Assembly (NCBI RefSeq): GCF_022045235.1
Contig: NW_027266286.1
Location: 65,596,001 to 65,660,000 of the forward strand
Origin: Haliotis cracherodii
Taxonomy: Eukaryota
DNA length: 64,000 bases
Reading direction: 5' to 3'
The first letter of the stretch is position 1. Each line of letters begins with the position of its first letter. Positions 1 through 64,000 of the stretch are shown here, in pieces. Under the pieces are notes generated by a model. It had not been told where the DNA came from. It saw nothing but the letters and a program-made list of their open reading frames with translations, and did no database searches. Both the position numbers and the translations under genes were made by a program.

Positions 1-1806
1 GTATGCATAAGCTCCTCTCAGTTATCTATCATCTCCACACGCGATGTCGCTGAATACGCCAAGGGATGTTTAGAGCTTTCAATATGTGTTCGTGAAACTT
101 GTTCCGAGAGTACATAAGCACGCTCTTTAATATTACACACTGTGTAATACAGCTGTATGTTTATTAAACGGGTGATCTCTTCATGGGCAAGTAATAAATA
201 GAGAATCTCCCCCGAGTGTCCTTTGATATCAGATATATCAACACGAGTTGATAACAGTGGAAAAGGCGAGGTGGTTTTAACTTTTATCAATGAGTGTTGA
301 TATATTTCATATCAAAAGCTACTCGGGGATATTTTATTGATAATCCAACATCATTCCTCCAACTTTTTCAGTTTGTAGACAGTAATAAGCAGTGTCTTAA
401 GTGTAAAAAGTACTGCTATCAGATTCAGTAGCAGAGCCATTAGTGATGTCATTTGATTGGGACGTCATGGTAACCAATGACGTCACAATGGTCTGCAGAG
501 CATTGATGCAATTTCATTGTAGCGATATCTACAAGGTAGATATGTAGGGAATACTACACCCATTCTCGTTAGATACCATAGAAAGTTCACGAGTTCCGTA
601 AAAATGGTATCTAACGAGAATGAGTGGTATTGTATATATATATTGTAAATACATAACAACTTGCGTTCGTTGACAGACCAAACTGAAACCAGTTGCAAAA
701 TCTGGTTTCGCATGAATATTGATATATGCCCAAATATGGGCATTGTTGACATTTCTATGCATACGCATTAACAACTTGCGCCTGCAGTTGTGTTTGCAAA
801 CATAACAGCACCGAAGCTAAAGATCCTTTAGGAAGAATTTCGTCAACTTATGGTAATTCAAGCGTCATGTTGTTAGTACGCAGGACACCTATAAGACAAT
901 TTTAAAAGTCACATTAGTGTTCGCCAAAGACATTCATATTAACTGTACCACCCTCAACTGAAGACGTGAAAAGTCTGCTTGCATGTCTGTGACAGCTTCG
1001 AATGAAGGGCAAGGTCACCACCGCAATAAGAAAAGACAACCATGATCTTCTCACATCGTTTTACGCTAGAGATAGGGAATGTTATTGTTCACATTTGGGA
1101 TATTTTGGGCCACATAATAAGAAATCAGCACACTTCTACGGAGTCTTCGAATGATTTGTTTCGGAAATGTTCACTTTGAGTGATCAGGTCGTGCAGTCTT
1201 GAACAAACAACTCCCGAAACAGTGCCACAAAATACGTTTGAAGGAGACACTGATGGCTCAACCGGATCATCACAAATAAGCCTAGATATCTGACCAGATA
1301 GTTTGAACTGACTTCATTTCACCACGCTTATAATTTTACGTTAAATCAAATTGAAAGTTACGAAAGTGGTCGGGTGCGTCACGCTCATGGGGACCCTCGA
1401 TTTATTGATCGGTAGGTCTAGTCGTACATTGTAAATGGATACAGCTCGATTATATAATGTCTATAGAAGCTATGCGCATAACTTATATAGAATGCAAACC
1501 TAATTTGATGCGTGTGACTATCTCGTTTGGTTTAATAAAGTGTTTGTAAATATATCTCGCTCTCATGAGATTGCTTCAGTTCTTCCTTGTAATATTGCAA
1601 AATGAATGACGTCTCGCGATTTTTTATGAATGAAAAACGTAGTTCCGGTTATTCAATCAAAACGAATAAAACAAGGTCAACCCTGTACGACATCCCGTGA
1701 TGTACGGATTTAGTATCGTACCACCTGGATCTTCATCACGTGGGTAATAACGCTTGATCTCACCCAAGCGATATCTCCTGTGGGAGCCAGTTTTGGATGA
1801 AAAATA

Positions 1807-3332
1807 TAGTCTTCAAAAACAGTAACGCAAAGCCAGATTTATGTGAGGTCGATAATACATTTATACGAGGAACCGTACAAGGCATTGAGACAAAATGTTG
1901 TAGAGAGAACACTTGGCGATTGTAGTCATCTCAGTTATCGGTACATAGGAAAAGTCCAAGGTGAAGGTCAGCTACCATCAATAATGTATGTGTCTCGTTG
2001 GAATCGAGAGCGGCCTAACATACCCTTCCCATGGAAGAGACGAGTATGCGAATCACATCCTAGGGAATGATAGCCCACTCGGCCTGCAACGCAAGAGCCA
2101 ACTGCTGCAACGTCTGGGGATATGGTTGACCTTGCCGTCTATCCAATTCATCCCACATGTGCTCTATCGGGTTCAAATCCGGGGATCTCGAGGGCCAGGG
2201 GAGAACATCAACGTTGTTGTTGTATAGACAGGCTCTTGCAATCCGTGTTGTGTGCAGTCGAACGTTGTCCTGCCCTTGGCTGCAATTGGGTGGACGAGTG
2301 GTAGGATAATTTCGTTGATACATCGTTGAGCCGTAAGACTGCCCTGGATATGGACCGAACATGTCCTGCCATGATGAGGGATAGCCGCCCACATCATAAC
2401 GCAACCCCCACCAAACCTGTCCACTTCCTGTGCGCAGTTTCCGGCGTAACGTTCTCCCCGACGGCTGCAGACTAGTGCTCTTCCACCCCATCGACGGAGA
2501 AAAACTCTTGATTCGTCGCTGAACCACACATCTCGCCATCGCAGATGAGGCCATACCCAGTCGTTGTTGACGATGCTGACGACTCATTATGAGGTGTCGA
2601 ACAGGACGTCTTACTCGTAGACCTGCTGCTCTTAAACGGTTTTGTACGGTCTGGTTGGATATTCTGCGCAGTCCAGGTATATAGGATGCAGTTGAGTTGA
2701 GCTGTGGTCGTCCTTTTACGTTGGTGACGAAGTCGGATGTAGCGTTCTTGGGCGGAGGTGGTTACCCTCGTGTTGACCCATGCTGTTGAAACCGACCCCA
2801 TAGCCTTGAGAATGTGCTGGGCGCTGCATTGACTACAGCTGATCGGGATTTCCCTGTCTGCAAGCGGCCTGTGACGTTGTTTCTTTGCACTTCTGTTAAT
2901 CTTGGCATGTTGTTGAACTGTTACTGTTCGATTGACGCAGAAGCCAGGCAATCAAAAACCCTGCACTTTAATACCGTTGATAATGCTTCTGGCCGTGCAT
3001 CGCGTGCAGCTCCATTGGCCTTTTGTTGATGCACTGGGTGCGTTTTTCCGAATCCCGACTCATGGTTTGCATGTCCTTGTTTTTATCATTTTGATCCGGG
3101 AAATTTCTCACTGACACTATAACACCTAAAACCTCTTCATTTTGCACCTCTTGTTTGGACTCACAAAATGATTTCTTGAAAATCAGCTTGACAGGTCATT
3201 TCATGGAAATCAAATTCGTCATACCGCATTGTAGGGTTTACAGGTTGTAAAAATAGTTTTTAAAAATGTTGAACGAATTTATTTCTCCAACACACTTTAA
3301 TTATTAACATGCTACATTTTTTTTTAAATGTG
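1807..3332 (-). mobile_element. Decayed Tc1/mariner (Tc1-type) DNA transposon with frameshifted transposase
   Basis: Minus-strand fragments WFSDESR, RRGERY, GGGCVMMWAAI and LPWPSRSPDLNPIEHMWDEL in different frames (about 2060-2800); outer limits approximate. Confidence 0.88.
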
Positions 3333-3900
3333 TAAGTCTAAGTAGTTACAGTTAGCGAATACCCCCAGTAAAAATACAAAAAATCAAATTAAATGCCTCT
3401 CCACCCGGAACTTGGTTGTGTCATGGTAACTCACAGCTGTCGATGCCTCTAATGTTTTTGTTTACAGTATGCGGGCCTCGGACACGTTATAGGAAGCAAG
3501 ATGACAACTCCGATCTGACTCGTGAAGATCCGGGATAGAATAGGTCTTCAGCAACCCATGCTTGCCATAAGACGCGACTATGCTTGTCGTAAGAAACAAC
3601 TAACGGGATCGGGTGGTCAGGTTCGCTGATTTGTTTGGTGTATGTCATCGTATCCCAATTGCGTGGATCGATGCTCATGGTGTCAATCACTGGATTGTTT
3701 GATCCAGACTCGGTTATTTTCAGACCGCTGTCATAGAGCTGAAGTATTGCTGAGTGCGGCGTCAAACAACAAACAGTATCAAGTGAGTGAATGTTGTTTG
3801 ACAGCGCAGTCAAAAGTATTCCCAGCTATACCACTGCCAACAGTGAATAATCGAACCCGGATCAGATAAACCGGGTCAGACAACATGCCGCGTGTCCTGT

Positions 3901-4095
3901 CAAGGCCGTAGTTAACTTACTTTTTTTTTCTTTTTTTAGGGTGGGTGGGGTGGGGGTGGGGTGGGGGTGGGGGGGGTTCGGGGCAAATATACAAGTATTG
4001 TATTTTCATGATTCAAATAAAACTGTTTTCTATAAAAAGTCCAGGGGGGCAAACCACCCCACCCCCCACCCACCCTGCGGCTGGCTACGGGACTG
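3901..4095. mobile_element. Short hAT-like MITE; related copy in opposite orientation at 5245-5395
   Basis: Ends CAAGGCCGTAG...CTACGGGACTG; the second copy shares both ends; G/C-rich interior; no clear TSD. Confidence 0.55.
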
Positions 4096-5820
4096 CCTGT
4101 ACTGTCTCTAAACATTCCTAGACATTAAAATTGGCAACGACGTCACTGGAGAAGTCTTGATGCAAGCCGCTTTTGAAACCGTTTCATGATCCGCTCAGAA
4201 CAACCCCAGACTTTTCATAGACAAATCTATGTACGTAATATTAGATTTTCAAATACAGATTGTGATGTGGGATGTCTGATTCCGCCAAAGTCTGGCATAT
4301 TGATGTATACATTCTTTTAATCTCGTCTCAACTTTTACATAAATAATTGAATTAATTCTTACGGCAACTCGATATCATTTTCTATTTATAGATATTTGCT
4401 TTTTAAGTCTCAGTCAAAGGCATCAAAGAGGTTGTGCGTCTATCGTTCCTAATGGCAAATGATTTGGCAGAGCTTGCAATAACATGTCCGTTTCCGATAA
4501 CATTCACAGATGCGTAAAGCGGAAGAAGAGCAGAAGTTGTATTACCATCCTATAATTGATATTTACAAGGAACCAGATTGGTTATGAGTGTGAGCAGGAA
4601 TATTTGCATGTGGCATTCGTCAAAACAGAGGGGGGGGGACTGCTGATATTAGTTGCAGATAAAACGGAATAGAAATGTTCCCAAAAGGTTCCCAAAAAGT
4701 GTATAACTCAATGCCTTTCTTTGCAGCTTAATGAGGACTGGCATGAATAGCTCATGATTAGATTATGTGATGTTGAATATTTTCGTTTTTCTCATCTCCA
4801 TAACAGACGTCATATACAACCCAACATTAAAAAAACGATTTTATTTTTTTCACTCCGCCACTCATATTCAAAATGGAAAGCAGTGTTCAATCGGTCTGTG
4901 CAGGACACGCATACACTTGGCCATATATTGGTTTCCGCTGTGTGTCAGTGTACATGTTCCACCGTCTCTCTTTATATCTATTCATGTAAATACTTAATTC
5001 ATACATGAACACTGCGTATCGCATTTATTCATTTAGATACTTCAAACATGCGCTGTTGGGATTCTGGGTGAGTGAGAGAAGAAGTTAACGATTTGAAATG
5101 TTTTAGCGAACTGTCTTCGCCTTGTCGTTACCTCACCACCGTAAAACACAACCAAACAGGGGTGCGGGTTGCATGGGAGATATGGAACCCGTACTCGCGA
5201 AAATACTGCAAGCGACTGCGCAACATGATGACATTTACGAAAGCCAGTGCCGTAGCCAGCCGGGGGGCAGGGGACGGGGGGCAGTTGCCCCCCTGGATTT
5301 TTTTTTAAAACAGTTTTATTTGAATCAAGTTGGGGACAAGTGATACTTGTACAAATATTTGCCCTCCCGGTCAAATTAAGTTAACTACGGCCTTGGAATG
5401 CGATGTATATATCCTTCGCTACAGCACCTAAATCCTTAGTCCAGGTTATTTTACCCAGAACTTCTGCAATTATCGTCCCCATAGACAAATGTAAGCTGTG
5501 GAACACATCGAAGATCGGTGGTGGTTCTTTCGAAGAGCATGTCCATTCCGACTCAATCACTTCCGGTATATTTTAGCACAATTCCGCCTCGTTTTGAATC
5601 TCGACATGAATATTCATGAGTAATATTAAGAGTATAAAGCAACTATTCCGGGTTATTGAAGGTCCTCAGAAACCTAAGAGACGACAAAATGGATCAGGTG
5701 TTCATGCAGGCTCGGTGACTTGGCTGGTTGTGTATCACCGAATCCCTGGGGGCGCAGGACGTTACAACCACTGGATTGTCTGGCCCAGGGCCCCGTTCCA
5801 CAAAGCGATCTCAGCACTAA

Positions 5821-6358
5821 GCCCCCGTTACACTATCAAAAACGTAGTCAAAGTCCTTTTTGACCAAATTTTTGATAGTGTAACGTGCTGTCAAAAACTT
5901 TGACAAAGTTTTGGACGGACTTTGATGGAATAGAAACCGATCTTATTTCTCGTCAAACTTTGATCAACGTTTGATGACGTTGATTTAATTTAGCCAATCA
6001 GAATGCAAGGAACATTTACCCCTTTTCAACCGGAAATGCATATAGTCAAGTCAAAATGATACAACTATTTTGGACTGACGAGAAGTTGGAAGAATTAATT
6101 GATTTGTTTCAACAACGAGCAGCCATTCCCAGGACCAAATATGGTTTTGCCTACCCCGACGCCGCCTTCTCAACATGGCAATACACAAAATACATATGAC
6201 AACAGCAAACATTTCTTCGTCAGTAGCATCCATCTTGGCTAGATAATTCCCACCAAAACTTTGATGAGTGTAAACAGTCCAACTTGGACCAAGAAAACTT
6301 GGTCAAAGTTTTCTTTGACCAAGTTTTTTATCCAAGTTTTTGATAGTGTAACGGGGGC
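5821..6358. mobile_element. PIF/Harbinger non-autonomous element (internal-deletion derivative)
   Basis: Perfect 23-bp TIR GCCCCCGTTACACTATCAAAAAC; TAA-type flanks; subterminal palindromes; stumps of two convergent ORFs. Confidence 0.8.
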
Positions 6359-6870
6359 TTAAGAACAAAACAAACATGTATATAGTCCATGCTTTAAAGT
6401 GTCAAACTGTTCGTGACATTGGCAGGATCCTGTTCATCTGACGCTAGTGTTCGATTAAGTTAAATTTAGTGTTGGTTTTGTCGCGGTAATTTAGGCCCCT
6501 GGTGCGACCTCGCAGACCAAGTTACCGTAAACACAGTTAATATTGTACAGACGCTTCTTTCAGTGTCAGATCACACATCTCATGAAAATATAATTATAAA
6601 GATATTACCCTCGTGTGTCTCCGTGCCGTAAATAGAATATATTAGCAATATAGAATATGGATATCCTCTCCTTGAGTATAATGCATATTTATACGGAAAC
6701 ACACGGGGGTAATCTTTTTTCATATAATCATTCTTAAAGTAATGGATGTTTAAAAGGTAATTCCACTTGACGAAGTAAGTGTAGAAACTGCGCATAACTG
6801 CAATAAAACGCAGCTTTTGCGCCGACGCATTGAAAAACCCATCTAAGCATATTAGTCAATCGTTTATTGC

Positions 6871-7514
6871 GTGAGTAAGTGAGTTAAAATTCAACGTCGC
6901 ATCGGCATTATTTCAGCCATATTGCGACGCGAACACTTTGATATATTTACAATTGAGTCATGATTACAAAGTTATATTTAAAAACAAATTTAACAAACAT
7001 TTTTTATCATAACATTATTTACAACTGTTTAATACAGGGGCTATAAGCCCCCAGCAACCTATGCTAGGCCACCTCGCTGGGGATCATGGGAACTTATCTG
7101 CTGGTGGTCGGGCATAATACTAGCCAATATTAAAAAATGTTCAGCAATGAGTTGGCTTAACACACATGGATTGTGATAGGAATTACCTGTCGCACAATTT
7201 GGGCTATCATTTTACCGTACTTTAACCGCCTGGACAGAGCCTTCAATAATCTCTGTTGAATGTTTAAAAAGGACTTAGTAAATTCACATACACATTTATA
7301 ATTTATGATACAGTTCAATTTCTTTCAGGTAGCTTAGAATCAGATGCTCGCTCACACCTAATAAGAGATCTGTAAGATTTACTGTTTGATAATGTGAATC
7401 CCTTGCAAATGCAAAGTCCACACAGTCAAGCAAAATATACGTGACGGTGAACCTTTCATCACAAGGAATACACTTAGTTCTCACAATCGCCTATTGAAAA
7501 AGGAGGTATCCATA
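6871..7514 (-). mobile_element. 5'-truncated LINE (I/Nimb-like): ORF2 C-terminus, 3' UTR and (ACTC)n-type tail
   Basis: Minus ORF 7296-7484 CIPCDERFTVTYILLDC...ILSYLKEIELYHKL* resembles the C-terminal zinc-knuckle region of I-group ORF2; 3' tail at 6871-6930. Confidence 0.7.
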
Positions 7515-7895
7515 GATGTATGTAGCGAGAGAGTAGTGCTAGCAAGGTGACCTCATTTGCATATTTATCTGATCATGACACCAAGTTTATCGGACTGGTC
7601 TCTCGCATCGATAACACAAGCCCAGTATATGATAAAACTGTCGTCCAACTATGACTAACAATGGCCCTATACGTGGATATTTCAATAGTGTTAGTCACAG
7701 TGAGCCAACGCTTTAACCACAAGGCTACCCGACCTCCCCATAGTGTTAGTCAAGTATTCGAGAGTGGGCGAGTAGGTGAATGTTGTTTTTCGCCGTAGTA
7801 TAATATATTAATATTATGCGAACCAACAATCCAAGGCATCTAAGTACATAGTACTTCCTGGGCCATTCATCACCGGAATCACACGAGGCTGAAAG

Positions 7896-8068
7896 TGAGT
7901 TAGTGAGTGAGTATGGTTTTTCGCCGATTTTAGCAATATTCCATCAACATCACGGCGGTGGAAAACCAGAAATGGGCCTCATACATTGTGGGCCATGTGG
8001 GGAATCGAACCCGGGTCTTCCGTGTGACGAGCGAACGCTTTAACCACTAGGCTACCCCACCGACCCAT
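7896..8068 (-). mobile_element. tRNA-derived SINE (family B)
   Basis: A/B boxes on minus strand; TSD GAGGCTGAAAG at 7885-7895 and 8069-8079. Confidence 0.88.
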
Positions 8069-9889
8069 GAGGCTGAAAGGAAGCCACTTGCCCATTGATC
8101 TAGGATAATTGATTATGTATTGTAGTTATTGCCTAGGGGTGGTTAAAATGTTCTGAATACGTTTTAAAAAATTATTATTATGTCATCAACATACATTAAT
8201 ATGTAACGCTAATTCATTTCTTTTAGTGCCTGATATGGTTTGCTGAAATGCCATAGGAGTATTTTTGAGGCCGAAAGTTAGGCGATTCTATTCAAAAACA
8301 CCACGGGGTGTAATTTAGGCCGACTTGTGTTTTGTATCTGAATAGAGAGGTATTTGCCAAAAGCCACTAGCACAATCAAGGATACTCAAAATGTTGGCAT
8401 GGCTGTCGCCTATATATGGCATCAACGATATCTTCAAAACGTGTTAAAGGGGAAAATATAGGCCTGGTAACTGCATTGAGGCGTCTATAATCTACGGCAA
8501 AGCGGTAAGAGGTATCCTGATTTTTAAACCATGACAACGGGAGCGTGCTATTCAGAAGAACCGGGCTGAAAGATATTGGCTTCTAACATTTCTAGCACCT
8601 GTATGGAACATTCTTTTCCAATGGGTGCTTTTTGCTTATAAAAAGGGGGTCTAATCGGTCTGACGTCACCTGTTGCTATTTTGTGATGATGTAAGTAAGT
8701 ATCCTAACCCTGACCAATCTGAGGCAAAAACTGATCTTTGTGATTGGAGAAATGCATTTTACTGTATGCTTGTACTTTCAAGATTGTCATTACTTTTAAA
8801 ACGGTTTTGGGGACAAAAGCTCTACGACATTCAGGGGCATTGTTATTGTGCAAACCACATCAATAGGTTTCTATAAAACTTCATCTATCCAAAATGAAGT
8901 ATTGTTTCAATGCACAGAAATTCTATCTCCTTTTGTTCTATTTAATGTATCGCCAAACATTCAGCATATTTCCTTTAATGATAAGCCCCCTCCGGACAGG
9001 ACCCTTAATCCCCAGTACTAACTATTAATGTCAGTTAACACGTTGCGTCCGTGCGTGCGTGTGTGTGTGTGTGACATAAAATACAATTATTACCTCTTAT
9101 TGACACACGCACGCTCGCATACCCACCCACAGACATACATGCATATGTTGTTTTGTTGATTACTTTCCAGTAATTTCGGGGTGGGATGGGGATAGGTTTG
9201 CGTTAAGGATCTAAACACATATCTTACAGTGTATTTCGATGGTAAATGCGACCACTGTAATATGCATTTCGTGCTTTCAATAATCACGATTGTGTCATAT
9301 AGATTCACAACATTGTCAGTGATTTATTTTCATTTTTAATATTATTGGTACCATACGTTTTACATGTCTATGGGTGTACTATGATATTAGACATGAGCTA
9401 TCATTAATCAGGGTTAGGAAAATACATGAATGAGATTATATGATTTGTTGTCTATATCTTTAGGGTGTTAATAATACGAATAATTATGACAACAATGTAA
9501 TTTGTTTTCGTCCTTGTTTGTTACTTGGCTACATGCTCCTCGCTGTCCAAACATTGGAGTTTGTGCACGGAGTATTAGGCCTACACGACGATAACACGTG
9601 TCTAGACATCATGATAAGTAAACTGAAAAAAAAGAGAGACTTTGTATCATCATTTAACTACACTCATAACGGTGTGTGGTGGATGTTATTTTCTTAGCTG
9701 GATGTTTTCATGAATGAATATTTCTTCATATATAATTTCTGTGATGTTTGGGAATATATTTGTGAAGTAAAATAAAATGCAAAATATCTTTCACCTTTTA
9801 ACAGAAACTCGGGATTTAGCAAAGAGCAAGCGCATCCATTTTTTTTACTGTATTACTGATGCCAGCACGCTGTATGGAGTTCGGTAATG

Positions 9890-9932
9890 CCTCACACTTC
9901 CGGTTGAATGGCGGAGTAACGAAGAAACAGTG
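9890..9932 (+). promoter_or_regulatory. Probable XPO4 core promoter/5' UTR with ETS and YY1-like motifs
   Basis: CACTTCCGG (ETS/GABP-type) at 9895-9903 and AATGGCGG (YY1-like) just upstream of the start codon, as in TATA-less housekeeping promoters. Confidence 0.5.
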
Positions 9933-9983
9933 ATGGCGGACCATGTGATGCATGAATTAGAACAGGCCTCACAAGTTGTGTTG
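9933..9983 (+). CDS. XPO4: XPO4 exon 1 (MADHVMHELEQASQVVL)
   Basis: ATG at 9933 in gtgATGG context; donor TTG|GTGAGT; phase 0. Confidence 0.85.
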
Positions 9984-12900
9984 GTGAGTCTGAGACTTCA
10001 ATTATAAGTCGAGAAAACTAAATACTCTCTGTTAATCATTATACTCTTGTAATGTGTCTACGTTAAACAAGCCCTCGGTCTATTTTCAAAGCAATCTTGT
10101 CTTGTGACAAACGTGTTTGGTCGCACCTGTTGTCATTGAAATCAGTTTACTGACACACACAGGTAAATGATTGCCTCAGAATGTACCCTTTTGTATCCTC
10201 GGGGCGTTTTGATTAAGTTAAATGTTTATTCATTACATTTCATTTGTTTTCCACAATATATATATACTCGACTGATTGACTACCATGCCCGTTTTCAACA
10301 ACATTTAAAAGTAAACAAAAGTTGATTTTTGGATTCAAGCTATGTTTTTTTCTGTGATTTTAATGTTTTCAGTGTAATGTGGGAAATACATAATATCTTT
10401 ATATAATTTCTTGAATCCAGCTGCAGTTGTATGTACATTGTAACTAGAAGAGAGAGAGAGCTCCCTGCACTGACATGAGTGTTGTGTTGTTGCTGAATCA
10501 TAGCGGATAGTCATAGTAGTAATGACAGTTGATATCAATATCATGCTTACTGTAATACCCTTAGACAAAGCTGGATCCTGCGATCCATACTTGCCTTTCC
10601 AAATGGCTCGTAATAAGTATTATGGTAATGTCTGCATCAACACACGAGCTCCATCAATCCTTTGATCATATTGATGGATTTTCTTCACATTCATGTAATC
10701 TGTATGTTATAATCTCACAATGAATATTCTTAGTGAACTATGAAGCTTAATAAGTTTATCGATATTCTACAGGATTAAACTTTGCACTGCCCAATTATGC
10801 AAATTCATATTTTTTCCACTTGTCTGTGTATGATGACAGTCAAGTTATGATTCAAATGATATGGACATAGACTTTAAGATGAATTATCAAGTTCATGCAT
10901 GTATTTGTACCTCAGTCACCCAATTATGTAAATTTACAAGTGTAATTTTATCTTTGGTGTGGGGAGCTTATATAAGCGGTGTCATATGATTATGATTGAG
11001 ACATGAAATGCAGATTGTAAATCATCACAATCATGTCCAAGGAAAGGTTTACTGTATTGAACATGTTGAAAGGGGAAATATTTTCACCAAAGATTAAAAA
11101 CAATTTCATTAGTGATGCAAGAGGGCAAGGCTCCTTTTTATGCTGAGTATGTAAAACCAAAGCCACAATGTGTTACATGTGTCATATGCAAGAGTTGGCA
11201 CAGATGGCTGTCAAAAAAACAAACAACAAAAACATTCATGAGAGACACTACTACAGGGATTCCTGAGCACAAAGTAATAGTTACATGACCTATTGTCATC
11301 AGACATCAAGCGCTTGGTAGATCATACATGTACTTGGAATCAAGGCACAACTTCTGTTTAAAGAATTAGTAGGTCAATATATGTGACAATTAGAATTTTC
11401 TTTATGAATGAGAGTTTTGTTTGTTGATCGCTAATCTATATTTCGAAATCATAGTTTGAAAAGAATATAATATAAAAACAACTTTGTGATGTGTCATGGT
11501 TATCATGGTGATGACCTTGCTGGGGTCATGTTATCTCATAAAACAATATTAAACAAGTATGTGCATAAAAAAACACCTAACTCAAATTCACCTTCCTTAT
11601 GAGCGTGCGTTGTATTTAGAGGACATAAAAGTTTGTTTACAACCAGTCTCATTGAAATCAGATCTTAGTTCTCGCTACCGCTAAACAAAGATCTGAGGGC
11701 ATACCAATACCGTTTGCGTCAGACTGACCTTACATGAACTTTGACCGACCAATGGAATGACCAATCAGAGGGCAGCTTTCTCGTGCTTTACGGCACTAAT
11801 TTCAAATTGGCGACTACACTTCTATGGATTCAGTTGTTAAACCCGTAATTATCGTTCGGAGTTAAAGTTTTCGAAGTTGCATGGTCAGATATCACATTCC
11901 GACTGTCACTTTCATAAACTGGTAAGCGATGCTCTGATTAGTCCCAGTCTATTGAAAGGTCGTTCTGACGTGACCCCTAATGGGATGTCCTCAGATCTTT
12001 GTTTAGCGGTAGTGAGAACTGAGGTCTGATTTTAATGAGATTGGTAAACAACTGTCCAGGTAATTTAAATTCAGTCGGGTGCTACATGTACAAAGTGTTG
12101 GTGACCAATCTGTCCGTTTTTACACCAACTTCTTATGAGTCTGATTCATTGTAAACTAAGACACTAATTCATCCCTGAACAATCAAAACATTCAGTAAAA
12201 CTTTTTGTTAAAAAAACAACACTGGTATTTACCCAATTGGAGGGTGGATTCACTCATCTGGAGAGACTAAGATCTTCAACATTAGTCGCAGTATGGCACG
12301 GCCGTTTCGACGGTGTCACAACCCTTTATCCTGCTCCCTCTGCTTTGTGTATTTCATCTCTTGGGCATGATTGATAGCTTTGACAAAGAGTTAGAAGAGA
12401 TGCCAAGCAGTAGCACTATATCATCCATGGGTCTTGTAGAGTCGATTGACTGGAGACCCTTCCAGGACAATTGAAAGTTATATGCTGTATTACTCATTCT
12501 TTACAGATACGGGCGGTCGGGTAGCCTAGTGGTTAAAGCGTTCGCTCGTCACGCCGAAGACACGGGTTCGATTCCCGACATGGGTACAATGTGTGAAGCC
12601 CATTTCTGGTGTTCCCCGCCGTGATATTGCTGGAATATTGCTAAAAGCGGCATAAAACCATACTCACTCACTCACTCACTCACTCACTTTACAGATACAC
12701 AGTGACAGTCATTCATGTAACAATTCATACCTGAAAACAGGTTCCGCATGATATACCCGATATCATGCTGTTGCGTCCCACTAACGTATTATGATCGTAT
12801 CACCAGCTTTGGTGTGTTTTCCTGCTCACGAGTTATTGTCTTTAAGATGCTTGGCAGTGTTATAAATAGTTGATTAAATTCATTGTTTAGCACCAGCTTC

Positions 12901-15900
12901 CTTGTGTACGCCTCATGGTTGTAGTCTATTACAGGCTAGGGTATCTGCACCCTACCATCCAACTGTAAATGCATAGCGTGAGGTAGGATAAGTTTAAAAA
13001 TGTGGAAATTTTATTGCAAGTTGTGTATTTATATACTTATCCTATCTCACACATTATATGCCCTTCCAACCATTTCCGCATCACAATAACTCCGCCCTAT
13101 TAGCTCTGACAAAAGATGAATGATATGGCAGGGTTAATCACCTGATTAGGTCGTGTATGCCGCTATGCCAGTGTTCCCGCTGGCTTTTAGAACTGCCAGT
13201 CAGACCGGTAACTCTAAAAATGACCAGTGCCCCCCCCCACCCCCCCCCAAAGTTTTGTCAGTCCCAACTTTAAACATATGAAAAAACATATGAAAATTGC
13301 CTGCTTTTAATTCTTTCAACCTCATGTTCATTTCATCGCTGAACATGCTGAGGTGACTTAGTTAGATCTGCACTTCATTCACTCGAAGTCCAGGCACAAT
13401 AATCTCCTTTTGTTTTAATATTTCAAGACGAAGTCACTACAAATATACTTTTAACCTCGAAACAAAGCAAAATGTTATTTCCTTGTTCTAAATATCGACA
13501 AGGGGAAACCCTGATGGTAACAGACAAGCTGACTTCGTTCGAAAAATATACCAATATGAATATCACAGATTTATAAGGTACTCTATTTGCCGGTCACATG
13601 AATTACTGGCCTAATATTATTGGTAAAAAACTGGTAATTACTGGTAAATGGGAACACTGTAGGCACAGTAGTATAGAGGGTGACATATTTGTTTTGGGTA
13701 GTGACCATGGTGATGCTTGGATGAGTTTGGGTGAATTGTTTTTTAGCAGCTGGAAACTCTGTTCATGCACGTTTCCACAATGGACCAAAGAAGAAATCAG
13801 AGATGCATAGTTTGATACAGGATAAATATATTAATATACAAATTACAATTCAAAATAAAATTTCCATTTGGTTTATGTCTTTTCTTTTTATATATTACAC
13901 CCATGTTCATAATTTAACATGTTTGAAAATGTCGGTGACTCCACCCTGTCTGTGTTCACAGGCTGCCCCTAACATCGTGACTCCAGACCAGCGACAAGCT
14001 GCTGAGAGAGTCATCTTGGATTTCCGCAAACGGAAACTGCCGTACAGCATTTGTAGATACATTCTAGGTGAGCTCATAACCGACGCTAGAATTTCATATG
14101 ATCATGATAAATTGATAATCACAAGCAGTAACATTTTAAATTGGATGTTAAATATGACATGTTTCTTTCAAAGGTTAAGCTGGATGGAGGAACAAAATCA
14201 CATTACCGGCTTGAAGCTAAGCTAGGCGAAAGAGTTTATCTAATTAGCAGACACTTCAACACAGGAAAACTGGTGCTATCACCATAATTGTTTGTTTACC
14301 AAGTGATCAGCACCTGATTGTTTACCATTTCTCCGAAACTTGATACAAATTGTACAGATTTCCTCACTCACAGTGGATTAAGTCGATAAAAGTGATAGCT
14401 AACCCATACACTGCCTCACAATTAACGCCAAGGATCGTAAAGGGGTGCCTATTCCCGAGGATCATTGAGGGTGTTTGATTGACAAGTGGTGCACATCCCT
14501 AAGGATCATGAAGGGGTGTCTGGTCTGAAAGGGGATGAGGATAGAGTTGGGAGACATGCTGGATCTGACAGTAGAGCTGACAGTAGAGCTAACAGTAGAG
14601 CTGATGACAGCTGACAGTAGAGATGATGACAGCTGACAGTAGAGCTGATGACAGCTGACTGGATGTACTGGATCTGACAGTAGAGCTGATGACAGATGAC
14701 AGTAGAGATGATGACAGCTGACAGTAGAGCTGATGACAGCTGACAGTAGAGATGATGACAGCTGACAGTAGAGATGATGACAGCTGACAGGATGTACTGG
14801 ATCTGACAGTAGAGCTGATGACAGCTGACAGTAGAGATGATGACAGCTGACGGTAGAGATGATGACAGGTGACGGTAGAGATGATGACAGCTGACAGGAT
14901 GTACTGGATCTGACAGTAGAGATGATGACAGCTGACAGTAGAGATGATGACAGCTGACAGGATGTACTGGATCTGACAGTAGAGCTGATGACAGCTGACA
15001 GTAGAGATGATGACAGCTGACGGTAGAGATGATGACAGGTGACGGTAGAGATGATGACAGCTGACAGGATGTACTGGATCTGACAGTAGAGATGATGACA
15101 GCTGACAGTAGAGATGATGACAGCTGACAGGATGTACTGGATCTGACAGTAGAGCTGATGACAGCTGACAGTAGAGATGATGACAGCTGACGGTAGAGAT
15201 GATGACAGGTGACGGTAGAGATGATGACAGCTGACAGGATGTACTGGATCTGACAGTAGAGATGATGACAGCTGACAGTAGAGATGATGACAGCTGACAG
15301 TAGAGCTGATGACAGCTGACAGTAGAGATGATGACAGCTGACAGTAGAGATGATGACAGCTGACAGGATGTACTGGATCTGACAGTAGAGCTGATGACAG
15401 CTGACAGTAGAGATGATGACAGCTGACGGTAGAGATGATGACAGGTGACGGTAGAGATGATGACAGCTGACAGGATGTACTGGATCTGACAGTAGAGATG
15501 ATGACAGCTGACAGTAGAGATGATGACAGCTGACAGGATGTACTGGATCTGACAGTAGAGCTGATGACAGCTGACAGTAGAGATGATGACAGCTGACGGT
15601 AGAGATGATGACAGGTGACGGTAGAGATGATGACAGCTGACAGGATGTACTGGATCTGACAGTAGAGATGATGACAGCTGACAGTAGAGATGATGACAGC
15701 TGACAGGATGTACTGGATCTGACAGTAGAGCTGATGACAGCTGACAGTAGAGATGATGACAGCTGACGGTAGAGATGATGACAGGTGACGGTAGAGATGA
15801 TGACAGCTGACAGGATGTACTGGATCTGACAGTAGAGATGATGACAGCTGACAGTAGAGATGATGACAGCTGACAGTAGAGATGATGACAGCTGACAGTA

Positions 15901-18900
15901 GAGATGATGACAGCTGACGGTAGAGATGATGACAGGTGACGGTAGAGATGATGACAGCTGACAGGATGTACTGGATCTGACAGTAGAGCTGATGACAGCT
16001 GACAGTAGAGATGATGACAGCTGACGGTAGAGCTGATGACAGCTGACTGGATGTACTAGATCTGACAGTAGAGCTGATGACAGATGACGGTAGAGATGAT
16101 GACAGCTGACGGTAGAGCTAATGACAGGTGACGGTAGAGATGATGACAGCTGACAGTAGAGCTGATAATAGCTGACGGTAGAGCTGATGACAGCTGACGG
16201 TAGAGCTGACAGCTGACTGGACGTACTGGAGCCGACGGTAGAGCTGATGACAGATGACTAGATGTGCTGGAGCTGACAGGTCAGCACTGATGACTGATGA
16301 CACAGCTGGCTAGAAAGCTAGAGATAACAGAACAGCTAACAGAGCTGACCAGAGAATGTAGCGCTGACTGTGTGATAGAACAGCTCATTACAACAGCTCA
16401 GTTACAAATACCTACAAATGACTCACCAGCTTACTATGGAAACATCCTATTCTTAACTCATAGTACAAGGTCAGACATTTCCAATGTACTTATGTTCAAT
16501 GACCATCTCCGTGGTCTAGTGGTAGAGCGACCGCCCCGAGTGGGTAAGGTCGGGGTTTGAACCCTGGTCGCGTCGTACCAAAAGACGTTTAAAGATGGCA
16601 CTTGTTACCCTGCCTGGCGCTCGGCATTAAGGGGCTAAAACAAGGACTGGTCAGGTCAGAGTCAGTATAATGTGTCTGAGTGGGGTATTTATGTTAAACT
16701 GCGGCATGGTATCTCAGTGGGCTAGCACGATGACAATGGCATTAGTCCGGACAAGCAGCACCACGCACGCTCGCGAGCACACACGCACGCATGTCGCTAT
16801 ATAAGTGCAGTAATCTTGAGCATGATATGAAACCCCTCACATAACCACTTCCACTTCAATTCCACCCATGGGATGTTCTGCCTGCAGAGACCAGCAAGAG
16901 TGACTATGTGCTGTTCCAGTCGGCCACCACCATCAAGGAGGGGATTGTGAGAGAATGGACATTGCTGTCATCTGAGGATGTGGAATCACTCCGTTCTTTC
17001 CTGCTTGGATACATTACAAAGAATATCAGGTATATGGTTGGAGAGAAAGGAGGGAAGTGAACTCCTGTTAACTGTGTTTTCTATTTGCAATGTCTCTCAG
17101 AAAATATGTAACATGTTTATTTCATTTATTTAGTAATCATGGTAATTATGAATTGCAAGTGATTCCATTGCATTTTCTTGCTAACCACATAATCATTTTT
17201 GCGTTTGTGTGCCCTTTAACCCCAAAACTGATTAGGTCATACTCAACAGTGTAATACTGTTTCTTGATTGGCTGATAATATTGGCTGAGCTTGGGATGCA
17301 TTTATGCGCTGAACTATGTCCCATTGAATTCGTATCATTGTCTACAGTTTTTTGTGTTAATAATACTTTGATAAAATATGCAGTCTATTAAGTTATTCGT
17401 GGTTTTTTTTGTATTTATCAAGGTATTTTGCCAAATTTTGTTCTTAATATTTAAAATAATAGGTATATTAACAGCAAAAGAAACTCAGGTGATAGACATA
17501 TTTAAAAGTCAATTTTGACATAGGTCTGTAGAGCTGTGTGATTGAATTTTGATAATGAATGGGCAAATGATCTGGTCTACAGTTTAGTCATCTTCCCGAG
17601 GCAAGAGCATCCACCAGCCTTTTGTTTTGTGTGCCATGGTCCAATTGTGTTAAGCACAAGGAACTGGGCTTGATGTGGCAAGGGTGGACCCAAGGCTTTG
17701 ATAAAAGAAAGGTCAGTAGACATGGTAGATGCTCTTGCCTCGGGATGATGCATCTTAGTAGACTGTATACAGGACAAAGGTTGGACATGTTGGAAGATGA
17801 TGTTGAACTGTTGAATGGTTTAGATTGTATAAGTAAATTAAGGGTTACTTTTCACTGTGAAAAATGAAAAGTCATACTTCACTTGTTATCCAATTGAGGC
17901 TACACAAGAATATGTAATAATTTAATGTGAAGTAGGAGATCGAGTGTTATGGTATTTGTGTGTTATGGTATTTGTGTGTTATGGTATTTGAGTGTTATGG
18001 TATTTGAGTGTTATGGTATTTGAGTGTTATGGTATTTGGGTGTTATGGTATTTGGGTGTTAGGGTATTTGAGTGTTAGGGTATTTGTGTGTTATGGTGTT
18101 TGTGTGATATGATATTTGAGTGTTAGGGTATTTGAGTGTTAGGGTATTTGGGTGTTAAGGTATTTGAGTGTTAGGGTATTTGAGTGTTAGGGTATTTGAG
18201 TGTTAGGGTATTTGAGTGTTATGGTATTTGGGTGTTAAGGTATTTGAGTGTTAGGGTATTTGAGTGTTAGGGTATTTGTGTGTTATGGTGTTTGTGTGTT
18301 ATGATATTTGAGTGTTAGGGTATTTAAGTGTTAGGGTATTTGAGTGTTATGGTATTTGTGTGTTATGGTGTTTGTGTGTAATGATATTTGAGTGTTAGGC
18401 TATATGAGTGTTATGGTATTTGAGTGTCATGGTATTTGAATGTTAGGGTATTTTTGTGTCATGGTATTTGAGTGTCATGATATTCGAATGTTACATTAAT
18501 TGAATGTTGTGGTATTTGAGTGTAACTTATGGTATTTGAATGTTATGTTATTTGAGTGGTATGGTATTTGAGTGTTTTCTTTCAGCCTCCAGAGCTATGT
18601 GAGAGAGCAGATCCTTCAGACAGTCGCAGTCATCCTCAAACGTGGCACCCTCGACACCAAGGGCTCTGGCTGTGACAGCCTCTTTGCTGATGTTACCCAG
18701 CTTATAAGCAGTGGAAATGTTACCATGGTAACCATGTGATCCCAGACTTTCTTACATCATGTACATATGGCTGCATTTGTAATGATAACAGGACACAAGG
18801 GACTTCATATTTTATTTGGGTCATACTCATTTCTACATGTAGTAGTCCATGCTTTTCTTATTTTTGTTGACTTTAAAGCAACATTCACTGACAATTTTAA

Positions 18901-21900
18901 TGTGGCATGAGATGTAACCCATAGCAACAGTCATGAGGACAGAGAAGTTTGAGATTGTTTGGTCGGATGACAATGTAGGCTAGTCTGCTGGCCTGTGACT
19001 ACTAAATTGTGTTGTGGACAAGTTAAAATCCACTGATGGTAATCTTCATTGCCTAGTAGCATTTGAGGGCTAGAATTCTGAACCAGTTCTCATTACTTAA
19101 ACTTTGCTACAAATTTTAACCGAATAAAACTGACAGAAAATAGTAAACTTTTTTGTCTCCTTCATGATGGACTGGCTACAAACTTTGACGTCTAGTGAAA
19201 TAAGGTTATCTTGCCTAGTCTTTAAAACAAGAAATATTTGTGAGTGAGTTGGGTTTAACACTGCTTTTGACATTATTCCATTTCTATCATGGCGTCTCAG
19301 ACATTTACCTCCTTGGCGAAACACACTAGCATGGGTATAGTGCTGACAAACCTAGAAACATAATTGGGGTGAACCGGGATTCAAACCCACAATCATAGGT
19401 TTCTAGCGTGCCCAAGGGATGCAACTCTGCACAGCAAATCGCAGGGACCTAAGACAATGGGCTACATGTGCCCCCAGAAATATGTATGGCTGCACATGTA
19501 TACAGTATATATGTGCCGCCATGAATATTTCTTGTTTGTAGCAGCCGACATGGTAGATACACATGTATGTTTCCTGTCCCCCAGCAACTTGTGGCGTGCT
19601 CCATGCTCACAGCCCTCCTCAACGAATACTCCAGCTCAAGTAGGACCAGCAACGTCGGCTTCACATGGGAGTTCCACACGCGGTGTAAGAGAGCTTTTGA
19701 GGTACGTTGTCCGTATGCTTTAAACTTACAAGTACCACGTTATGATCAATTCTGATGTGACGTGAAAAACATTCCTTCGTCGAATCTGTTATCTCTCTTG
19801 ATACAGTCTTTCACTGTATCATGACCATAGGTCCATATACTTCAATCTTGTTGTGGAGTCCTCGCCCACTACCTCCACCACCTTCACCACCACCACCTAC
19901 TTCACCAACTACTTCCTAGTCACCCCCCACCAACCCCACATCCCTTATCGAGCAACTGCTTCCACCCATTGAGGCTTCCCACCATCCCGTATTGAGCCAC
20001 CATCTCCATCATTGAAGTTTCACCATCCCGTACCGAGCCACCATCTCCATCAGTGAAGTTTCCACCATCCCATATCGAGCAACTACCTCCACCATTGAGG
20101 ATTCCCACATCCCTTATCGAGCCACCACCTCCCATCATTGAAGTTTCCACCATCCCATATCGAGCCACCACTTCCATCATTGAAGTTTCCACCATCCCAT
20201 ATCGAGCCACCACCTCCATCATTGAAGTTTCACCATCCCGTATCGAGCCACCACCTCCATCATTGAAGTTTCCACCATCCCATATCGAGCAACCACCTCC
20301 ACCATTGAGGCTGGGACCATCCCTTATCGAGCCACCACCTCCACCATTGAGGCTTCCCACATCCCTTATAGAGCCGCCACCTCCATCATTGAAGTTTCCC
20401 ATGATCCCATATCGAGCCACCACCTCCACCATTGAGCCTTCCCACATTCCTTATCGAGCCACCATCTCCATCATTGAAGTTTCCACCATCCCTTATTGAG
20501 CCACCACCCAAACCCATCACTTCACTCCTCATCACCCAGCTTCTTCTCACCCAAACCCATCACCTCACCTCCTCATCACCCAGCTTCTCCTCACCCAAAC
20601 CCATCCCATCACCTCCTCATCACCCAGCTTCTCCTCACCCAAACCCATCCCCTCACCTCCTCATCACCCAGCTTCTCCTCACCCAAACCCATCCCCTCAC
20701 CTCCTCATCACCCAGCTTCTCCTCACCCAAACCCATCACTTCACCTCCTCATCACCCAGCTCCTCCTCACCCAACTCATCACCTCCCTGACACCCAACTC
20801 ATCACCTCCCTGACACCCAACTCATCACCCCGGTCCTCAGCCAGCTCTTCATCACCCAAACCCATCACCTCACCTCACCTCCCTGACACCCAACTCATCA
20901 CCCCGGTCCTCAGCCAGCTCTTCAGCCAGCTCTTCATCGGACTCCACTCCTTTCCACTGTACAATGCATCCTTCACACCCGTCTCTGCCTTCTATTGCAG
21001 GAGAAGGACCTGAAGAAGGTGTTTATGTTTTCCATGCAAGTGTTGAACGAGCTTAATGCACAGCCGACCCCCCTGACCCGCGAAGCCACTGCCGTCCTTA
21101 ACCGTGTCCTCTCCATCACAGAGCAGGTCCTCAGCTGGGAATTCACACCTAAAACTCGTATCCTTCACAACACATCCTTGGCGATTGACTGGCAACAAGT
21201 GCTGTCCATTTTTGTTCATCAGCCTATTTCATCCTGTTTTTAGCCTTACCTTACACCCAGTTTGACATATACCTTCTTAACACTTATTTCAACTTTCACA
21301 TGCATGTGACTCCTCAGGTCCAGCAGCTAAATGAATGTGCTAAAATTTGGCAGTACAGTAAACTTCAGTTATTAACGAACTTAAAGGGACCACTAATTTT
21401 TGCTCGTAATAACCGTAGTTCATTATACTATATACAGCAAAAGGGACGGGACCATAAAACAGTTCAATATATCCATCAGTTCTTTATGAGCAAGTTTGTT
21501 ATAAATGTAGTTTACTGTGCTTCCTTTGCCAGTCTGTTCTTGAGCTTTGTATTTCAACAAACTGATGAAAGTTCAGTAACAAACTAAATAACATATCATG
21601 CAAACACACCAATTTCCTCATGCTTGCCCCTGCTGATTCTGTCATACGCTGACAGTGTGGGAATTTGTTCCAAATATCACCCTCTGGTTCTAGTCTGTCC
21701 CAGGAACCAGTGGTTGATATTATGAAGCGCTTCTCACATCAGTAGAGTGCATTCTACCATTACATTGGAGAATGCTTGATTCTGATTGGTTAAAAAGTGG
21801 TTTCCTTTTTGAAACCGTAACCCCTTTTAAATTTTTAAGAATTTTCACACAAAAAACGTGCACATGAATGCAGCGATGGACTACATATCAATTCATAAAA

Positions 21901-24900
21901 AATAGCTGCCGATCGATCACCCATAGGAACTGTAAAACATATCAATATTTCCTCTATTACACGCTGGGTCTCTAGTAAAAGCCAGGTCTCTAAAACACGC
22001 CGGGTCAACAGCGTTCACAATTAATAGACTGCCTAGCATCTAATAGAGAAAATATGGTAGTATGTAGGATATATAGCATGTTTTTGGCGACGATATGAAG
22101 TTCTAGTCCATCACCCTGACAGCTTCGTTGGACTATAGCTGGAATATTGCTGACTGTGATGTAAAACAACTGACAAACATACATGTAGTATTTCACAAGC
22201 ATTTACTAGTGTAGGTTGGTGGAAAGTGAGCCTATCATGCTGTGGTTTTGTCAAACAATGGATGTTCAGTTCCTTCACCTTCGACAGTTATCAGAAAACA
22301 TGTGGGGTGTTTTTCCATCAACCAGAACATCACCCTGAAGCCCAACGCTTCATGGAGGGACACACTGCTGGACCCTACAGTGCTGGGGCTGTTCTTCAAG
22401 GTAAGCAATGTCCCTCCCTATTGACCCTTCTACCCAAGGCTTTACCCCACAGTGCTGTGGCTGTTCTTCAAGGTAAGCAATGTGCCTCCCTATTGACCCT
22501 TCTACCCAAGGCTTTACCCCACAGTGCTGGGGCTGTTCTTCAAGGTAAGCAATGTCCCTCCCTATTGACCCTTCTACCCAAGGCTTTACCCCACAGTGCT
22601 GGGGCTGTTCTTCAAGGTAAGCAATGTCCCTCCCTATTGACCCTTCTACCCAAGGCTTTACCCCACAGTGCTGGGGCTGTTCTTCAAGGTAAGCAATGTC
22701 CCTCCCTATTGACCCTCCTACCCAACGCAGGACCCCACAATGCTGGGGCTGTTCTTCAAGGTAAGCAATGTGCCTCCCTATTGACCCTCCTACCCAAGGC
22801 TTTACCCGAAAGTGCTGGGACTGTTCTTCAAGGTAAGCAATGTCCCTCCATATTGACCCTCCTACCCAACGCAGGACCCCACAGTGCTGGGGCTGTTCTT
22901 CAAGGAAAGCAATGTCCCTCCCTATTGACCCTTCTACCCAAGGCTTTACCCCACAGTGCTGGGGCTGTTCTTCAAGGTAAGCAATGTCCCTCCCTATTGA
23001 CCCTCCTACCCAACGCAGGACCCCACAATGCTGGGGCTGTTCTTCAAGGTAAGCAATGTGCCTCCCTATTGACCCTCCTACCCAAGGCTTTACCCGAAAG
23101 TGCTGGGACTGTTCTTCAAGGTAAGCAATGTCCCTCCCTATTGACCCTCCTACCCAAGGCTTTACCCGAAAGTGCTGGGACTGTTCTTCAAGGTAAGCAA
23201 TGTCCCTCCCTATTGACCCTTCTACCCAAGGCTTTACCCCACAGTGCTGGGGCTGTTCTTCAAGGTAAGCAATGTCCCTCCCTATTGACCCTCCTACCCA
23301 AGGCTTTACCCCACAGTGCTGGGACTGTTCTTCAAGGTAAGCAATGTCCCTCCCTATTGACCCTCCTACCCAAGGCTTTACCCCACAGTGCTGGGACTGT
23401 TCTTCAAGGTAAGCAATGTCCCTCCCTATTGACCCTTCTACCCAAGGCTTTACCCCACAGTGCTGGGGCTGTTCTTCAAGGTAAGCAATGTGCCTCCCTA
23501 TTGACCCTTCTACCCAAGGCTTTACCCCACAGTGCTGGGCCTGTTCTTCAAGGTAAGCAATGTGCCTCCCTATTGACCCTTCTACCCAAGGCTTTACCCG
23601 AAAGTGCTGGGACTGTTCTTCAAGGTAAGCAATGTCCCTCCCTATTGACCCTCCTACCCAAGGCTTTACCCCACAGTGCTGGGGCTGTTCTTCAAGGTAA
23701 GCAATGTCCCTCCCTATTGACCCTCCTACCCAAGACTTTACCCCACAGTGCTGGGGCTGTTCTTCAAGGTAAGCAATGTCCCTCCATATTGACCCTCCTA
23801 CCCAACGCAGGACCCCACAGTGCTGGGGCTGTTCTTCAAGGTAAGCAATGTGCCTCCCTATTGACCCTTCTACCCAAGGCTTTACCCCACAGTGCTGGGA
23901 CTGTTCTTCAAGGTAAGCAATGTCCCTCCCTATTGACCCTCCTACCCAAGACTTTACCCCACAGTGCTGGGGCTGTTCTTCAAGGTAAGCAATGTCCCTC
24001 CATATTGACCCTCCTACCCAACGCAGGACCCCACAGTGCTGGGGCTGTTCTTCAAGGAAAGCAATGTCCCTCCCTATTGACCCTTCTACCCAAGGCTTTA
24101 CCCCACAGTGCTGGGGCTGTTCTTCAAGGTAAGCAATGTCCCTCCCTATTGACCCTCCTACCCAACGCAGGACCCCACAATGCTGGGGCTGTTCTTCAAG
24201 GTAAGCAATGTCCCTCCCTATTGACCCTCCTACCCAAGGCTTTACCCCACAGTGCTGGGACTGTTCTTCAAGGTAAGCAATGTCCCTCCCTATTGACCCT
24301 CCTACCCAAGACTTTACCCCACAGTGCTGGGGCTGTTCTTCAAGGTAAGCAATGTCCCTCCATATTGACCCTCCTACCCAACGCAGGACCCCACAGTGCT
24401 GGGGCTGTTCTTCAAGGAAAGCAATGTCCCTCCCTATTGACCCTTCTACCCAAGGCTTTACCCCACAGTGCTGGGGCTTTTCTTCAAGGAAAGCAATGTC
24501 CCTCCCTATTGACCCTCCTACCCAACGCAGGACCCCACAATGCTGGGGCTGTTCTTCAAGGTAAGCAATGTCCCTCCCTATTGACCCTCCTACCCAAGAC
24601 TTTACCCCACAGTGCTGGGGCTGTTCTTCAAGGTAAGCAATGTCCCTCCCTTTTGACCCTTCTACCCAAGGCTTTACCCCACAGTGCTGGGGCTGTTCTT
24701 CAAGGTAAGCAATGTCCCTCCCTATTGACCTTTCTACCCAAGGCTTTACCCCACAGTGCTGGGATTGTTCTTCAAGGTAAGCAATGTGCCTCCCTATTGA
24801 CCCTTCTACCCAAGGCTTTACCCCACAGTGCTGGGACTGTTCTTCAAGGTAAGCAATGTCCCTCCCTATTGACCCTCCTACCCAAGACTTTACCCCACAG

Positions 24901-27900
24901 TGCTGGGGCTGTTCTTCAAGGTAAGCAATGTCCCTCCGAAGCAAATTGGTTGATAGGGTGTCATTACACCCCAGCTGCATTGATTGTTGCTCACAATATC
25001 AATCATTGGATTGTCAAGACCAGTCTGCTGTCTTATAACTGGATTATTGCTGAGCGTGTGCCGCAAAAAAAATAAAAAATTGATACAACTGAAACTATGT
25101 TTTACTTACTTACTCATGCCATTACACACTCAAGACTTGGGAACACTTGTTGCCCAGTGGTCTAAGCCAGCACAATTTGCTGTGCGGAGTTGCATCCCCT
25201 TTGTGTGCCAGGCTCCAGTGATCATTGGTTCCTATCCCTGATTTTGGCCCTCAGTTTGTTCACATCTAATATCTGCATTGCTATTTTGCTTCCACATTTG
25301 GCTGACTCTTTGTTTCTTGTGTTAATTTTTTCTCCTTTTAAGAAACTTGACCCTTTTCTTGTTTATATTTCAGATCTACGACAAGGTTCGGCACAATTCT
25401 GAAATGGCCCATCATGCCTCCCAGTGCCTCAGTCAGCTGGCATCGCTCAATGGCCAAATCTTCAGCGATGAAAAGGCCAAGATCCAGTACCTCACCAGCT
25501 ATATCGATGGCTTCCTACAGCTTCTCACAGGGTAGGGAAAAACTAGATGCACCGGGATCACCAAGTTGACAGATAGTGAAATCATTGTTAACAGTCGGAC
25601 CACCTGTAGCCTGGAGAAATAGATTGACTTCTCTGGCTCGACCTTATTACTGCCTGACCTCATACGACTCCAACTCGACCTTATTACCTTCTGACCTCAC
25701 CATGGCAACAGAAAGCAAAGATACCGCATCATGCATGCTATGTAAATAATGTGTATGATAAGAAGTATAAACAGAAGCATTTGTCACGTGACCGCTAAGC
25801 GACGGCAGTAGCTTTCATGGTGTTAAGATATTGCAGTGATAATGGCGTCTCTAGTTATTTGTCACACAGTTTCAGTCCAGGATTGAGTAAAGTTCTGATC
25901 AGTCACATTTGGCTTTTTGTACAGATTTAGATTACTCAGGCAGCTTCGTACAGATTGCACTGTACATCAATACGTGCTGCCCAGATATAGATATTGGTGA
26001 TAGTTCCAACATAGTAGGATGTTAATTCTATCGTTTATGGATTGTGTGTGCAGACTGGGTCTTCAAGATTTCGAGCACCTTGGTATTTCCAACTGCTTCA
26101 AGAACCTGGCTATGATGTTCCCGCTGGCATGCTTCATGGAACTGCCGATGCTGCACTTCCGGGCCTTCGTCGATCACATGACCAGACTGACATGCTCAAT
26201 GGGGAAGGAGGCAGCCAAGGAAGAGGCGGTATGTCATGTCAAGTTTGTCTTTGATTCTTTAATTCTTTGAGTGGCATTTAGAAGTTGGAATGGTAACTAA
26301 GACAAAATTGTTATGGATGAGCAACTTCTTTATTACAATTGGGCGACGTTTCGGTGTAGATTCTAACACTGTTATCAAGCCAATGAACATTTGCTTGATG
26401 ATGGTGTTAGAATCTACACCGAAACGTCGCCCAATTGTAATAAACAAGTTGCTCATCCATAACAATTTTGTCTAAGTTGTCTTTGATTGTTTAGATTTAA
26501 GTTGCCATTTGTTGGAACTAATGTTTAATATTCTGTGTTTTGTTTTGAAGTCTGGTTAAGAAAAAGTCCCCATGAATTTCATTTCCTCATGCTTGAGCCG
26601 ATATATGTGCATCTCACCCTTCACCTTCTTGTTGCACTGGCTGTTCTAGATGGATCGGGATGACACAATCCACATGGAGGCATACGAGAAGATGCTGGAC
26701 ACCTGGATGCAATTTGCCACCAATGTCAAGTCCTTCCCCGAAGGTGCACTCAAGCCACACGCCACGGAAATCTTCAACTCCTACGTCCAGTGTCACATCA
26801 GTTCCCCCGAGGGGATCCGCTCACAGCTGATGGTTAGTAATACACATGGGTGGTCAGTCCGACTACATTATGTTTGTGGGGTATAACGTTACACTGTACT
26901 TTGAAACTGTATCGTTAACAGTGTTCAAAATAACCGCATGCCTATAGACCTATGGCAGGTAGATCTTGTGTTGGGCCCATAGTTTCAAATTTGTATGGGT
27001 CCTTATGGGCTGGGCCGGTGAACATCCGGGGTAGAATAGGTCTTCAGCAACCCATGCTTGCCGTAAAAGGCGACTATGCTTGTCATAAAAGGCGACTAAC
27101 AGGATCGGGTGGTCAGGCTAGGTGACTTGGTTGATGCATGTCATCGGTCCCAATTGCGTGGATTGATGCTCATGTTGTCAATCACTGGATTGTCTGGTCC
27201 AGACTCGATTATTTACAGACCACCGTCATATAGTTGGAATATTGCTGAGTGCGGCATTAAACAACAAACCAAACCAAACCAAAACCTTATGGGCTGCATT
27301 GAATTTATGAATCGATTTATTTATCACTGTAAGCTTCATTTTTTTGTTATATGATGGCCGGAAGTGTTTAATATAGGCCTGCAGGTTTTAAAGCCTCTGG
27401 GTATTGATGGCAGTTTGGTAATTTATTTTATTTCAAACACTGCTCGTTACAACATTTCAGAATGGAAGTGCTTCAGCTCATGATGAGGAGATTGATGAGA
27501 CAGAGGAAGATGACCGGGACAAGTTTTCAGACCAACTCTGTTGTATCGGTGCCCTTGCCCGGATTGTACCTGAACACACCATCCCCCTCCTTGCAAAGTG
27601 AGTGTCATAACCATGAGCAGGAATTACCATTGTCAACATCCCAGCATACTTAGCGTAGTGTGTGACCTTTATTTCACTACCGGGGGCACGGGTGGCCCAG
27701 TCGTCTAAGGGGCCACAATTCACTTTGCAGAGTTGCGCCCCTTGGGCACGCCAGAAACCTATGATTGTGGGTTTGAATCCGGTTTGCTCTGATTATGTTT
27801 CTAGGTTTGTCAGCACGATACCCATGCTTTTGGGTTTCACCGAAGTGGTAAACGGCTGAGACCTGCATCACTTCGGGCTTTCCTCCCACAGCTGACACGC

Positions 27901-30056
27901 CGCGATATAACTTGAATACTGTTAAAAGGGGCGTTGATCCCAACTCACTCACACTATTTTCACTACCAAGTCGTTTGGTTGCCCTGTGAAATTGAATTTC
28001 TTCCCAATAGCGTAAGATTTGTTGTAAGATTAACTAAACCAAAAATGTTTTGAGAGATATTTTTAGGAAATTGTGTGCTCACAACAAAAAAATGTTCCCC
28101 AAAATATTCATGATCTTTAACTATATTTTTTGCAGTATATATGATTTGATTATTTTTATGATTAAACCCAAAAAAAATCAGTGAATTTAGTAAGTTATTG
28201 CTATGTTACAGAGTTTTGGAGGACCGAATTGGTAGGTTACATGGCCAGTTACAGCGGTTACAGCAACAGAGGCTGAACTCTGGCAACCACAACGCATCCC
28301 TTGACATGTCTGTACTCAACTGTCTGCATGAAGATATTCATTGGCTCATCCTCATATCAGGTACTGCTCTATCCGAGTCTGGGTCAGACAAACAGGTGAC
28401 TGAAAGCATGAGCATCATACGATGACAGACATCAGACAAGTAGCAGAGTCTGACTATCAATCCCGGGATCAGTCTGCTGTATTGATATGCCTGTGATGCT
28501 ATGAAATCTGCACAGGGTTCTCATGTTAACAAAAGGGATGGCAATGTGGTTAAAGCTGTGTCTAAAGAAGGGGAGATTAACTACTATTAAGTATTAATAA
28601 AGCAAAAAAGCACACAGGGATTTATGATGGGGCAGACAAAATGAGAGGGTGGTCTAATTGTGATATTGTTCAAATTTTTATCTTTTTTAATATTACATTT
28701 GTAAATTCTGAGGAGTCCGGAAATATAAAATTCAAATTGAGAATGTTCACTGTCATTTGCTGCTGTCTCTGGGCCAAATATCAGCCTCTGAGCAGGTCTA
28801 GATAAACCCCCATGTAGAGGATTGCTGGAGGAAAGCGTTTTATTACAGGGTAGTGGGTCGTGTGTCAAAAAGAATTAACAGTAAGATTAGGAGCTGTTTT
28901 TTCTACAGTCATTCCTGTCATATACAAGTTTATTGGAAACTTTTGACGTGACGGTGCTCTCCCACTTCAGCACATGTCCTAACTGAAGAGTCTGAAGGTG
29001 AGACCCCCATGATTCCGTCCGATGTCATGAACTACTCCATCAGCCAGTCACAGAACGTCAACGTCCAGACCACATTGCAGGTCCTGGCATCACCGGGGGA
29101 GACCCTCAACAGCATCCCAGGAAGTGACCAGAGCACAGACTGGGTGGTCAGGTAACCAAAGCTGCCTCATCCTGAGTAATCCTCATCCTACATTTGAAGT
29201 TCTAATGTTATTAAAAAATAATTAGGCATTCAACAACAGCCACTAGCCAATCCATGTTCATATATGCATAGCCTGGCCTTAAAGCTGCAATAAAATCGCC
29301 AGATCTGTATAGCTGAGCCAGCTCCAGTTCCGAGAACAGGAAGTGAAACACCAACCACAGTTCAGCAGCAAATGTCACTAATTTGAAAATATGTTTGGAC
29401 ACATTCAGCTTTAAAAACAACAACCTAGGATTAGAAATTGAAAAATAAGGACATGTTAATTATTGGATGGATGTATATTTAAAAAACATATAAATCTTGC
29501 TCAATATCATCTGAAAACAGATGCCAAGTTTCTCTCTGCACACTCTATCATTTGTCGGAACAACTGATTCTGATGTGGTGGAGTGGAACCTTTAGGGGCC
29601 ACACTGCCAACAAGTAGATTCTTTGTGAAGTAGGTTTTGAAAGATCATCATTAGCATGGGTGTAAGGAAATGAAGAGCTTCACTTAAACAACAATGAAGG
29701 AAGACATCTGAATGGGTAGGGTTTGTGGTATGTGGTATGTTGCTTCAGAAATTATGTCCCTTGATCTTAGTGACCCCGGTCAATATTCTACTCAAAGGAA
29801 GTTAAAGAACAACCGATTTTTTCATATTACTATAGTTGATCAGTCAGTATAGTGATCCCTCGCTACAACACTATCTATGGGGTAAAACAGATTGATGAAC
29901 GTTATAGACGATCAGCCCGGGTAGAAGACCAACGCAACAGTACATGCTGAGTCTATCTAACGTGATCTACATCGCTATAGCCTCGCGCGTTGCATATCAG
30001 AATTTGATAAAAACATTAGAATGTAGTTGTTGTTTATGATTCATAGTGTAAAAAAA

Positions 30057-30092
<36 letters not shown>

Positions 30093-33000
30093 AACCTGTC
30101 TCTTGGATTCAGTGTGTATTTCTGTGATCATGAAATCGCTTCTGTACCCTTACAAATAGTCACATTGTATTAAAACAAGTATCTATGACTTCAATACTCT
30201 AAATCTTGAAATTAATGCGTTTCCAAATTAATATGATTGCCGACCCCTAGCCCAAAATGCGACTCAATATTAATGTGAATCCCCCCCCCAGTGGAATGAT
30301 CCAATATCCTTACCTTAATCCAACGTTACCTTAATTCAATCAAACAGCAGATAGCGCCGCTTACTAGTGATGAGTAGAGCACTTCTGTAAAAACAATAAA
30401 CTGTGATGTGGAATATATAGTTGTTTGTGTTTATATTCAAGTTGGTATTTCCGCTATCCAAAGTGTGCAGTGATTCCGTCTTATTGTTGATAGTCAATTT
30501 GGAGACATAAATGCATAGTTTAGTTAATGTCAGCAAGGACAACTTGCATTTTTTCACTTTATTCACGCTTGCTTTAATTTCAAGATATACGTTATTTCTA
30601 TTATGTGGTCAGGCTGATTGCTGGGATGTTTCGACTGTGTGAGGTGGAAACTCGAGCGACGGATGTCAAGTTGGGTGACTGCCTAAGTCCGGAGGTTGGT
30701 CGTTCGACCATGTGGTTCCTGCGGCGGTGGATCCACTCCTACCTCCTCCCCGACGAGAACTACTACTCCCAGGTGAGTCACGCACTCAACCCTCACTGTT
30801 CACACGGGTAGGAACATCTAGACATTCTAAAACCTGACAATTAGTAGTCTGATGCCTTGATATGAAAATGTTCATCTGCCATGCTTCCACTTTCTGCGAT
30901 CTTTAATCTGATTGGTCCTGCTGTTGCAGGTGTCCTCCCCTCAGTCCCCACCCCCCTCTCGCCCCGCCTGTGTGAGTACACCACACTGTTCTATTGTTGT
31001 ACTAACCTTCAGATTACAACTTGGGTTCTCAGGCAGCCATTAGGAAGATTTAGTGTTGGCAAGGGGTGGTCCGTGTTTCATGGGGCACGCCACAGAGGGT
31101 ATGAACCGAATGCCTGGGAACCAAGGCTGTTTATTTTGCTATTGTTGTTTTTGTATTGAAGGTGCAAGATCTAATCTGTAATTTTCACTCACACCTTTTT
31201 ACTGTTATGGCAAATTAAAAGTAAACAGGTCTGGTATTGGAGTCCAGATAAACAATGAACAATTTTTTTATTACCAGATATTATAATAATAGGATTAAAT
31301 TGCATACTTCAGTTTGGATTTATTGACTCGTATTTCCGGTGTTACGTGATCGTGGTGATCAGCTGATAATGTTTTCTGAGATGGGGGAAAACATTGTCTC
31401 ATTGGAAAACTTGAGTTTATTGAAATATTAGTAAATTTTGGGAGCCATGCTTTACCCCGCGCTATAACCGAGTTAGCGCTATATTGAATCGTGCAATAAC
31501 GAGGGAACACTGAACGCAACAACTTGTAATGTTTGGGAAAAGTCGTACTAAAATACGCTATTTGAAGGGGGCGTGGCCTAAATGCAAATGTCCGATGGGG
31601 ATTTTAAATTTTCCGGATCCCTGTCTTGGACATTTACTTTTAATCGTGCTAATGGTGAAAAGGTATCGCATTTTTACAATGGGTGCTGTGTTATAACGGA
31701 TCTGTTGTTTCTGTTCTTACTGGGTAATATTATCAATATTTGGTCTTTTTTCCCCAATATATTATAAAAAAAGTATCACTTAGAAGTTGGATCTTGCACC
31801 TTTAAGGCAGTTTTCATTATATTTGTTATTGTCAAACATAACTGAAAAAAGCATTTTTGTTACCATGGTTACCTGTTGAAATGTTGCAGATAAGGCAGCC
31901 AAAAAAAAGTTTTGCTATACCTTACCTCAACCGATACTGTTACTATGAAAGAACTACCAAAGTTTTTTGGACTTAAACGTTTATGTTTTAAAAAGATTTA
32001 GCTTCAGTGTGTCTTGTGATACTAGTATGTGTAACGAATGAGTAAATTACAGCTGTATGACCAGAAACTGAACAAAGGTCAACTCTTGAACCACGTTCCA
32101 CAAATCGGTCGTGGTGCTAAGGCGATCTTAACGCCCAATAATTGGCTTATGACAGTTGTAGCATGAAGATCACTGTGTGGAGGGAGGCCCTGCTGTTACT
32201 AGTGTTAGTCCTTCATGCATGCATGTTTGTCCGTTTCTGTGACATATGTTTAACATTGGCAGGTAACGAGGGAACACTGTTTGTCAGACAACTAATTGTC
32301 AGTTGCACAATGGACGAGGCACTAATTTTAGGCTGTGTATATTGTTAGCAGTTCAGTGATCACATTTTACACAAGTTTAAAAGTTATTTGTTAGTCACCA
32401 TTTATTCCCACAGTTTACTAACAATTTAAAAATCTCAGAATACAAAAACTAGCCGTAATTACCATATTAAAGTTCAGTGCATCTTGCATACAGTTGCTTG
32501 TTAGACATTCTCAGAGTAGCATTTTGAATCAGCGTCAATGACAAGAAAGGCACCATTCAAGTTTTGTTATGGTTGATTAAAACATAGGGTACATAAAGGG
32601 GAAACCTGTGGTAAAATAGACAAGGGGTAGAATAGGTCTTCAGCAACCCATGCTTGCTTTAAGAGGCAACTATGCTTGTTGTAAGAGGCGACTATGCTTG
32701 TTGTAAGAGGCGACTATGCTTGTTGTAAGAGGTGACTATGCTTGTTGTAAGAGGCGACTATGCTTGTTGTAAGAGGCGACTATGCTTGTTGTAAGAGGTG
32801 ACTATGCTTGTTGTAAGAGGCAACTATGCTTGTTGTAAGAGGCGACTATGCTTGTTGTAAGAGGTGACTATGCTTGTTGTAAGAGGTGACTATGCTTGTT
32901 GTAAGAGGCGACTATGCTTGTTGTAAGAGGCGACTATGCTTGTTGTAAGAGGCGACTATGCTTGTTGTAAGAGGCGACTATGCTTGTTGTAAGAGGCGAC

Positions 33001-36000
33001 TATGCTTGTTGTAAGAGGCGACTATGCTTGTTGTAAGAGGAGACTATGCTTGTTTGTAAGAGGCGACTATGCTTGTTGTAAGAGGCGACTAACAGGATCT
33101 GGCTGACTTGGTTGATGAATGTCATCGTATCCCAATTGCGTAGATCTATGCTCATGATGTCAATCACTAATTTTCTGGTCCAGACTTGATTATGTACAGT
33201 AAAGGCCACCTTCATCGCTGGAATATTGCCATGATTGCTGTGTGTGGTGTTAAACAACATACAAACAAAACAAGTCACATTATCTGACCTTCTCAGTTTT
33301 GATAAGTGTGAATGTGAAAATGGGTAATTACTAGGGCTGTTACGATTCACTCGTGTATTCGGTGAATCAAACTGATCCATTCATGAATTGAATTCGTTAT
33401 TCGTGGTCACTAGAATCGAATATTAATGAACTCTTTTATATTTAATTTGACATTAATGTGGTCACTGGTCATTGTTGCATTTTAGCAGATACTAGTACCT
33501 AGATAAGTGCAGTATATAAATGTATTATATGTTAATAATTAACAAACTATGTAATATTTATTTATTTTGTTATTGTTTCAATAACTATAAAAAAAAATAC
33601 ATCAATTGCTGACCTGCTATTGTATTCATGAATAAATATTTGTATTCGTTACCCTATATTCATGATACAAATCGTATTCGCCTCACAGTGTATTCATTGC
33701 AGCTCTAGTAATTACCCCTCACCAATATCTTTATGAAGGCCTGTGATTCTGGTCACCTAAGGCACTGTAAGCCTGGTGTCAGATTCCACCTGCCTGTAGC
33801 ATCAAGTGCTGTGTGTGTTGTAGATGAGCATGGCGCTGTCAGCAGCGTTTGGCCGTGACACTGACGGAGCACAGTGGACTATTTCCTTCCTGCTGCAGAA
33901 GACCATCAACAACCTCAACATCTGGAGCAGTGAAGAGTCCCTGCTCAAGGATACGATGGAGATGTTCTCAGCGCTGGTGGAGACAAAGGCCAGGTACACT
34001 GATCATTATCGGCTGCTGCTAATGCCTTTAACATTTTTATATCTTTTGATGATTTTCTACTTATGAGCCTTCAGACTTGCCGCCCACATCAAGCTGACAT
34101 GCTGTGATATACTAGCAATTGAAACTGTTCACTCACTCACTCACACACTCACTCACTCACTCACGCACCCACGCACCCACGCATGCACTCATTCACTCTA
34201 CATATGATGTATTTAATCAATCATTACAAATCCTTACTGTATTTCTGCAGGGGGCACGGGTGGCCCAGTCGTCTAAGGCGCCATGATTCGCTGTGCTGAG
34301 TTGCGGCCCTTGGGCATGCCAGAAACCTATGATTGTGGGTTCGAATCCCGGTTCGCCCCGATTATGTTTCTAGGTTTGTCAGCACCATACCCGTGCTCAT
34401 GGGTTTCACTGAAGTGGTAAATGTCTGAGACCTACATCACTTCGGGCTTTCCTCCAACATTCAGCTGACGCGCCTCGATATAACTGGAATACTGTTAAAA
34501 GCAGCGTTAAACCCAACTCACTCACTGTAATTCTGCACGGTCATGATGATGTTTATAATTCTTTTTTATATAGTTGGGCAAATAAAAATAAATTAAACTC
34601 CTTTTCTTTTCAATTTTCTTCAAAATATAATGTGTCCTCTACATAATAATAATTGATGAAAACTATTCTAAGTAGGTAGGACCAGCAGTTGGTTTTGAAT
34701 CGTCACGGACATGTCCAAATTGTATCAGCAAATACCGAAGTCTGTGTTTTCAGGGCGTCATACGTGATCAAGGTGGAGAACCTGTGGCATCTGGCGCGGA
34801 TGGAGGCCAACAATGATGCTGTTATCGAGGGCCTGCCATCTGCTGTCCGCCGCCTCATGATGAAGGCTCTCGTACTGGCGGGAGTTGGATTCAGGGAGGA
34901 CTCCAACAAGGAGGAGTATTGGAAACTGGTAGGGGGTGCACAAACCACCTCTCTGAGTTGGAAATTAATAATTGCCAGAATCGTACAATGGACTTAGCTT
35001 TTAGTAGAGATTTTATGATTATGGAATTGTTTTTGTTGCCTTTATTTACAACAGCTATATGCCTTCAAGGAAACTCCCACTGTGTAAGACTGCCTTCATG
35101 GACTAGTGGTAGAGCGTCTGCCCAGACTGATGAAGGTCCGGGGTTCGATCCCCGGCTGTGTCATAACAAAAGAGTTGGCGGTCGGGTAGCCTAGTGGTTA
35201 AAGTGTTCGCTTGTCACGCCGAAGACCTGGGTTCAATTCCCGACATGGGTACAATGTGTGAAGCCCATTTCTGGTGTCCCCCGCCGTGATATTGCTGGAA
35301 TATTGCTAAAAGCGGCGTAAAACCAAACTCACTCACTCACTCATACCAAAAGATGGTACTTGTTGTTACCCTGCCTGGCGCTCGGCAGTTAGGGGCTAAA
35401 ACAAGGACTGGTTGGCTCGTAGTCAGGATACTGTGTCTGAAAGGGGTATTCATGTTAAACTGTGGCATGGTATCTCAGTGGGCTAGCACTATAAATCTGC
35501 TATCAATCCCGACTAGTACACATACATGAATGCATACATGCTATATAAGTGCAATAATCTTGGAAGCGAGGTTAAACCCCATGTCACTTTACCTCACCCA
35601 CTGCTACACAGTTGAAGCTTGGTTTTATGACATATTCATAGGCACATGCTTGTGAATTTAGTCAGAATCGACTCTAGTTTTAGTAGAGAATATGTTATAA
35701 ATTATGGAAGTGTCTTTAGTTGCTTTCATTTGAAACAGATTTATTCTTTCAAAGACAACCACACTGTCTAACCAGGTGAGCTTCAGTACTGGTGATCCAG
35801 TTGGTATGAAGATAACAGATAATGATAAAACATTGACTGTCCCAGGTGCTGCAGTCTGTCCACGACCGCTTCTATGCCCTGGTGTGTCAGGAGCACTTTG
35901 CAGACAAGAAGGTTACGTGTAAGAATGCTGTGATGGGCATCCTCGACGTGCTGCTGGGGATAGCCCAGGGTTCCAGACTCATCAACCTGGACCGCATCTT

Positions 36001-39000
36001 CCTCTTCCTCTCACCCCTCCTGGCGGAGAGTGTCAAGTTGCTGGGTGAGTCCTCCCGCCCCCACTGCCCCCTGCCAACTTCCTCTTCCTTTCACCCCTCC
36101 TAGCAGAGAGTGTCAAGTTGCTGGATAAGTCACAGAGTAGAAGAAAGTGTCCTCCCGCCCCCACTGCCCCCCGCCAACTTCCTCTTCCTTTCACCCCTCC
36201 TAGCAGAGAGTGTCAAGTTGCTGGGTGAGTCACAGAGTAGAAGAAAGTGTCCTCCCGCCCCCACTGCCACCCGCCAACTTCCTCTTCCTTTCACCCCTCC
36301 TAGCAGAGAGTGTCAAGTTGCTGGATAAGTCACAGAGTAGAAGAAAGTGTCCTCCCGCCCCCACTGCCACCCGCCAACTTCCTCTTCCTTTCACCCCTCC
36401 TAGCAGAGAGTGTCAAGTTGCTGGATAAGTCACAGAGTAGAAGAAAGTGTCCTCCCGCCCCCACTGCCACCCGCCAACTTCCTCTTCCTTTCACCCCTCC
36501 TAGCAGAGAGTGTCAAGTTGCTGGGTGAGTCACAGAGTAGAAGAAAGTGTCCTCCCGCCCCCACTGCCACCCGCCAACTTCCTCTTCCTTTCACCCCTCC
36601 TAGCAGAGAGTGTCAAGTTGCTGGGTGAGTCACAGAGTAGAAGAAAGTGTCCTCCCGCCCCCACTGCCACCCGCCAACTTCCTCTTCCTTTCACCCCTCC
36701 TAGCAGAGAGTGTCAAGTTGCTGGATAAGTCACAGAGTAGAAGAAAGTGTCCTCCCGCCCCCACTGCCACCCGCCAACTTCTTCTTCCTCTCACCCCTCC
36801 TGGCGGAGAGTGTCAAGTTGTTGGGTGAGTCACAGAGTAGAAGGAAGTGTCCTTCTGCCTTCAGCGTGTGACGACGTTCATACAGTGTTCGTCTCTTACT
36901 TGTCATAATACATTAACATCAAGTACAAGATGTCAAAATGTCTGACAAGACAAACGTGACGGGAGAGATTTCTGAAGTTGTTCATGCGACTATAACAAGT
37001 GTTACTCATCACTGATCAATTAACTGATCATTGAAAGGTGATTGTAAAGATGTGTCCAATAGATTAAGATAAATTCATAGATTGCTGTAGACTGCCACTT
37101 AGTCTAGACACGGATCGAGTTGATACTACGATAGTTTGGATATGGCTTTCTAAGTTTTGTTCTCTAGAATGGGTTTTATCGAAGATATCCTTGAACAGGC
37201 ATGCAATCAAACTCTCTGACTTATCACAATGTATGATAAAACACTAATTTCAAGATAAAAGGGTCTAAATGATGAGAAACAAGGTTTCTGTAGTAATTTG
37301 TGCTTGGGAATTCCCAGGGGTTTCCCCAGGAATGTGGTAGTAGTCTGTCAGTGTTTACATCATTACAAAAATACGGTCTCGTGCAAAATGTATGAACGTC
37401 AAAATGTGTCATTCATATACTTATGGACCCGTGAAGATCCGGGGTAGGTCTTCAGCAACCAATGCTTGCTGTATAAGATGACTATGCTTGTCGTAAGAGG
37501 TGACTAACGGGATCAGGTTGTCGCTTACATGGTTAATGAAGGTCATTGTATCCCAATTATACAAATTATTATACAAAAAACAAACTTAAACTTATGAACT
37601 TCAGTTTCGCAGTCATGTGACCGATCTTTCGTCCAATGAAAAAGCTGTGTATCATGTAAGATTCACATTTAAAAATGTGTTTGTTTGTGTCCCCCAAGGA
37701 CTTGAAATGTAGATTATATACATCCATTCTCAATATCTGTTCTATCTCCCCCTGTAGATCTGTACCACAGCTATGAGGAGGTGGTTCCAATGATCCTAGA
37801 GCTGTTCTCGGAGATTGTCAACAAGCAGCTGTGCTACCTGAGTGAGGTCAGTCACCTGTCATGGTTCAAGTTTAAATAACATACCGTATTCTACATAATA
37901 AGCACCCAGGGCACTCTCAAAATTAGAAATTGGGGGCTCTTATTAGAATATTACTTTGGGGAAAAAAAGATTTGAAAGATCATAAATTTCGTGGTTTATG
38001 CTGACAGCCTGAAATGATACAAAAGAAAAGTCTGTAAGTATTATACATGACGGATATATTTTTCAGAATTTATTTGCCCATAATTAAGGGTGCATATAAC
38101 ACACGAGTGCGTATTATACACGAAAAAATAAGTCTTGTGTACATTGATCGATTGGAAGGGGTGCTAGTTGTGATTGTTCACTAGCCAATATATTAGCAAA
38201 TATCGCCGTGGGCGCTTATTAGAGCGGGGTGTTTATTATGTGCTATTTTCCAGAATTTATTTGCCCATAATTAAGGGTGCATATAACACACGAGTGCGTA
38301 TTATACACGAAAAAATAAGTCTTGTGTACATTGATTGATTGGAAGGGGTGCTAGTTGTGATTGTTCACTAGCCAATATATTAGCAAATATCGCCGTGGGC
38401 GATTATTAGAGCGGGGTGTTTATTATGTGCTATACGGTAGTTACTGCACACCCGTATCAACTGACTTTGGAAACACAATGTCTATGTTGATACACATTGT
38501 TAAGTGCCAGTCTCCTGTTTCTGTAATCTACAGGATTCAAATGTCCCTCCCACAACCCGGGGGAATTGTAGGATTGATTTTTGTGGCCATTTGCTTGTCA
38601 GTGTTTACTGTCATGGCATCTTGTGAACTGATGTTTATGCTGTTTTGTTTCCCAGATGAAGGCACGGAAGCTGTACGAGCTCAGTTTGTCGGCAATACAG
38701 ACCTACTCTAAGCACAACACAGGTAAGTTCAGACCTTCATATGATGAACACTTAAATCTGCCATTGTTCCAGGAGCAATGCTGTGTCATGGTAGACACAA
38801 TGTAGAAAAAGGTTCAGTCATGTTAATGAAGCCACATCATTTATATAATTTTATAGATACCCATGTTCTGTGTGTCAGGCAAGTGTCTCGGGGACGTGTA
38901 TTCAGGTCACGTTGTGTCTGGTGGATGTGTATTCAGGTCATGTTGTGTCTGGTGGACGTGTATTCAGGTCATGTTGTGTGACTGGTGGACGTGTATTCAG

Positions 39001-42000
39001 GTCGTGTTGTGTGTCTGGTGGACGTGTATTCAGGTCATGTTGTGTGTCTGGTGGACGTGTATTCAGGTCATGTTGTGTGTCTGGTGGACGTGATTCAGGT
39101 TACGTGTGTCTGGATGTGTATTCAGGTCATGTTGTGTGTCTGATGGACGTGTATTCAGGTCATGTTGTGTGTCTGATGGACGTGTATTCAGGTCAGGTCA
39201 TGTTGTGTGTCTGATGGACGTATATTCAGGTCATGTTGTGCGTCTGGTGGATGTGAATTCAGGTCATGTTGTGTGTCTGGTGGATGTGTATTCAGGTCAT
39301 GTTGTGTGTGTCAGGCAAGCGGCTGGTGGATGTGAGCGAAGAGGAGGAGAACAAATACCAGGACATCCTGCTGGTGATGGAGCTGCTCACAAACCTACTG
39401 TCCAAAGACTTCATCGACTTCGGAGAGCCAGGTAAAGTAAACTCACAGTACCCTCCAGGTGATTCCCTGTTATCTCTCACAGTCAGGTAGTACCCGTGAA
39501 GATCTGGGTCAGAATAGGCCTTCAGCAACCTAATGGGATCGGGTGTTCAGGCTCGCTGACTTGGTTGATGCATGTCATCAATCCCAATGGCGTGGATCGA
39601 TGTTCATGATGTAAATCACTGGATTGTCTGGTCCTGACTATATTATTTACCGACCACTGTCATATGGCTGGAATATTGCTGAGTGAGGCATTAAACAAAA
39701 CACAAACACAGTCAGGTAGCATGTGGTTGAAGTGTTCACACAGCTAAAACACTGGGTTTGTGAAGCCCAATTCACGGTATCTCCTGCTAGGAAACACTTA
39801 TGTAGCTGAAGCACTGCAGAGAGTGAAACATTAGTAAGTACTGCAACAACACAGAAAGCTTTTGCAGAAGTAGAAATTTTGTCAACATACATTCATGATC
39901 GAACAAATTAGATGTATGTAACAATAGCCTTCAGCCTAACAACTAGATTACATTTTTGGCTCACCTAAATGTCATGGCCAGTTGAAATGTCAACCATATT
40001 GAAAAACCTGTATGTGGCCATTACACTGCCATTTTTGTTCAAAATGTAATGAAATTTTGCACATGTGTGATTAGTATGAGTAATTGGTAGAAGTGAGACT
40101 CAACATTTATGTTCCGTTTGGGATATTTCAAACTTTGGCCTCTGAACTTCAACTATTTTGATAGCTGAAACTTCTTACCCACATTATGCAGTATGGCCAC
40201 TACGGCAGCCATATTGAAAAAGCTATGTTTACATAGTTAATAATTATTCACCTGTACTAGAGGTTAATAATGATGTAAGAATCTACATCAAAATGTCGAC
40301 ATAAGCAATAAACCTGAAGTTGTTATCCATACAGTTGTACATTTTCTTATTCTCCTGAACCGATGTGTTTGAAAAAGAGCTAAAAAGATTAAGCTACAAA
40401 GGTTTATTTCCCCTTGTCCGAATTAAGAAGACTTTAAGGCATGGCCTGTCTGATTGTATGTCACAAACCACTTTCTGATGTTAATTTGCAAGTAGGAGGC
40501 CTATAGGCTTATAGTGAAGATCCGGGGTAGAATAGGTCTTCAGCAACCCATGCTTGAAGTGAAAGGCAACTTAGCTTGTCATAAGAGGCGACTAACGGGA
40601 TCAGGTAGTCAGGCTCGCTGACTTTGTTGATGCATGTCATCGATCCCATTTGTGTTGATTGTTGCCGATGATGTCAATCACTGGATTGTCTGGTCCAGTC
40701 TCGATTATTTACAGACCGCCATCATATGGCTGGAATATTGCGGAGTGCGACGTTAAACAACAAACAAACAGACAAACAAAACTTTGTCCTTATATATCTA
40801 CAATGCTGCATACTTCAGATGAAAACGAGCCCAGTGACGGTGTGAAGATGGAGGGCGCCGATGTCGTCATGTACGGCCTCAGCATCATCATACCCCTAAT
40901 GAATGCTGAAATACTCAAGGTAATAATCACCTGTTTTGTTCTACTAACTTATGGGGGGAACGCCGAAGACCCGGGTTCGATTCCCGACAATGTGTGAAGC
41001 CCATTTCTGGTGTCCCCCACCGTGATATTGCTGGAATATTGCTAAAACCATACTCACTCACTACAAACTGGGGGCACGGGTGACCCAGTCGTCTAAGGTG
41101 CCGCGATTCGCTGTGCAGAGTTGCGTCCCTTGGGCCCGCCAGAAACCTATGATTGTGGGTTCGAATCCCGGTTGGCCCCGATTATGTTTCTAGGTTTGTC
41201 AGCACCATACCCGTGCCCGTGGGTTTCACCGAAGTGGTAAACGTCTGAGACCTGCATCACTTCGGGCTTTCCTCCAACATTAAGCTGACGTGCTGCGATA
41301 TAACTGGAATACTGTTAAAAGCGGCGTTAAACCCAACTCACTCACTCACTCATACTACAAACTTGCAGAGTACATCATAATATGAACTGGTGACTTGTAA
41401 GCTAGCTTAAGGTATGGTGGTTATGACTTTGCAGGGCTTGATTTAGCTATATTAAACATGCACCAGTGCAACCTGTTTTTGAAAAGTGCAACCTAATATA
41501 TATATTCCAACATTCGGCATTCCTCTGGAAGAGTACAAGCATGGATGTTGCTATATAATTGTAATAATCTTTAACACAATGTTAAACCCCATTTCACCTT
41601 GCCTCATCTCATTTCCTGAACCTGGAAAAGTTATCCTTGTTTCGACCTGTATTTGTGAAAATATCTTCCTGCTAAGGGAGATTATTTTGCAATTTTCATT
41701 GATGAACGTGTTAGAACAACCATAACAAATGTTTTATTTGGGGAACACTTTCTGAGTAAAGTAGAAATTCAAGTTCTTACACCATTATTACACAAGTGAT
41801 CTATTGTTGTTAGAACCTAAACCAAAATGTCGAACCTAATTGTAAAGAAGTTGTTCATCCATATATCTTATCCTAACTAAGTAGTCAAACTTCTAAATGC
41901 CTCTCAAAGAAGTTATTGTGACTGTTGTTCTTTTTTTCAGTTCCCGACGCTGTGCAGCCACTACTTCAAGTTGGTAGCCTTCCTCGGGGAAATCCATGCA

Positions 42001-45000
42001 GACAAGTTCCCCAAACTGCCGCCGGAACTCTTCAAGTCCCTCATGGCTTCCATCGAGCTCGGACTATCGGCGTATCCTTGTCATGCCAAGTGTCCAGGAT
42101 TCAATAGTGACATGTTTATGGTTATGGTTGGTGATGGTGATGTATCTGTAGGGCTAGCTGCAGGTCGAAATCCACTCACTCACTCAACCACTCACTCACT
42201 CACTCACTCAACCACTCAACCAACCACTCTCTCAACCACTCACTCAACCACTCACTCATCCACTCACTCAACCTCTCACTCACCCTCTCAAACACTCAAC
42301 CCAATCCCCCACCCACAATTTCTCCAGCATATGTCAGAGTGATGACCTCTACACTGACACATTATGTACTGATTGTGCCTATCTGTATGCTGCTGTAATG
42401 TACAAGTATATTGACCTTGACCTTTGACCCAGCTTTTCCCCTGAAACCACAAGGCTATGTCTGGAGGTGATATCGGAACTGGCATCCCACGCCTTCCAAA
42501 CCAGCCTGAACGTGCCCCACGTCCACGCAGCCCTGGCCCACTTCCTGGAGGTGAGTAGTCCAGTGTCAGGATGGCTGCCTGTTGGGGAACGACAGTCTGG
42601 TAAAAACACAGTTCAACTTACAAATTTACACTTCACAATGACCACGCAACGAATTGTCAACTTACACTCTACCCATAAGTTTGATTTTATCGTCATCATC
42701 AACATTCCTTTCAATGGTTGTGTGCTCAGAGGGTGAAAAATCAACCAAGAATTGCTGTTTCTGGATCTAAGGCTAAGAGATTCCACTGGTCCTAAATGTC
42801 AATGCTTGGTCCCATAATCTTGGATTAAAATGGTTCATCGTGCCGTGTGACGATCTTGTTCAATATCATGTACCTCTGATAGTGTTCGGGATGGTCGGGT
42901 AGCCTAGTTGTTAAAGCGTTCGCTCATCACGCCGAAGACCCGGGTTCGATTCCCGATATGGGTACAATGTGTGAAGACCATTTCTGGTGTCCAACGCCGT
43001 GATATTGCAGGAATATTGCTAAAAGTGCTAAAACAATACTCACTCAGTCACTCTGATAGTGTTCATATTATCATCTACATGAACCCTGGCAGAATCAAGT
43101 GGTTAGGCTCACTGACTTGGTTGATGCATGTCATCTTATCCCAATTGTAGATTGTGTATTTATAGTAACAATTTTCATTGGAGGTTCAATGTATGTTTGG
43201 ACTGTTAGTAAGTAATATATCTTTGGATTATTAACATTTCTAAACTCAGATGGAAATATAGATTAAAAATGATTGTTTTGTTATCAATTTGAATTGATTT
43301 GGAAATGAGCTGGTTCATCAGACCTACTGACCATTAAAATGCTTGATCTCCCCTGAAATGTGGCTGATCTTGGACCTCGAACTTGTTGAGTTTCAACCAC
43401 TGGTTCTAAAGCATCCTCTTATATATAATGACCTGTGAAGATTCCGGGGTAGAATAGGTCTTCAGCCACCCACACTTCCCGTAAAAGGCGACTATGCTTG
43501 ACGTAAAAGGCGACTAACGGGATTGGGTGGTCAGGCTGGGTTATTTACAGACCCCCATCATATAGCTGGAATATTGCTGAGTGCAGCGTAAAACAACAAA
43601 CCAGCCAACTATAGCTAGATTTCCGAAATGTAGACATGATGTACTGGTATGTGATCTTATCCGAGTTGAATTAAAGGATATGTAATTCCAGTTTTCAGGA
43701 TTTGGGGTCCGAACACATCTGACCACAACCTACAAAACTCTGATATTATCCTGAGACTACAGTAGCTTCTACTAACTAGACAGATTACATGGGAAATGCT
43801 ATCAGCTACAGCCCGTCTCATTCTGTGTACCAGTGTGGTATTCATCACTGGTCTGTCTGTGCCAGGCCTGGCACTACTCACCTAGTGGGGATTCGGGATT
43901 AGAATAGATTAGAATAAATCCCCAGCAACCTATGCTGGTTGCAAAAGGTGACTGGGTGATCAGGTTTGGTGATTTGGTTCATGGCATGTCATCATTCCTT
44001 AATGGTGTGGACCCGTGAAGATTCCGGGTTAGAATAGGTCTTCAGCAACCCATGCTTGCCGTAAAAGGCGACTATGCTTGTCATAAAAGGCGACTAACAG
44101 AATCGGGTGGTCAGACTCGCTGACTTGGTTGATGCATGTCACCGATCCCGATTGCGTGGATCGATGCTCATGATATTAATCACTGGATTGTCTGATCCAG
44201 ACTCGATTATTTACAGACCGCCGTCATATAGCTGGAATATTGCTGAGTGCGGCGTTAAACAACAAACCAACCAGCCAACCAACTTAATGGTGTGGATCTA
44301 TTGTGATATCAATCACTGGATGGTCTGTGCGGTCAAGTGGCTGGAATATTGCGGAGAGTGACGTTAAGAATCTGGTGTGTGTGTTCCAGCTGGTGTTCCA
44401 CATGCTGCTTCTGGAAAGTTTCGACATGGACCTGCTGGAGCCGGCCAGTACATCACTCTTCTGCCTCATCTGCTGCCATCAGGTAGGTCACGGCAACAGA
44501 AACACAAAACAAGAACATTTGTTTTTGCGCCTGTTTGAAATAAAATATGGAAGTTAAAGTGTCCTTGTCAAAATATTGGTGTTTTTATTACGGATTTAAG
44601 GTGACTTTGTGTTAATATGTACCACTCAAAATAAGTAAACCTCACACCACCGCACAGCAATGCACAGCACCGCACCGCACCGCACACCACCACACAGCAC
44701 CACACAGCANNNNNNNNNNNNNNNNNNNNNNNNNNNNNNNNNNNNNNNNNNNNNNNNNNNNNNNNNNNNNNNNNNNNNNNNNNNNNNNNNNNNNNNNNNN
44801 NNNNNNNNNNNNNNNNNNNNNNNNNNNNNNNNNNNNNNNNNNNNNNNNNCAGCACACCACCACACAGCACCACACAGCACCGCACACCACCGCACAGCAC
44901 CGCACCGCACCGCACCGCACCGCACCGCAACGCACCGCACACCACCGCACACCACCGGACACCGCACCACACACCACCGCACACCACACACAAACACACC

Positions 45001-45297
45001 GCACCGCACACCACCGCACACCACACAAAACCACACCGCACCGCACTGCACCACACACCACACCCTGAATGTGGCTGTATGCCCCCGTCTGTGTTGCAGG
45101 AGCAGTACCGTGACCTGGTGAACCGTCTGCTGCAGAACCAGCAGGAGGAGGAGTACAAGCAGCGCCTCCTGGAGGCCTTCAACAACCTGACCCCGCCCTC
45201 CTTCAACATGACCATCTCCCGGCACACCAAGATAGCATTCATGCACAACTTTGACCAGTTCCTTACTAATGTCAGAGGATTCTTGTGTGTCAAGTGA
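9933..45297 (+). CDS. XPO4: Exportin-4 (importin-beta family nuclear transport receptor); full spliced gene span, 25 coding exons, 1142 aa
   Basis: 25 exons with GT..AG boundaries join in phase into one 3429-nt ORF. Motifs match XPO4 as I recall it throughout: ETSKSDYVLFQ, LQSYVREQIL, EDIHWLILIS, YQDILLVMELLTNLLSKDFIDF, ADVVMYG, C-terminal GFLCVK*. Confidence 0.97.
11642..12045. mobile_element. MITE with about 65-bp terminal inverted repeats
   Basis: ACCAGTCTCATTGAAATCAGATC...GCTAAACAAAGATCTGAGG is mirrored at about 11980-12045. Confidence 0.8.
12511..12686 (+). mobile_element. tRNA(Asp-like)-derived SINE (family B); further copies at about 35177-35340, 40958-41062, 42888-43050, 49989-50150, 57058-57275
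   Basis: A box TAGCCTAGTGG, B box GGTTCGATTCC, (ACTC)n tail; TSD CTTTACAGATAC at 12499-12510 and 12687-12698. Confidence 0.9.
13169..13659. mobile_element. hAT-like MITE
   Basis: Terminal inverted repeat CAGTGTTCCC...GGGAACACTG; no TSD seen. Confidence 0.55.
13962..14067 (+). CDS. XPO4: XPO4 exon 2 (AAPNIVTPDQRQAAERVILDFRKRKLPYSICRYIL)
   Basis: ttcacag| acceptor; |gtgagc donor; ends phase 1. Confidence 0.93.
14555..16290. repeat. Minisatellite of 22-bp and 19-bp monomers with a 170-bp higher-order period
   Basis: GACAGTAGAGATGATGACAGCT monomers interleaved with GACAGGATGTACTGGATCT. Confidence 0.95.
16501..16840 (+). mobile_element. tRNA-derived SINE (family C, Meta-domain-like); other copies at 35089-35600 (+) and about 60300-60585 (-)
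   Basis: tRNA-like head, then GTCGTACCAAAAGAC...AAAGATGGCACTTG...CCCTGCCTGGCGCTCGGCATTAAGG, resembling the MetaSINE central domain. Confidence 0.75.
16888..17029 (+). CDS. XPO4: XPO4 exon 3 (ETSKSDYVLFQ...GYITKNI)
   Basis: ctgcag| acceptor; |gtatat donor; ends phase 2. Confidence 0.93.
17941..18577. repeat. 17-bp minisatellite (GTGTTATGGTATTTGAG) ending at the exon 4 acceptor
   Basis: Direct tandem periodicity. Confidence 0.95.
18586..18727 (+). CDS. XPO4: XPO4 exon 4 (LQSYVREQILQ...LISSGNVTM)
   Basis: tttcag| acceptor; |gtaacc donor; phase 0. Confidence 0.93.
19585..19701 (+). CDS. XPO4: XPO4 exon 5 (QLVACSMLTALL...CKRAFE)
   Basis: ccccag| acceptor; |gtacgt donor; phase 0. Confidence 0.94.
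19870..20940. repeat. C-rich compound minisatellite (two unit types of about 38-42 bp) upstream of exon 6
   Basis: CCATCCCATATCGAGCCACCACCTCCATCATTGAAGTTTC units, then CTCCTCATCACCCAGCTTCTCCTCACCCAAACCCATC units. Confidence 0.92.
21001..21157 (+). CDS. XPO4: XPO4 exon 6 (EKDLKKVFMF...QVLSWEFTPKT), followed by a U12 intron
   Basis: ttgcag| acceptor; donor |GTATCCTT; ends phase 1. Confidence 0.92.
21158..22287 (+). other. U12-type (minor spliceosome) GT-AG intron, XPO4 intron 6
   Basis: 5' site GTATCCTTC; branch-like TTCCTTCAC at 22270-22278, about 10 nt before the AG; no long pyrimidine tract. Confidence 0.88.
21356..21517. mobile_element. Short Tc1/mariner-pogo-like MITE inside U12 intron 6
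   Basis: TA|CAGTAAAAC...GTTTACTG imperfect TIR. Confidence 0.5.
22288..22400 (+). CDS. XPO4: XPO4 exon 7 (LIRKHVGCFSINQNITLKPNASWRDTLLDPTVLGLFFK)
   Basis: U12-like branch TTCCTTCAC then gacag|; donor AAG|GTAAGC; phase 0. Confidence 0.9.
22381..24937 (+). repeat. 72-bp minisatellite (about 35.5 units) made of the exon 7 3' end plus its splice donor
   Basis: Unit TGCTGGGGCTGTTCTTCAAG|GTAAGCAATGTCCCTCCCTATTGACCCTTCTACCCAAGGCTTTACCCCACAG; 24901 minus 22381 = 35 x 72. Confidence 0.97.
25374..25531 (+). CDS. XPO4: XPO4 exon 8 (IYDKVRHNSEMA...GFLQLLT)
   Basis: tttcag| acceptor; |gtaggg donor; ends phase 2. Confidence 0.93.
26054..26228 (+). CDS. XPO4: XPO4 exon 9 (LGLQDFEHLGIS...EAAKEEA)
   Basis: tgcag| acceptor; |gtatgt donor; phase 0. 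Confidence 0.93.
26300..26473. mobile_element. Near-perfect inverted repeat resembling a Penelope-like pLTR fragment with a minimal hammerhead motif
   Basis: Arms of about 80 bp; right arm reads UUGAUGA-U-GGUGU..ACACC-GAAAC-GUC, then AATAAA. Confidence 0.65.
26650..26832 (+). CDS. XPO4: XPO4 exon 10 (MDRDDTIHMEAYEK...GIRSQLM)
   Basis: ttctag| acceptor; |gttagt donor; phase 0. Confidence 0.93.
27013..27284 (+). mobile_element. SINE-like family A (non-tRNA head); other copies at about 3516-3775, 32625-33270, 37427-37560, 39491-39706, 40513-40780, 43430-43610, 44010-44282, 47666-47869, 49285-49538, 53297-53518, 54501-54840, 58855-60172 (split), 60637-60900
   Basis: Shared consensus of about 270 bp with (AAAC/AACC)n tail; TSD CCTTATGGGCTG at 27001-27012 and 27285-27296; 12-14-bp TSDs at other copies. 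Confidence 0.9.
27461..27597 (+). CDS. XPO4: XPO4 exon 11 (NGSASAHDEEIDETEEDDRDKFSDQL...IPLLA)
   Basis: tttcag| acceptor; |gtgagt donor; ends phase 2. Confidence 0.93.
27682..27955 (+). mobile_element. tRNA(Leu-like)-derived SINE (family D, V-domain-like); copies at 34250-34525, 41070-41352 and a partial minus copy at about 19240-19450
   Basis: A box TGGCCCAGTCGTCTAAGG; B box GGTTCGAATCC in most copies (GGTTTGAATCC here); GTTTGTCAG...GGCTTTCCTCC domain; TSD TTTCACTACC. Confidence 0.85.
28212..28360 (+). CDS. XPO4: XPO4 exon 12 (VLEDRIGRLHGQLQR...EDIHWLILIS)
   Basis: ttacag| acceptor; |gtactg donor; ends phase 1. Confidence 0.93.
28971..29151 (+). CDS. XPO4: XPO4 exon 13 (HVLTEESEGETPMIP...STDWVV)
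   Basis: cttcag| acceptor; |gtaacc donor; ends phase 2. Confidence 0.93.
30613..30772 (+). CDS. XPO4: XPO4 exon 14 (LIAGMFRLCEVE...YLLPDENYYSQ)
   Basis: gtcag| acceptor; |gtgagt donor; phase 0. Confidence 0.92.
31160..31801. mobile_element. Kolobok-like non-autonomous DNA transposon
   Basis: TIR AGGTGCAAGATC...GATCTTGCACCT flanked by TTGA and TTAA. Confidence 0.6.
32650..33090 (+). repeat. 22-bp minisatellite (about 20 copies) expanded inside a family A SINE
   Basis: ATGCTTGTTGTAAGAGGCGACT tandem units between the SINE head and body. Confidence 0.95.
33332..33707. mobile_element. hAT MITE
   Basis: TAGGGCTG...CAGCTCTA ends with perfect 8-bp TSD GTAATTAC (33324-33331 and 33708-33715). Confidence 0.85.
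33824..33993 (+). CDS. XPO4: XPO4 exon 15 (MSMALSAAFGRDTDG...LVETKA)
   Basis: ttgtag| acceptor; |gtacac donor; ends phase 2. Confidence 0.93.
34754..34928 (+). CDS. XPO4: XPO4 exon 16 (ASYVIKVENLW...EEYWKL)
   Basis: tttcag| acceptor; |gtaggg donor; phase 0. Confidence 0.93.
35846..36044 (+). CDS. XPO4: XPO4 exon 17 (VLQSVHDRF...AESVKLL)
   Basis: cccag| acceptor; |gtgagt donor; ends phase 1. Confidence 0.91.
35999..36850 (+). repeat. 100-bp minisatellite made of the exon 17 3' end plus donor (8 extra copies)
   Basis: Unit contains TTCCTCTTCCTTTCACCCCTCCTAGCAGAGAGTGTCAAGTTGCTGG followed by GTGAGT or ATAAGT. Confidence 0.95.
37758..37846 (+). CDS. XPO4: XPO4 exon 18 (LYHSYEEVV...KQLCYLSE)
   Basis: ctgtag| acceptor; |gtcagt donor; phase 0. 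Confidence 0.92.
37884..38437. mobile_element. pogo/Tigger-like MITE with an internal 187-bp tandem duplication
   Basis: TA|CCGTA...TACGG|TA ends; duplicated block starts at 38064 and 38251. Confidence 0.7.
38656..38722 (+). CDS. XPO4: XPO4 exon 19 (MKARKLYELSLSAIQTYSKHNT)
   Basis: tcccag| acceptor; |gtaagt donor; ends phase 1. Confidence 0.92.
38862..39333 (+). repeat. Minisatellite of about 31-33 bp derived from the exon 20 acceptor region
   Basis: GTTGTGTGTCTGGTGGACGTGTATTCAGGTCAT units; the first unit contains TGTGTCAG|GCAAG like the true acceptor. Confidence 0.9.
39315..39431 (+). CDS. XPO4: XPO4 exon 20 (KRLVDVSEEEENKYQDILLVMELLTNLLSKDFIDFGEP)
   Basis: gtcag| acceptor; |gtaaag donor; ends phase 1. 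Confidence 0.93.
40819..40919 (+). CDS. XPO4: XPO4 exon 21 (ENEPSDG...PLMNAEILK)
   Basis: cttcag| acceptor; |gtaata donor; phase 0. Confidence 0.93.
41941..42071 (+). CDS. XPO4: XPO4 exon 22 (FPTLCSHYFKL...SIELGLS), followed by a U12 intron
   Basis: ttttcag| acceptor; donor |GTATCCTT; ends phase 2. Confidence 0.93.
42072..42432 (+). other. U12-type (minor spliceosome) GT-AG intron, XPO4 intron 22
   Basis: 5' site GTATCCTTG; branch CCTTGAC at 42415-42421, about 12 nt before the AG. Confidence 0.9.
42433..42550 (+). CDS. XPO4: XPO4 exon 23 (FSPETTRLCLEVISELA...LAHFLE)
   Basis: U12 branch CCTTGAC then cccag|; donor |gtgagt; phase 0. Confidence 0.9.
44390..44482 (+). CDS. XPO4: XPO4 exon 24 (LVFHMLLLE...LICCHQ)
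   Basis: ttccag| acceptor; |gtaggt donor; phase 0. Confidence 0.93.
44643..45065. repeat. CACCG/CACAG-type simple repeat containing an assembly gap (N at 44710-44849)
   Basis: Low-complexity tract with 140 Ns. Confidence 0.95.
45100..45297 (+). CDS. XPO4: XPO4 exon 25, last coding exon (EQYRDLV...RGFLCVK*)
   Basis: ttgcag| acceptor; TGA at 45295-45297; C-terminus resembles vertebrate ...GGLLCVK. Confidence 0.95.
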   Translation, partial: EQYRDLVNRLLQNQQEEEYKQRLLEAFNNLTPPSFNMTISRHTKIAFMHNFDQFLTNVRGFLCVK

Positions 45298-45990
45298 AGG
45301 ACCCCTACACATTGGTTCCTTTATCAAAAGAATCGCTGGTCACAATGGGAGCTCTTCAGTCCAGTGTCGGCTTTGCGTTTACACGCACAATCCAATTCAT
45401 GCTGTTCTATGCAAAGTTTGATGCACCAATACAAGACGTGCCTACAAGCACGAGAGACCGCACTTGCTGTGCCTGCAAGCTAGGTAGCTGTACAGAATGC
45501 ACCATGTTCGTGTGAGGTAGGGACAGAATGCGTGTGTGCAGTGTGCGGCAAGAATGCACCGGGGCGGAATGTATCACTGTGTGTTTGTGTGGAACAATGC
45601 AACAAGAGTGCAGCTCACGTACCCTTAGATTGCTTGTGTTTGCTCAATCAAATGGTTCTCGGTGCTGACACATGCAAGTTAAATGTGTTAAGAGTATTTT
45701 TCTAAAGTAACAGAAGAAGTATTTTAGTAGGAAACGACAATGCCTCGAACAACTGTGAAAACTGATGCTCTCCGAAAGTGCTTGTTTGTTGTGGTGACTG
45801 AGTACTGGACAAGTTTAGGGACCTTGAGGGAGTCGAGGGTTCAACTGACAATGCAAATAATATGTTGTGAAACAGCCATTGTTGGAGGCCAAGGGGTTTG
45901 ATGTCTAAGGCTGGTAGAAGCTGCTAGAACCAGACTTGGTCAAGTCCTCAATCTGTTCTTGGGAAGGATACATCTGACAGGGTAGAAGAA

Positions 45991-46182
45991 CTGCTCTCAG
46001 ACATGTGGAAGATCTGGCGTCTGCCCTCAGACAGATGGAAGATTAGATGTCTGCTCTCGGGCAGATGGAAGATGTGGTGTCTGCTCTCAGACTGATTGAA
46101 GATGTGGTGTCTGCTCTCAGACTGATTGAAGATGTGGTGTCTGCTCTCAGACATGTGGAAGATTTGGCGTCTGCTCTCAGAC
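45991..46182. repeat. 30-bp tandem repeat (about 6 copies) downstream of the XPO4 stop, probably in the 3' UTR
   Basis: CTGCTCTCAGACTGATTGAAGATGTGGTGT units. Confidence 0.9.
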
Positions 46183-48719
46183 AAGTACACGTCTGCTGGA
46201 TTGAGTGAAGTGTTGGACTGCAAGGGGAATGATCTGAGAAACCGCTGTCTGTCAGTCACGATGCTCTTTTCAACAACGATGCAAGGATTGATTCACTCTG
46301 ATAAGATGGCTTATGACACAACATGAAGGCTGCCCCATCTGTTGGTTGACTTAATGGTTGATTCCTCTGAGCCATGATGTGAATGAATCAATGATTCAGA
46401 TTGCTGTTTCCGTGGTTACGAAGAGATAGTTCATTCAACGGATACGAAGTGATGGTATTCCACTTGACCACTATGATTTGATTAATTAAATGGCTACTTT
46501 GTGAAGGCATATTCCACGACTACAATATTACAAGGTGATTGGTAATTCCACTCCTACAAGGTGATGGTTGATGACAACGTAAACGGTGATTCTACTATTC
46601 CAAAGTTATCTTTAAGTCCGCTGGATCTACACATCGACAGTGTGATGGATGGTTACTCTCCCAGGCAATGGAATTCTTGATCCTTCAGTGGAAGAACTGA
46701 AGAACAGTTAAAGCCAGTCAACCTTCTCCAGCACTGCCCCAACATGACGCCAACTGACGAGCGTCGGCCATGATGACTACTGTGTGTCTTTCAAGTGTGT
46801 CCGGTTTATGAGATTAAATGTGTTCAGAGCGTATGTCAACAGGGTCGACAGACCGAGTTGCACGAGTGTTTAACTCTAGCAGATGTTATATTACTTAATG
46901 CGGGATCTGCTCACAATGACACTCACTGTTGTGTAATGGAGGTATACAACTCAGAATTTGCTAAGGACCAAAATAGTCATCTTCAGTCAAAGGTGTGATC
47001 CTTAGCAAGTGTTGAGCAGCATATGTTCAGAATAGCCTACAGCGTATTTTCATTTTCACAAAGTACATGTATTTTCTTAATTTATGAAGGTCAAACAACT
47101 TATCACGTGTAGTTTCTGTATGTTGTTAGACACTAGATTCATTCCATTTGTTAATGAGTAATTGAACCATCATGGGAGAATGATCCCTTGTGCCTTATGT
47201 TGAAGCCTGACAGCTCTCTACTCAGCAGAACATGTCCGTAGTGTGTGTATGTGTGTCAGCCATCGTTGTCTGTGTCCAAGCATTAGAGATCATGTATATA
47301 GGAGTCAGTGTTTACTGTCAAATTTTCATAAAAACAAGGCTGATCATGCGAACAAATCAGGTTTTACAAAAATCAAAGAATTACATCTTCAAATATGAAT
47401 CATTGATCTTGAATCATGAACCATGATGAGAATCAGAGCTACAGATAAGCAGCGTATTTGGGTAAAATACCCCCCAAAATATTCAAAACCCAATTACTTC
47501 AATTAGCTTGCGTACAGAAACGCATGCATTAAATGAAAAACTCAAATGTATAAAAACAGCTCGCCTAAATACCCAAGCTTTTTCAGCATGCGTACAACAG
47601 AGCTAATTTCTGAAACACAATTACCCGCTAATTTACTTTCTGAATCAAGCCTCTATGTTTAGAAGAGAGGCGACTATGCTTGTCGTAAAAGGCGACTATC
47701 GGGCTCGCTGACTTGGTTGATACATGTCATTGATCCCAATTGCGTGGATCGATGCTCATGATATTAATCACTGGATTGTCTGGTCCAGACTCGATTATTT
47801 ACAGACCGCCGTCATATAGCTGGAATATTGCTGAGTGCGGCGTTTAACAACAAACCAATCAATCAATCAGTTTAGAAGAGACATAAACATCTAAAACATT
47901 AAATCTTAACATGTTCACTAATTTTGGGGAAAACCCATTAGAGTGAGGAATAGTTGAGTGAAAAAATATTGGTGTAATAACCCAATTAAAATAGAAACCC
48001 TAGAGTAAAACCTTATTGCTCAAAAAGTTATCTGGAGCTCTGTATAATTGCCATTTTTTTTGTAACTTTGAGTTAGTGATAAGACTGGTCAAATGTATTT
48101 ACTGTCTCTACCTTTTGGTTGTGCAATCCAATGGAATATGTAGATTATAGTTTGATCATATATTATCCCATGTCTTTTTAGGGACCAACCATGTCAATTT
48201 AATATTGGGAGGGGGAGGGGTCTGTCATATTTGTTTGAGATAAAATATTAATTCAGTCAGTTCTTGAAAACATACAGAGGATGGGGACAAAATATGTTCT
48301 TTGGACTCATAATACATTATTTTTCAAACATTCTGAATATTCACCTGATGTCTAATGAACAATTATTTAGAGGGGTAAAACTTGAGGTCAGAATGTTTCA
48401 AAAGATTATTATTATTTTGGACCCAAGCACCTCAGAACCCCAGAATATGAAATGGTTGTCAGATTAACTGTTTAATGTGGACTCCTACTGAAGACAGAGG
48501 TGTGATGGTGTTGTTGGGGCTTTAAGGGTTAACTGTGGGCCCTGACGCCAGTATTGTATCACAACAATTTTCATCGATACGAAAGCAATACATGTTGTAT
48601 AGGTAACATCTGTCAGTTGCATGTGCGGAAACCAACCAAGGCTTGGGAACTTTGAATACCAACAGACAATGACATTTTACAATTCATTATGTAGTATGAA
48701 AAACGAATGGCAAAATCTA

Positions 48720-48839
48720 TATTACTCAGAAAAGGTTAAGCAACACAATTCTTTCATATTACTATAGTTAATCTGTCATGGCAGATTAATTATTGTAATA
48801 TGAAAGAATTAGGTGTTTATTAACTAGTTTTGAGTAGTA
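48720..48839. mobile_element. Palindromic TA-flanked (mariner-like) MITE; relatives at about 29785-29850, 49236-49596 (interrupted by a SINE) and 50326-50472
   Basis: TACTCA...TGAGTA ends; internal hairpin TTCTTTCATATTACTATAGTTAATCTG / CAGATTAATTATTGTAATATGAAAGAA. Confidence 0.75.
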
Positions 48840-50518
48840 TATTTTCTGAAGGTATGACTCCTCAAGCCTAGTTTGTGGCATAAACAATTGTTGGCATGTT
48901 ATCATAGCTATTATTACAAATTACCAAATGGGATTTTAGGTATATTTTAGTCATTTATTTATTTTGATATTGAATATTGTTCCTCGTCCATGTGAGTATG
49001 ACACGTGTTGAGTTTGTTAATCCTGTTACCACTTTACAATCTCGACATTTGAGAGAGTCTACCATTACGATGATCGCCATAGCAACTGTCAGAAGGCCAC
49101 ACTTCCAACCGCAGCCATTTGTCTTGCAGATTGGGGATTTTTGACGATTTCCTATTACTTTCTGTCACATGATTCATTGTAACCATGGTTACAGCTGCAG
49201 TGTTTGCTGTGTAGCTGCTTTCACAATATGAAGTATTCTACTCTAAAGAAGTTAGGGAACACCAAATTCTTTCATATTACTAAAGACCTGCGAAAATCTG
49301 GGGTAGAATAGGTCGTCAGCAACCCATGCTTGCCGTCAAAGGCAACTATGCTTATCGTAAAAGGCGACTAACGTGATTGCTGACTTGGTTGATGCGTGTC
49401 ATCTTTTCCCAATTGTGTTGTTCGATGTTCATGATGTCAATCACTGGATTGTCTGGTCCAGACTCGATTATTTACAAACTGCCGTCACATAGCTGGAATA
49501 TTGCTCAGTGCGGTGTAAACAACAAACCAAACCAAAAATCATATTACTAAAGTTAATCTGTCATTTCGTGCTGTTCATAACTTCTTTTGAGTAGTATATT
49601 TATTCAGTTCTACACTTTCTCCATCTACTAGTATGTGTCTTGTTTTCTGATGCCAGTAATTTGAGAGCAGAGGATAGGCCACCGTAGCAGCCATTGTACA
49701 ATGACCAACACCATGGAGTAGTCATGAAGTTTGTTGTTCAAGTCAACTCATCTGCTACTAAAGTGACAATCACAGTTAGACCTACAGGTATAAACCATCA
49801 TGTCAGCCATCTACACTTTTTCATGGATTTTGAATGAATTTTGAAAGAATTCATGTTTGCTTCATTGAAATACCAGAAGTATATTCACAAGTATTTCTGG
49901 TCAGCGTTTGCTTCACTGATCTATCCAAAGTATATCAACAAGTATTTCTGGTCACTGATCTCCAGTCTGTCTCCTCCTACGTCATATAAGGCAGTCGGGT
50001 AGCCTAGTGGTTAAAGTGTTTGGTCGTCATGTCGAAGACACGGGTGGGATTCCCGACATAGGAACAATGAGTGGAGCCCATTTCTGGTGTCCCCCGCTGT
50101 GATATTGCTGGAATATTGCTTAAAGCGGCGTAAAACCATGCTCACTCATCCTACGTCCTATAAATTGTGTTGTTTTGTTCCTCATCCTCTTTCATCATCA
50201 CAGCATCCATTGATTCATCCATCCCATCTTGCCCCCTGACCCCAATAGATGTTTCCCAGGACATGTAGGCCTGGAATGCTTTGTCTACACGTCCGAGATG
50301 CATCTTCTATACCAATGGCTACAGCGTTACTTAAAATAGATGTCAAGGATCGCTTGATTCTTTCATATTACTACAGTTAATCTGTCACGCCATATCAGAT
50401 TAACTATGGTAATATGACAGAAGTTTACACACCCCACTATATACACTTTACCAGGAAGTTCTGTGAGTAGTAAAGTACCACTGGGTTTATCCTCACAAGT
50501 ATTGGCCGATTTGGCTTT

Positions 50519-51010
50519 ACTCATGGGAATATACATGATATATATCTCATATCTACATGATATTTACATGATATTTACATGCTATGTACATGATATATAC
50601 ATGATATACTCATGGGAATATACATGATATATATCTCATATCTACATGATATATACCTGCTATGTACATGATATATACCTGCTATGTACGATATATACAT
50701 ATGTACGTGATATATGTTATATCTACACACACGATATATGTTATATCTACAAACATGCACATGCTATGTACATGATATATAGATATATCTTCATGATATA
50801 TAGTATACATGCTATGTACATATATGTTATATCTACATACATGATATAATATATGTTATATCTACATATATACACATGACATATATATGACATGTACATG
50901 ATGCTATATACATGCTGTATATATACCTGCTATATACATGATATGCACATGCTATATACATGATATGCACATGCTACGTAAATGCTATATACATGCTATG
51001 TACATGATAT
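50519..51010. repeat. AT-rich degenerate simple repeat (ATATACATG-type)
   Basis: Low-complexity periodic tract. Confidence 0.85.
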
Positions 51011-51771
51011 AGAGACACATGTGGTACCTCGCTCATCAGTGTTGTATTTTTACTCATGACACTGTGTACTCTGTATTTGTACTGATGAGATTTAACTTCA
51101 GACATGTGACAGACATTTTCGTCCAGCTCATATTCCATGGCACAGATTTCAGCCTAGTGGTGGTTCATCTTATTCTGCAGGGTTTGATCTCTCAGTTGTC
51201 ATTGGTTCGAATCCCAGATTCACACAGCTCATGGTCTTGGTTCAAAGTACCATGCCTTTGCTGGTAGGTTGGACCATAGTGGTATAAAGCTTTGACCTGC
51301 ATCACTTTACTAAGCTACATAGTAATAGAACTCAATTACCATGCAAAGTTGCATTAAACCCAACTCACTCACCCACTCACAAATTCAGCTCAGATTATGT
51401 TGTTACAGAGCTGTCAGTCATTTGTGCACTGCACATTCTGTCGTTCTTTAGAATCATGTTGTTTAGATTGTATTTTCCTCTCAATTTTGGTGATGTCCAT
51501 TTGGCTGTAACATACAATGGTTTCTTGCGCATGGTGAACACCTCATGAAGACATTGATGTACTGATAACTGCAGATTTCTGAATCCAATGAGTGTTTCTG
51601 TGTTATATCATCCTGTCTTGTGTGCAACCATTGGAGTTGTAAGTAATAATCTGTCCTTTTTAAGATAAGACATATCCGTGTTCCATAAATCTTCAAGTAA
51701 ATGTTGGGGATGGGATAGCCTGGTGGTTAAAGCATTGCTGCATTGCGACATGACCCTATTTTAACAAAGTG

Positions 51772-52116
51772 TTGCTTGGATGTGATGCCGTGATCTGGCA
51801 GGGACGTGATGCCGTGATCTGGCTTGGACATTATGCCGTGATCTGGCTGGGATGTGATGCCGTGATCTGGCGGGGACGTGATGCTGTGATCTGGCTGGGA
51901 CGTGATGCCGTGATCTGGCTGGGATGTTATGCCGTGATCTGGCTGGGACGTGATGCCGTGATCTGGCTGGGATGTTATGCCGTGATCTGGCTGGGGCGTG
52001 ATGCCGTGATCTGGCTGGGGCGTGATGCCGTGATCTGGCTGGGGCGTGATGCCGTGATCTGGCTGGGGCGTGATGCCGTGATCTGGCTGGGACGTGATGC
52101 CGTGATCTGGCTGGGA
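51772..52116. repeat. 24-bp minisatellite (about 14 copies)
   Basis: GGCTGGGACGTGATGCCGTGATCT units. Confidence 0.95.
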
Positions 52117-52431
52117 TATATATAAACTAAGTGGAAATCACCTCACATTTGGATGGAGGATTCATGGTATTCATTTACTTCCTCATCCTCATTCATCCTT
52201 GTTCTCAGCACTCATCAAAGGATACAACTCTATGTCTTCACTTATCCCTCTGGTGCAATGGCGGTCGGCCCTGTGGCATTGACTTGGTGGAGTGACCTCT
52301 GGCATTCTGAATTGGATTAGAAAAAAGAATCCTTTGTAAAGTAGGCTGTGATATTCATTGGGAGCATCAAGGCTGAAATACTTTGTGGCATAGGTATTAC
52401 ATCTTTAGACCGGGTCTGGACAAACAACATA

Positions 52432-52929
52432 CCATATTTTCTTGAGTATAGTGCGCACCCATGTATAATGCGCACCCCTCTCTAGCGGATTCAAAATTTT
52501 GGAAAAAAAAAATTCAAATACCAAACGCAAAAAAAAAATACACCGTACCCCTTTAACGAAGTCCGGCAAAAGAACGGGTGATGAGAAACATGGTCAGTAC
52601 AAATTTGAAATTTGAGATTAAAAATCACCAGACATGTTGATTTACCGTTTAAATTGTATTTTTTGTTCTGTAAGTCATTGTTTTATATCCAGGGATTAAG
52701 ATTACCTTGTGTATTTTCTCTTAAACTAAGCCGGACACAGCAATCCATGTACACACGTTTTCTTGGAATCTACCGGACATGGTATTTCCGGTGTTACGTG
52801 CTCACGGTAATGTCTTTCCATGGGGGAAAAAACATCAAAACTCATTAATTCGTGTATAATGCGCACCCCCTTCTACACAGCTGTGTTTTTTGGAGAGAAA
52901 AAGTGTGCACTATACTCAAGAAAATACGG
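52432..52929. mobile_element. pogo/Tigger-like MITE
   Basis: TIR CC(A/G)TATTTTCTTGAGTATAGTGC with TA TSD; subterminal GTATAATGCGCACCCC repeats. Confidence 0.85.
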
Positions 52930-54513
52930 TATATACAGTTATGATATACCAGGCTACATATATATTTTTTGTATCAGAATAACTTTTTTCTGACAAAATA
53001 TGCAGTAGTATCAAGCCATTTTTTGTTAAATACCCATGTGGGAAGGGTCTCTAATTACTTCCCTTTATGGTATCAACCTCCGAAACATGGAAAGTATTGA
53101 GTTTCCAGTATCGTGTCTTGGCTTTATTGTCAAGATACATATCATATTGCAACAGTATGCATTGCAAGTATAGCTTCATTATTAGCCTTGCCACAATTAG
53201 CTGTAAGATTGCTGCTGCTGCGTTAAGCAATAATTACTGACTCGCTCATCATTAGCATGTAGCATGTTTGAACTTTGTCAACCTTTGTCAACCAAAGCTT
53301 GCCGTCAAAGACTATGCCTGTCGTAAGAGGCGACTAACGGGATCGGGTGGTCAGGCTCCCTGGCTTGGTTGATGCATGTCATTGTATCTCAATTGCATGG
53401 TTCGATGCTCATGATGTCAATCACTGGATTGTCTGGTCTAGACTCGATTATTTACAGACCGATGTCATATAGGTGGAATATTGCTGAGTGTAGCGTTAAA
53501 CAACAAACAATCAAACAAATGTATGCGAGGGGGGAAGCAGTAGCTTCAGACTTACAAAGGACTCCATTCTTTCTTCCTTTCTTGAATGCCATTGGTTGTA
53601 CTCATTTTAGCATAGATGCTCATATTGACTGACTAGTCTACTCTACTGTGATTGGCTGTCAGATCTCTTGTAGTGGTGGTTTTCCATTAGCTGTTTTTGA
53701 ACAACCATTTTTTTCGGATAAATACATGCATGGTTGTTGGACACTAAACATGCTAAAGAAATCCACCTCAAGATGATCAAAGTAATACGTATTGTGATGG
53801 AGTCTGGCAAGCTCAATCGAAGGTCAGTAGAGAATTGTCATCCAACATTGCCATGCTCACCTTAACTCAAGTTCTATTTGTGGTTTCGTTATTTCAGATT
53901 CAGTTTAAACTAAAAGTGTGTCAAATTGACAAATTTGGATATTTTCATTCTTTGAAGGAAGTAAAAAATAATTCTCACTTTTAAAAAAGTGAATTGTCAT
54001 CTTATAATTACTTTTTACTGCCCTAATCCATTAACTGATAGTCCTTTTATGACTGTTTTGTAAAATGTATTACTCACAAGAAATGTTTTTAATAGAAATC
54101 CTTTGTCATTGTGATAGTTCTTTGATGAATTGGTTAATGGTGTAGTTGTGTACTTCTCTTAGCATTGGTGTTAGTCAATGTTAGTTCTGTCAATGTCTGA
54201 TTTATGATCCAAGAGATCTAATGCTTGCTTTCTAGGTTTGTTGTTCTCAAAGACTATTGTACCCTTCACTTCAACATAAATCTAAATGTTATTCATCTGT
54301 TTCATCATTGTTTAAACATGTAACCCACCTCTGACCCCACGTGCACAAAGGGACTTCACTGATTCAGCTCTCTGTTCTGAAAGACGGTGCGAAGATCGTT
54401 TTGAGCAGGTGATCCAGAGCCACAAAGTGATCATAGTATTAAGACGATCAACTTCCTTACTTTAACATGGAGTAATGATACAGCTGAGATTGTTGTGTTG
54501 CCCTTGAAGATCC

Positions 54514-54622
54514 GGGGCCCCGTTCCTCAAAGCGATCTTAGCGCTTCGATGATCGTAAGCCTGTGTTAAAGTATGGGACTTACGATCACCATAGCGCTAA
54601 GACTGCTTTGAGGAACAGGGCC
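54514..54622. mobile_element. Short palindromic MITE inserted in a family A SINE head; relatives at about 5787-5820 and 54868-54972
   Basis: GGCCCCGTTCCTCAAAGCGATCTTAGCGC...GCGCTAAGACTGCTTTGAGGAACAGGGCC. Confidence 0.7.
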
Positions 54623-55804
54623 GAGGACTTCAGCAGCAGATGCTTGTCGTGACAGGCGACTAACAGCATCAGGTGGTCAGACTCACTGACTTCGTTCATG
54701 CATGTCATCATATCCCAATTGTGTTAATCGATGCTCATGATGTCAATCCCTGGGTTGAATGGTCTAGACTTGATTAATTACTGACTGCTGTCATACAGCT
54801 GGAATATTGCTGAGTGCGGCATTCAACAACAAATAATCAAACAGATTGTGTAGTAGAAAAGCGGCCTAGGCCCAGTTCCACTAAGCAATCTTGGCGTTGT
54901 GACTCTTTGATCAATGTTAATATATGGGTTTTACAATTGTCTTAAGGCTATGATCACTTTGTATAACGGGACCATGTTGGACAGAGCCATCTCCATGATC
55001 TCTTTTCTAACTTGCATAAATTAACATTGACTTGCAACAGCCTTAGCAATAAGATGGCTTTGAACATTGATTAGGGACTGGTCATTTACTATAGGGAGTA
55101 GGTGGGTCATGAAAAAATGCTGCATGAAGGGGGAGGGGAAGGGGAAAACAATGATCTGGTCCTAAGACTAATTCCTCCCCCTATGGTAAATTACCAGTCC
55201 CTGAGATGGCTTTGTGTAACAAGTCCCTGCTGCTGCCTTGATCCGGAGTGGCCCAGCGACCAGCTCACACCTCTCCCCAACACTCATATGCATCTACTTA
55301 CAACTTGACCTGTATATTGGATGGTTGTCTCATTATCCTTTGATAGACTCAATCCTCACATAAGGTGCTTACAATCTGCATTTTGTACTTTACATACAAG
55401 TATTTTCTATATGTTTTGTGAACCCTAAGATTTATCTAGATACATACTGATTCAGTGTCGCAATGTCACAGTATATATAGTTATGGATGTCACACACAAC
55501 CCTTGGGTCTTCTCTGTGGAAGGCTGTAGATAGAATGTGCATGATCCTCTGCCAGCACTAGTCCCGGTAGATAGAGAAGAAACAGTCCTTGCAATGCAAC
55601 ATGCACACTTAAAAGCAGTCACTGCACCGTTTGATTTATTTATTCCACCTCACCTACTTACAATGATGTCATGTATGCATGTTGCCAGATCTTACCTCAG
55701 TGTGATAAAGAACAAAACTAGGAACCTGGAAGTCCCACTCCGGAGTTGTTGGAATTATAGATCAGAATGGGTCCTCAAGACTCTCCCAACAGAACCTTTG
55801 TGGT

Positions 55805-56535
55805 GATTCCAGGTTAGAATAGGTCACAGACACTCTCCATCAAGAATCTCTGTAGGGATTCTGGGTTGAAATAGGTCCGAAACACTCTAAATTACCTCCA
55901 ATGGGATTCCAGATCAATATTGGTCAGAAACACTCTCTACCAAGAACCACTGTTGGGATTCCAGGTCAGAATAGGTCAAAAACACTCCCTCCAGAGTACC
56001 TCCAACGGGATTCCAGGTCAGAATAGGTCAGAAACACTCTCTGCCAAGAACCTGTTGCGATTCCAGGTCAGAATAGGTCAGAAACGCTCTCAACCAAGAA
56101 CCAGTTGGGATTCCAGGTCAAAATAGGTCAAAAACACTCCCTCCAAAGTACCTCCAACGGGATTGCAGGTCAGAATGGGTCAGAAACACTCTCAACCAAG
56201 AACTTGTTGCGATTCCAGGTCAGAATAGGTCAGAAACACTCTCAACCAAGAACTTGTTGCGATTCCAGGTCAGAATAGGTCAGAAACACTCTCAACCAAG
56301 AACCAGTTGCGATTCCAGGTCAGAATGGGTCAGAAACACTCTCAACCAAGAACTTGTTGCGATTCCAGGTCAGAATAGGTCAGAAACACTCTCAACCAAG
56401 AACTTGTTGCGATTCCAGGTCAGAATAGGTCAGAAACGCTCTCTACCAAGAACCTGTTGCGATTCAAGGTCAGAAACACTCTTTGCCAAGAGCTTGTTGC
56501 GATTCCAGGTCAGAATAGGTTAGAAACACTCTCCA
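55805..56535. repeat. 50-bp minisatellite (about 14 copies) related to the family A SINE head
   Basis: GATTCCAGGTCAGAATAGGTCAGAAACACTCTCAACCAAGAACTTGTTGC units. Confidence 0.93.
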
Positions 56536-56879
56536 GTCAGAACCCCTTAACAATGTACTATGAACCAAACAGGGTATTTATCTGAAGGTTGTATGTTTCA
56601 CAACCTCTTACCTAAACTCTTTAGAGCATTCATCAACCCATTCTACCCTGCATGCAGATCTTGCTACTTGCCCATTTTGCATTCTAAATATCTGTGATAC
56701 AATATAGACACAGGATGTATGAAAGGTCATGCTGGTAAAAATTAATTAATCTGTGAAAGACATATCATTTAGTCTTCGAGGGTGTATAGGTAGCCTGGGT
56801 TGGATTCAATACACTGGAACATACTGTGAAGATTATTCTTGGTGTCTCTTGCTGTGATTTGGCTGGAATATTGCTGAAA

Positions 56880-56995
56880 CCACTCCGCAACCCAGGGCCA
56901 ACCACTCCGCAACCCAGAGCCAACCACTCTGCAACCCAGGGCCAACCACTCCGCAACCCAGGGCTAACCACTCTGCAACCGAGGGCTAACCAATC
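56880..56995. repeat. 22-bp tandem repeat (about 5 copies)
   Basis: CCACTCCGCAACCCAGGGCCAA units following a degenerate SINE tail. Confidence 0.85.
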
Positions 56996-57959
56996 CACAC
57001 CCCAGGACCTGGCTGATGTTTTCTCATACTCTGTAGATGTTCCTCTTATCAGGCAAAGGGGTGGTCGGATAGCCTAGTGGTCAAAGCATTCGCTGGTCAC
57101 GCCGAAGATCCGGGTTCGATTCCCAACATGGATACAATGTGTGAAGCCCATTTTTGGTTGTAGGAATTATCTGAGAGGATTTTTCGATATTTTGGACAAC
57201 CTTTCCCCCCCCTTCCTCCTCCCCCCACAAACTGGTAGAGCTAACAATGGCATGAAACACCACTCACTCACTCACTGTTGAAATCTGGTTCAATGCACTT
57301 GATTTAAGCCAAATGTTTATTTACACTGCACATGAAATAGTAAATGCCACCCATGTTTGAAAGGATACTTAAGTTTAGAACGTTTGCTGCACACCACTGA
57401 ATGACGGTACACAGAAAGAAAGTTGCCCCAGAATACTGGCGTCACACTCACGAATGCTATTTGCACCGAACTTGTTTTAACCGGACATCATGATAAACAG
57501 ACAAGCAAACTCCGCATGGCATGACAGACGCGTGTCTGTAACTTCACTGCACTGCACCCCAGACTCCACAGTGGAATACACCAGCCCATGAAACTTGCTG
57601 CTGGATTAACCTGGGATACCCTTTATTGTTACCATGGCAACTGTTCAAAGAACGGATGCAGGATGCACGACACTGTACCCCTTTCCTGACTCGCACCATG
57701 GTACGTACTAATCACTGCGCATGACAACACTGCACGGATACCACCGAACTATGCACCTTGCCATTTACATGCAGCCGCAGTTCCTTGCTTGATATGTGGA
57801 GTCATCGGAAACATTCTCGGAATGTGCCTAGTACAGGGTATAACTGCATTGAGATGGCATGAACAACTGATGCAATAAACACATTACAACACTGACATTG
57901 TGTCCTCTCTCGTGTTTTGTCCTGTGGGAATTACATGAAAAATATACACATGGAACATT

Positions 57960-58222
57960 GGATGGTGCATCTTTGCTGGAATCACAATGATGCATCGGTG
58001 ATGGAACTGCAGATGGTGGATGTGTGGTGGAATCACAATGATGCATCGGTGATGGAACTGCAGATGGTGGCTGTGTGGTGGAACCACGACGATGCATCCG
58101 TGATGGAAGCACGGATGGTAGAGCTGTGTTGATAACCAGGATGATGCATACTTCATGGAAGCGCAGATGGCGGATCTGTGGTGGAACTTCAATGATGCAT
58201 CCCTGATGGAAGCATGGATGGC
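57960..58222. repeat. 51-bp degenerate tandem repeat (about 5 copies)
   Basis: TGGAATCACAATGATGCATCGGTGATGGAACTGCAGATGGTGGATGTGTGG units. Confidence 0.85.
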
Positions 58223-58916
58223 AGAGACAGAACCTGCAGCAATTGGGCTAAGCTTTCACGAGAATGTCATCCACAGACTTCTTGGGCAGGAGCTGTCGTG
58301 CAGTCATTCAGGCCAATTGGGGACACACACATTACTAGGCTTTACGACTCCTGTGATTGAGATAGTACGGGAACATGCAAAGACTTCTCCCTCCAGTTTT
58401 TATGAACTGTGTTACACTTTGTAATCTTCCAAACACACAGCTTTTAAAACCACGTCGAAGTCACAGAATGAATCTCTTGAAAACTGCATACGCGTTTCTA
58501 TTTTATGTGAGTATATTAGTGAGAAAGAACAGCTGAGAATGCAGAACGTTGTCATGATATATGCGTGAGCACGACCCGAAGACACCGACCGAGTAACTCT
58601 CACCAGGGGGGGGCTTGTAAACTTATACCCCCAGGACTGTCTATAAACGTTTGGCTCCACCTATGGCCTCACAAACGCAAAGAATGTGTTGTGTGGCCTT
58701 TTGAATGAGGTGAGGTGAAATGGGACTTAACTTCGGGTTAATGACTGCTACACTTACATTGCGACGTACAAGGAGGTGTATTTTTTGTGTTTGTTTTTAA
58801 CGATGCACTCAGATTCATGACGGCGGTCAGTCAATCATCAAACAATCCAGTAATCGGGATAGAATAGGTATTCAGCAACCCATGCTTGTCGTAAAAGGAG
58901 ACCATGCTTGTCGTAA

Positions 58917-59968
58917 TGTCCGACTCACAAATCCACCGATGCTGGGAAATATTAGTTAACGATGCCCGGAAAGGCTGAAAATCGGCAAAATTGAGATACC
59001 CGACGGGTCTCCGGATGATCATCTGTGATCAGTGGCCATGTTTTTGACATCGGGAAGACCCCGGTGGACACATCGGAAGAAAATTACTCAAAGTTTTTTT
59101 CTTGCGGCGACCGGTGGTCCACACCCCACTCGGTAATGGATCTGCGACTCATCTTCCGGCGGCCCACCAGTGACCCTCCAGGCACCTGCCAGACCGCGAT
59201 GGAATCGGACAAAGTGTGGTATGGTCATCAGAGGATAGCCGATAGGTCATCTGCCGGGAATCGGTCAATACTCGGAATGTTCCCCTCCGGGGTCCGGTCA
59301 AGCATCGAGCAGGCGCCGAGCGGGTATCATTCATCGGACACCGGACATGTTGACGTGCTTGTTCCGGAGTGTATATAATGGGCTGAATGGGATGAGCAGC
59401 ATAGAATGTCTTCAGGATGCCTGTCCCTCCACACACACACTGGCCGGGCACCGTATGCCTTGCCACTCTTCCGAAGTTTCAGACTCCACAATTTTACAAA
59501 ATCAACTGAAATGTGATACAGTTCTTGCAGCAATTTCGACGCCGAACACGGACTATGATCGGCCGGGATTACTTACTTACTTACTTACATTGGAGATTTA
59601 ACGTGCGCTTTCCGACTGCAAGCGTATGTCGCACATGGCCGGGCACTGAGCGGGCTCCTTTTATAGCGAGCAGGAAACGGGCGGTGTTCATCCGGGCATC
59701 GGCCGGTGCCCGAATGGGCAACGCACGATTTGGTTTACATCGGACGGGCAACGTCCGGGTATCGGGAGATTACCGGCCGATTCCCACCAGATGACCGGTC
59801 AGTCACTGGACGGTATAAGCCTACCATTCATTCCAAAATCCTTCGGACACCCTCCAGACACCTCCAGACCCTCCAGATTTCGGCAAAAATCTGTGGCACG
59901 CGGGGCATCGGTGAAACCCACCTATGCCCTCACAGCTTCCGGCGACCGTTGTATATGTGACTGAGGCA
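58917..59968. mobile_element. Harbinger-like non-autonomous element inserted in a family A SINE
   Basis: Splits the SINE motif GTCGTAAGAGG with a TAA duplication (58914-58916 and 59969-59971); imperfect TIR TGTCCGACTCACAAAT / TGCCTCAGTCACATAT. Confidence 0.78.
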
Positions 59969-61999
59969 TAAGAGGCGACTAATTGGGAACGGGTGGTCAG
60001 GCTTGCTGACTTGGTTGATGCATGTCATCGTATCCCAATTGCGTGGATCGATGCTCATGATGTCAATCATTGGATTGTCTGGTCCAGACTCGATTATTTA
60101 CAGACCACCGTCATATAGCTGGAATATTGCTGAGTGCGGCGTTAAACATCAAATAAACCAAACAAACAAACAAGTAATCCACGCAATTGAGATGGATGAC
60201 ATGCAATCAAACAAGTCATCGGGCCTCATCATCCGTTCCATTTAGTCGCCCCTTACAAGCATAGGTTGCTGGGAAGCTATATTCTTACCCGGAAGCCCAA
60301 CTTGCGTGCGTGCGTGCGTGCGTGCGTACGTGCGTTCTAGTCGGGACTAATGTCGGTTTTATGATGCTCGCCCACTGAGATGCCATGCCGCAGTTAAACG
60401 TGGATACCTCACTCACACACAGTATACGACTTTGAGCCAACCAGTCCTTTTGTTTTCCCCATAAAGCCGAGTGCAAGGCAGGGTAACAAGAAGTATTATT
60501 TTTTAAGGTCTTTTGATATGACGCGGCTAGGGTCGAACCACCTACCTTCCGCTCTCCAAGCAGACGCTCTACCCTCTAGACCACCTTTAAATGAGAACAT
60601 AATGGATAAGATCTCCTCACATCGATATGTGCACACACCCATGAAGATCCGGGTTAGAATAGGTCTTCAGCAACCCACGCATGCCATAAAAGGCGACTAT
60701 GTTTGTCGTGAGATGCGACTAACGGGATCGGGGGGTTAGACTCGCTGACTTGGTTGATGCATGTCACCGTGTCCCAATTGCTGGATTGATGCTCATACTG
60801 TCAATCACTGTATTGTCTGGTCAAGACACGATTATTTACAGACCACCGTCATATAACTGGAATATTGCTAAGTGCGGCGTTAAACAACTAACAAACGAAA
60901 CAACATAATCAGAGGAGACGTACTGTCTTCATTATTCCCAACCTTATTGCTTCTCTAACGTATTAGATAACAGGCACCATATAGACTGTGACTTCATTAA
61001 TGGTAGTGACCTTGATCCCGATAAGCTCCAGGCTTAACGAGGACTTCTTGTTGATGAAAAATAACAGCAATAGACATAAATACCAGTTAAGTCTGCCAGT
61101 GGGGTCTCAATTAATCTTCACGTGAAACGTACATTTGTTATTTACAAGAACACGCTAACGACCATCACGGACTATCATCAGCTATATGTCAATGTACGTC
61201 AACCGGAAAGGGCGGCATTGTCTAATACAAAAGTCCTTATACATTTTCTATCGACAAAGCTACAAGATTCAGTTTGTCTTCCTCGAGAATAATGTACACA
61301 GTTTGGCGCCCGTTTGAGATAAGACTCGGAACGACCATGTGGCGGCTCTCATGGTGACGGCCTCTCAAACTGGAACACTCTTATGGACACTAACTTGCAT
61401 AACGGAGTCCAGTCATTTTTTTAATACAGGTGGGTGATCACATGAACATATAGATGTATTTTGCATAACAAAACACAAGCTTCAAAAGCGAACAGACGTC
61501 CCATATGCTCTACGTCATTGTTGGATTAACTATGGGTGTTGGTGCCCTCGAGAAATACCGACAACGGGCCATCACGTTCCAAGGGACGTAAGCAGTATGG
61601 AGTGTTCAAGAATGTGATGAAATGTTGGTTAATGGTATCTGTAGACAATGGATATACAAGGATATACCATGGACATACAAGGATATACCCATCGACACAT
61701 GACACATTCATTATTGACGTACCAGGTGATATATCACTGATATACCGGTTCCTACAAGTGGTGATATATGATTGATAAACTCGATGATAAAAGTGTTGAT
61801 GCATGCGGAGATACATTTAGAAGACATAGAAGTATTTACCAATGCACTTATACCGTCCAACGTAATGAGAGTTGCATACGCGACAAATGGAGAGGGCAGG
61901 CACACAAGGAGGTGACCAATTATTCGGGCCTCAACATGACTGTCATAACGCATATCCTACACCCGTCAATACATATGATGATACATTGAGCAGACGTTC

Positions 62000-63115
62000 A
62001 TGGATGTGACGAATTTCACTCCGGTCATCAACGTGACTACCACCAGCCCTGCACCGTCATCGCTGCCTTATCTTCACCTTTCAACTCTACCAGCTCCTGT
62101 CAGATTCGTGTTAGCTTCCCTGCTTTTGTTGACTATGACAATAGCTCTTGGCGGGAACTTTGTCGTCTGCTGGATTGTGTACCGGAAACCAGCCATGCGA
62201 TCCGCCATCAACCTGCTTCTGGCCCATCTCGCCCTAACCGACATATGTCTAGCGTCCATCTCTATTCCAGTAGCAGTAACAAGTCTTCTGTCAGGGCGTT
62301 GGATACTGGGAGACACGGCATGTGTGATAACTGGCTTCCTACACGGCCTTATATACACCGTCGGCATCTATACACTGCTGGCGATCAGTGTAGACAGGTA
62401 TCTTATCATTGTCAGCAGGACCACGATGCTGACGCTTAATCGGGCCAAGATCATCATCCTGCTATCTTGGGTAGTGGCGGGGACAGTGACCTTCCCCCCT
62501 GTTGTTGGATGGGGTGAGTACCGACCGGAAGTGCAGCTTTTGTGCAGCGTGGGACGGTCACGTGGTGCGGGTGACGCGGTGTATGTGATGCTGGCAACAG
62601 TCCTCGCAACATTCGTGCCACTTCTCCTCATGTTGCACTCCTTTGTCTGCATCATAGCTACCGTCAGGAAGAAATGTGTGCGCGTGCAGGATCAACCACG
62701 TGGTGTCTGTATATCCTACAACAGAAAGGTTGTCACCGCCACTCTCGGTGGCGTTCGAAGGTTGAAAATTGACGTTGGATTCAAGACCAGGTCTTTCAAG
62801 ACGATTCTGCTGCTGTTTGTGGTTTTAACAGTTTGTTGGGCTCCGTACAGCACGTGGATCATGCTGAACAGCGTGGTAAACGAACACCTGTCTGTTATTG
62901 TGTCTCTGCTTCCGTGTGTCTGTTACTTAAAGACTGCCATTAATCCCATCATATACTATGCTAGCATCAAGAAATTCAGGGAAGCTTGCAAGGGATTTCT
63001 CCCCAGATTCTGTTGGCCAGTGCCATGTGTACCTGCCTCTCACAGGCGAAGGGTCAACCCAAGCGCTGTGTATGAAGTCAGGGAGAGTTCATCGAGTCAG
63101 TGTACACGGAGCTGA
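62000..63115 (+). CDS. Intronless class A (rhodopsin-like) orphan GPCR, GPR45/GPR63 (PSP24)-like, 371 aa
   Basis: Seven hydrophobic segments; GN in TM1, LALTD in TM2, DRY, CWAP, NPIIY; family-type motifs MRSAINLLL, IDVGFKTRSFKTIL, IKKFREAC, RRVNPSAVY. Confidence 0.92.
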   Translation: MDVTNFTPVINVTTTSPAPSSLPYLHLSTLPAPVRFVLASLLLLTMTIALGGNFVVCWIVYRKPAMRSAINLLLAHLALTDICLASISIPVAVTSLLSGRWILGDTACVITGFLHGLIYTVGIYTLLAISVDRYLIIVSRTTMLTLNRAKIIILLSWVVAGTVTFPPVVGWGEYRPEVQLLCSVGRSRGAGDAVYVMLATVLATFVPLLLMLHSFVCIIATVRKKCVRVQDQPRGVCISYNRKVVTATLGGVRRLKIDVGFKTRSFKTILLLFVVLTVCWAPYSTWIMLNSVVNEHLSVIVSLLPCVCYLKTAINPIIYYASIKKFREACKGFLPRFCWPVPCVPASHRRRVNPSAVYEVRESSSSQCTRS

Positions 63116-63349
63116 GAACATAGTGCTTAATCATGGAGATATCTGTCGCGTGAGACTTGACCTAACTATTACGTAATATTATGCTTATCCTATACAATCA
63201 ATGTACGAGTATGAATATTCACTGCTGTAAACTTGATAAACAGATTTGGAAAGGGTGAATGGGAACGTAAGACAAAGCCCTGCGGGTGGACAAGCTATGA
63301 AGGCTCATACAAGGGAATACAGGGGTCTACAGGGTCTGACAAAGGCTAA

Positions 63350-64000
63350 CAGAGTGATGAATGTGCCAAGGGTCTGTGGAGTGATGGATGTGCCAAGGCT
63401 CGATAGAGTGATGAATGTGCCAAGGATCTGTGGAGTGATGAATGTACCAAGGGTCTGTGGAGTGATGAATGTACCAAGGCTCTACAGAGAGGAATGTGCC
63501 AAGGATCTACAGAGTGATGAATGTGCCAAGGCTCTACAGAGAGGAATGTGCCAAGGATCTACAGAGTGATGAATGTGCCAAGGCTCTACAGAGAGGAATG
63601 TGCCAAGGATCTACAGAGTGATGAATGTGCCAAGGCTCTACAGAGAGGAATGTGCCAAGGATCTACAGAGTGATGAATGTGCCAAGGGTCTGTGGAGTGA
63701 TGAATGTGCCAAGGATCTACAGAGAAAGGAATGTGCCAATGATCTACAGAGTGATGGATGTGCCAAGGGTCTGTGGAGTGATGAATGTGCCAAGGGTGTA
63801 CAGAGTGATGAATGTACCAAGGGTCTGTGGAGTGATGAATGTGCCAAGGGTGTACAGAGTGATGAATGTACCAAGGGTCTGTATAGTGATGAATGTGCCA
63901 AGGGTCTGTGGAGTGATGAATGTGCCAAGGGTGTACAGAGTGATGAATGTACCAAGGGTCTGTGGAGTGATGAATGTGCCAAGGGTCTACAGAGAAAGGA
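63350..64000. repeat. 27/24-bp minisatellite running off the window end
   Basis: GAGTGATGAATGTGCCAAGGGTCTGTG and AGAGAGGAATGTGCCAAGGATCTAC variants. Confidence 0.95.

Follow-up and report, generated by a model that had tools for sequence, protein, structure and literature searches.

A donor-spanning minisatellite at the exon 7-intron 7 boundary of abalone XPO4

The XPO4 locus and its intron 7 array

The window analyzed here is a stretch of 64,000 nucleotides from Haliotis cracherodii. The gene that it carries had been recognized in the initial annotation as XPO4, an assignment borne out by exons 6 and 8, which match Exportin-4 (PDB 5dlq_B), and by protein P0001 (source name exportin-4-like [Haliotis cracherodii]), which shows 100% identity over the exon 8 query and maps as 25 exons at 9933-45297. 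The features surrounding exon 7 are the following:

21001-21157, plus strand: XPO4 exon 6 (P0001 mapping, 5dlq_B match, RNA-type contigs)
21158-22287, plus strand: U12-type GT-AG intron 6 (donor GTATCCTT, branch site TTCCTTCAC at 22270)
22288-22400, plus strand: XPO4 exon 7, 113 nt, the repeat starting from its final 29 nt, 22372-22400 (TRF, P0001 mapping, X6 and X1 contigs leaving the stretch after 22400)
22372-24937, plus strand: 72-bp minisatellite, 35.6 copies (TRF, donor count, unit comparison)
22401-22406, plus strand: authentic donor AAG|GTAAGC (copy 1), used in RNA-type contigs
22422-22424, plus strand: first in-frame TGA behind donor 1 (read-through translation)
24938-25373, plus strand: unique 3' end of intron 7, including the genuine T-rich acceptor (array's right boundary the same in relative D)
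25374-25531, plus strand: XPO4 exon 8 (5dlq_B match, P0001, RNA-type contigs, mapping)

Exon 7 does lie directly behind a U12-type intron, as first described: intron 6 has an RTATCCTT donor and a TCCTTNAC-like branch site close to its AG, and it is precisely spliced (joint 21157>22288) in both RNA-type runs concerned (X6 and X1). Human and mouse XPO4 appear as U12-intron genes in Table 3 of one survey, an entry that does not imply a match in position with abalone intron 6 (PMC1557818).

The array has a period of 72 with 93% matches and 0% indels, and TRF and the donor count agree on the 36 donor positions at 72-bp spacing (22401+72k) that had been announced. Thirty-two of them read AAG|GTAAGC and exactly four AAG|GAAAGC, at the expected 22905, 24057, 24417 and 24489; 31 intact extra donors thus accompany the authentic one, copies 2-7 being intact without exception. 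The unit had been described as the last 20 nt of exon 7 with its donor. The exon end and the donor stand, but the repeat starts 9 nt further into the exon, at 22372, so that each unit comprises the final 29 nt of exon 7, followed by the first 17 nt of the intron and a 26-nt filler. The unit is confined to the XPO4 intron 7 locus and accounts for most of that intron, which measures 2973 nt and would be about 450 nt long if the array were absent.

The 35 full units fall into 19 types with a mean pairwise difference of 6%, and the longest repeated block is three units. Variant alleles number one in the 6 nt of the donor hexamer, against 0.25-0.35 per nt in the exon copy and filler and 0.09 in the 11-nt intron copy, which argues against a targeted knock-out of donors. 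The GA donors are one variant propagated by duplication, with no excess of knock-outs. The filler is similar to nucleotides 22330-22350 of exon 7 (15 of 21 nt alike; P 0.004-0.047 over six variants), a likeness noticed post hoc and only suggestive as a clue to origin. Local folding does not distinguish donor 1 (0.011) from its copies (0-0.021). An 882-codon antisense open frame runs through the array because the 72-nt unit is stop-free. The only AATAAA, at 25071, is altered in relative D, and on this ground a role of the array in protection from polyadenylation was dismissed.

Splicing around the array in related species

Transcripts were followed in Logan contigs of depth 5-14. None of the runs listed is on record as RNA, and those used are of guessed type 'RNA?' but contain spliced joints. 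The runs come from relatives, none identical to the window, whose arrays may be far shorter, and such contigs lose rare and decay-sensitive forms. They were compared with two stretches of the window containing one array unit apiece, and the absence of joints was judged on the one-cyclic-unit stretch only, where the joint table is complete.

Tandem copies of the same unit were directly observed outside the window. A 72-bp go-back joint is present in X18, X21 and X1 (among the joints listed), and X1 and X2 each have a 102-nt contig of the unit, so that the tandem repeat exists in organisms G, D, A and B. Since these DNA or RNA contigs stem from four relatives, the array is no artefact of assembly, the objection that the initial annotation had raised against itself. 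The copy number of 36 does come from the assembly alone, but an assembly error could hardly be credited with 19 unit types in 35, repeated blocks of at most three units, zero indels and a right boundary shared with D, and it is extremely improbable. Contig depth, which is not a copy number, points loosely to some 3-6 units in D and to fewer than in the window in G too.

The main mRNA uses the authentic donor in these relatives. Exons 6, 7 and 8 lie back to back in a single unbroken 820-nt contig of X6 (organism D) and in a 631-nt contig of X1 (organism A). On the one-cyclic-unit stretch, the sole splice joint in X1, X6 and X2 has an upstream side of 27+2 = 29 nt. This is exactly the part shared by exon 7 and the unit, so that the joint departs from exon 7 proper; with a distal donor, as many as 55 nt could stand there. 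In these low-depth contigs, exon 8 is thus joined only to exon 7 proper in three of three runs. The unit contigs of X1 and X2 (depth 4.3 and 8.1) do not cover the unique intron behind the array and fit either pre-mRNA or DNA summed over copies, or some retention of the array.

Reading past donor 1 gives KVSNVPPY and then the TGA at 22422-22424, the stop per unit that had been predicted. Were any distal donor used, XPO4 would end after 283 of its 1142 aa, and 17 junctions lie downstream of exon 8's start in each such product. It had accordingly been suggested that the array acts as a copy-number rheostat, in which donors 2 and beyond take a length-dependent share and XPO4 falls because the products with a stop are degraded. 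The 31 extra donors indeed equal the authentic one in strength (score 10.9, among the strongest of XPO4, which range from 5.7 to 12.7), and human 6-16 and CBS do splice from extra donors (PMC1557585). However, none of the three RNA-type runs (X1, X6, X2; one-unit stretch, low-depth contigs) contains a distal-donor joint, the state of the donors shows no sign of selection, unrelated genes bear the same kind of array, and F7 is described as using only its most upstream donor, even against stronger ones (PMC1557585). A rheostat is thus left unsupported and is unlikely. The CBS VNTR has reportedly been tied, in the title of a study, to reduced activity, which we count in favor of a rheostat.

Each unit had also been taken for an acceptor, a 20-nt exon and a donor. 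An AG precedes the 20-nt copy in 31 of 35 units (23 with TTTACCCCACAG, four GAAAG and four GGACCCCACAG, the remaining four ending in CAA without AG), and a branch-like TTGAC is seen 28 nt upstream. This 'acceptor' is exon 7's own AG, copied with the exon end; relatives have C at 22376 in four of four runs, as do the array units, so that it matches their exon sequence as well. It is T-poor, with 0-3 T in 17 nt against 5-13 at all 24 real acceptors, and weak, scoring at most 2.6 on a matrix built from 22 sites of XPO4, above which 20 of the 22 real sites score; 21% of 87 ordinary intronic AGs match the unit acceptors. The gap between adjacent 20-nt units is 52 nt, compared with 361 nt for the shortest XPO4 intron, and neither a 20-nt microexon nor a 20-nt go-back joint appears in the three low-depth RNA-type runs, a weak test. 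A single inclusion (donor k to the CAG of unit k+1) would shift the frame, as was claimed; three units combined remain in frame and stop-free, giving a 20-aa insert and a protein of 1162 aa. Despite that possibility, inclusion of such pseudo-microexons is very unlikely.

A higher-scoring candidate acceptor resides at the donor itself. The AAG within CTGTTCTTCAAG|GTAAGC, found in each unit, scores 4.1-6.5, above the unit CAG and inside the range of real acceptors, although these scores come from the matrix of 22 sites. Donor 1 could join the AAG before a later GT, rebuild a donor and remove intron 7 stepwise; the end product being normal mRNA, the contigs are compatible with such recursive splicing. 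Recursive splice sites are known to require YAG and a polypyrimidine tract. All 24 real XPO4 acceptors have CAG or TAG and none AAG, the likely branch motif is separated from the AAG by two other AGs, and the host introns described are very long (PMC13196383), unlike the roughly 450 nt of intron 7 without its array. We regard a ladder of this kind as quite unlikely.

Donor-spanning arrays elsewhere in the genome

XPO4 itself contains a second array of this type, found by internal comparison:

36049-36853, plus strand: donor-spanning array at XPO4 exon 17; 100-bp unit, eight extra copies (four GT, four AT)

It does not stand beside a U12-type intron, and XPO4 has no array at the exon that follows its second U12 intron; a link between arrays and U12 introns was rejected. 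These observations bear on the proposal that the array is a sink for U1 snRNP, affecting splicing of the adjacent U12 intron or of other genes. Thirty-two strong U1 sites do start at least 113 nt behind the U12 acceptor, but that intron is spliced in both X6 and X1, arrays occur in unrelated genes, and U1 is very abundant relative to any one pre-mRNA. The sink finds no support and has next to no probability.

In other genes, donor arrays were found at five of 221 sampled donors (2.3%, 95% interval 0.7-5.2%). The sample comprised those 117 of the 124 listed kinesin matches that lay within the stretches examined (the match on contig C74 being outside the list), 20 of 58 DEAD matches and dynein; myosin matches, mostly one paralog cluster, were left out. 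Kinesin donors gave 5/116 against 1.0 expected (P 0.004), dynein 0/85 and DEAD 0/20 (pooled 5/221, P 0.04). The kinesin excess failed to replicate in dynein and DEAD, and an enrichment of arrays at donors is not claimed; minisatellites make up 13.7% of 695 kb of other gene regions. Four matches were seen on the acceptor side, one of which (L072) is a mis-called site, and a looser copy test additionally flagged L085, a degenerate array of three units, and one scattered false match.

If extrapolated to an assumed 150,000-200,000 introns, a rate of 5/221 would place thousands of donor arrays in the genome, which would amount to a natural experiment on a large scale. Were XPO4 output governed by array length, a nuclear export factor would be under repeat-length control, and abalone, with arrays at about 2% of sampled donors, would tune many genes by repeat length were the ladder or the leak real. 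It is unlikely that a long allele such as this one is spliced recursively, step by step, at its AAG|GT sites, or that it loses a share of transcripts to nonsense-mediated decay that rises with the number of copies.

A probably tolerated repeat and its known counterparts

The neutrality conceded in the initial annotation is the best-supported option. The locus holds a minisatellite made of the exon 7 end, its donor and filler, which is most probably spliced out whole through the most upstream donor; on this best reading the array is an unstable repeat that the gene tolerates, and its distal donors stay silent for the most part. Transcripts of related species splice from the first donor, from which it follows that the extra copies are likely ignored. 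The repeat probably arose by local duplication across the exon 7-intron 7 boundary, as the likeness of the filler to exon 7 suggests, and probably grew by unequal exchange or slippage, with expansion to 36 copies presumably in this lineage. Donor choice would be first-come, via definition of the 113-nt exon as in human F7; because the most upstream donor is chosen, the array would leave whole with intron 7, and any leak would be cleared by nonsense-mediated decay. At least four relatives have kept the repeat, an outcome compatible with neutrality but not predicted by it.

Taken as a single locus, this is an ordinary case, another boundary minisatellite, if a long one. Its 32 identical strong donors, with unit-specific variants as barcodes (such as a G at unit position 32, found in 7 of 35 units and absent from unit 1), offer a test case for first-come donor choice outside mammals, and the array is equally usable for counting recursive intermediates there. 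No report of abalone boundary minisatellites was found among the papers listed from the open-access literature, to which the search was confined.

Recursive splice sites (AG|GT) share with the unit an AG directly before a strong donor (PMC13196383). The unit differs from them by its AAG instead of YAG, its short tract, its short intron and its derivation from an exon.

Closer counterparts are human VNTRs. In F7 IVS7, the first monomer of a 37-bp VNTR spans the exon end and identical donors follow, as in XPO4, where exon 7 ends at 22400 within unit 1; F7 has 5-9 copies with 4 exon nt and the XPO4 array 36 copies with 29 (PMC1557585). The most upstream donor alone is described as used in F7, and likewise in the relatives' XPO4 at low depth, although scanning was demonstrated for F7 in mammalian cells and would apply to XPO4 by analogy (PMC1557585). 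An exon end with its donor is repeated 10-25 times in CBS IVS13 (31-bp VNTR, its unit described in PMC2630376), 6-16 (IFI6), LMNB2 and PDGF (PMC1557585). The LMNB2 (100-bp) and PDGF (81-bp) units, comparable in size with the 72-bp unit, are likewise said to use the first, authentic donor only (PMC1557585). CBS and 6-16 use two extra donors, in contrast to XPO4, where none was seen at low depth; they speak against our best reading (PMC1557585).

The amphioxus 'mirages' of Adh3, the globins BflGb6 and BflGb9, troponin C and PGBD5 (PMC3087553, PMC3902484) are, like the XPO4 array, tandem duplications across an exon-intron boundary, several per genome, and leave splicing undisturbed (PMC3087553). 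Their units measure 10-160 bp, a range that includes 72 bp, and the splice signal is retained in many but not all of them, as is GT in 32 of the 36 XPO4 copies. The XPO4 array differs by its mollusc host, its 36 copies against 3-6 in BflGb6 and its position behind a U12 intron. With the genuine boundary inside its first unit, it is an exon-boundary minisatellite of the mirage or F7 type.

XPO4 exon 7 and its tandem array

Exons 6 and 8 match the mouse-type Exportin-4 chain 5dlq_B (E 3e-5 and 4e-10, respectively), and the exon 8 query is 100% identical to a protein record whose source calls it exportin-4-like [Haliotis cracherodii]. Mapped onto the window, this protein yields 25 exons with GT-AG ends. 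Intron 6 displays U12 signals on motif reading and is removed as 21157>22288 in both RNA-type runs examined (contigs of relatives), in agreement with the initial annotation, which had placed a U12 intron directly upstream of exon 7.

22288-22400: XPO4 exon 7, joined to the start of exon 8 at 25374 (protein mapping)
22372-24937: 72-bp tandem array, 35.6 copies, 93% matches, no indels (TRF)
42072-42432: XPO4 intron 22, the second U12-type GT-AG intron, donor at 42072 (motif and exon mapping)

TRF and the donor count confirmed the 36 donor positions first read from the sequence (GT in 32, GA in four), the knocked-out donors lying where they had been placed. The repeat starts 9 nt deeper in exon 7 than was initially proposed, and its unit comprises 29 nt from the end of the exon, 17 nt from the start of the intron and 26 nt of filler. 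A likeness between this filler and exon 7 positions 22330-22350 (15/21, P 0.004-0.047, spotted post hoc) hints that the filler was templated. Nineteen types are distinguished among the 35 full units, with a mean distance of 6% and a longest repeated block of three units. The four GA donors represent a single variant, and variability across these 35 units was no higher in the donor hexamer than in the exon copy or the filler. The exon end, searched in the same genome by a method skipping common words, gave 36 matches, all inside this array, so that the unit seems to have been born at this locus.

Sequencing runs of relatives (Logan contigs) were compared on two stretches, each with one array unit. 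Runs X18 (organism G), X21 (D) and X1 (A) show a 72-bp go-back joint, X1 and X2 (B) contain a 102-nt contig of the unit, and the array's right boundary in X21 is the same as in the window. Since the repeat is present in four other organisms, the array is not an assembly artefact. The depth of the unit in organism D (28.7 versus 5-9 in single-copy contigs) hints at about 3-6 units, though depth is no copy number.

Splicing across the array

In run X6 (organism D), a single unbroken 820-nt contig corresponds to exon 6 in letters 84-242, to exon 7 in 243-355 and to exon 8 in 354-513, and an equivalent 631-nt contig crosses the three exons in X1. On stretch 24866-25600, X1, X6 and X2 show only one splice joint, whose upstream match is 29 letters long, the length shared by exon 7 and the unit. 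A distal donor would match further back, and the joint therefore comes from exon 7 proper. The complete joint table of these runs on that stretch holds no 20-nt go-back joint. These data are contigs of depth 5-14, RNA-type by guess and from relatives divergent from the window, and contigs drop rare or degraded forms. The unit contigs in X1 and X2, at depths of 4.3 and 8.1, are compatible with pre-mRNA or with DNA summed over the copies, and may reflect some retention of the array.

Use of any distal donor is predicted to cut the 1142-aa protein short at 283 aa, which upholds the premature stop initially proposed. Inclusion of 20-nt units was held to shift the frame; this is predicted for one or two units (stops at 355 and 298 aa), but three would remain in frame.

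Each unit had also been read as an acceptor, a 20-nt exon and a donor. Given the 9-nt shift of the unit's start into exon 7, its 'acceptor' CAG is, on sequence grounds, the exon's own. Position 22376 is C in the array units and in 4/4 runs of relatives, and T in the window's exon. The C+T count of the unit tract (9-11) lies inside the range of real XPO4 acceptors (8-14), and its T count is 0-3 versus 5-13 in all 24 real ones. With a matrix built from 22 XPO4 acceptors, real sites being scored leave-one-out, the best unit reaches 2.6, a score exceeded by 20 of the 22 real sites and reached by 21% of 87 ordinary intronic AGs. Among the alternatives invisible to contigs, the best is a recursive use of the AAG|GT sites, whose AG scores 4.1-6.5 on this matrix and whose product would equal the normal mRNA, although AAG occurs at none of the real XPO4 acceptors and intron 7 is short.

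Boundary arrays elsewhere in the gene and genome

Two of the 24 XPO4 donors are amplified, those of exon 7 (35 extra copies) and exon 17 (8 extra copies). Minisatellites cover 16.7% of the window and 22% of the XPO4 gene; in a 695-kb sample surrounding kinesin, dynein and DEAD exons elsewhere in the genome, they make up 13.7%. In that sample, whose exon ends were script-called from HMM matches and not taken from annotation, arrays of the same design span 5 of 221 donors tested, all in kinesin exons (kinesin 5/116, dynein 0/85, DEAD 0/20). Pooled donor arrays compared with the 0.83% expected by random seeding give a P of only 0.04, and an excess at donors is thus not established.

36049-36853: XPO4 exon 17 donor-spanning array, 100-bp unit, 8 extra copies, four with GT->AT including the nearest
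L086 (L, stretches from elsewhere in the genome), 4068-6389: 83 bp x 28, 62 exon nt, extra GT intact in 27/27
L079:3444-6364, L076:8607-9364, L075:6590-7411, L092:6274-8188: donor-side arrays of other genes

Acceptor-side boundary-spanning arrays occur at L102, L075 and L129, boundary arrays overall sitting at kinesin and dynein exons of this genome. Within XPO4, a 33-bp array at 38883-39309 ends at the exon 20 acceptor; its units have a short segment in common with the start of the exon and contain TTCAG|GT. Further long intronic minisatellites lie at 14559-16302, 17942-18576, 19939-20902 and 32650-33091; two of these stop within about 10 and 100 nt of the acceptors of exons 4 and 6, with no copied exon sequence. 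Domain matches in this genome (G000) further include a kinesin domain that runs uninterrupted across 18 in-frame TAA and 2 in-frame TAG codons (L039, G000:C74:4486-5433), whose contig may come from an organism reading TAA/TAG as residues; a tandem series of about 20 DEAD-domain matches, nearly identical to one another and mostly with 6-7 in-frame TGA and one TAA (G000:C12:46059184-46202094); and a tandem cluster of about 15 myosin-head paralogs (G000:C12:64.59-64.96 Mb, in part L011-L038).

Origin and relation to known boundary minisatellites

The duplication across the exon 7 boundary would owe its survival to unit 1, in which exon and donor stay intact, and to the precedence of the upstream donor. 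The array would then have expanded like the many other minisatellites of this genome, any leak to distal donors being probably degraded. Taken as a whole, we consider this account quite probable.

Of five features examined for the boundary-minisatellite class, the exon 7 array shows four, and for the fifth, length polymorphism, contig depth gives a hint (fewer units in organism D); the array is a further case of this already known class (F7/mirage). In one report, the most upstream of the identical donors is alone used in the F7 intron 7 VNTR, the authentic donor alone in the LMNB2 and PDGF arrays, and two extra donors are used in the 6-16 and CBS arrays (PMC1557585). Amphioxus 'mirages' leave splicing undisturbed according to their descriptions (PMC3087553, PMC3902484).
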